Below, one piece after another: positions 1 to 34,603 of a stretch of DNA of 34,603 bases. Position 1 is the first letter of the stretch. Every line of letters starts with the position of its first letter. Under the pieces are notes generated by a model that was not told the DNA's origin, did no database searches, and saw nothing but the letters and a program-made list of their open reading frames with translations. Where the stretch lies: NCBI GenBank assembly GCA_031459535.1, contig JAVKIJ010000031.1, positions 1 through 34,603 of the forward strand, given 5' to 3'. The stretch is from Candidatus Fervidifonticultor quintus (GTDB lineage: Bacteria > Sysuimicrobiota > Sysuimicrobiia > Sysuimicrobiales > Humicultoraceae). The position numbers and the translations under genes are program-made.

Positions 1-1
1 G

Positions 2-1369
2 CTGCTCGTCGCAGCCGTCGGCTGGACTGCGCCCGCGGCTTCGGGCATTCCGGCCGAGCTCGCCGTGGACGTGCTGGTGGTGGGTGGCACGCCGGGAGGT
101 GTCGCCGCGGCCATCGCCGCCGCGCGCCAGGGTGCCAGGGTGCTGCTGGTCGAAGGTAGCCCCTCCCTGGGCGGCGTGCTCACCAGGGCCTGGCTCACCA
201 CGTTCGACGTCAGCATGCGGCCCGATGGCTTTCACGTCGTCCGGGGCATCTTCCTCGAACACTACCGGCGCATGGGCATCTCCTTCGACCGAGACAGCGC
301 CGCAAGGACCATGGGGCAAGCCGTAGTGCGCGAGCGTGGGCTGCGCACCCTGGTCAACGCCCCGATCCGACGGATCATCACCGCCGGGCGGCGCGTCGTC
401 GCCGTCGAGTTCGACGACCTGGCGTGGCACCGGGTTGTGACGGCGCGGCCGGCCCTGGTCATCGACGCCACCGATGACGGTGACGTCGCGGCTGCCGCCG
501 GCGCGCCCTATGTCATCGGCCAAGCGGTCGACCGGACCGACGAACGCTGGATGCAGGCGGCCAGCCTGATCTTCAGGCTGGGTGGTGTGAGCTGGACAGC
601 AGTCTGTGAGGACATCCTGGCCCGGCTGGAAGATGGCGCCGATCGCGGCCAGTGGGGGATCAACGGCCGGGCGGCCTGGGGGTATCCGCAGGAAGCCGCA
701 GGCTATCAGCCGCAGCACCCGGGGGTCGTCCTGTATCCCCTGAACCTGGCCTTGGAGCGGGACGGGACGGTGCTCGTCAACGCGCTCAACATCACGGGCG
801 TCAACGGCCTCGACCCGGCATCGACCGCCCGGGCCACCAGCATCGCCAGAGCCGAGCTGCCGGCGCTGGTGGAGTACCTGCGGGGGGCCGTGCCGGGATT
901 CGAGCATGCGGTCCTGCTGGATCATGCGCCGGAGCTCTACATCCGGGAGACCCGCCACATCGCCGGGCTCTACACCCTCACCGTCGATGACATCCTCTCC
1001 GGCCGCGTCTTCCACGACCGGATCGCCGTGGCGTCGTACCCGGTGGACATCCACCCCTATTACGTGGGGTGGACCAACCCGTATCCCCGTCACGCCATTG
1101 AGTACACGATTCCCTTCCGCGCCATCGTGCCGCAGAATGTGGAGAACCTCCTGCTGGCCACCCGGGCGCTGTCGGCCACCAGCGAGGCGCACGGCTCGGT
1201 GCGGGTGGTGCCCACCATCATGGCCGTGGGGCAGGCGGCCGGCGTGGCCGCGGCGCTCGCCGCCGACCTGGGCCGGACACCCCGCGAGATCGCCGATACC
1301 CCGATGCTGCTTCTGGCGCTCCAGGGTGCGTTGATCGCGCAGGGCGCGTATCTGGGCGGGGGCCCGTAG
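2..1369 (+). CDS. FAD-dependent oxidoreductase (FAD_oxidored family), 5' end outside the window, possibly exported
   Basis: Rossmann motif DVLVVGGTPGGVAAAIAAAR; IDATDDGD, YIRETRHI, YPVDIH, YTIPFRAIVP and RVVPTIMAVGQAAG are typical of this family. The frame is open from base 2 (LLVAAVGWTAPAASG...), which resembles the tail of a signal peptide. Confidence 0.85.
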   Translation: MLVAAVGWTAPAASGIPAELAVDVLVVGGTPGGVAAAIAAARQGARVLLVEGSPSLGGVLTRAWLTTFDVSMRPDGFHVVRGIFLEHYRRMGISFDRDSAARTMGQAVVRERGLRTLVNAPIRRIITAGRRVVAVEFDDLAWHRVVTARPALVIDATDDGDVAAAAGAPYVIGQAVDRTDERWMQAASLIFRLGGVSWTAVCEDILARLEDGADRGQWGINGRAAWGYPQEAAGYQPQHPGVVLYPLNLALERDGTVLVNALNITGVNGLDPASTARATSIARAELPALVEYLRGAVPGFEHAVLLDHAPELYIRETRHIAGLYTLTVDDILSGRVFHDRIAVASYPVDIHPYYVGWTNPYPRHAIEYTIPFRAIVPQNVENLLLATRALSATSEAHGSVRVVPTIMAVGQAAGVAAALAADLGRTPREIADTPMLLLALQGALIAQGAYLGGGP

Positions 1370-1389
1370 GCGTGACCTCGGGGGATTCC

Positions 1390-2331
1390 ATGCGCGTGGC
1401 CGTGTTCGGCGCGGGCAGCGTGGGTGGTTACTTCGGCGGCTGCCTGGCCCGGGCCGGGGTCGAGGTGGCGTTCATCGCACGGGGCGATCACCTCCGGGCG
1501 ATGCTCGCCGACGGCCTGCGGGTCACCAGCCCCAGAGGCGACTTCCACGTGCACCCCGTCCGGGCGACGGATGACCCCGCACAGGTCGGGCCGGTGGATG
1601 TGGTCATTGTCGCCGTGAAGGCCTGGCAGGTCCCCGACGCGGCGCTGGCGATCCGACCGATGCTCGGCCCGCGAACATTCGCGGTTCCCCTGCAGAACGG
1701 CGTGGAAGCGGCCTCACAGCTCGCCGCGGTCCTGGGCGCCGGGCGGGTGGTGGGCGGGTCGTGCCGAATCATCAGCATGATCGCAGGCCCCGGTCACATT
1801 CGCCACGTGGGCATCGAACCCACGGTGGTCATCGGCGAGCTCGACCGCCAGCCCAGCGAGCGCATCGAGCGCCTGCGGCAGGTGCTGGAGCGCGCCGGCG
1901 TGACCACAGAGGTCGCGGCCGACATCCACGTCGCCGTGTGGGAGAAGTTCCTGTTCCTGGCGCCGCTGTCCGGGGTCGGCGCACTGACCCGGGCGCCTGT
2001 GGGGATCGTGCGCTCCGTCCCCCAGACCCGGCAATTGCTTGAGGCCGCTATGCGGGAGATCGTCGCGGTCGGCCGCGCGCATGGGGTGAGGCTCCCAGAC
2101 GATGCCGCGGCGCGCGCGATGGCCGTGATCGAGGCCTCGCCGCCGAAGGGCACGACCTCGATGCAGCGGGACATCATGGCGGGCAAGCCCTCTGAGCTCG
2201 AAGCGCAGAGCGGCGCCGTGGTGAGGCTGGGCCGCGAAGCCGGGGTGCCCACGCCGGTGCACGACTTCATCCACGCGGCGCTGCTGCCCATGGAGATGCG
2301 CGCGCGGGGCCGGCTGGAGTTCTCGGTCTAG
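1390..2331 (+). CDS. panE: 2-dehydropantoate 2-reductase (ketopantoate reductase)
   Basis: MRVAVFGAGSVGGYFG NADPH-binding start; VAVKAW, LQNG, WEKF, TSMQRD and ELEAQSG motifs; GGGGA SD before the ATG at 1390. Confidence 0.9.
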   Translation: MRVAVFGAGSVGGYFGGCLARAGVEVAFIARGDHLRAMLADGLRVTSPRGDFHVHPVRATDDPAQVGPVDVVIVAVKAWQVPDAALAIRPMLGPRTFAVPLQNGVEAASQLAAVLGAGRVVGGSCRIISMIAGPGHIRHVGIEPTVVIGELDRQPSERIERLRQVLERAGVTTEVAADIHVAVWEKFLFLAPLSGVGALTRAPVGIVRSVPQTRQLLEAAMREIVAVGRAHGVRLPDDAAARAMAVIEASPPKGTTSMQRDIMAGKPSELEAQSGAVVRLGREAGVPTPVHDFIHAALLPMEMRARGRLEFSV

Positions 2332-2362
2332 GACGCCCTCGGCCGGCGCGCCGCCAGCTTCG

Positions 2363-2881
2363 TCACGCGTAGAGGGCCCGCAGCGCCTCCAGGGCCTGGC
2401 GGTTGTTGTCAAACGCCAGTGGCTCGGGGACCCCATCCAGCGGGAACCAGACCGCGGCGCTCACGTCACTGCCCGGCCGGACCTCGTCGGTGCCGACCGA
2501 GGCCTCGTAGTAGATGTTCAGGGTGGACTCCCCGGCCTCGCCGTAGCGATCCATGAAGATCCCGACGAGGCGCCCCACCGTGGCCGCGACGCCGAGCTCC
2601 TCGAGGACCTCGCGCCGCAGCGCGGCCTCCGGATGCTCGTCGGGATCGACGAAACCGCCCGGGCAGTCCCACTGGTCCCGGCCCGGAGGCCTCGCGCGCC
2701 GCACCAGGAGTACCTCCACCCGACCCGTGCGGTAGCGCGTGATCAACGCCGACACCGTGGGCTTGGGGTTCTGCCACTCGACGTGCCCGCAACGGGGGCA
2801 GACCGGCTGGGGATGCCGTTCGTCGTCGAGGCGGCGCCACTCCACCGGCCCCGCGCACTGGGTGCAGAACCGGGGCTTCAT
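2363..2881 (-). CDS. NUDIX hydrolase with N-terminal zinc ribbon
   Basis: CTQC...CPRC ribbon; Nudix box PGGFVDPDEHPEAALRREVLEELGV. Confidence 0.9.
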   Translation of the reverse strand: MKPRFCTQCAGPVEWRRLDDERHPQPVCPRCGHVEWQNPKPTVSALITRYRTGRVEVLLVRRARPPGRDQWDCPGGFVDPDEHPEAALRREVLEELGVAATVGRLVGIFMDRYGEAGESTLNIYYEASVGTDEVRPGSDVSAAVWFPLDGVPEPLAFDNNRQALEALRALYA

Positions 2882-2896
2882 CGTGACCCAAAGTCA

Positions 2897-2923
2897 AGCG
2901 CGGCGCGGAGGCCGCGCCGCGCT
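2897..2923 (-). terminator. Probable intrinsic terminator or stabilising hairpin downstream of HU
   Basis: Perfect 12-bp GC stem agcgcggcgcgg / ccgcgccgcgct with a 3-nt loop, 25 nt after the HU stop, followed on the minus strand by TGACTTT (weak U-tract). Confidence 0.65.
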
Positions 2924-2948
2924 GTCCATCACGCCTGGAACCCCACCG

Positions 2949-3236
2949 CTACTTCTTGCCCAGGATGGCGTCCTTCGCTGCCTTGGCGACGCGGAACCGC
3001 ACGACGCGCCGGGCCGGGATCTTGATCGGCTCGCCCGTCTGCGGGTTGCGCCCCATCCGGGCCTTGCGGTTGACCAGCACCAGCTTGCCGAGCCCGGGCA
3101 GGGTGAACGTGTTCTTGGCCTCCCTGTAGGCCAGATTGGCCAGCTCGCTGAGGAACTGGGTGGCGACCTTCTTCGACACCTTGAGCTTCCCGGCGAGATG
3201 GGCAGCGATCTTGGCCTTGCTCATCGCCTTCGCCAT
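2949..3236 (-). CDS. hup: HU family DNA-binding protein
   Basis: LPGLGKL...RKARMGRNPQTGEPIKIPARRVVRFR signature; GGAGGT SD. Confidence 0.95.
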   Translation of the reverse strand: MAKAMSKAKIAAHLAGKLKVSKKVATQFLSELANLAYREAKNTFTLPGLGKLVLVNRKARMGRNPQTGEPIKIPARRVVRFRVAKAAKDAILGKK

Positions 3237-3279
3237 TCACGCACCTCCGCGCAAAGTCTTCGCTGATGGCGTTTCAGCA

Positions 3280-3285
3280 ATTGTA
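3280..3285 (-). promoter_or_regulatory. Candidate -10 element (TACAAT) for HU
   Basis: TACAAT on the minus strand in the AT-richer 67-nt intergenic gap, about 45 nt upstream of the ATG; no convincing -35. Confidence 0.4.
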
Positions 3286-3303
3286 CGGAAATCCCTGCTG
3301 AGT

Positions 3304-3927
3304 CTAGAAGTCAGAGGCGTCGGGCTCGAGCCCACCGAGATGGCAGACGTCGTTGAGCAGGATGACACGGGTGCGGTCCCCCTCGCTGTCCAGGATGTTC
3401 AGGCAGCCCGTGTCCTGACGGATGCGCCAGAAACCGTCGTCGCCCAGTCCCAGGGCCGCGCAGATGAGCAGCTTGTTCACCACCCTGTGGGACACCACCG
3501 CGACCGACGCTTCCTGATGACGGGCGGCGATGCGGGTCAGGGCCGCAACTGCCCGCTGGCGGACCTCGGCCAGCGTCTCTCCTCCAGGAGGCCGAACCAG
3601 GTGCGGCGCCGCCAGCCAGCGCGCGTAGAGGTCAGGAAACTGGGCCGCCACCTGGTCGTGGGGCAGCCCTTCCCACGCGCCGTAGCTCATGTCCACCAGG
3701 CCGTCGGCGGGCTGCGGCAGCGGACCAGGCAGGTGGCGCGCGGTGGCCAGCGCCCGCGACAGCGGGCTGCAGTAGACCGCGGCCAGCGGCTGCCCGGCCA
3801 GGCGGCGGGCCAGCGCCTCAGCCTGCCGGATCCCCACAGAGCTCAGTGGAACATCGGCCCGGCCGCGGAAGATCTGCTGGCGGTTCCACTCGGTCTGCCC
3901 GTGACGGATCAGGAAGATTCTGGCCAC
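3304..3927 (-). CDS. Histidine phosphatase family protein (phosphoglycerate mutase/CobC-like)
   Basis: IFLIRHGQTEWN, CSPLSRA, YGAWEG, GGETL and VVSH motifs. The GTG start at 3927 overlaps the upstream TAG (TAGTG). The longer ORF-track extension is a shadow of the permease gene. Confidence 0.9.
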   Translation of the reverse strand: MARIFLIRHGQTEWNRQQIFRGRADVPLSSVGIRQAEALARRLAGQPLAAVYCSPLSRALATARHLPGPLPQPADGLVDMSYGAWEGLPHDQVAAQFPDLYARWLAAPHLVRPPGGETLAEVRQRAVAALTRIAARHQEASVAVVSHRVVNKLLICAALGLGDDGFWRIRQDTGCLNILDSEGDRTRVILLNDVCHLGGLEPDASDF

Positions 3928-4850
3928 TACAGCAGCAGCCGCCGCTCGCGATCGTAGTTCTTCCCCAGGAAGGCTGGCACCTGAAGCCGCCGGAAGGTGG
4001 GCATCATCACCACCATGGTCGCCAGGTAGGGGAGCATCAGGATGAGCTGATAGGGAATGCCCACACCCGTCACCTGGACGCGGAAGGCCAGCACTTCGAT
4101 CGCAGCAAAGAACAGGGCGCCCACAAAGATCAGGTGCGGGCTCCACCCGCCGAAGAAGGTCAGCGCGATCGCCAGCCAGCCCCGTCCTCGGACGATGCCC
4201 TCTGTGAAGGTCGCCGTGTAGACCATCGGCAGGTAGGCACCGGCCAGCCCCATGAGCATCGACCCGACCATCGTGGTCAGGTAGCGGATCAACGCAACGT
4301 TCACCCCCAGGCTGTCCGCCGCCATGGGGTTCTCCCCGACGGCCTGCAGGGCCATCCCCGGGCCCGTGTGGTAGAGCAGGACATAGAGCACGGCTGATAG
4401 CAACACCGCCGCGTACACGAGAATGTTGTGCCTGAAGAAGATTTCTCCCAGCAGAGGAATCCGCCACAGCCCCGGCACCGGGACAAACCGCAGGGCAGGG
4501 ATCAGCGGCGGGCTCAAGGTGACACCAACCACAAGCCGGTACAGGAGCGTCGACAGCGCCAGACCGATGAAGAACAAGGCCAGGCCGATGACGAACTGGT
4601 CCATCTTGAGGGTCGTCGTGAAGTAGGCCAGGGCGAGGCCGAAGAGTCCGCCCGCGAGCATTGCGAGCGCCATACCCTGCCACAGATTCCCGCCGGAGAG
4701 GTAGGCGCCGAGGAAGCCCACCGAGGCCCCGACCAGCATGATGCCCTCCTGGGACACGCTGAACACGCCGGCCCGCCCGGCCAACATGGTCCCCTGGCTG
4801 GCCAAAACGTAGGGCACCAGCGTCAGCATCACGAGCCGAAAGAAGGTCAC
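3927..4850 (-). CDS. BMP/nucleoside-type ABC transporter permease (BPD_transp_2), second subunit
   Basis: RAGVFSVSQEG, AVGENPMAADSLGVNV, GRGWLAIAL and LPYLAT motifs; many TM segments. Confidence 0.9.
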   Translation of the reverse strand: MTFFRLVMLTLVPYVLASQGTMLAGRAGVFSVSQEGIMLVGASVGFLGAYLSGGNLWQGMALAMLAGGLFGLALAYFTTTLKMDQFVIGLALFFIGLALSTLLYRLVVGVTLSPPLIPALRFVPVPGLWRIPLLGEIFFRHNILVYAAVLLSAVLYVLLYHTGPGMALQAVGENPMAADSLGVNVALIRYLTTMVGSMLMGLAGAYLPMVYTATFTEGIVRGRGWLAIALTFFGGWSPHLIFVGALFFAAIEVLAFRVQVTGVGIPYQLILMLPYLATMVVMMPTFRRLQVPAFLGKNYDRERRLLL

Positions 4851-4869
4851 AGCGGCATCCGTGGCACGG

Positions 4870-5928
4870 TCACCTCCTGCGCACCACGTCCGAGAGCAAC
4901 ACGAAGATCAGGATCAGGCCTTCGACGACAAAGACCACCTCCACCGGAATCATCATGGTGCGCTGCATGGCGCGCGCGCCCACTTCGAGGGCGGCAATGG
5001 CGAACGCCACGAACGGCACGGCCGCCACTTGGCCCCGAGCGATCAGTCCAATCAGGATGCTCAACAAGAGGTAGTTGGACTGCACGCCTTCGATCAACCG
5101 ATGATGCACCCCCGCCACCTCGATAGCGCCCGCCAGCCCGGCCACGGCACCCCCCAGGACCAGCGACAGCAGGAAGATACGGCCGACGGCGATACCGTGC
5201 AGCGCCGCCGCACGGGGGTTCGCTCCGGTGGCGCGCAGCTCGTAGCCGGCCGCAGTATGGTTAATGTAGGCATAGATACCCGCGGCCACGACCAGGGCCA
5301 CGATGAGGCCGGCGTGCAGGGGCGGGCTGGTCACCAGCAGTGGGAAGCGACCGCCGGCGCCGATGGGAATGGTGGTCGGGTGCCCGGCGGAGGCATCGGG
5401 CCAGACCTCGGTGGCCACGTAGTCCATCACCCCGAACGAGACAAAGTTCATCAGCACGGTGGTGAGGATCTCGCTGATGCCAAAGCGGTGGAGGAGCCAG
5501 GCCGGGACGGCTGCCCAGAGGGCACCGAAGAGGATCCCCACCACCAACAGCAGCGGCAGGAGGACAGGGCGTGGGAGGCCGGCCAGCACGATGCCGGCTG
5601 CGGCGGCGCCGACGGCACCCGCGATGAGCTGGCCTTCGCCCCCGATGTTGAATTTCCACGCAGCCAGCGGCACGGCAAATGCCAGCGCCAGCAGGAGCAG
5701 CGGCACGAACTTGAGCAGGGTCTGGGCGAACCCGTTGACGCTCCGAAACGACGTAAAGAGGATGGTCTCGTACGCGCGCAGGACGTCGAACCCCATGGCG
5801 GCCAGGAAGATACCCACAGTCGCAAACGCGATGCCGACGCTGAGCACGTAGGGACCGACGCCCGCGAGCACCCGGGCAGGAAGTCGCCGGTTGGCCAGCG
5901 CCCGCTCAGCCAGGAGTCTCCACCCCAC
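4870..5928 (-). CDS. BMP/nucleoside-type ABC transporter permease, first subunit
   Basis: FNIGGEGQ, EILTTVLMNF and GYELRATGANPRAA motifs. Confidence 0.9.
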   Translation of the reverse strand: MGWRLLAERALANRRLPARVLAGVGPYVLSVGIAFATVGIFLAAMGFDVLRAYETILFTSFRSVNGFAQTLLKFVPLLLLALAFAVPLAAWKFNIGGEGQLIAGAVGAAAAGIVLAGLPRPVLLPLLLVVGILFGALWAAVPAWLLHRFGISEILTTVLMNFVSFGVMDYVATEVWPDASAGHPTTIPIGAGGRFPLLVTSPPLHAGLIVALVVAAGIYAYINHTAAGYELRATGANPRAAALHGIAVGRIFLLSLVLGGAVAGLAGAIEVAGVHHRLIEGVQSNYLLLSILIGLIARGQVAAVPFVAFAIAALEVGARAMQRTMMIPVEVVFVVEGLILIFVLLSDVVRRR

Positions 5929-7477
5929 TCATCAGCCGCCCGATCCTGTAGCGATCGAATGCCCGACGGTCGAACATCCCCACGGTCTTCCCCCGGTGGA
6001 AGACGGCGATGCGGTCGCACAGGAAGAGGAGCTCGTCGAGATCTTCGGAGATCAGGAGGATCGCCACCCCCTGACCTCGGCGCTCCAGGAGCTTGGCGTA
6101 GACGAACTCCGTGGAGGGAACGTCCAGCCCCCGGGTAGGGTTGTGGGCGATCAAGAGACGGCAGGGATGGGAGAAGGCCCGCGCCAGCATCAGCCGCTGG
6201 ATGTTCCCTCCGGAGAGGTTTACAGCGGCCTCCTCGGGACCGGGCGTCCGGATCTGGTACTCTGCGATCATCTGCCGGGCCGCCCCGAACGCAGCCTTCC
6301 AGTCTAACCACCGGCCGCTGGTGTACGGGTGGCGCCGGTGAAAGCCCAGAATGAGGTTCTGGACGACGCTCCCCCTGGGGAGAAACCCGTCGTGCAACCG
6401 GTCCTCCGGAATGTAGGTCACCCCCAGCGCCAGCAACCGCGCGGCCCCGGCCCCCGTCACATCCACATGGTCAACCCACAGCTTCCCGCGGGCCACCGCC
6501 CGCACACCCATCAGGGCTTCCACCAGCTCCCGCTGGCCGTTCCCGGCCACGCCTGCGATGCCCAGAATCTCACCGCCACAGACGTGCAGGGTGCAGTCCT
6601 CCACCCGCGCCCGTTCCCCCGCCATCACCGTGAGACCTTCGACACGCAGCACCATCTCGGTGGACGCGGGAGGACGCGGTTCCGCTCTCCCGCCGGAGAA
6701 CAGCAGGCTCTGCCGCAGATCGAGAGCCTCTCCCACCATGGCCCGCACCAGGGCTTCTTCGGAGGTCTCTTTCCGCACGAGGGTGAGAACGTTGCGTCCC
6801 AGCCGCATGACCGAGATACGGTCGCAGACGTTCATCGCTTCGCGGATCTTGTGGGTGATGAAGACGACGCTGATCCCGCCCCGCACCATCGCCCGCAGGG
6901 ATGCGAACAGGGAGTCCACCTCCTGGGGCGTCAGATTGGTGGTGGGCTCGTCCAGGATCAGAATCCGGGCGCCCCGGTACAGCGTCTTGAGGATCTCGGC
7001 CCGCTGGCGGGCGCCTACGGGCAGCTCCGCCGCCCGCGCGCGTGGGTCCACGTCCAGACCGAACCTCGCTGCGAGCTCCCGGATCCGGCCCTCCGCCTCG
7101 CGGAGGGCCAGGCGCATCCGGCTGTGGGCCGGCATGCCGAGGGTGACATTCTGGGTCACCGTGAAGTTCTCGACCTGCAGGAAGTGTTGGTGCACCATGC
7201 CGATGCCGTGCCCGAGCGCGTCGCGAGGTGAGCGAATGTGGACCGGCCGGCCGTGCAGCACCACTTCTCCAGCATCGGCCCGGTAGAGGCCGTAGAGGAT
7301 GTTCATGAGCGTGGTCTTTCCGGCACCGTTCCCGCCCAGCAGGCCGTGAATCTCCTGCGTCCCCAACTGGAAGGACGCATCGTCAAGGGCGACGACCGAC
7401 CCGAAGGCCTTGCGCACGCCCCGCATCTCCAGGACGGTCTCGGTGCTGCCTGAGCCAGCGGTAGGGAGCGCCGGCAT
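5906..7477 (-). CDS. ABC transporter ATP-binding protein, two-domain CUT2 type
   Basis: Walker A GGNGAGKTT, ILILDEPT; second domain LSGGNIQR and HNPTRGLDV. Confidence 0.95.
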   Translation of the reverse strand: MPALPTAGSGSTETVLEMRGVRKAFGSVVALDDASFQLGTQEIHGLLGGNGAGKTTLMNILYGLYRADAGEVVLHGRPVHIRSPRDALGHGIGMVHQHFLQVENFTVTQNVTLGMPAHSRMRLALREAEGRIRELAARFGLDVDPRARAAELPVGARQRAEILKTLYRGARILILDEPTTNLTPQEVDSLFASLRAMVRGGISVVFITHKIREAMNVCDRISVMRLGRNVLTLVRKETSEEALVRAMVGEALDLRQSLLFSGGRAEPRPPASTEMVLRVEGLTVMAGERARVEDCTLHVCGGEILGIAGVAGNGQRELVEALMGVRAVARGKLWVDHVDVTGAGAARLLALGVTYIPEDRLHDGFLPRGSVVQNLILGFHRRHPYTSGRWLDWKAAFGAARQMIAEYQIRTPGPEEAAVNLSGGNIQRLMLARAFSHPCRLLIAHNPTRGLDVPSTEFVYAKLLERRGQGVAILLISEDLDELLFLCDRIAVFHRGKTVGMFDRRAFDRYRIGRLMSGVETPG

Positions 7478-7485
7478 CGCGCCTG

Positions 7486-8502
7486 CTATCTGATCGGTGT
7501 CGTGTCCTTGACGACCTTGATCTTGCCCGCCACGAGGTCCGCCATCAGCCTGCGCATGGCAACGCTGACCGGCTGGGGCACGTTCCTCAGCGGGAACTGT
7601 AACCCCACGCCGGTGTCGAACCCCAACGGATAGTAGCCGCTGGTCTCGCCACGTCCGACCTTCCGGACAATCGCCCGTAGGGGACCGGCGAAGTCATAGA
7701 GCACCGACGTGACATAATGCTGGGGCGCGAAACTCAGCTTGTCGGTGTACTTGGCCGTCACCCACACCCGGCGAGGCGAGGCCTTCACCGCCTCGAAGAC
7801 GCCCAGCATCCCCAGGTTGAGGGAGCCCATGATCACGTCGGCGCCTTCGGCGATGAGCGCGTCGGTGACCTGGCGCGCTTTGGCCGGGTCGTTGAAATCG
7901 CCGACCCACACCGGTTTGAACTCCACGGGCCGCCGCTGGTCGCGCAGCGCCTGCCGGATGGCATGGACCTCGGAGTACGAGAACGGCAGCGTCAGGCCTC
8001 CCACGTATGCGACCTTCCCGCTCTGGGTGAGCATCGCGGCCAGGGCCCCAATAGGGTAGAAGCCGATGTGGAAGTTGCGGTCGATCACCCACAGGTTCCC
8101 CGGCGGCCGCTCGGCCAGGGGGGCGTCGGCCTCTCCGATGAAGACCACCGTCCTGAACTCCCGGGCGAGCTTTTCCGTCTGGGAAATGAACTGTCCGCCG
8201 TGGGTCCAGATGATGGTGAACTTCAGGTCGACGTACTCCCGCATCACCCGTTCCACGTCTGGTACGGGAACGCTCTCGGAGTACGCCACTTCGATCCCCA
8301 GCTCGCTGCTCACCGACCGCAGGGCCACAAAGCCCAGGGTGTTGTAGTCGGCGTCGGTGACCACGCCCGGGAAGATGCCTGCCACCTTCGGCTTGGCAGC
8401 AGGGGCGGCCCGCAGCTCCGTGGTCATCGGCAGCACCGCCGCCGGGATCATGGCCCCCAGGGCCAGGAAGACTGCGATCAGGCGTACCCGGCGAGTACCC
8501 AT
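7486..8502 (-). CDS. BMP family ABC substrate-binding protein
   Basis: N-terminal signal peptide; DADYN, HGGQF and WVGDFNDPAKAR motifs typical of Bmp/PnrA. The ATG at 8502 fits SD spacing better than 8508. Confidence 0.9.
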   Translation of the reverse strand: MGTRRVRLIAVFLALGAMIPAAVLPMTTELRAAPAAKPKVAGIFPGVVTDADYNTLGFVALRSVSSELGIEVAYSESVPVPDVERVMREYVDLKFTIIWTHGGQFISQTEKLAREFRTVVFIGEADAPLAERPPGNLWVIDRNFHIGFYPIGALAAMLTQSGKVAYVGGLTLPFSYSEVHAIRQALRDQRRPVEFKPVWVGDFNDPAKARQVTDALIAEGADVIMGSLNLGMLGVFEAVKASPRRVWVTAKYTDKLSFAPQHYVTSVLYDFAGPLRAIVRKVGRGETSGYYPLGFDTGVGLQFPLRNVPQPVSVAMRRLMADLVAGKIKVVKDTTPIR

Positions 8503-8589
8503 CCTCATGGCCTCCTTCCCCCCCTCTGGCCAGACCTTTCCCCCTGGCGCGCGCGGCCACCTTCCCGGAGAGTGGCTCGGAATCTGCAG

Positions 8590-8940
8590 CTAGACCGCGA
8601 CCACCTGGTCAGCCCCCAGCAGGAGACCGACGATATCGTTCATGCCACCGACCTCGCCGACAGCCACCTTGTCGCGGAGGTTGAAATACTCCAGGCACGT
8701 GCCGCAGATGACCAGGCGGACGCCGATGCCCTGCAACAGTTGGAGGCCGGGAATCACCGGTGACCCCTCGCAGACAAGTTTGACTCCCTCGGTATAGAAG
8801 CAGATCGCGGATGGTTTGACCGAGGAGGCCTCGAGGGCGTGGAGGAAGCGGTCAAACATCTCCACGCCGAAGGACGCATCGTGTGGATGAAGATGGCCCA
8901 ACCCCGCCTGACGTACGAGCACCACGGTGTTTCGTGCCAA
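8590..8940 (-). CDS. DsrE-fold / YedF-like sulfurtransferase-like protein
   Basis: ICFYTEGVKL, ICGTCLEYF and VAVGEVGGMNDIV match the YedF C-terminal DsrE domain; TTG start after an AAGGAGG SD. Confidence 0.8.
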   Translation of the reverse strand: MARNTVVLVRQAGLGHLHPHDASFGVEMFDRFLHALEASSVKPSAICFYTEGVKLVCEGSPVIPGLQLLQGIGVRLVICGTCLEYFNLRDKVAVGEVGGMNDIVGLLLGADQVVAV

Positions 8941-8989
8941 TGGAGCACCCTCCTTGGTTTGGGCTTGGGTATGCCGGGCGGCACGTGTC

Positions 8990-9847
8990 CTACCGGGCCT
9001 CCCGAACGTATCCGTGGAGTCTCTGGTTGAACTCGAGCGACGTCTGACCAAACGCCTGCACGAAGGCGGCCTCCGGCTCGGGCTCCGCCCTGAAGAGCCT
9101 GAAGTACCTGAAGAGGGCGTCCTTCCCTTTCTGCTGCACCAGGTAGTCAACGGCCACCAGAGCAGTAGCGTACACCACGCGCCGCGTGAGCGTGTGCGCG
9201 CGACGCTCCCAGAGGTCGGGCGTCGTCAGGGAACCGAGAGACGGCAGCCCTCCCACGCTCTGTCGCTCCCGGAGCAGGTTGGCGGCCGCGGCGATCGTCT
9301 GCGGATAGACGATCAGGCCCTTGTGGTGAAGGAAGTGCTTGGCGAACACCTCCGCGGTCCCTTCCTGGATCCAGGCGTAGGGGGATCCTCTCCATCCTGA
9401 GAGTTCCTGGTGATAGATGTGGACCATCTCGTGCGCCAGGTCAGAGAGGAACCGGGTCTGATCGCCGGTGGCCGGGTGGCCGAGGTTGATGAAGATCTGG
9501 CTCGCCGCGTCGACCATCATCCAGTGACCCCCGGGGGTCAGTCCCATGCGCGCCAGGGTCTCATTCACTCTCACGCCGGTCCTGAGGATAGAGTCCACGT
9601 AGGCCTCAGCTGTGGCGGACAGGTGCACCCTGACCTGCCTGGAGACCGTGATGGAGAACTCGGCGGAAAGGAAGTCGTCCGCCTCAAGGAGAGTGCGCTG
9701 GATCTCGCCGGCCGCCTGGGCGCTCACGCCTGGGCCGGAGCGGACGGCCAGGTTGATCCCATAGGCCGGCGGGGACGCGATGCACAGCGTCAGCACCGCG
9801 CCAACTGCAAGGACGGGCACCAGGCGGCAGCGCGCGCAGTTGGTCAC
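8990..9847 (-). CDS. Secreted zinc metallopeptidase-like protein (clan MA / gluzincin-like)
   Basis: Signal peptide; LAHEMVHIYH (HEXXH) plus downstream WIQEGTAE; C-terminal FVQAFGQT resembles Peptidase_MA-like proteins. Confidence 0.75.
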   Translation of the reverse strand: MTNCARCRLVPVLAVGAVLTLCIASPPAYGINLAVRSGPGVSAQAAGEIQRTLLEADDFLSAEFSITVSRQVRVHLSATAEAYVDSILRTGVRVNETLARMGLTPGGHWMMVDAASQIFINLGHPATGDQTRFLSDLAHEMVHIYHQELSGWRGSPYAWIQEGTAEVFAKHFLHHKGLIVYPQTIAAAANLLRERQSVGGLPSLGSLTTPDLWERRAHTLTRRVVYATALVAVDYLVQQKGKDALFRYFRLFRAEPEPEAAFVQAFGQTSLEFNQRLHGYVREAR

Positions 9848-9988
9848 TGTGAACCCTCCCTTGACCCGTGAGTCCCTCAGGGAAATTTGGAAAGCCCTCT
9901 CACGTCATTCCTGCCCGGGAGGAGAGGACCGGCCTCGACGGCCGTTTCGGAAGCAGCGTGCAGGCGAAAACCCGCGTCCTGACCGGAC

Positions 9989-10064
9989 TGGCGCGCCCGG
10001 AGGGACTTGAACCCCCGACCTACGGCTCCGGAGGCCGCCGCTCTATCCGCTGAGCTACGGGCGC
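9989..10064 (-). tRNA. tRNA-Arg(CCG)
   Basis: The 76-nt reverse complement GCGCCCGTAGCTCAGCGGATAGAGCGGCGGCCTCCGGAGCCGTAGGTCGGGGGTTCAAGTCCCTCCGGGCGCGCCA folds as a cloverleaf; anticodon loop CTCCGGA, TTCAA T-loop, encoded CCA. Confidence 0.97.
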
Positions 10065-10076
10065 GTGCCGCAGGCC

Positions 10077-10085
10077 ATTATAGCA
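10077..10085 (-). promoter_or_regulatory. Extended -10 promoter of tRNA-Arg
   Basis: TGcTATAAT on the minus strand, 12 nt upstream of the tRNA 5' end, followed by a GC-rich discriminator. Confidence 0.75.
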
Positions 10086-10099
10086 CCGACGCCACCTGG

Positions 10100-10128
10100 T
10101 TGACAGCGCCATGCCGATCGCCTAATGT
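10100..10128 (+). promoter_or_regulatory. Sigma70-type promoter of the IclR operon
   Basis: TTGACA (10100-10105), 17-nt spacer, TAATGT (10123-10128). Confidence 0.75.
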
Positions 10129-10130
10129 AC

Positions 10131-10143
10131 GAAACATAGTTTC
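10131..10143. promoter_or_regulatory. Candidate IclR operator
   Basis: Palindrome GAAAC-ATA-GTTTC over the expected +1, immediately upstream of an IclR gene. Confidence 0.6.
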
Positions 10144-10173
10144 AGCATCGCGCCGCGGGATCACAGGAGCAGC

Positions 10174-10968
10174 ATGCCACAGCCACCCTGGGCGGCCATT
10201 CTGGAAACCCTGGCCAGTTCCAGCGACGGTCTGACTGTCAGCGAGCTGGCAGGTGCGCTGGGCACCTACAAAGGGGTCGTCTCTCGCACGCTGAGCACGC
10301 TGGTCGCGCTGGGCTACGTCCGTGCCAACGCCGCCACCCGCCGTTACACCCTCGGCCTGCCGCTCGTGGCCCTGGCCTTCCGCTTCGCGGACCTGACGGG
10401 ATTCCCCGGAGTCTGCCAGCCCGTGCTCCAGGATCTGGCGGACGCCACCGGCGAATTGGCGCAGCTGGCGGTGGTGGAGCACCACCGGGTCCTCTTCGTC
10501 GCCAAAGCCGAAGGCCGCGATCAACGCATTCGTATGGCGTCTCTGGTGGGCCACTTCGCGCCGCTCCACGCCACCGCGGCCGGCAAGGTCTATCTGGCCA
10601 GCCTTCCCGAGGGGGAGGCCCTGGATATCGCGGTGCGGGCCGGGCTGCGTTCGTTCACCCGCCACACCATCACCACTCGCACGCGTCTGAGGCGTGAGCT
10701 GCACATGGTGCGACGTCTCGGGTACGCCACCGTCGAGGAGGAGCTCGTGGACGGAGCGGGCGCCGTCGGCGTGCCCGTCCGGGTGGCGCGCCACGGCGGC
10801 CGCGTCGTCGGCGCGGTGGTGCTCTCGGGACCGACCTTCCGACTTCCGGCCGCCCGCAAACGGGAGCTGGTACCGCTTCTGCTGACGGCCGCCGATCGCC
10901 TGGGGAGCATCTGGCCGCTCCATAGAGCGGGAACCGCACCCGCCGCTGCCACGCAGGGGTTCCCATGA
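10174..10968 (+). CDS. IclR family transcriptional regulator
   Basis: N-terminal HTH (LTVSELAGALG...VSRTLSTLVALGYV); PLHATAAGKVYLA and GYATVEEE effector-domain motifs; AGGAG SD. Confidence 0.95.
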   Translation: MPQPPWAAILETLASSSDGLTVSELAGALGTYKGVVSRTLSTLVALGYVRANAATRRYTLGLPLVALAFRFADLTGFPGVCQPVLQDLADATGELAQLAVVEHHRVLFVAKAEGRDQRIRMASLVGHFAPLHATAAGKVYLASLPEGEALDIAVRAGLRSFTRHTITTRTRLRRELHMVRRLGYATVEEELVDGAGAVGVPVRVARHGGRVVGAVVLSGPTFRLPAARKRELVPLLLTAADRLGSIWPLHRAGTAPAAATQGFP

Positions 10969-11522
10969 GTCAGTCGCGGTCGCGCCCCCGGAGGGCCGCG
11001 CGTGAGCAGCGCGTACGGATCGCCCTCGAGGTCAACGGCCGCCGGTACGTGCTGGAGGTCCCGCCGCAGCATACACTGCTGGACGTCCTGCGGGGGCACC
11101 TGGGCCTGCTGGGCACCAAGGAATCGTGTCGGGAAGGCGTCTGTGGCGCCTGCACGGTGCTGCTGGACGGCCGGCCGGTCAACGCGTGCCTCCTGCTGGG
11201 CGCTTCGGCGGGCGGGCGGGCGGTCACGACGGTCGAGAGCCTGACCGAGGGCGACGCCCTGCACCCGCTCCAGCAGGCGTTCATCGAGTGCGGCGCCATC
11301 CAGTGCGGCTATTGCACACCTGGCATGCTGCTGTCGGCCAAGGCTCTGCTCGCCACATGCCCGATGCCGACCGACGAGGAGATCCGCCGTGGACTGTCGG
11401 GCAACCTGTGTCGCTGCACCGGCTACCACAAGATCGTGGAGGCCGTGCGGCTGGCGGCCTCACGCATGGCATCGGGTGCAAACCGCCCGGCACCTGACGG
11501 GGGACGCGCGTGGGAACGTTGA
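10965..11522 (+). CDS. 2x[2Fe-2S] small subunit of a xanthine dehydrogenase/CoxS-family enzyme
   Basis: [16 protein letters not shown]...C and QCGYCTPG...NLCRCTGY motifs; ATGA overlap with iclR. Confidence 0.95.
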
Positions 11523-13789
11523 TCGGGCGGTCGCTTCCCCGCCTTGACGGCCACCTGAAGGCCACAGGGCGCTTCCACTACGGCATCGATCTGACCGTGC
11601 CGGGCGCACTCGCGGGCCACCTGGTCCGCAGTCCGTACGCGCACGCCCGAATCCGTGCGATCGACCTGTCGCCGGCGCTGGCCGTCCCGGGGGTGGTGGT
11701 CGCGGTGAGCGGACGCGATCTCCCTGACCGGCGCTTCGGCGGGCTGGTCAAGGACGAGACGGTGCTGGCCGCAGACGTCGTGCGCTACGTCGGTCAGCCG
11801 GTGGCCGCAGTGGCCGCCACCACGGCCGAGGTGGCCGCCGAGGCCGCCGGGCGGGTGGTGGTGGACTATGAGCCGCTGCCCGCCATCGAGGACGTCGACG
11901 CCGCGCTGCGGGAGGGAGCTCCCCTGGTGCACGAGGCCTGGGCATCTTACGTCGCGCATCCCAACGTGGTCCGGTGCGGCAACGTGTGTGGCCAGGCGAC
12001 GATCCTCAAGGGTGACATCGAGCGGGGCTTCGCCGAAGCCGATCACGTCTTCGAAGATGTGTTCACCACGGAACCAGTGCATCAGGCCTATCTCGAACCG
12101 CGGATGGCCGTGGCGAGCTGGGATCCTGCGGGGTCCCTCACCGTCCACTCCAACACCCAGCTGCCGTTCGAGGTCCAGGGCGCCCTGTCCGACATCCTGG
12201 GAATCCCGCCTGGACGCATCCGGGTCATCGCCACCGGCATCGGCGGTGCGTTTGGCGGCAAACTCCGCATGGGCGTCGAACACATCGCCGCCGTGCTGGC
12301 CCAGCGCGCGGGCCGGCCGGTGCGGGTCGCGCTCACCATGGAGGAGGAGTTCGCCGCCGCCTACCCTCGCCACGCCATGCGCATCACCCTGCGCACCGGC
12401 GTGCGGCGCGACGGCACCATCGTGGCCAAGGAAGCCCATGCGTGGCTCGACGCGGGCGCGTTCAGCGGCTCGAGCCCGGGGCTCCCGTCGGTGGCGACGT
12501 TGGTGCTCGCCGGCCCGTATCGCATCCCACACCTGCTGCTCGAGGCCGTCGCGGTCTACACCCATAAGCAGAACTTCGGCTCCTACCGGGCCCCGACTGG
12601 CCCCCAGTGCGCCTTCGCGGTCGAGTCACAAATGGACATGATCGCCCGTCGCCTGGGCCTGGACCCGCTCGCATTTCGGCTGCGCAACATCGTGCGCGAC
12701 GGCGACCAGGGGCCCACTGGGCAGGTCTTCGGCCGCGTCAGCTTGGAGACGGCGCTGCGGCGCGTGGCCGAAGCCATCGGGTGGGAGGAGCGCAGGCGAC
12801 CCCGTCGCGGCAAGGGCCTGGCGTGCGGCTGGTGGACTACGACCGGCGGCCCCTCAGGCGTGTACGCGAAGCTGCACCCGGACGGGACGGCCACGCTGGT
12901 CACGGGGTGCGCCGAGATCGGCACCGGTGCCCTCAGCGTCGCTGCCCAGCTCTTCGCTGACGAGCTCGGCCTGCCCCTCGAGGCAGTCAGCTTGATCAGC
13001 GCCGACACGTTCGCGACTCCTTATGATCACGGCGCGCAGGGGAGCCGCTCGGCGTTCGCCGTGGGCAACGCGGCACGGGATGCGGCGGCCGAGATCCGCC
13101 AGCAGGTGCTGCGCCTGGCTGCTGAAGCCATGGAGGCCAGCATCGCGGACCTAGAGCTGCGCGACGCGAGCGTGGTCGTACGAGGCACGCCCTCCCGGCG
13201 GATGCCGCTGGCCGACGTGGTCAAGTTGGCCATGCAGCGCCAGGGGGGCCTCGTCGCCACCGGGACGTTCGTGGCGCCGGCGACGCCATACGACAGCCAC
13301 TGTGTCCGCGGCCACTTCTACCCCGCGTTCAACTCGCCGAGCTTTCACGCCCACGCGGCCGAGGTGGAGGTGGATCCCGAGACCGGGGGTGTGCGGGTGG
13401 TGCGGTATGTCGTCGCCCAGGACGTGGGCAGGGCCCTCAACCCCCGCTTGATCGAGGGGCAGATCGAAGGCGGGGTGGTGCAGGGCCTGGGACAGGCGCT
13501 GCGGGAGTGCATCCCCTACCAGGATGCGCATCCCGCCGTCCACAATCTCAGCGACTACGCCCTGCCCCGGATCACCGATATCCCGGCCATCACGAGCATT
13601 CTCATCGAAGAGCCCAGCGACGTCGGCCCTCACGGCGCCCGCGGGGTGGGCGAACCTCCCATCATTGAGCCGCCGGCGGCGGTCGCCAACGCCATTGACG
13701 ATGCGGTGGGCGCCCGGGTCACGAGCCTGCCCCTGTGGCCCGAGCGCGTGTTCCGCGCCATAGGCGCACACCAGAGAGGAGGCGCGTGA
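11510..13789 (+). CDS. Xanthine dehydrogenase family molybdopterin-binding large subunit (not CO dehydrogenase)
   Basis: HQAYLEP, GGAFGGK, EIGTG, GQIEGGVVQGLG and RGVGEPP (catalytic Glu). The active-site loop reads SYRAPTGP, not the CoxL AYxCSFR. Confidence 0.93.
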   Translation: MGTLIGRSLPRLDGHLKATGRFHYGIDLTVPGALAGHLVRSPYAHARIRAIDLSPALAVPGVVVAVSGRDLPDRRFGGLVKDETVLAADVVRYVGQPVAAVAATTAEVAAEAAGRVVVDYEPLPAIEDVDAALREGAPLVHEAWASYVAHPNVVRCGNVCGQATILKGDIERGFAEADHVFEDVFTTEPVHQAYLEPRMAVASWDPAGSLTVHSNTQLPFEVQGALSDILGIPPGRIRVIATGIGGAFGGKLRMGVEHIAAVLAQRAGRPVRVALTMEEEFAAAYPRHAMRITLRTGVRRDGTIVAKEAHAWLDAGAFSGSSPGLPSVATLVLAGPYRIPHLLLEAVAVYTHKQNFGSYRAPTGPQCAFAVESQMDMIARRLGLDPLAFRLRNIVRDGDQGPTGQVFGRVSLETALRRVAEAIGWEERRRPRRGKGLACGWWTTTGGPSGVYAKLHPDGTATLVTGCAEIGTGALSVAAQLFADELGLPLEAVSLISADTFATPYDHGAQGSRSAFAVGNAARDAAAEIRQQVLRLAAEAMEASIADLELRDASVVVRGTPSRRMPLADVVKLAMQRQGGLVATGTFVAPATPYDSHCVRGHFYPAFNSPSFHAHAAEVEVDPETGGVRVVRYVVAQDVGRALNPRLIEGQIEGGVVQGLGQALRECIPYQDAHPAVHNLSDYALPRITDIPAITSILIEEPSDVGPHGARGVGEPPIIEPPAAVANAIDDAVGARVTSLPLWPERVFRAIGAHQRGGA

Positions 13790-14097
13790 TGCCCGTGGTG
13801 GTGTTCCTGGCCCGCCTGAAGCCGGGTGCCGATCCCGCGGCCTACGAACAATGGGTGCGGGAGGTTGACTATCCCAGGGCGCGACGGCTGCCGAGCGTCA
13901 TCTCCTACGTCAACCACCGCTTGCAGGCCCCGCTACGCAAAGCGGATGTCCGGTACGACTACCTGGAGATCCTGCACGTCACGGACCTCGACGCGTACCG
14001 GCAGGATCTCACCCGGCCGGAGATTGTGGAGCTGCGGGCTCAGTTGATGCAGTTCATCGAGCCTTCGGACAACTGGGTGGGCGAGGTCATCGCATGA
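13789..14097 (+). CDS. RedY/HapK-like small dimeric alpha/beta-barrel (EthD-like) protein
   Basis: LKPGADPAAYEQWVREVDYP...LPSV...YDYLEIL pattern; TGATG overlap with the upstream gene; AGGAGG SD. Confidence 0.7.
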   Translation: MPVVVFLARLKPGADPAAYEQWVREVDYPRARRLPSVISYVNHRLQAPLRKADVRYDYLEILHVTDLDAYRQDLTRPEIVELRAQLMQFIEPSDNWVGEVIA

Positions 14098-15152
14098 GCC
14101 TGGAAGTCGGCATCCTGCTGTTGGGCGAGCACAGCCCCTCGCGCCTGGTGAGCCTGGCGCAGCAGGCGGAAGCCCTCGGCTATGGCTATGTGTGGTACGC
14201 CGATGAACGGTTCTTCCGCGAGGTCTACAGCGGGCTGGCGCTCATCGCGGCGCGCACGTCGCGGGTCCGGCTGGGCCCCGGTGTCACCGATCCCTACTCC
14301 CGCCACCCGGCACTGACCGCGATGGCCATCGCCACGTTGGACGAGATGAGCGAGGGCCGCGCGGTCCTGGGGCTGGGCGCCGGCATCTCAGGTTTCAGGG
14401 AGCTGGGCGTGGCGCGCGAGCGCCCGGCGGTCGCGATCCGAGAGGCTGTGGAGGTGGTGCGCGCGCTGCTGCGGGGCGACCGCGTGACGTATAACGGCCA
14501 GGTAATACGAACATCGGATGCGCGCCTCAACTTCACGCCTCCCCGCGCAGACGTGCCGATTTACGTGGCCAGCAACGCCCCACGCGGACTGGAGGTCGCC
14601 GGCCGGGTCGCCGACGGCGCCATCATGCAGGGCTGCGTCTCCGACCTCGCGCTGCAGTACTTCAAGACCCATGTGGCGCGCGGTGAGCGGGCCGCAGGCC
14701 GGCTACCGGGTCAGGTGGCGCTGGTGGCGCGGGTCAATGTCTGCATCGATGACGACCCGCGCGCTGCCAGGGACCTGATGCGGCGCTCGGTGGCCAACAG
14801 CCTGCTCGCACAGCAGCCGGACTTCCCGGGGTTCCTCGCCGCCGGCTTGGAGATTCCCCAGACGCTGCGCGAGGCGGTCGCAGGGTCCAGCTACGGCTAC
14901 GGCAGCGATGCGCCCGCCCGCATCGCACCCAGCATTCCCGATGCCTTCGTCGACGCGCTGACGCTGGCAGGCACCGCCGAGGACGTCACGGCCGGTGCAT
15001 CACGCCTGATCGCGGCCGGGATCCGCCAGCTCCTCATCTTCCCCATGGATCTAGAAAAGCGTATCGAGCGGACGATCGAGCGCTTTGCGAGTGACGTGCT
15101 CCCGCGCGCGGTGCGCATGGCTGCCGGGCCGGCGCGCGGATCGGAGGCCTGA
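14094..15152 (+). CDS. LLM class flavin/deazaflavin-dependent oxidoreductase, Mer-like
   Basis: RLGPGVTDPYSRHPALTAMAIATLDEMSEGRAVLGLGAG and PIYVAS...AGRVADG; ATGA overlap. Confidence 0.9.
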   Translation: MSLEVGILLLGEHSPSRLVSLAQQAEALGYGYVWYADERFFREVYSGLALIAARTSRVRLGPGVTDPYSRHPALTAMAIATLDEMSEGRAVLGLGAGISGFRELGVARERPAVAIREAVEVVRALLRGDRVTYNGQVIRTSDARLNFTPPRADVPIYVASNAPRGLEVAGRVADGAIMQGCVSDLALQYFKTHVARGERAAGRLPGQVALVARVNVCIDDDPRAARDLMRRSVANSLLAQQPDFPGFLAAGLEIPQTLREAVAGSSYGYGSDAPARIAPSIPDAFVDALTLAGTAEDVTAGASRLIAAGIRQLLIFPMDLEKRIERTIERFASDVLPRAVRMAAGPARGSEA

Positions 15153-15175
15153 CGGCCGGGAGGTGACGGACGGAG

Positions 15176-15835
15176 ATGCCGACGCGGTTCGTGCTGGTGA
15201 GCCTGCGGCCAGGCGTTGCCGTGGCCGAGTACGAGCAGTTCATCCGCGAGTACGACTACCCCTGTCTGCCCGAGCTGCCGACCATCGTGCACTACCGCAC
15301 GCATCGGATTGACCCGCAGACCGTGCGAGGCGCGCCGCTGCCGTATCAGTACATCGAGCAGATCGTCGTCACCGACCCCCGGACGTACACCAGGGAGCTG
15401 GACGCCTCGGCCCGATTCGCCGAGTTCCGGGCCCGCAACCCCCGGTTCGTCGCACACCGGCTGGACTTCTGGACCGAGGTAGTCCCACCGACCCCGCTGT
15501 CGGGCGATGCTCCGACCGGCGTCTTCCAGCGCTGGGATGCCATTCCCCCAGAAGACGCGCGACCAGGCCTGCCGCTGCGGCGCCTCGCGGGACGGGCTAT
15601 GACCGCCACCCTGGTCACGCTCCACCCGGGTGTGACGGTGGCACCCCAGCAACACCAGGAGGAGCAACTTGTCCACATGCTCTCCGGCCAGCTGCGGCTG
15701 CAGGTCGGGAATGAGGCGCGGACGGTAGGTCCTGGAGATGTCGTCCTGATCCCACCGCAGGTCCCCCACACCGGCGAAGCGCTCGGGGAGGGACCGGCGA
15801 CGTACCTGGAAGTCCTGGCACGGACCACGGCGTGA
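15176..15835 (+). CDS. HapK-like domain fused to a C-terminal cupin domain
   Basis: N-terminal LRPGVAVAEYEQFIREYDYP...LPTI...YQYIEQI parallels the 13789 protein; C-terminal PQQHQEEQLVHMLSG...GPGDVVLIPPQVPH cupin motifs. Confidence 0.75.
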   Translation: MPTRFVLVSLRPGVAVAEYEQFIREYDYPCLPELPTIVHYRTHRIDPQTVRGAPLPYQYIEQIVVTDPRTYTRELDASARFAEFRARNPRFVAHRLDFWTEVVPPTPLSGDAPTGVFQRWDAIPPEDARPGLPLRRLAGRAMTATLVTLHPGVTVAPQQHQEEQLVHMLSGQLRLQVGNEARTVGPGDVVLIPPQVPHTGEALGEGPATYLEVLARTTA

Positions 15836-15855
15836 TGCGAAGGGGGTGCGCGAAG

Positions 15856-17490
15856 ATGCACGATGACAGACCACACCGAATAACGCGGCGGGAACTGCTG
15901 ATTCGCTCCGCGGGCGCGGCCGCCGGCGCCAGCCTCGCCAGCTACGACCGCACCTGGTTGCGGTCTGTGGCAGCGCTGGCCGCGCCGGCTCGAGTCTCGA
16001 CACGGCCCCTGGTGTTCGTGGTGCGGACCGAGACACTGACGCTCGACCCCCACCAGAACGATTTCATCTACTCCCAGAACGCCCAGCGCCCTGTCTACGA
16101 GCCGCTGGTGGACTACGCTCCCGACGGGAAGGGCGGAGCGACCATTGCGCCGGTCCTGGCCACCGAGTGGCGCATCTCAAATGATGCCAAGACGTACACG
16201 TTCCGGGTGCGGCCGAACGTCCGGTTCTCTGATGGCACCCCGTTTGATGCCGAAGCCGTCAAGTGGAACTTTGACCGGCTGAAAGCCGTGAACAAGGGGC
16301 CTGCTGCGCGCCTCCCGGCCATCGACCGCACGGAGGTCGTTGACCGTCTCACGGTGCGCGTGCATCTGCGGGCACCGTTCGCGCCGTTCATCCAGGCGCT
16401 GGCCAAAGCGCCCTACATGATCAGCCCCGCGGTCGGGAGCCGGGAGAGCGGCGGTGACCTAGCGCAACGGTGGCTCGACACCAACGCGGTGGGCACAGGT
16501 CCCTACCTGCTCGAGAGCTGGGTCCGGGGCCAGCAACTCACCTACACCCGCAACCCCAACTACTGGCGCGGCTGGAGCGGGCCGCACGCGGAGCGCATCA
16601 CGATCCGCCTGGTTCGCGAGTCGGCCACGCAACGTCTGATGCTGGAGACCGGCGAGGCCGACCTGGCCGACGGCATCATCATCACCGACGCGGACGCCAT
16701 GAAGAAGAACCCGTCTCTGGTGATCGAAGAACACAGCACGCCGGCGCAGATCCACGTCATGTTGCGCATGCGGGGCGCGATGCTCAACCCCAAGTTTCGG
16801 GAGGCCATGCGGGCCGTCTTCGGCTACACGAGCTTCGTGGGCGGAGTCCTGCTCAACAAGGGCCGCATCCCCAACGGCCCCATCGCCAAGGGCATCTGGG
16901 CCCATGATCCCACCCTGCCCCAGTTCCGGCGGGAGCTGGTCCGGGCACGCCAGCTCGTCCAGGAGGCCGCGCCTACCCAGCGGTCGTTCGTGTTGCAGAC
17001 GATCTCGCCGTTCTTCCCCTACTATCCTCAGCTCGCCCAGATCCTCCAGCAAAACCTCGCCGAGGTGGGCATCTCCCTGACCATCGAAGACCGGCTGGAT
17101 GCTGCCGGGTTCATCGGCGCGCTTGTGAACCTGGAGCGCGGTCCGGACATGTACGGCTGGGCCATCAACCCTGCCTACGACGATCCTCATGATATCCTGC
17201 ATCGCACGTACCACTCGGCGTCGCTCCCGCCCAACGCGCAAAACTTTACATTTTACAAGAACCCGCGACTGGATGAGCTGATTGATCGGGGCGTGGCGGC
17301 GCCCGACCGGGCCCGGCGGCAACCGTTCTACAACGAGGCGCAGCGTCTGCTCCGCAGCGACGGCCCAGCGATCTTCTGCGCCCAGTTCTTCCAGATCTTC
17401 GGCCGGCGCAAGCCGCTCAACGGGTTCGTCTGGCACCCGTTCCTGTTCAACCTGCCACCGGACTTCTACGCCCTCTGGGTGGAAGCGTAG
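15856..17490 (+). CDS. ABC substrate-binding protein, family 5 (Dpp/Opp-like), Tat signal
   Basis: TRRELL twin-arginine motif; YTFRVRPNVRFSDGTPFDAEAVKWNFDR, VGTGPY and RNPNYW. An alternative start lies at 15832. Confidence 0.93.
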   Translation: MHDDRPHRITRRELLIRSAGAAAGASLASYDRTWLRSVAALAAPARVSTRPLVFVVRTETLTLDPHQNDFIYSQNAQRPVYEPLVDYAPDGKGGATIAPVLATEWRISNDAKTYTFRVRPNVRFSDGTPFDAEAVKWNFDRLKAVNKGPAARLPAIDRTEVVDRLTVRVHLRAPFAPFIQALAKAPYMISPAVGSRESGGDLAQRWLDTNAVGTGPYLLESWVRGQQLTYTRNPNYWRGWSGPHAERITIRLVRESATQRLMLETGEADLADGIIITDADAMKKNPSLVIEEHSTPAQIHVMLRMRGAMLNPKFREAMRAVFGYTSFVGGVLLNKGRIPNGPIAKGIWAHDPTLPQFRRELVRARQLVQEAAPTQRSFVLQTISPFFPYYPQLAQILQQNLAEVGISLTIEDRLDAAGFIGALVNLERGPDMYGWAINPAYDDPHDILHRTYHSASLPPNAQNFTFYKNPRLDELIDRGVAAPDRARRQPFYNEAQRLLRSDGPAIFCAQFFQIFGRRKPLNGFVWHPFLFNLPPDFYALWVEA

Positions 17491-17501
17491 CGCGCCTGCC
17501 G

Positions 17502-18506
17502 ATGGTGCGATACCTCGTCCGCCGGGTCGCCAGTCTGATCTTTGTGCTCGCGGGCATGTCGGTGCTGACCTTTGTCATTTCCCACCTGATCCCCGGGGAC
17601 CCGGCCGCGGCCGCAGCGGGGCCGGATGCCACCGGGGCACAGATCGCGCAGTACCGCCGGGAGCTTGGCCTGGACCTGCCGCTCCCAGTGCAGTACGTCC
17701 GGTACGTGGGCGGCATCGTACTCCGTGGTGACCTGGGGCGGTCTATCCTCAACCAGCGCGCTGTCGCCGACGACATCCGGACGTTCCTCCCGGCCAGCCT
17801 GGAACTGGCGGCCGTCTCGTTCGTCATCTGCGTGCCGCTGGGTATCGCCCTGGGGACCTACACCGCCGTGCGGGCCGGCCGCGTCTCGGACGCGGTGGCG
17901 CGGGGATTCGCCGCTCTGGGCGTCTCCATGCCGGTCTTCCTCGTCGCCCTGCTCTTTCAGCTGTTCTTCTACAAGGAGCTGCGCTGGTTTCCGTCCGGAG
18001 GACGCCTGGGCAGCGACATCGCCCCGCCCGAGGTCATCACGGGGTTCCTGCTGGTGGACACGCTGCTGCGCGGCAACTGGCGGGCCTTCGCCAGCGGACT
18101 GCACCACATCGCGCTGCCGGCCGCGACGCTGGCCGTCGCCAATCTCGCAGTCATCACCCGGATGACCCGCAGCAGCCTCCTGGAGGTTCTCTCGGCCGAC
18201 TACGTCAGGACGGCGCGCGCCAAGGGTCTGACCGAGATCCGCGTGCTGCGCCACGCCTTGAAGAACGGCCTGATCCCGGTTGTGACGGTCATCGGGCTCC
18301 AGTTCGCGTCTATGATCGCGTATGTGTTCCTGGTCGAGCACATCTTCTCATGGCCCGGGCTTGGCTCGTACGCCGTGCGGGCGATCCTGGGCCTCGACTT
18401 CCAGCCCATCATGGCCATCACGCTGCTGCTCTCCGTCATCTATGTCGTCGTGAATTTTGCCGTGGACCTAATCTACCTGACCCTCGACCCACGAATCACC
18501 TACTGA
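17502..18506 (+). CDS. DppB/OppB-like ABC permease
   Basis: PGDPA, GLDLPLPVQY, GDLGRS, DYVRTARAKGL and DPRI motifs. Confidence 0.95.
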   Translation: MVRYLVRRVASLIFVLAGMSVLTFVISHLIPGDPAAAAAGPDATGAQIAQYRRELGLDLPLPVQYVRYVGGIVLRGDLGRSILNQRAVADDIRTFLPASLELAAVSFVICVPLGIALGTYTAVRAGRVSDAVARGFAALGVSMPVFLVALLFQLFFYKELRWFPSGGRLGSDIAPPEVITGFLLVDTLLRGNWRAFASGLHHIALPAATLAVANLAVITRMTRSSLLEVLSADYVRTARAKGLTEIRVLRHALKNGLIPVVTVIGLQFASMIAYVFLVEHIFSWPGLGSYAVRAILGLDFQPIMAITLLLSVIYVVVNFAVDLIYLTLDPRITY

Positions 18507-18525
18507 GGCTGGACGCGGCATCCCC

Positions 18526-19428
18526 ATGCAAGAGGGCTTCACATCCCAGCGCACCGTCCCCTGGGTCCTCCACCTGGCACCCCTCTCAAGGCGCCTGTTC
18601 CTGCGCCGGCTCCGCCGCAACCAGGGCGCCCTGGGAGGGCTGGTCCTGCTGGTGGCGCTGGTGGCTGTCGCGCTGCTCTCAACAGTAGCCACCCCGGCCG
18701 ATCCGTACGCAATAGCCGTCGAACGCCGCTTCCTGCCGCCCGGTGTCGGAGGCGCCTTCGGCACCGATGACCTCGGCCGGGACTTGCTCAGTCGCGTCAT
18801 GGTCGGGACGCGCATCTCGCTGGTCGTGGCGGCCCTGGTGCTCCTGATCGCCAGCGCGGTCGGGGTGCCACTGGGCATCATCTCGGGATACCGCAGCGGC
18901 TGGCTGGACGATGTGATCATGCGCACCGCCGATATCTTCCTGGCCTTCCCGTCGTTCCTGCTGGCAATGGCGATCGTCGCCGCCCTGGGGTCGGCCATGG
19001 CCAATGCCGTCCTCGCCGTGGGCATCGCCTGGTGGCCGCGCTACGCGCGGCTGCTCCGGGCTCAGGTGCTTTCGGTCAGGCAAACGCTCTACGTGGAGGC
19101 TGCTCGGGCGCTGGGTGCATCCGAGCGACGGGTGTTGACCCGGCATGTGCTGCCCAACTGCCTCGGCCCGCTGATGGTACAGCTCGCCACGGACGCCGGC
19201 AACGCCATTCTGATCACGGCCAGTTTGAGCTTCGTCGGGTTGGGCGCCAAGCCGCCGTCACCTGAGTGGGGCTTCATGGTCGCGCAAGGCCGCCAGTTCC
19301 TACTGACCGCGTGGTGGGTACCGATCGTCCCCGGTCTGGCCATCGCCGCCACTGTGGCGGCGTTCCTGTTCGTCGGCGACGGGTTGCGCGACCTCCTCGA
19401 TCCTCGTCTGCGCGACCGGGTGGTCTGA
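18526..19428 (+). CDS. DppC/OppC-like ABC permease
   Basis: FGTDDLGRD, YVEAARALGAS, RHVLPN, PEWG and GDGLRDLLDPR motifs. Confidence 0.95.
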   Translation: MQEGFTSQRTVPWVLHLAPLSRRLFLRRLRRNQGALGGLVLLVALVAVALLSTVATPADPYAIAVERRFLPPGVGGAFGTDDLGRDLLSRVMVGTRISLVVAALVLLIASAVGVPLGIISGYRSGWLDDVIMRTADIFLAFPSFLLAMAIVAALGSAMANAVLAVGIAWWPRYARLLRAQVLSVRQTLYVEAARALGASERRVLTRHVLPNCLGPLMVQLATDAGNAILITASLSFVGLGAKPPSPEWGFMVAQGRQFLLTAWWVPIVPGLAIAATVAAFLFVGDGLRDLLDPRLRDRVV

Positions 19429-19441
19429 GGGGCAGGCCCGC

Positions 19442-20320
19442 CTACTCCTCCGCGTACGCCCGTCCCAGGGCCTCGGGCCGCGCGAGGCCCCACCGGGTCC
19501 TAAACCACGGCGTCGAGATCACCGCCAGGATCAGGATGGTCACCACGAAGGGGACGGTCCGCCACACATAGCGGGACAGGACGCCGGGGAGGAGGAGTTC
19601 GGGATTGAGGGAAAGTTGCCACATGACGCCAAACAGCAGCGAGCCCGCCAGCAAGATCAACGGGTTCCACATAGAGAAGAAGACGAGGGCCAGGCTCACG
19701 AACCCCCAGCCCTGAAGAAAGTTGTAGTTCCAGACGGGATTATAGGACAACGTGTAGAAGGCGCCGGACAGACCGCCCAGCGTGCCGCCCCAGACCACGC
19801 ACAGGTAGCGGATGGCCGGCACATTGACGCCGGAGGCCTCGGCGGAGGCCGGGTTCTCCCCCACGGCGCGGATTGCCAGACCCAGGCCGGTGCGCGAGAG
19901 CACGACCCAGGTCGCCGCCACCAGCAGGAGCCCGAGGTAGACGAACGGCGAGAGGCCCGCAATCGGGGCAATCCGCGCCATCCCCAGCGGCCCCGTGAAC
20001 GGATTCCCGATGTAGGTGGTCAGCCCGAAGCTCAGAATCCACAGCCCCATGCCGCTCACGACCTGATCACCCCGTAGCGTGATGGTGAAGAAGCCGTGGG
20101 CCAGACCGAGGAAGGCGCCGACGGCCAGGCCGGCGAGGAACCCCAGGCCGTGACTGCCCACCACCTGCGCGGTGATGAAGGCCAGGGTGCCGCCGAAGAG
20201 CATCAGCCCTTCTAGGCCCACGTTGAGGACGCCGGCGCGCTGGTTGACCAGTTCGCCCAGCGCCGCGAAGAGGAAGACCGTCGAGGCTTCCAGGCTACGG
20301 ACGAGCAGCTCGGGCGTGAC
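19442..20320 (-). CDS. BMP/nucleoside-type ABC permease, second subunit; start codon non-canonical or mutated
   Basis: The conserved N-terminus LFAALGELVNQRAGVLNVGLEG extends upstream of the ORF-track start (20221) to the TAAGGAGG SD at about 20325-20332; AVGENPASAEASGVNV and GWGFVSLAL motifs. Confidence 0.85.
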   Translation of the reverse strand, partial: VTPELLVRSLEASTVFLFAALGELVNQRAGVLNVGLEGLMLFGGTLAFITAQVVGSHGLGFLAGLAVGAFLGLAHGFFTITLRGDQVVSGMGLWILSFGLTTYIGNPFTGPLGMARIAPIAGLSPFVYLGLLLVAATWVVLSRTGLGLAIRAVGENPASAEASGVNVPAIRYLCVVWGGTLGGLSGAFYTLSYNPVWNYNFLQGWGFVSLALVFFSMWNPLILLAGSLLFGVMWQLSLNPELLLPGVLSRYVWRTVPFVVTILILAVISTPWFRTRWGLARPEALGRAYAEE

Positions 20321-20329
20321 GATGCCTCC

Positions 20330-21469
20330 TTAGGGCCCCCCGGTCGAGACGTCGGGCAGCGGCCGCAGCGCCACGGGCCGCCAGGCGATGCGGAAATGAT
20401 ACAGCAGGTGGGAGCCCACGAACGTCATCATGAGCAGCCCCAGCATGGCGTAGTCGACGCCAAAGGGCAGGCGCAGCGCACCCTGGGCGAACCGGGCGCC
20501 CAGCGAGAGCCCGGCGAACAGCACGGCGACCGGCACGGCCGCGAGCGAGCTCCCGCGGGCGATGAGCGCGCAGATGATCCCGTAAAAGGCCAGATCGCCG
20601 TAGTAACCGTAGTTTCCGGGGATCTTGTAGAGACCGGGCACCGCCCCGAAGTAGTGGTAGCCGGCCAGGCCGGCGAAGACGCCGCCCACCAGGAAGACGC
20701 TCAGCGACAGCCTGACCGCGCCGATGCCCGCGTAGCGCGCCGCCAACGGGTTCTCACCGAGGGCCCGCGCCCGGTAGCCAGCCGCGGTTCGGGCGAACAC
20801 AAAGTCGAGCAGCAGGGCCGCGCAGAACGCGAAGACAGCCGTGACCGGTACGCCAAACAGGAGCGGCGCGCGCAGGGCCGCCGGAAGCACGAAACCCTCG
20901 CCCTCGGCCGTGGCGCTCATGAAGGGGCCGCCCTCTTTGATGAGGTTTGCCACGAGCCAGAACAGGACCGAGTTGAGCATCATCGTCACGAGGATCTCGT
21001 TGACATTGAGCCGGGCGCGCAGGACTCCCGCCAGACCGGCGAGGGCCGCACCCGCTGCCGCGGCGGAGATGACCATCGCCACCATCAGCAGCACCGGGGC
21101 CACAGGAGCGGCCGCGGGGTCCGCTGCCCCCACGGCGAAGGGGACGGCAAACGCGGCCAGGGCGCCCGCATACACCTGGCCGGGCAGCCCGATGTTCCAC
21201 AGCCCCGCGCGCAGTGGCACCAGAAACGCAAACGCGCACAGCAGGATGTAGATGGCGCGGTGGATGGTGGCCACCAGGCCGCGGGGATTGACGAACGCGT
21301 ATGCGAAGACGATGCGGTACGCGGAGAGCGGGTCACCCTCACCGGGCAGGAACAGCAGGCTGGAGAGGAGCAGCGCCAAGACGATGGCCCCCCCGGCGGT
21401 CAGGAACGCGTGCGCGGCCGGCGGGACCGGCCTGTGCTCGACCGTTACGACGTACCGCCAGAGCCTCAA
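20330..21469 (-). CDS. BMP/nucleoside-type ABC permease, first subunit
   Basis: LWNIGLPGQ, NEILVTMMLN and GENPLAARYAGI; the TTG start overlaps the ATPase stop (TTGA). Confidence 0.9.
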   Translation of the reverse strand: MRLWRYVVTVEHRPVPPAAHAFLTAGGAIVLALLLSSLLFLPGEGDPLSAYRIVFAYAFVNPRGLVATIHRAIYILLCAFAFLVPLRAGLWNIGLPGQVYAGALAAFAVPFAVGAADPAAAPVAPVLLMVAMVISAAAAGAALAGLAGVLRARLNVNEILVTMMLNSVLFWLVANLIKEGGPFMSATAEGEGFVLPAALRAPLLFGVPVTAVFAFCAALLLDFVFARTAAGYRARALGENPLAARYAGIGAVRLSLSVFLVGGVFAGLAGYHYFGAVPGLYKIPGNYGYYGDLAFYGIICALIARGSSLAAVPVAVLFAGLSLGARFAQGALRLPFGVDYAMLGLLMMTFVGSHLLYHFRIAWRPVALRPLPDVSTGGP

Positions 21470-23034
21470 GAGGCAACGACCCTTGCGGGGCGCAGGCCCG
21501 CCATCATGGCTCCCACGGTCTGCGCGTCGGCCTCCTCGCGGGGAAGGAGTGCCATGAACCGTCCCTCGTACATCGGCGCGACCCGGTCGCACAGCGACAG
21601 GATCTCATCGAGGTCCTCGGAGATCAGCAGGATCGCGGTACCCTCTGCCCGGGCCTCGATGAGCTTTCTGCGCACGAACGCTGCGGCCTCCACGTCCAGC
21701 CCCTGGGTGGGCAGGTGGGCGATGAGCAGGCGCGGTCTGCGCGACAGGACCCGGCCGAGGATGAGCCTCTGGAGGTTGCCCCCGGAGAGCACTCGGGCAG
21801 ATACAGATGCCCTCGGCGCCTTGACACGGTACGTGGACAGGATGCCCCGCGTCAGCCCCTCCAGCCCGGAGTAGTCCAGCAGACCGCGTCGCGTGAAGTT
21901 CGGGTCGAAGTGATAGTTCATCGCGGTGTTCTCCACCAGGGAGAACGCGGCGATGGACGCCACTGCGGAGCGATCGGCGGGCACGTAGCCCATCCCCAGA
22001 CGCCACCGCTCCAGTGGCGAGCACCGTGTCACGTCCCGATCGCCAAACAGGACGCGGCCCGAGAGCGCGGGGCGCAGACCCGCCAGGACCTGCGCCAGCT
22101 CTTCCTGACCGTTGCCCGTCACGCCAGCCACGCCCAGGATCTCGCCCTCGCCCACGGAGAACGCGATGTCACGCAACGCGGGCAGATTCTTGTCGTTGCG
22201 CGCGCCGAGGCCCTCCACCCGCAGCACCGGACGCCCGCTCACCGCCGGCCGGGCCACCGTCTGAATGGTCTGGGCGGAGATGTCCTCCCCAATCATGTGG
22301 TACACGAGCATCCGCTCCGTGGTGTCGGCGGTCGCAAGCCGCGCCGCAACCCGCCCGGAGCGCAGCACGGTGACCCGGTCACTGAGGGCCATCACGATGG
22401 GCAGCTTGTGCGTGACGAGCACGACGGTGACCCTCTGGGTCCGTACCAGGCTACCCAGGGCCGCAAGCAGGGCCTCTACCTCCGGGGGCGTCAGCACTGA
22501 GGTGGGTTCGTCCAGGATCAGGATCCTGGCGCCACCGTAAGCGGCCCTGACGATCTCCACCCACTGCTTCTCGCCCTCGGAGAGCTGCCAGACCCTGGCG
22601 CCGAGGTCTACGGTGAACCCGTAGCACCGGCATAGCGCCTCCACCTCGCCGCGGGCGCGGCGCAGGTCGAGAAAGCCGCGCCCCCAGCGCCCTCCCAGCA
22701 CGATGTTCTCCAGCACGGTGTGGGCCGCGACGAGCCGGCGGGTCTGATGGACCATCCCGATCCCCGCGGCCAGCGCGTCGTGCGGGGACCGGAAGTGCGC
22801 CTTGCGTCCTGCCACGTAGATCTCGCCCTCGTCCGGCCGCAGCAGGCCGAAGAGGATGTTCATGAGGGTAGTCTTCCCGGCCCCGTTCTGGCCGAGGACG
22901 GCATGGACCTCGCCGGCCCGGATGTCGAGGTCTACGTGGTCGAGGGCGACGACGCCCGGGAATCGTTTGACGATCCCCCGGGCCTCCAGCACCACCTCAC
23001 CGGGCCGCAGCCCTTGTTGGACCGCCGCTGACAC
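21466..23034 (-). CDS. ABC transporter ATP-binding protein, two-domain CUT2 type
   Basis: GQNGAGKTT, ILILDEPT, LSGGNLQR and HLPTQGLDV. Confidence 0.95.
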   Translation of the reverse strand: MSAAVQQGLRPGEVVLEARGIVKRFPGVVALDHVDLDIRAGEVHAVLGQNGAGKTTLMNILFGLLRPDEGEIYVAGRKAHFRSPHDALAAGIGMVHQTRRLVAAHTVLENIVLGGRWGRGFLDLRRARGEVEALCRCYGFTVDLGARVWQLSEGEKQWVEIVRAAYGGARILILDEPTSVLTPPEVEALLAALGSLVRTQRVTVVLVTHKLPIVMALSDRVTVLRSGRVAARLATADTTERMLVYHMIGEDISAQTIQTVARPAVSGRPVLRVEGLGARNDKNLPALRDIAFSVGEGEILGVAGVTGNGQEELAQVLAGLRPALSGRVLFGDRDVTRCSPLERWRLGMGYVPADRSAVASIAAFSLVENTAMNYHFDPNFTRRGLLDYSGLEGLTRGILSTYRVKAPRASVSARVLSGGNLQRLILGRVLSRRPRLLIAHLPTQGLDVEAAAFVRRKLIEARAEGTAILLISEDLDEILSLCDRVAPMYEGRFMALLPREEADAQTVGAMMAGLRPARVVAS

Positions 23035-23040
23035 GGACCC

Positions 23041-24306
23041 TCACTTGAGGATGGTCATACCCTCCAGGTCGAAGTTGAACTTCGACAACAGCCATTCGTC
23101 AGACGGCATCTGCCCCGCCTTCTTCACCGTGGTGCCCTTGGCCGGGATGGGTGTCTCCTTGAGGGCCAGGCCCGTGCCGTTGCTCACCAGGGCGTGCACC
23201 TGGAAGGGATCCCACTGGCCCTTCATCATCTGGTCGCGGCGCTGGGCGACCAGGCGCACGATCGAGTCCGGAAGCTGGCGCCGGGCCTTGGGGCTGATGG
23301 CATCCACGCCCACTTTCTTGTTGTTCATGATGTCCACGGCGGACACCACGGTGCCGTCGGCCAGGGTCATGGTGTCCCGCATGCCCAGGTACAGGAGCGT
23401 GCGCGGCGTGCGGTTGCCGGCGGCCCAGTCGCGCACCATGCGGTCGTAGAGCACCTCCCAGCGTGTGTCGAACGAGATGGCCACGGTGTCCGTGTTCGAC
23501 CAGCCGTAGAAGCCCACGATGTCCATGTCTTTGCCCACGAACCAGATGCCGCGCTCCTGGGCCACGTCCAGGGGGGATCCGGAGTCGGTCTGCTGGGTGA
23601 GGACGTCTACCTTGTACTGGCTGACCAGCGTCCGGGCCACCTCGCGCTCTTCTGTGGGTTTGTACCAGTCGCCCACGTACTTCACGTAGACGTTGACGCG
23701 CTTGCCCAGGGCCCTGGCCGCATCCTGGACGCCGAGATAGAAGCCGGCGGTACGACGGAGCACCTGGACATTGGGGAAGGCGGAGACGATGCCGACGTTG
23801 CCGGTCTTGGTCAGGGCGCCCGCCACCAAGCCTTCCAGGTAGAGGGCCTGGTACTGACGCGGGAAGAACCGGATGAAGTTGGGTTTCTGGCTGACGTCGC
23901 TGGCCACCACGGAGCCGAAGTACACGTTCGGGTACTTGTCCGCAATGTCCTTGAGCGGCAGTCCCATGAACTCCGCGTTGCCCACCACGATGGTGGCGCC
24001 CTGTCGGATCAGCTCCTCGGCGAACGGGACCGTGGAGTCGGGGCCGACCTCCTCACGGTAGACGTACTTCACGTTCGGGTACTTCTGCGCGATGCGCTGG
24101 CCGGCCCGGTTGTGGGCTCCAGACCACGTGGTACCTTTGATCACGCTGAAGTGCAGGATGGCCAGCGTCCCGGCCTGGCCCGGGGCCGCCGACGCGGAAG
24201 AGGTCAACCGGACCGCCGGGCTGGCGAGCAGCGCGGCGATCATCAGGGCGACGAGCAGGGCGCGATGCGGCACGTGCCGGATACCCCAATGATCCTGTGC
24301 AGCCAT
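23041..24306 (-). CDS. BMP family ABC substrate-binding protein
   Basis: Signal peptide ending ASA; WSGAHNRA, YLEGLVAG, YVGDWYKP and QQTDS motifs; GGGGA SD before the ATG at 24306. Confidence 0.88.
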   Translation of the reverse strand: MAAQDHWGIRHVPHRALLVALMIAALLASPAVRLTSSASAAPGQAGTLAILHFSVIKGTTWSGAHNRAGQRIAQKYPNVKYVYREEVGPDSTVPFAEELIRQGATIVVGNAEFMGLPLKDIADKYPNVYFGSVVASDVSQKPNFIRFFPRQYQALYLEGLVAGALTKTGNVGIVSAFPNVQVLRRTAGFYLGVQDAARALGKRVNVYVKYVGDWYKPTEEREVARTLVSQYKVDVLTQQTDSGSPLDVAQERGIWFVGKDMDIVGFYGWSNTDTVAISFDTRWEVLYDRMVRDWAAGNRTPRTLLYLGMRDTMTLADGTVVSAVDIMNNKKVGVDAISPKARRQLPDSIVRLVAQRRDQMMKGQWDPFQVHALVSNGTGLALKETPIPAKGTTVKKAGQMPSDEWLLSKFNFDLEGMTILK

Positions 24307-24326
24307 GTCGATCCCCCAACGCCGTT

Positions 24327-27300
24327 TCACAGTTGATTCCGCATGGACCGCTCTGGCCCCTCCCGGGAATCGTGGGGCCCTCGGTCTGGGGCGGGCGCGT
24401 CCCCATTGCCTCCTCCTGAGACCGGAGCGATCGGCCCCGGCACGGCCGGCACCGCGGCGGCCGCCTCGCGGCGCCGTCGGAAGATCCGGGCGACCACGTC
24501 GTCCATCAGCACATAGGCCACCGGGATCACGACCAGGGTGAGAAACGTGGAGGTCATCAACCCGCCGAGCACCGCTACCCCCAGCGGCCGGCGCCACTCC
24601 GCGCCGCTGGTGCCGATGCCCAGGGCGACCGGCAGGCCACCCAGGATGGTGGTCAGCGACGTCATCAGGATCGGCCGCAATCGCGTCTTCCCGGCCTCAA
24701 GCAGCGCCTGGCGCCGGGGCCGACCGCGGCTGCGGAGCTGGTTGGTGAAGTCCACCAGGACGATGGCGTTGTTCACCACGATGCCGGTGAGCATGATGAT
24801 GCCCAACAACGACATGATGCTCACGTTGATCCGGGCCAGCACCAGCAGCGGGAAAACGCCCACCGCCGCCAGGGGCAGCGTGAACATGATCGTCAACGGA
24901 TGGACCAGCGACTCGAACTGCGCGGCCATGACCATGTAGACGAACAGGATGGCCAGCGCCAGAGATGTCAACAGATCGTGGAACGACTCGGCCTGGAACT
25001 GGGCCTCGCCGCCGAAGGAGATGGCGAAACCCGGGGGCAGCGCCAGGTCGTCTGTGGCCTTCTTGATGTCGGCGACAACGGCTCCCAGCGGGCGATCCTT
25101 GAGGTCGGCGCTGATGAGCGCGAACTGCGCCCGGTTCTTGCGCAACACCGACGCCGGCCCGCGCATCTCGCGCATCGAGGCCACGTCCCGCAGGCGGATC
25201 GCCGCCCCGTTGGCTGCGCGGCCCACGGCAATCTCGCCGAGCCGGTCAAGGGTGTTGCGGTCCTCGGGACGGGCGCGCACGGTGATGTCGAACTCATCGC
25301 CGCCGACCCGGTAACGGGTCACCGCGACGCCTTCCACGGCGCTGCGGATCGCCGCACCGACGACCGCCGCGTTGAGCCCGAAGCGCGCCGCCCGCTCGCG
25401 GTCTAGGGCGATCTGGATCTCGGGTTTGCCCGCGGCCAGGGTGTTGTCCACATTGACGGTGCCCGGGATGCCCCGGACGATCTCCTCCACCCGGGCGGCC
25501 ACCGCCTGAAGTCGCTGGGGATCGGGCCCGGTGACTTCCACCTGGATCGGCGCCTGGCCGCCGCCGGCCTCGTTGCCGACCGAGATCTTGACCTTGGCTG
25601 CGGGAATGGCGGCCATGCGCCCCCGTAGCGCCTCGATGATCTGGAACACGGACCGGTCGCGTTCGCCCTTGTCGGTCAGGCTGACAAAGATCTCGGCGAT
25701 CTGCGATCCGGGGGTCTGGAAGCCGAAGCCCGCCGAGCCAGCGCCGACGCGGGTGAAGTAGGTCTTCACCTCGGGTGTCTGCCGCAGCACCGCCTCCGCC
25801 TGCCGGGCGGCCGTATCGGCGAGCCGCAGTGAGCTGCCGGTGGGCATCTCGATGCGCACCCGAAACTCGCCGGTGTCCGAGATCGGGAAGAACTCTTTGC
25901 CAACGATCGGCGACGCCACGAGGGCCATGCTGGCCACGAAGGCCAGGGTGGCTATGGCGAGGGTGGCCGCCCGATGATCCAGGCACCACGCCAGCAGGCC
26001 CTGGTACCGCTCAGCCAGCCGGTCATAGGCGCCGTCCCACCGGGCGAAGAGCCGCGCAAGCCGCCCGCCGTCCGGCTCGCGCCTGCGCAGCCACCGGCCC
26101 GACAGCATCGGCGTCAGCGTGAAGGCCACGAAGACCGAGAGCAGGTTGGCAAAGACCACCACCAGCCCGAACTGACGGAAGAACTGGCCGACGATGCCGC
26201 GTGTGAACGCGATGGGCACGAACACCGCCACGTTGGTAAAGGAGCTGGCCAGCACGGCCAGCTCGATCTCCCGGGCTCCATTGAGCGCCGCCTCGGTTGG
26301 TGTGGGGTCGAAAGTCAGGTGACGGTTGATGTTCTCGGTGACGACGATGGCGTTGTCCACCAGCACGCCGACCGAGACCGCCATGCCCAGCAGGGACATG
26401 ACGTTGATCGTGAAGCCCGAGAAGTACATGGGCAGCGCCGTGGCCACGATCGCGGTGGGCATGGCCAGGGCGATGATGGCCGTGCTGCGCACATTGTGGA
26501 GGAACGCGAACACCACCAGCGCCACGAGTACGGCGCCCAGGATCAGGTTCCCCTGGACGTCGGCGATGGACGATCGGATGAAGAGGGACTGGTCCTGGGC
26601 GATCCCGAAGGTGACGTCCGGAGGCAGCGTGCGCGCCAGTTCCGCGATCGCCGCGCGCACCCCGTCGGCGACCTTGACGGTGTTGGCGCCTGCCTGCTTT
26701 TGCACCTGGAGGCCGACGCTGTCGCGTCCATTCAGCCGCGTGTACTGCTCCGGATCCTTCTGCAGGTCGCGGACGGTGGCCACGTCGCCCAGGCGGATCA
26801 CCGAGCCGTCCAGGCGGCGGATCCGCAGGTCGGCGATCTCTTCGAGGCTGCCGAACTGTCCGGTCAGGCGCACCAGGAACTCGCGCGGCCCGTCGGTGAT
26901 CGTGCCCCCGGGGATGTTGAGGTTCTCGGCGCGCAGCGCCTCCTCGACCTGGGCCATGGCCAGCCCGTAGGCCCGCAGGCGCTCCTGGTCCACCTCGACG
27001 CGGATCTCCCGGACCAGCCCGCCACTCACGTTGACCGCGGCCACCCCGGGTACCCGCTCGAGGCGCGGTTTGATGATGTCATCGGCCAGGCGGCGCAACT
27101 CGCGGGGCGACCGCGCGCCGCTCAGTCCGATGTTCAACACCGGCTCCGAGGCGAAGTCGAACTTCTGGACGACCGGCTCCCCGACGTCGCGGGGGAAGCG
27201 CGCTCTGGCGATGCTGACCCGCTGGCGCACGTCGGCCGCTGCCGCGTCCACGTCCGTGCCCAGCTCGAACTGGACGCCCGTGAAGACCTGTCCTTCGCTG

Positions 27301-27551
27301 GCCAGCGTGCGCACCTCGCGCACATTGGGCAGGCTCGAGAGCTGCTCCTCGAGGGGCTTGGCCACGAGCTGCTGGACCTCGTCGGGGCCCGCCCCCGGGT
27401 AGACCACGAGGACAGAGACAAATGGAAACTGCACGTTCGGGAACAGCTCGACCGGCAGCCGGGTGTAGGACACCAGTCCCAGCACCATCAAGGCGCTGAT
27501 GACCATGAGCACGAAGACCGGGCGCCGGACGGACAGCGCTGAGAGCGACAC
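24327..27551 (-). CDS. RND efflux transporter permease (AcrB/HAE-1-like), DN/NN variant
   Basis: SVRRPV start, YPGAGP, GVLVDNAIVV, GIVVNNAIVLVD and RLRPILMT; the GTG start overlaps the MFP TAG (TAGTG); 1074 aa. Confidence 0.95.
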   Translation of the reverse strand: MSLSALSVRRPVFVLMVISALMVLGLVSYTRLPVELFPNVQFPFVSVLVVYPGAGPDEVQQLVAKPLEEQLSSLPNVREVRTLASEGQVFTGVQFELGTDVDAAAADVRQRVSIARARFPRDVGEPVVQKFDFASEPVLNIGLSGARSPRELRRLADDIIKPRLERVPGVAAVNVSGGLVREIRVEVDQERLRAYGLAMAQVEEALRAENLNIPGGTITDGPREFLVRLTGQFGSLEEIADLRIRRLDGSVIRLGDVATVRDLQKDPEQYTRLNGRDSVGLQVQKQAGANTVKVADGVRAAIAELARTLPPDVTFGIAQDQSLFIRSSIADVQGNLILGAVLVALVVFAFLHNVRSTAIIALAMPTAIVATALPMYFSGFTINVMSLLGMAVSVGVLVDNAIVVTENINRHLTFDPTPTEAALNGAREIELAVLASSFTNVAVFVPIAFTRGIVGQFFRQFGLVVVFANLLSVFVAFTLTPMLSGRWLRRREPDGGRLARLFARWDGAYDRLAERYQGLLAWCLDHRAATLAIATLAFVASMALVASPIVGKEFFPISDTGEFRVRIEMPTGSSLRLADTAARQAEAVLRQTPEVKTYFTRVGAGSAGFGFQTPGSQIAEIFVSLTDKGERDRSVFQIIEALRGRMAAIPAAKVKISVGNEAGGGQAPIQVEVTGPDPQRLQAVAARVEEIVRGIPGTVNVDNTLAAGKPEIQIALDRERAARFGLNAAVVGAAIRSAVEGVAVTRYRVGGDEFDITVRARPEDRNTLDRLGEIAVGRAANGAAIRLRDVASMREMRGPASVLRKNRAQFALISADLKDRPLGAVVADIKKATDDLALPPGFAISFGGEAQFQAESFHDLLTSLALAILFVYMVMAAQFESLVHPLTIMFTLPLAAVGVFPLLVLARINVSIMSLLGIIMLTGIVVNNAIVLVDFTNQLRSRGRPRRQALLEAGKTRLRPILMTSLTTILGGLPVALGIGTSGAEWRRPLGVAVLGGLMTSTFLTLVVIPVAYVLMDDVVARIFRRRREAAAAVPAVPGPIAPVSGGGNGDAPAPDRGPHDSREGPERSMRNQL

Positions 27552-28894
27552 TAGCGACCCACCGCCTTCACGGCGGTCCCGGAGGGCAGGTCCTCGGGGC
27601 CGAGCACGACGACGGTCTCGCCGTCTGCCACGCCCGTCTTGATCTCGACGCGATCGCCCTGCGCCAGGCCCACGGTCACGGGTCTCACCTGGACTGCGCC
27701 GCCTGAGACCACGCGCACGATGGGCCGTTCGCCGCCGACGACAGCCGTCCGCGGCACGAGGAGGACACCGGAGCGCTCGTCGACGACGATCTCTCCTCGG
27801 GCGAACATGCCGGGCAGGGCACCCGCGGCGGGAGTCTTCAGGCGCAGCCGAACCGCGCTGGCGCGGCTGATGGGATCCGTAGCCGGGGAGATCACCGCCA
27901 CCGAGGCCTGGATGACCACGTCGGGGGCGGTCTCCAGCCTCAGGCGCGCGGTCTGCCCCAGCCTCACCAGCCCGATGTCGCGCTCGCCGACAGTGACCTC
28001 GACGTCGAGGGCACGGTCGTCGTAGACCACGGCCACGGGGCTGCGCCCCGGGAGATCCCCAGAGGTCACGTAGTCGCCCACAGAGACCGTCACCCCGGCC
28101 ACGCGCCCCGCGAACGGCGCGCGGATGGTCATGTAGTCCAGACGCTGCCGCGCCATCGCCAGCGCGGCGCGCGCCTGCGCGACCCCGGCCCGGGCCGCCT
28201 GCAGCTCTTCCTTCCTGGCGCCGGTCTGGATCATGTCCCACTGCTGCCGCGCCGAATCCACGGCGGTGTGCGCGATCTCTAGTTGCGTCTGGGCGGCGGC
28301 AAGCTGCGCACGCGCCTGATCGTACTGCAGCCGCGCCTGGTCCACCTGGGCCTGCGCCACGGCCCCCTCCCGCAGCAACTGCTCCTGGCGCCGGAGGCTG
28401 TCCTCGGCCACCCGGAGCGCGGCTTCGGCCGCGGTCACCTGCGTGGCGGCCACCTTGGCCTGGTTCTGCGCCTGCGTGTACGCGTTGAAAGCGACCCGGC
28501 GCTCCTGGGCGCGCCCTCCCGCCTCGAGCAACCGGAGCCTCGCCTCGGCGGCTGCTACCGCCGCCTCGGCCTGCCGCACTTCGTTCCGTTGATCGGCGGC
28601 GTCCAGCGCAATCAGCGGTTGCCCGGCCGCCACCCGGGCGCCATCGGTCACGAACACCCGCACCACCCGGCCGCCGATCTTGGGGACCACATCGGCGCTA
28701 CGCGCCGAGACCACGGTGCCGCTCACCTCGACCGTGCGCGTGACGGTGCCCCGCGTCACTGCGGCGACCTCGACCGGTACGGCCGGCGGCGTCACCGGCG
28801 TCGCCTCCGGTACTGCCCGACCACGTCCCCACAGGGTCGCACCGGCACCGAGTGCCACCGCGACCAGTGCCAGAACCACTACCCAACGGCGCAT
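27551..28894 (-). CDS. RND periplasmic adaptor (MFP) with long alpha-hairpin
   Basis: N-terminal TM anchor; lipoyl halves (GRVVRVFVTDGARVAAGQPL / IRAPFAGRV); PGMFARG. Confidence 0.93.
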   Translation of the reverse strand: MRRWVVVLALVAVALGAGATLWGRGRAVPEATPVTPPAVPVEVAAVTRGTVTRTVEVSGTVVSARSADVVPKIGGRVVRVFVTDGARVAAGQPLIALDAADQRNEVRQAEAAVAAAEARLRLLEAGGRAQERRVAFNAYTQAQNQAKVAATQVTAAEAALRVAEDSLRRQEQLLREGAVAQAQVDQARLQYDQARAQLAAAQTQLEIAHTAVDSARQQWDMIQTGARKEELQAARAGVAQARAALAMARQRLDYMTIRAPFAGRVAGVTVSVGDYVTSGDLPGRSPVAVVYDDRALDVEVTVGERDIGLVRLGQTARLRLETAPDVVIQASVAVISPATDPISRASAVRLRLKTPAAGALPGMFARGEIVVDERSGVLLVPRTAVVGGERPIVRVVSGGAVQVRPVTVGLAQGDRVEIKTGVADGETVVVLGPEDLPSGTAVKAVGR

Positions 28895-28927
28895 ATGACC
28901 CGAACTCCCTCCACGCTCAGACCCACA

Positions 28928-29011
28928 GAACTCGATCCTTACCTAGGAACGAGCCCGATTCAAGACATGTGTCGGCGGGGGTCCCCGCCGGCACGCCCTG
29001 CTAGATTACCA
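28928..29011 (-). promoter_or_regulatory. Candidate internal promoter and two-hairpin leader for the second MFP/RND module
   Basis: TGgTAATCT extended -10 (29003-29011), followed by stems at 28969-28994 and 28928-28956. Confidence 0.4.
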
Positions 29012-29028
29012 CGCGACAGCGACCGTCG

Positions 29029-29319
29029 CTACTCTACGACCTCGACGGGCAGGACGAAGATGCGCAGCGCGGGGGGCTTGAGGTAGGATGCGCGCAGGGC
29101 GCGCAGCCGAGTGACGAGATCACCGACCGCCTCGTCCGGGACGGCCATCCACAGCAGGTTGTTGGTCCCGGGCCACACCTGGGTCCCGAGGCGACGGCCC
29201 GCGCGGCCGCTGCCAGTGGCATCGGTGAGCTTGGTGTACGCGGATACCCCAGCCGCATCCAGGGTACCCTGCAGATCCTCGTCGATCCCGGCCTCGTAGA
29301 TCACCAGCACCATTTTCAT
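29029..29319 (-). CDS. PII/GlnB-like transporter-associated protein (PG0541-like)
   Basis: 96 aa; GVSAYTK...TGSGRAGRRLGTQVWPGTN and terminal RIFVLPVE echo the PII fold; ATGA overlap with the RND stop. Confidence 0.75.
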   Translation of the reverse strand: MKMVLVIYEAGIDEDLQGTLDAAGVSAYTKLTDATGSGRAGRRLGTQVWPGTNNLLWMAVPDEAVGDLVTRLRALRASYLKPPALRIFVLPVEVVE

Positions 29320-32300
29320 GCGCGCACCTCGCCATGGACGCGCCAGGCGCTTCGGGCCAGGAACCGGGTCAGGTCGTCTACCAGCGTGTAGACCACGGGG
29401 ATAACGACCAGCGTCAGCAATGTGGACCAGACCAAGCCGCCGATTACGGCCACCGCCATGGGCGAGCGCCACTCCGCGCCGCTGCCCAGACCCAGGGCCG
29501 TGGGCAGCATGCCCATGATCATCGCCAGCGTCGTCATCAAGATGGGACGCAGCCGCGTGGGGCCGGCTTCCAGGATCGCGTCGCGGCGCGGGCGGCCGCG
29601 GGCCCGCAGCGTGTTGGTGTAGTCCACCAGCAGGATCGCATTCTTGGTGACCAGCCCCATGAGCATGATGATGCCGATCATGGAGACGATGGACAGCGTC
29701 TTGCCGGCGACCATCAGCCCCAGGATGGCGCCGACGGCGGCCATGGGCAGCGAGAACATGATGATGAAGGGGCTGAGGAACCCCTCGAAGAGCGCGGCCA
29801 TGAGGATGTACACCAGCACCACGGAGAGCAGCAGGGCGCGGCCGAGCTGCCCGCTGCTCTCGGCCAGTTGCTCGGCCTCACCGCCCCACCGCAGCGCGAC
29901 GCCGGTCAACGGCACGTCGGCGATGCGGCGGTTGATCTCCCGCTGGACGTTTCCCAGATAGTATCCGGGCGCCAGGTTGGCGCTGACCACCACCATGCGC
30001 TGGCGATCCTTGCGGTCAATCTGCGTGGGCCCCGTGGCCAGGGTGACGGTCGCGATGTCCTTAACGTAAACCGGTTGTCCGTAGGGCGCGGCGACCAGGA
30101 CGGTGGCGAGATCCTCGGGGGCCTGCCGCTGGGCTTCCGGCAGCCGCACGCGAATGTCGTATTCCTCTCCGCCGGTGCGGAACTTGGTGGTGGTGGCACC
30201 CTGGATCGCGGTGCGCAGCGTCGCCGCCACCGCGCCGGTCGAGAGGCCGAGCGAGGCCGCCTTCAGGCGGTCTGGGTGCACCTGCAGTTCTGGCCGGCCC
30301 ACGCGCCACGAGACGTCCACGTCCACCACCCCGGGCACCTGGCGCACGCGGGAGGCGACGGCTCCGGCTGCGCGGTGCAGGGCCGCGAAATCGTCTCCAA
30401 GCAGTTCTATCTGCACCGCAGCTCCCAGCCGGCCGAGGCTAGGCGGCGCGAACGTGATCTTGGCACCTGGGATGCGCGCCGCCTGCCGGCGGAGGGCGGC
30501 GATGATCTGCCGGTCGGATCGGACGCGGCGGTCCTTCTCCACCAGGCTGACCAGGATATTGGCGGTATGCGGCCCCTGGCTGCCTGCGCCGAAGCTGACC
30601 GCGCCGGCCGTGGAGCCCACGCGGGTGAACGTGGCGTCCACTTCCGGTTGCCGGGACAACAGGTCTTCGACCTGCGCGACCACGGCGCTGGTGGTCTCGA
30701 GATTGGTCCCGGCGGGCGTTTCGATCCTCACGGAGAACTGTCCCTGGTCCACCGAGGGCATGAACTCAAACCCAAGCGCGGCTGCCAGCGGCACCACCAC
30801 CAGCAGGGCGGCCAGGCCGGCGGCCGCGACCGCCCACCGGTGGTCGAGCGCCCAGGCCAGTACGCCGCGATACCTGCTGTCCAGCCGGCTGTAGAAGGCG
30901 TCGAAGCGGCTGAAGACGCGCGCCGCAGTGCCGCGCGCCGCCTCTTCCTCACGCCGGCGCCGGGTGAACCAGCGCGATGCCAGCATCGGCGTCAGGGTGA
31001 ACGACACCGCCAGCGAAAAGAGCGTCACGGCCGCCACGGTGAGACCGAACTCTCGGAAGAACTGGCCCACCATGCCGCCCATGAACGCGATGGGTACGAA
31101 GACCACCACATCGGTGAGGGTGATGGCAATGGCGGCCAAGCCAATTTCCGACCGGCCGTTCAGCGCCGCGTCCCGGGGCACCTCACCCAGGTGCAGGTGC
31201 CGGTGGATGTTCTCCAGCACCACGATTGAGTCGTCCACCAGGATGCCGGTCGAGAGTGCCAGGCCCAGCATCGTCATCATGTTGAGGGAGAACCCGGCGA
31301 AGTACATCGGGGTGAACGCGGCCAGCATGGACGTCGGGATGGCCAGCGACACGATGAACGTGGATCGAACATTGTGCAGGAACAGGTAGACCACGACCAC
31401 CGCCAGGATGGCGCCCAGGATCAGGGCGTCGCGCACGTCGGCCAGGGACTCTCTGAGGAAGACGGACTGGTCGTAGGCGGCCTTGATGACCAGATCACGG
31501 GGGAGGACGGCGCGCAGGCGCTCGAGCTCGGCCGCGACCCCGTCTACCACCCGCACTGTGTTGGCATCGGCCTGCTTCTGGACCACGAGCCCCACACTCT
31601 CCCGCCGGTTCAGGCGAGACAGCTCGGCCCGGTCCGCGAATGCGTCCTTGACCCGCGCCACGTCCCGCAGTAGAACGGGCGTGCCGGCCGTCGTCATTAG
31701 CCGCACGGCCAGCAGCTCGTCCAGCGAACCGAACTCGCCCACAGTGCGGACTGCGTACTCTTCCCGGCCCTCGCGGATGCTGCCGCTGGGCAGGCTGAGG
31801 TTCTCACCGGCGATCGCCTGGGCCACCTGCACGATCGACAGACCGTAAGCCTGCAGCCGGGCTCCATCCACTTCCACCTGGATCTCGCGCCGGACGCCAC
31901 CGACCACGGAGACCGACGCCACACCCGGGACCTTGGCGAGCCGGTCCTTGACCCGGTCCTCGACGATCTGGCGGATCTCGGCCACCGGCCGCGACCCGCT
32001 CACCCCGTACACCAGCACCGGGATGGCCGACAGGCTGGCCTTGTAGACCACCGGCGCCTCGGCCTCACGGGGCAGCGTGGCCCGCGCGGCGTCGAGCCGA
32101 GCGCGCACCTCGTTGGTCGCGGCGTCGAGATCGATGCCGAGGTTGAGCTCGATCACCACCACCGAGAGGCTCTCCTGCGACGAGCTCTGCACGGTCTTGA
32201 CGCCGTTGACGGTGTTGACCGCCTCTTCCAGCGGCTTGCTGATCAGCGTCTCGATCTCCCGCGGCCCGGCGCCTGGGTAGACCGTCACGACCGTAATGTA

Positions 32301-32429
32301 CGGAACTTCGGCGCGCGGGAACAGCTCGACCGGCATGAGGCTCAGCGACTGCAGGCCCAGGACCATCAGCGCGGCGAACGCCATGACAACGAACACCGGC
32401 CGCGCGATAGCGATGCGCGTGAGTCCCAT
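29316..32429 (-). CDS. RND efflux transporter permease (AcrB/HAE-1-like), canonical DD/K relay
   Basis: AIARPV, YPGAGP, GILVDDSIVV, GLVTKNAILLVD and RLRPILMT. Confidence 0.95.
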   Translation of the reverse strand: MGLTRIAIARPVFVVMAFAALMVLGLQSLSLMPVELFPRAEVPYITVVTVYPGAGPREIETLISKPLEEAVNTVNGVKTVQSSSQESLSVVVIELNLGIDLDAATNEVRARLDAARATLPREAEAPVVYKASLSAIPVLVYGVSGSRPVAEIRQIVEDRVKDRLAKVPGVASVSVVGGVRREIQVEVDGARLQAYGLSIVQVAQAIAGENLSLPSGSIREGREEYAVRTVGEFGSLDELLAVRLMTTAGTPVLLRDVARVKDAFADRAELSRLNRRESVGLVVQKQADANTVRVVDGVAAELERLRAVLPRDLVIKAAYDQSVFLRESLADVRDALILGAILAVVVVYLFLHNVRSTFIVSLAIPTSMLAAFTPMYFAGFSLNMMTMLGLALSTGILVDDSIVVLENIHRHLHLGEVPRDAALNGRSEIGLAAIAITLTDVVVFVPIAFMGGMVGQFFREFGLTVAAVTLFSLAVSFTLTPMLASRWFTRRRREEEAARGTAARVFSRFDAFYSRLDSRYRGVLAWALDHRWAVAAAGLAALLVVVPLAAALGFEFMPSVDQGQFSVRIETPAGTNLETTSAVVAQVEDLLSRQPEVDATFTRVGSTAGAVSFGAGSQGPHTANILVSLVEKDRRVRSDRQIIAALRRQAARIPGAKITFAPPSLGRLGAAVQIELLGDDFAALHRAAGAVASRVRQVPGVVDVDVSWRVGRPELQVHPDRLKAASLGLSTGAVAATLRTAIQGATTTKFRTGGEEYDIRVRLPEAQRQAPEDLATVLVAAPYGQPVYVKDIATVTLATGPTQIDRKDRQRMVVVSANLAPGYYLGNVQREINRRIADVPLTGVALRWGGEAEQLAESSGQLGRALLLSVVLVYILMAALFEGFLSPFIIMFSLPMAAVGAILGLMVAGKTLSIVSMIGIIMLMGLVTKNAILLVDYTNTLRARGRPRRDAILEAGPTRLRPILMTTLAMIMGMLPTALGLGSGAEWRSPMAVAVIGGLVWSTLLTLVVIPVVYTLVDDLTRFLARSAWRVHGEVRA

Positions 32430-32438
32430 AGCGACCCC

Positions 32439-33881
32439 CTACCGGACCGAGACGGGGGTCCCGTCGGTCAGGCCGTCGTGACCGGCGATGATCACGGCGT
32501 CGCCCTTCGACAGCCCGGAGAGGACCTGCACCATCGGGCCGCTCGCGATCCCCAGCCGGACGGTCCGCGCCCGCGCGATCCCGGCCTGCGCGACGAAGGC
32601 CAGGGTCCGTCCGCCCTCGGTGACCACGGCGCTGCGGGGAATGACCATCGTCTCGGGGTGGGTGGCGACGGTGATATCGCCGCGGGCGAACATGCCCGGC
32701 TTGAGGGCATGGTCAGGGTTTGGCACCGCAACCTTGATGCGGAAGACGCGGACCCGGGGGTCGGCGGCGTAACCCAGCTCGCTGACGGTGCCCGCAAACG
32801 TCCGGTCGGGATACGCGTCAATGCGCAGGGCCACCGGCTGGCCGACCCTGATCCGGCCCAGGTCGGTCTCGGAGACGTCCAGCCCCGCGTACACCGTGTC
32901 GATCTGGGCCACCATCACCAGCGCGCCCTGGCCTGGCATCGGTGTCACCAGTTGTCCTGGCTCTACGAGGCGCCGCGTGACGGTGCCGGCAAAGGGTGCG
33001 ACCACCGTGGCGTTGGCCAGCTGCAGGCGCGCGAAGGCCACCGAGGCTCGCGCCTGGGCAACCTGGGCCCGGGCCATCTGGACCTCCTGCTCTCGCGCGC
33101 CCTGCTGGACCAGCGCGTGCTGCTGGCGTGCGGCATCGAGCTGGGCCCGGGCGGCCTCGACCTGGCTGCGGGTCATCTCGATCTCTTGTGGCCGGGGGCC
33201 GGTCTGGACCAGATTGCGCTGCTGGACGGCGGCATCGTACTGGGCTCTCGCCAGGTCGTGCTGCAGCTCGGCGGCGTCGAGCTGCGCCTTGCTGATGGCC
33301 CCGCTCTCGTAGAGCATCCGCATCCGCTCCAGGTTGGCCCTGGCCGTCTCGTAGTTGGCCCTGGCCTGCGCCACCGCCGCGTCGGCCTGGGCACGCTCCT
33401 GCGGCCGGGCGCCTTCCTCCAGCATCCGCAGGCGCGCCGTCGCGGCGGCCAGATTTGCCTCGGCGCTGCGCACCTGGTCCTCGACCTGGGCGCGCTCCTG
33501 GGGCCGGGCGCCTTCCTCCAGCATCCGCAGGCGCGCCGTCGCGGCGGCCAGGCCGGCTTCGGCCTGGCGGACCTGGGCCTGGATGTCGTCGCTCTCCAGT
33601 CGCACCAGCACCTGTCCGGCCCGCACATTGTCGCCTTCCTTCACCAGCACCGCGGCCACCCGGGCACTGAGCTTGGTGGTCACGAGAACTTCGCGGACAG
33701 CGGTAATGGACCCGCCTGCGCTCACCCGCTCGACGAGGGTGGTGGTCTCGACCGGACGGACCTCGACGGGAACGCCCGCTTCGGAGGCCGCCGGAGTCTC
33801 GGCACGACGGCCGGCCGACATGACCCGCCAGGCGACCCCCACCACCAGGATCAGGACGCCAACGGCGATCCAGCGACGCAC
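32439..33881 (-). CDS. RND periplasmic adaptor (MFP) with very long repeat-built alpha-hairpin
   Basis: TM anchor, VKEGDNVRAGQVL, VVAPFAGTV and LKPGMFARG; four GxRxQE modules. The GTG at 33881 fits SD spacing better than 33887. Confidence 0.93.
   Translation of the reverse strand: MRRWIAVGVLILVVGVAWRVMSAGRRAETPAASEAGVPVEVRPVETTTLVERVSAGGSITAVREVLVTTKLSARVAAVLVKEGDNVRAGQVLVRLESDDIQAQVRQAEAGLAAATARLRMLEEGARPQERAQVEDQVRSAEANLAAATARLRMLEEGARPQERAQADAAVAQARANYETARANLERMRMLYESGAISKAQLDAAELQHDLARAQYDAAVQQRNLVQTGPRPQEIEMTRSQVEAARAQLDAARQQHALVQQGAREQEVQMARAQVAQARASVAFARLQLANATVVAPFAGTVTRRLVEPGQLVTPMPGQGALVMVAQIDTVYAGLDVSETDLGRIRVGQPVALRIDAYPDRTFAGTVSELGYAADPRVRVFRIKVAVPNPDHALKPGMFARGDITVATHPETMVIPRSAVVTEGGRTLAFVAQAGIARARTVRLGIASGPMVQVLSGLSKGDAVIIAGHDGLTDGTPVSVR
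33386..33551. repeat. Intragenic direct repeat, 99-bp period
   Basis: 33403-33452 is identical to 33502-33551 (50 bp), with near identity extending back to 33386/33485; it encodes LAAATARLRMLEEGARPQERAQ twice. Confidence 0.95.
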
Positions 33882-33909
33882 GCGCACTCCCCCTCGGTCT
33901 GGCGTGGCG

Positions 33910-33932
33910 TTGAGACACCAGTTTCAAGTCTA
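33910..33932 (-). promoter_or_regulatory. Candidate -10 (TAGACT) and repressor operator for the RND operon
   Basis: Imperfect palindrome TTGAGAC-ACCA-GTTTCAA (33910-33927) directly downstream of minus-strand TAGACT (33927-33932). Confidence 0.5.
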
Positions 33933-34202
33933 GCCCGGACGGCAGCGGGCGCATCCAGTGGAGAGTGTATGAGTACGAGGCGGAGCCGCTGACCGCGGCG
34001 TCGCCAGCTGATGCTCTGCACCGACTCGGGTTGTCGCCTGAGGGGCCAGGGCCGTTGGGCCCGCCCGCCGTGGCCGTTTGGCGCGGTTGAGATCGGGCTC
34101 GCAATGGATACCGCAGCGCGGTGGCGCGCTCTATGCTTGTGGTGCGGCCTTCCAAAGTAGTCAACTATTGCTCGTCTAGTGCCACGCACGAGGTGTCTCC
34201 AG

Positions 34203-34292
34203 GTGACCGATTGTGCCGGGGCTCTGTTGATGGTCGTCCTGGGGGTGGTGCTGATCGCGGCGCCTGCCGCCGAGGCCGGACCCGGTACCTGA
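34203..34292 (+). pseudogene. Signal-peptide-like small ORF or gene remnant
   Basis: GAGGTG SD, then MTDCAGALLMVVLGVVLIAAPAAEAGPGT*: a hydrophobic core and AEA site with almost no mature part. Confidence 0.35.
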
Positions 34293-34368
34293 CCGTGTCC
34301 GTTCGCGCGCTCTTTGAGTGAGTTAGCCGCACGGAAACTGGCCCCGGACTGAAGTTGTCGATCTCCCG

Positions 34369-34473
34369 CTACTTCGTTTCGAACTGCAGGGTTTGCAAGA
34401 CCTCGGGCGGCACGCGCTTGCTTAGGCCCAGAATCTCCACGCCCACCACATTGTCGCTGGCATCATAGTCGAG
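34369..34473 (-). pseudogene. C-terminal fragment of a DUF2283-like protein
   Basis: Translates LDYDASDNVVGVEILGLSKRVPPEVLQTLQFETK*; no start codon; cut off at the IS junction. Confidence 0.7.
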
Positions 34474-34480
34474 ACACTAG

Positions 34481-34603
34481 GAGCCTGTCCGAGAAATCGG
34501 TCTTGGACAGGACTTTAGTGCGCTAAAGTCGAATCGTTGTCCATGCCGACCAAAGAGTACCGTCCCTACAGTCCGCATCAGCTCCTGATCCTCCCGCCCT
34601 CGC
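34481..34603 (+). mobile_element. Left end of an IS1182-family insertion sequence
   Basis: CTAG (34477-34480) as probable target site, terminal GAGCCTGTCCGAGAAAT, then a transposase-like ORF start. Confidence 0.75.
34543..34603 (+). CDS. IS1182-family transposase, N-terminal 20 codons (runs off the window)
   Basis: MPTKEYRPYSPHQLLILPPS matches the (F/Y)RPYxxxQxxLLPPS N-terminus typical of IS1182 transposases. Confidence 0.75.
   Translation, partial: MPTKEYRPYSPHQLLILPPS

Follow-up and report, generated by a model that had tools for sequence, protein, structure and literature searches.

Gene clusters for the degradation of N-heteroaromatic compounds in which a molybdenum hydroxylase carries out the initiating step are known, these being of the quinoline, nicotinate, nicotine and picolinate types. 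Like them, the operon described here has XDH-family subunits, with two [2Fe-2S] centres and molybdopterin, near a regulator and a transporter, and solved relatives of its large subunit include quinoline 2-oxidoreductase (275.7 bits), 6-hydroxypseudooxynicotine dehydrogenase (265.1 bits) and nicotinate dehydrogenase (217.1 bits). The partners differ, however, being an F420-class luciferase-like (LLM) oxidoreductase, a HapK protein and a HapK-cupin fusion here, and flavin monooxygenases, ring-cleaving dioxygenases and amidases in the N-heteroaromatic pathways. Other differences are that the FAD subunit is unlinked in four of the six stretches compared (the window, meaning the whole 34,603-nt stretch of DNA that was analysed, and five related loci, L001 to L005) and that the importer is of the Dpp type without ATPase genes.

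The best-scoring relative of the large subunit belongs to 4-hydroxybenzoyl-CoA reductase (HcrCAB, PDB 1rm6/1sb3), but CoA ligase and benzoyl-CoA genes are absent nearby and the FAD subunit of the relatives fails the HcrB model. The reductive uric acid pathway (E. coli xdhD-ygfK-ssnA-hyuA), as far as the available part of its description goes, has the same logic, with an XDH-family enzyme first, a dearomatising reductase next and ring opening of the hydantoinase type last. In a BLASTP comparison of 25 window proteins and three locus proteins with the E. coli set, matches were found only to XdhA, XdhB, XdhC, XdhD, YgfM and HyuA, while homologues of SsnA, YgfK/UacX, YgeW, YgeX and YgeY are absent here. 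In the urate clusters of Chloroflexota, an F420 "luciferase family" reductase is predicted beside XdhA/XdhD homologues; HapK and cupin form no part of the pathway in the available portion of that preprint, where the word "cupin" occurs 0 times (bioRxiv 10.1101/2025.05.19.654654, 2025).

The HapK/RedY proteins of prodiginine clusters (PDB 2jdj) belong to the same PF11639 family and give direct sequence matches for both HapK modules found here, which differ in their import/redox operon context and in the fusion of one copy to a cupin. An analogous architecture is found in ABM-cupin fusions, consisting of an alpha+beta barrel domain and Cupin_2, and these are the nearest ESM-Atlas clusters to HapK-cupin (scores 0.84-0.89, to be taken as leads only). 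The likeness is at the level of architecture, the N-terminal domain being PF03992 in the former and PF11639 in the latter. Literature searches aimed at the gene combination, with supplementary files and subscription journals outside their scope, did not return it, in agreement with the first-pass annotation, which knew of no described pathway of this make-up.

Layout, regulation and conservation of the operon

The operon consists of nine ORFs, all on the + strand at positions 10174-19428 (Table 1), with codon-position GC of the coding type (GC3 0.82-0.88). Their junctions are, in order, an ATGA overlap, a 13-nt overlap, TGATG, ATGA, a 23-nt gap, TGATG, 11 nt and 19 nt, with a 20-nt gap preceding the solute-binding protein (SBP) gene should its start be at 15856; four overlaps are counted and the largest gap is 23 nt. 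The start of HapK was placed at 13789, an ATG behind GAGAGGAGG, and not at the longest-ORF start (13735), the resulting length of 102 aa being that of most of its homologues. Domains were called with Pfam profiles and families with NCBIfam models, the curated cutoffs of the latter being reached by none of the nine proteins. The domain calls and junctions bear out the initial description of nine co-directional, tightly packed genes with named domains.

Table 1. Features of the nine-gene operon and of the region preceding it (positions in the window)
Feature	Position	Strand	Basis
Candidate promoter: TTGACA (10100-10105), 17-nt spacer, TAATGT (10123-10128)	10100..10128	+	sequence reading
Candidate IclR operator, palindrome GAAAC-ATA-GTTTC (GAAACATAGTTTC), just 3′ of the -10	10131..10143	+	
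IclR-family regulator, 264 aa, first gene	10174..10968	+	HTH_IclR 36.2 bits, IclR_C 122.9 bits
Mo-hydroxylase small subunit, two [2Fe-2S] sites, 185 aa	10965..11522	+	Fer2 + Fer2_2
Mo-hydroxylase large (molybdopterin) subunit, 759 aa	11510..13789	+	Ald_Xan_dh_C 100.2, MoCoBD_1 247.4, MoCoBD_2 241.3 bits
Stand-alone HapK/RedY-family protein, 102 aa	13789..14097	+	PF11639 54.2 bits (cutoff 25)
Luciferase-like (LLM) oxidoreductase, F420 class, 352 aa	14094..15152	+	Bac_luciferase PF00296 203.7 bits
HapK domain (~1-105) fused to monocupin (~115-219)	15176..15835	+	PF11639 38.4 bits (cutoff 25), Cupin_2 57 bits
Family-5 solute-binding protein, twin-arginine-like leader (TRRELLI)	15835..17490	+	SBP_bac_5 235.4 bits
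DppB/NikB-type permease, 334 aa	17502..18506	+	BPD_transp_1 + BPD_transp_1_N
DppC/NikC-type permease, 300 aa	18526..19428	+	BPD_transp_1 + OppC_N

The candidate -10 box is weak and, as it matches TATAAT at only three of six positions, it is missing from the consensus promoter scan; the sole site given by that scan is one on the minus strand which fits a tRNA gene. The TTGACA box is present at the corresponding place in L001 (4903) and L002 (4904). The palindrome GAAACATAGTTTC, which was detected through alignment of the upstream regions, has a single copy in the window, with none expected from 100 shuffles, and was found again with symmetric changes in four of the five relatives. It takes the form GAAACAAAGTTTC at 4950-4962 in both L001 and L002 and GCAACAAAGTTGC, a symmetric variant changed in both arms, in L004, with the near-copy GCAACAAAGTTGT in L003. 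An inverted-repeat search of 10060-10180 returned nothing at a seed of 6, as the arms of the palindrome are 5 nt long. The single promoter/operator originally placed ahead of the operon is accordingly backed by conservation and not by the consensus scan. The regulator carries HTH_IclR and the IclR_C effector domain, as expected of IclR regulators, with BhcR as its best NCBIfam model (142 against a cutoff of 350). Its gene is the first of the operon and it is therefore probably autoregulated.

All nine genes are present in unchanged order in each of the five related loci, with protein identities of 52-92%, and the flanks of these loci differ, with four distinct neighbourhoods upstream and four downstream. 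As a whole, the nine genes are a single transcription-type unit, conserved along with the TTGACA box and the palindrome (the candidate operator) that precede it. The bacteria that keep the intact set are few and uncultured, from hot springs and soil, and the HapK and HapK-cupin markers, hence the complete set, were met only in one uncultured lineage; the same gene order is thus partly a matter of shared descent. At the DNA level, the operon has no match among the plasmids searched. The first-pass annotation had made its proposal of a new system depend on the genes being found together elsewhere, which they are at all five loci. That proposal stands as regards conservation and a combination absent from the literature searched, but the finding is narrower than a new system because the full set turned up in the one uncultured lineage only.

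A proposed route for a small N-heterocycle or cyclic amide

Our preferred reading, to which we give a probability of roughly 0.5, is that of an IclR-controlled operon whose products take up a small N-heterocycle or cyclic amide and carry out the first stage of its degradation. We infer this substrate class from the features discussed below. In this scheme, IclR would occupy GAAACATAGTTTC, at or immediately beyond the start of transcription, and keep the operon repressed until it binds either the substrate or a product. Import would fall to the family-5 binding protein, exported by the Tat system, together with the DppB/C-type permeases and ATPases encoded elsewhere. The Mo/2x[2Fe-2S] enzyme, completed by an FAD subunit from elsewhere in the genome (a divergent neighbour in two relatives), may then alter the oxidation state of a ring carbon adjoining the nitrogen, most likely by hydroxylation to a lactam, after which the F420-class LLM could reduce (dearomatise) the ring or its imine. 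HapK and HapK-cupin, probably as a mixed alpha+beta-barrel dimer with a metal-binding cupin, would isomerise, cleave or hydrolyse the product. Final ring opening would require hydrolases from outside the nine genes, such genes being found nearby in relatives.

Contrary to what had been supposed, such a route is not self-contained: the window lacks an FAD subunit of the CoxM type (FAD_binding_5 + CO_deh_flav_C), which is present in two of the six stretches (L001 and L002); DppD/F-type ATPase genes are absent from all six; and an amidohydrolase for ring opening is missing from the nine genes and from the window as a whole. A tblastn search with an ABC ATPase gave only Bmp-type ATPases (window and L002). 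In L001 and L002, the FAD subunit, a CoxD-like AAA protein and XdhC are encoded divergently beside the IclR gene and share its operator region, with CoxG and CoxE-VWA as additional members of the block in L002 and a MobA-like gene in L001.

The accessory genes of the relatives code for amide-acting types of enzyme, namely hydantoinase, DUF917 and asparaginase. A DUF917/S-Me-THD-like (thiohydantoin-desulfurase-like) gene lies inside the operon in three of the five, between the binding protein and the permeases. In L005 alone of the five relatives, DppC is followed by a protein that scores 401.3 on the D-hydantoinase/dihydropyrimidinase model (cutoff 393.25); HyuB and a fragment of HyuA are encoded close by, and the L005 amidohydrolase has 37% identity to E. 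coli HyuA. An ergothioneine/thiohydantoin route was also considered and rejected; the DUF917 gene of the relatives is not the desulfurase, given that it lies far under the cutoffs of two desulfurase models (67 against 450 and 50 against 440), and the literature searched on ergothioneine and thiohydantoin offered nothing usable.

The molybdenum enzyme, the LLM oxidoreductase and the importer

The large subunit possesses the hammerhead domain and two molybdopterin-binding domains of the xanthine oxidase/Mo-hydroxylase family. An active-site Glu in a C-terminal GxGE motif is a feature of this family, and it is retained here in GVGEPP (at ~712-717), where it aligns with the Glu of 1rm6, 8uem and 1t3q. 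The small subunit has 45% identity to E. coli XdhC and retains the Cys motifs of the family intact (C55-x4-C60-x2-C63-x11-C75 and C114-x2-C117-x31-C149-x-C151). Xanthine dehydrogenases have a Glu after GGxFGGK, for purine binding; the corresponding motif here is GGAFGGKL, with Leu after GGK, and the large subunit therefore does not have a purine-type site. Its scores fall short of the equivalog cutoffs of the XdhA/PucD/XdhB types (460.1 against 780, 452.4 against 916 and 447.5 against 783.65) and of CoxL of aerobic CO dehydrogenase (368.5 against 950 and 309.7 against 991.15).

The nearest plasmid homologues of the large subunit have 38-40% identity. Among the five contexts inspected, two have HyuA-HyuB directly upstream and another two have nucleobase permeases, UbiD/UbiX and amidohydrolases; HapK, LLM or cupin genes were found in none of the five. 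Together with the retained Glu, the HcrA/XdhA/PucD grouping and the hydantoinase-type and DUF917 genes of the relatives, these neighbours make the N-heterocycle of the first-pass annotation the better-supported substrate class, albeit by indirect evidence. An aldehyde is also possible, judging by the model scores, because the small subunit of the Mo enzyme and the L001 FAD subunit score best on glyceraldehyde dehydrogenase models.

The LLM protein was assigned to the F420 class by sequence comparison. It has the Bac_luciferase fold, and its 14 best NCBIfam matches are all F420-class, with 72-203 bits for models of that class against at most 57 for the FMN class. Ten of its 11 closest PDB relatives are enzymes with F420 in their names, and the remaining entry bears only the title "Luciferase family protein". 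The cutoffs of the Mer equivalogs are not reached (203.4 against 276 and 195.1 against 348.7). Relatives with 53-61% identity include two labelled Rokubacteria/Rokuibacteriota, and the nearest ESM-Atlas cluster is one of Methylomirabilota. The best plasmid homologue adjoins npdG and cofGHDCE; the window itself has no cof genes, and the main text of the paper naming the genus does not contain "F420", "xanthine" or "molybd". The models and PDB relatives place the protein in the F420 class, with F420 binding predicted, and the "flavin/F420" redox role first suggested narrows to its F420 half.

The chemistry of the Mo enzyme could also run in reverse, as that of a reductive dehydroxylase (like 4-hydroxybenzoyl-CoA reductase or E. 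coli XdhD) in anaerobic ring degradation, with an F420H2-dependent LLM dearomatising the ring. The closest solved relative of the large subunit is indeed 4-hydroxybenzoyl-CoA reductase alpha (374.6 bits, PDB), as is its closest NCBIfam relative, but at 542.4 bits it is far off the HcrA cutoff (TIGR03194, 994.55) and the L001 FAD subunit reaches just 102.9 of 404.55 on the HcrB model. Similarly, an XDH homologue works in the reductive direction in the reductive urate pathway and is followed by a reductase, with an F420 LLM variant predicted in Chloroflexota, and the lineage is described as facultatively anaerobic, in each case according to the available parts of the sources. Against this, the pathway marker ssnA, along with ygfK, ygeW, ygeX and ygeY, is without a homologue among the window proteins compared, and identity to XdhD is merely 29% (31% to XdhA). 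We consider reductive use of the enzyme unlikely.

An aldehyde/sugar route would combine sugar import, an LLM alcohol/sugar dehydrogenase, a Mo aldehyde oxidoreductase, a KdgF-like or isomerase cupin and a KdgR-like IclR. It is also improbable, though with some points in its favour. Family-5 importers transport sugars in some thermophiles. The best models of the small subunit and of the L001 FAD subunit are those of archaeal glyceraldehyde dehydrogenase gamma (191, cutoff 290) and beta (280, cutoff 350), KdgR is the third-best IclR model (112.6 bits), KdgF is among the best cupin fold matches, and the F420-dependent PDB relatives of the LLM protein include glucose-6-phosphate, alcohol and hydroxymycolate dehydrogenases. 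However, the supporting model scores all lie under their curated cutoffs, and the large subunit scores higher on HcrA (542), XdhA (460) and PucD (447) than on glyceraldehyde dehydrogenase alpha (426). In addition, kinase, aldolase, dehydratase and glycosidase genes are neither in the operon nor conserved beside it, and the accessory genes of the relatives are, as mentioned, of amide-acting types.

The importer has the family-5 binding protein and two permeases characteristic of Dpp/Opp/Nik (PepT-type) systems. Its ligand is not discriminated by the NCBIfam models, as those of nickel, dipeptide and glutathione types score alike and all below cutoff (Opp2C 283.5 against 300 and Opp2B 263 against 350 for the permeases; GsiB 165 against 594 and NikA 149 against 393 for the binding protein). 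These same best models would suit two unrelated functions on one transcript, with an importer for peptides or for a metal or metallophore (e.g. nickel for the cupin), but they are non-discriminating, and three further features make such an arrangement quite improbable: the importer is joined to the enzymes in all five loci, the binding-protein gene is duplicated within the operon in two and the DUF917 enzyme gene lies between binding protein and permeases in three. Searches of PDB sequences with the binding protein, and with the cupin, were unspecific.

HapK, HapK-cupin and their possible role

Both HapK modules pass the PF11639 gathering score and match PDB 2jdj (E-value 8e-8 for the stand-alone HapK and 1e-5 for the fused module), sharing 35% identity with one another. 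HapK and the HapK-cupin fusion are both rare, with about 20 clusters each. The HapK homologues form 19 clusters, 14 of which are 102 aa in length and the other five 101-110 aa; the six clusters with an organism label are all labelled Armatimonadota. Among 1.84 billion representatives, the HapK-cupin architecture itself is limited to one 50%-identity cluster and possibly a second, distant case; unfused relatives of HapK and of the cupin were met as well. For the cupin of the fusion, an alignment of 18 relatives shows no variation at E163, H167 and H198, and H160 and E162 are kept in at least 90% of them. The AF2 model of the fusion has a mean pLDDT of 87, and Foldseek leaves it without a function because the matches are generic small cupins only (TM1459, KdgF and Sthe2323).

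A model of the HapK:HapK-cupin complex scores 0.79, against 0.00 for the best of three controls, passing a mark that 58 of 80 solved complexes also attained, as did 2 of 110 mismatched pairs; these counts are a rough guide only as own alignments were used. At least 97% of contacts agree over three runs and partner pLDDT is at least 88. The model supports binding of HapK to HapK-cupin; the pass may also reflect likeness, since a HapK dimer has already been solved (2jdj, two chains).

HapK and its fused relative may be placed more boldly, though we offer this tentatively and with more doubt than confidence, as catalytic or scaffolding partners in catabolism. The mixed HapK:HapK-cupin dimer would then be a new kind of ring-processing enzyme, acting after Mo hydroxylation and F420 dearomatisation in an undescribed degradation pathway of an uncultured phylum, whose substrate would be an N-heterocycle with five or six ring members (of pyrrole, imidazole, hydantoin or pyrimidine type). 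That the operon is instead a tailoring cassette for a secondary metabolite is highly improbable: HapK proteins, going by the Pfam name, are known members of prodiginine clusters and a figure legend groups the HapK fold with cofactor-free antibiotic monooxygenases (PMC8093152), but prodiginine and other core biosynthetic genes are absent from the window and the five loci, the operon includes a binding protein of the import type and an IclR regulator, and HapK homologues on plasmids are found in surroundings of catabolic appearance as well (one such context being uninformative and another record unannotated). The literature search on HapK/RedY gave incidental mentions only.

The operon is the first conserved context of the HapK/RedY family outside pigment biosynthesis, and it comes with a testable partner in the fused cupin. 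With it, the pairing of an XDH-family enzyme with an adjoining F420-class LLM gains a second, independent example, the earlier one, that of the Chloroflexota urate clusters, having only been predicted. For Sysuimicrobiota (CSP1-3), a phylum hitherto discussed mainly for autotrophy, it points to the use of organic nitrogen, and the binding protein and the IclR/operator pair provide simple handles on the substrate.

Two other candidates were set aside. Lumichrome/riboflavin catabolism, in the available part of its description, uses a P450, a TPP decarboxylase, a Rieske dioxygenase and a single-chain 140-kDa oxidase (PMC12746152). A tRNA-linked island was also considered; GC is even across the window, and the operon sits on the 5′ (promoter) side of a tRNA-Arg gene and not on the tRNA 3′ end.

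Operon architecture and control region

The nine plus-strand ORFs (table) have a coding-type GC distribution over the codon positions (GC3 0.82-0.88) in a window of ~69% G+C. Their Pfam domains match the gene set named in the first-pass annotation, as do the overlaps and short gaps at their junctions, which are, in order, ATGA, a 13-nt overlap, TGATG, ATGA, a 23-nt gap, TGATG, 11 nt and 19 nt. GAGAGGAGG precedes the HapK start at 13789, which gives this protein a length shared with 14 of its 19 homologues. Curated NCBIfam cutoffs are reached by none of the nine proteins, so that no operon protein can be identified with a known enzyme.

Features of the operon and its surroundings in the window
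Feature	Position	Strand	Remarks
tRNA-Ala(GGC)	1799-1881	-	ARAGORN
HU-type DNA-binding protein gene	2949-3236	-	small
Histidine-phosphatase-family gene	3304-3900	-
Upstream Bmp/PnrA-type ABC importer operon	3927-8508	-
285-aa ORF	8990-9847	-	good coding signal
tRNA-Arg(CCG)	9989-10064	-	ARAGORN and Rfam, 67.7 bits
Promoter-like site for tRNA-Arg	10077-10106	-	CTGTCA, 18 nt, TATAAT; 10/12 matches
Candidate -35	10100-10105	+	TTGACA
Candidate -10	10123-10128	+	TAATGT, 17-nt spacer after TTGACA
Candidate operator	10131-10143	+	palindrome GAAAC-ATA-GTTTC
Nine-gene operon	10174-19428	+
Gene 1		+	IclR regulator
Gene 2		+	small subunit, two [2Fe-2S]
Gene 3		+	molybdopterin large subunit, xanthine-oxidase family
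Gene 4	starts 13789	+	HapK/RedY protein, 102 aa
Gene 5		+	luciferase-like oxidoreductase (LLM)
Gene 6		+	HapK and Cupin_2 domains in one protein
Gene 7		+	family-5 solute-binding protein
Genes 8, 9		+	DppB-type and DppC-type permeases
Downstream Bmp/PnrA-type ABC importer operon	19442-24597	-
Downstream Bmp binding protein gene	23041-24597	-	518 aa as called
Two tandem RND efflux pairs	24327-33887	-	each HlyD-type adaptor and AcrB-type pump

The 109 nt between the tRNA-Arg gene and the IclR start hold three elements: TTGACA, TAATGT and a palindrome. TAATGT is weak as a -10 and absent from the output of the consensus promoter scan. The palindrome is present as a single copy in the window (0 expected from 100 shuffles) and its position just past the -10 would suit repressor binding. 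Among five related loci carrying the same operon (L001 to L005), GAAACAAAGTTTC is located upstream of the IclR gene in both L001 and L002, with a TTGACA box before it (47 nt in L001, 46 nt in L002). L004 has the variant GCAACAAAGTTGC, in which both arms are changed with symmetry kept, and the L003 counterpart is GCAACAAAGTTGT. In L005 a TTGACA is present at 2529 and the palindrome is missing, and the IclR gene is truncated and adjoins a DDE transposase (275-3188; IclR of 180 aa with 53% coverage, behind the transposase and a 2-hydroxyacid dehydrogenase fragment). The promoter-like site of the tRNA overlaps the TTGACA box of the operon, placing two promoters back to back. The operon lies on the 5′ side of tRNA-Arg, which is usually not the side of island integration.

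Conservation and gene content of the related loci

The HapK-cupin fusion is rare, with 21 clusters (including that of the query) among 5.8 billion proteins and one match at E ≤1e-30 among 1.84 billion 50%-identity representatives; P0164 (230 aa) may be a distant form. Six fusion matches name an organism, in each case Armatimonadota or 'bacterium'. A genome scan seeded with an alignment of 18 of the 21 fusion sequences gave 37 pattern matches, leading to five confirmed loci, three from Candidatus Fervidifonticultor (Candidatus Sysuimicrobiota (CSP1-3), family Humicultoraceae in the NCBI taxonomy) and two from MAGs. The nine genes occur together and in identical order in all five, with protein identities of 52-92%, which bears out the co-occurrence suggested as a check in the first-pass annotation. 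Upstream there are Mo-enzyme accessory genes in L001 and L002, haem-synthesis and UPF0102 genes in L003 and L004 (with RNase HII downstream), a transposase in L005, and a tRNA and Bmp-type transporter in the window, whose downstream Bmp transporter is shared with L002 only among the five. This intact block amid changing flanks looks like a selected functional unit; the synteny is also partly shared descent, as all loci are from one lineage. Indirect further support for linkage of the gene set comes from contig sizes: the longest contig has the same size as that of an LLM cluster in 8 of 20 non-self fusion clusters and as that of a HapK cluster in 5 of 20, most of these contigs differing in size from the five fetched. 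The operon is real, regulated and conserved, its full gene set having been seen so far in one uncultured lineage only.

No FAD-binding CoxM-type subunit, DppD/F-type ATPase or amidohydrolase was identified in the 34.6 kb of the window, nor a Dpp-type ATPase in any of the six stretches (window and L001 to L005). In L001 and L002, genes for an FAD subunit, a CoxD-like AAA protein and XdhC are divergent from the IclR gene with the operator region in common; the block additionally holds CoxG and a CoxE-type VWA protein in L002 and a MobA-like nucleotidyl transferase in L001. Most likely, then, the Mo enzyme is a conventional Mo hydroxylase of three subunits, the third being encoded elsewhere in the window's genome.

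In L003, L004 and L005 a DUF917/'S-Me-THD-like' gene separates the binding-protein gene from those of the permeases, and the binding protein is duplicated in L003 and L004. Assignment of the DUF917 product as a thiohydantoin desulfurase was rejected, its scores on two models being far too low (67 vs 450 and 50 vs 440). In L003 (14936-16086) this gene is in two overlapping frames with a break near 15478-15481, either an assembly frameshift or a pseudogene. The protein after DppC in L005 exceeds the D-hydantoinase/dihydropyrimidinase cutoff (401.3 vs 393.25) and has 37% identity to E. coli HyuA, with HyuB and a HyuA fragment nearby, while genes for an asparaginase and an aldehyde dehydrogenase lie downstream in L001. 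The genes recruited in relatives are thus mostly cyclic-amide-acting. Given the parts missing from the window and those added in its relatives, the route is not self-contained, contrary to what was first proposed.

Enzymes and likely substrate class

The best PDB relative of the large subunit is 4-hydroxybenzoyl-CoA reductase alpha (374.6 bits); lower-ranked structures include CoxL, quinoline oxidoreductase and 6-hydroxypseudooxynicotine dehydrogenase. The NCBIfam model of the reductase, followed by XdhA and PucD, gives 542 bits, missing its cutoff of 994.55; identity is 31% to E. coli XdhA and 29% to XdhD. In alignments, Glu is kept in GVGEPP and FGSYRAPTGPQ has Arg, while Leu follows GGAFGGK. 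Xanthine dehydrogenases have Glu at the position after this GGxFGGK-type motif. The small subunit has both Cys motifs intact. Its best NCBIfam model, as for the FAD subunit of L001, is archaeal glyceraldehyde dehydrogenase, both below cutoff, which keeps an aldehyde substrate in play.

The large subunit has 347 plasmid records at E ≤1e-50, of which five contexts among the 15 best-ranked rows, with identities of 38-40%, were inspected. Lactam- or nucleobase-type contexts are present in four of the five and an aldehyde, sugar or CO context in none; HapK, LLM or cupin are likewise in none of these five. Rhizobium rhododendri has HyuA-HyuB-M-S-L (M, S and L being the FAD, small and large subunits) with an IclR gene near, and Aureimonas has HyuA-HyuB, an ABC transporter, M-S-L and PxpA. 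On Sinorhizobium meliloti pSymB, M-S-L and a GTPase lie amid a BMP-type transporter, amidohydrolases, a nucleobase permease and UbiD/UbiX. The Cupriavidus campinensis context comprises Amidohydro_2, UbiD, a nucleobase permease, the large subunit, UbiX, CobW, a second permease and an amidohydrolase. In Thermomicrobium roseum the large subunit is an orphan, and its neighbours are uninformative. Among the substrate classes considered, an N-heterocycle or cyclic amide has the best support.

The LLM scores 72-203 bits with F420 models and ≤57 bits with FMN models of NCBIfam, and its 11 best solved relatives are ten F420-named enzymes, Mer first, and one 'Luciferase family protein'; judged by these scores, it belongs to the F420 class. 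Unlike the HapK proteins it has many relatives elsewhere at 53-61% identity (two labelled Rokubacteria/Rokuibacteriota), and its nearest ESM-Atlas clusters occur most often in Methylomirabilota, Pseudomonadota and Actinomycetota. The best plasmid homologue, from Variovorax (32.7% identity), adjoins npdG and cofGHDCE. This region (Variovorax sp. PBL-E5 plasmid 3, 7968-15940) encodes the LLM, a GTP-binding protein, npdG and the full cofGHDCE, adjoins amidohydrolase and C-N hydrolase genes, and resembles a betaproteobacterial catabolic island dependent on F420. A CobW-type GTPase gene lies directly 3′ of the LLM there, right after the large subunit on pSymB and after UbiX in Cupriavidus; this metallochaperone-like partner is absent from the window's operon.

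The two HapK modules have 35% mutual identity. The AF2 model of the fusion (mean pLDDT 87, pTM 0.48) has an alpha+beta domain joined to a cupin barrel by a linker of low confidence, the cupin resembling generic small cupins only. E163, H167 and H198 are invariant in the alignment of 18 of the 21 fusion sequences and H160 and E162 nearly so; from the cupin motif, we take these five to be candidate metal ligands. Modelled as a complex, HapK and the HapK domain of the fusion score 0.79 (best of three controls 0.00). They thereby pass a mark that 58 of 80 solved complexes and 2 of 110 mismatched pairs attain, counts that are only rough for this pair as its alignments were custom-made. Three runs share ≥97% of contacts with partner pLDDT ≥88. 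The model supports binding between the two, although the pass may reflect likeness, since the structure of a HapK dimer exists (2jdj). The boldest proposal, tentative and rather unlikely, is that HapK and HapK-cupin form a ring-processing enzyme of a new kind; the HapK/RedY family would then have a function.

The article texts searched hold no match to the nine-gene combination and mention HapK/RedY only incidentally, in line with the initial view that no described pathway combines these genes. With the lumichrome pathway (PMC12746152), only a xanthine-oxidase-like enzyme and a cupin are in common, the pathway being otherwise different. Closest in logic is the reductive uric acid pathway, where an XDH homologue takes the first step, the ring is dearomatised by a reductase and hydrolases, HyuA among them, open it (bioRxiv 10.1101/2025.05.19.654654). 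The same preprint reports Chloroflexota urate clusters in which a putative F420 'luciferase family' reductase replaces YgfK, a predicted precedent for pairing a Mo enzyme with an F420 LLM. The window does not encode the uric acid pathway itself, since none of its 25 proteins compared is a homologue of SsnA, YgfK, YgeW, YgeX or YgeY. The original interpretation is supported in part: the conserved operon stands, and the N-heterocycle class, here widened to cyclic amides, is the better-supported option. We describe the system as a catabolic operon in which a Mo hydroxylase starts the route and the partner enzymes are unusual.

Neighbouring genes in the window

The operon is flanked by two paralogous Bmp/PnrA-type importer operons, each with a binding protein, a fused double ATPase (43% identical to one another) and two permeases. 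The downstream one adjoins the nine genes in L002 too, and a BMP-type transporter also adjoins the Mo-enzyme homologue on pSymB; a functional link to the operon is possible. In the downstream binding protein the Bmp domain begins at residue 147, indicating either a long N-terminal extension or a miscalled start. As listed, the ORF of the first AcrB-type pump extends over part of the adaptor gene, but it matches ACR_tran from residue 234, so its true start is probably ~700 nt further in. The tRNA-Ala(GGC) lies within the PanE (2-dehydropantoate reductase) ORF and is probably a false positive, being unconfirmed by Rfam at gathering score. The 285-aa ORF between tRNA-Arg and the upstream Bmp operon has no match in Pfam or NCBIfam. 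The HU-type and histidine-phosphatase genes occupy an apparently gene-free kilobase.
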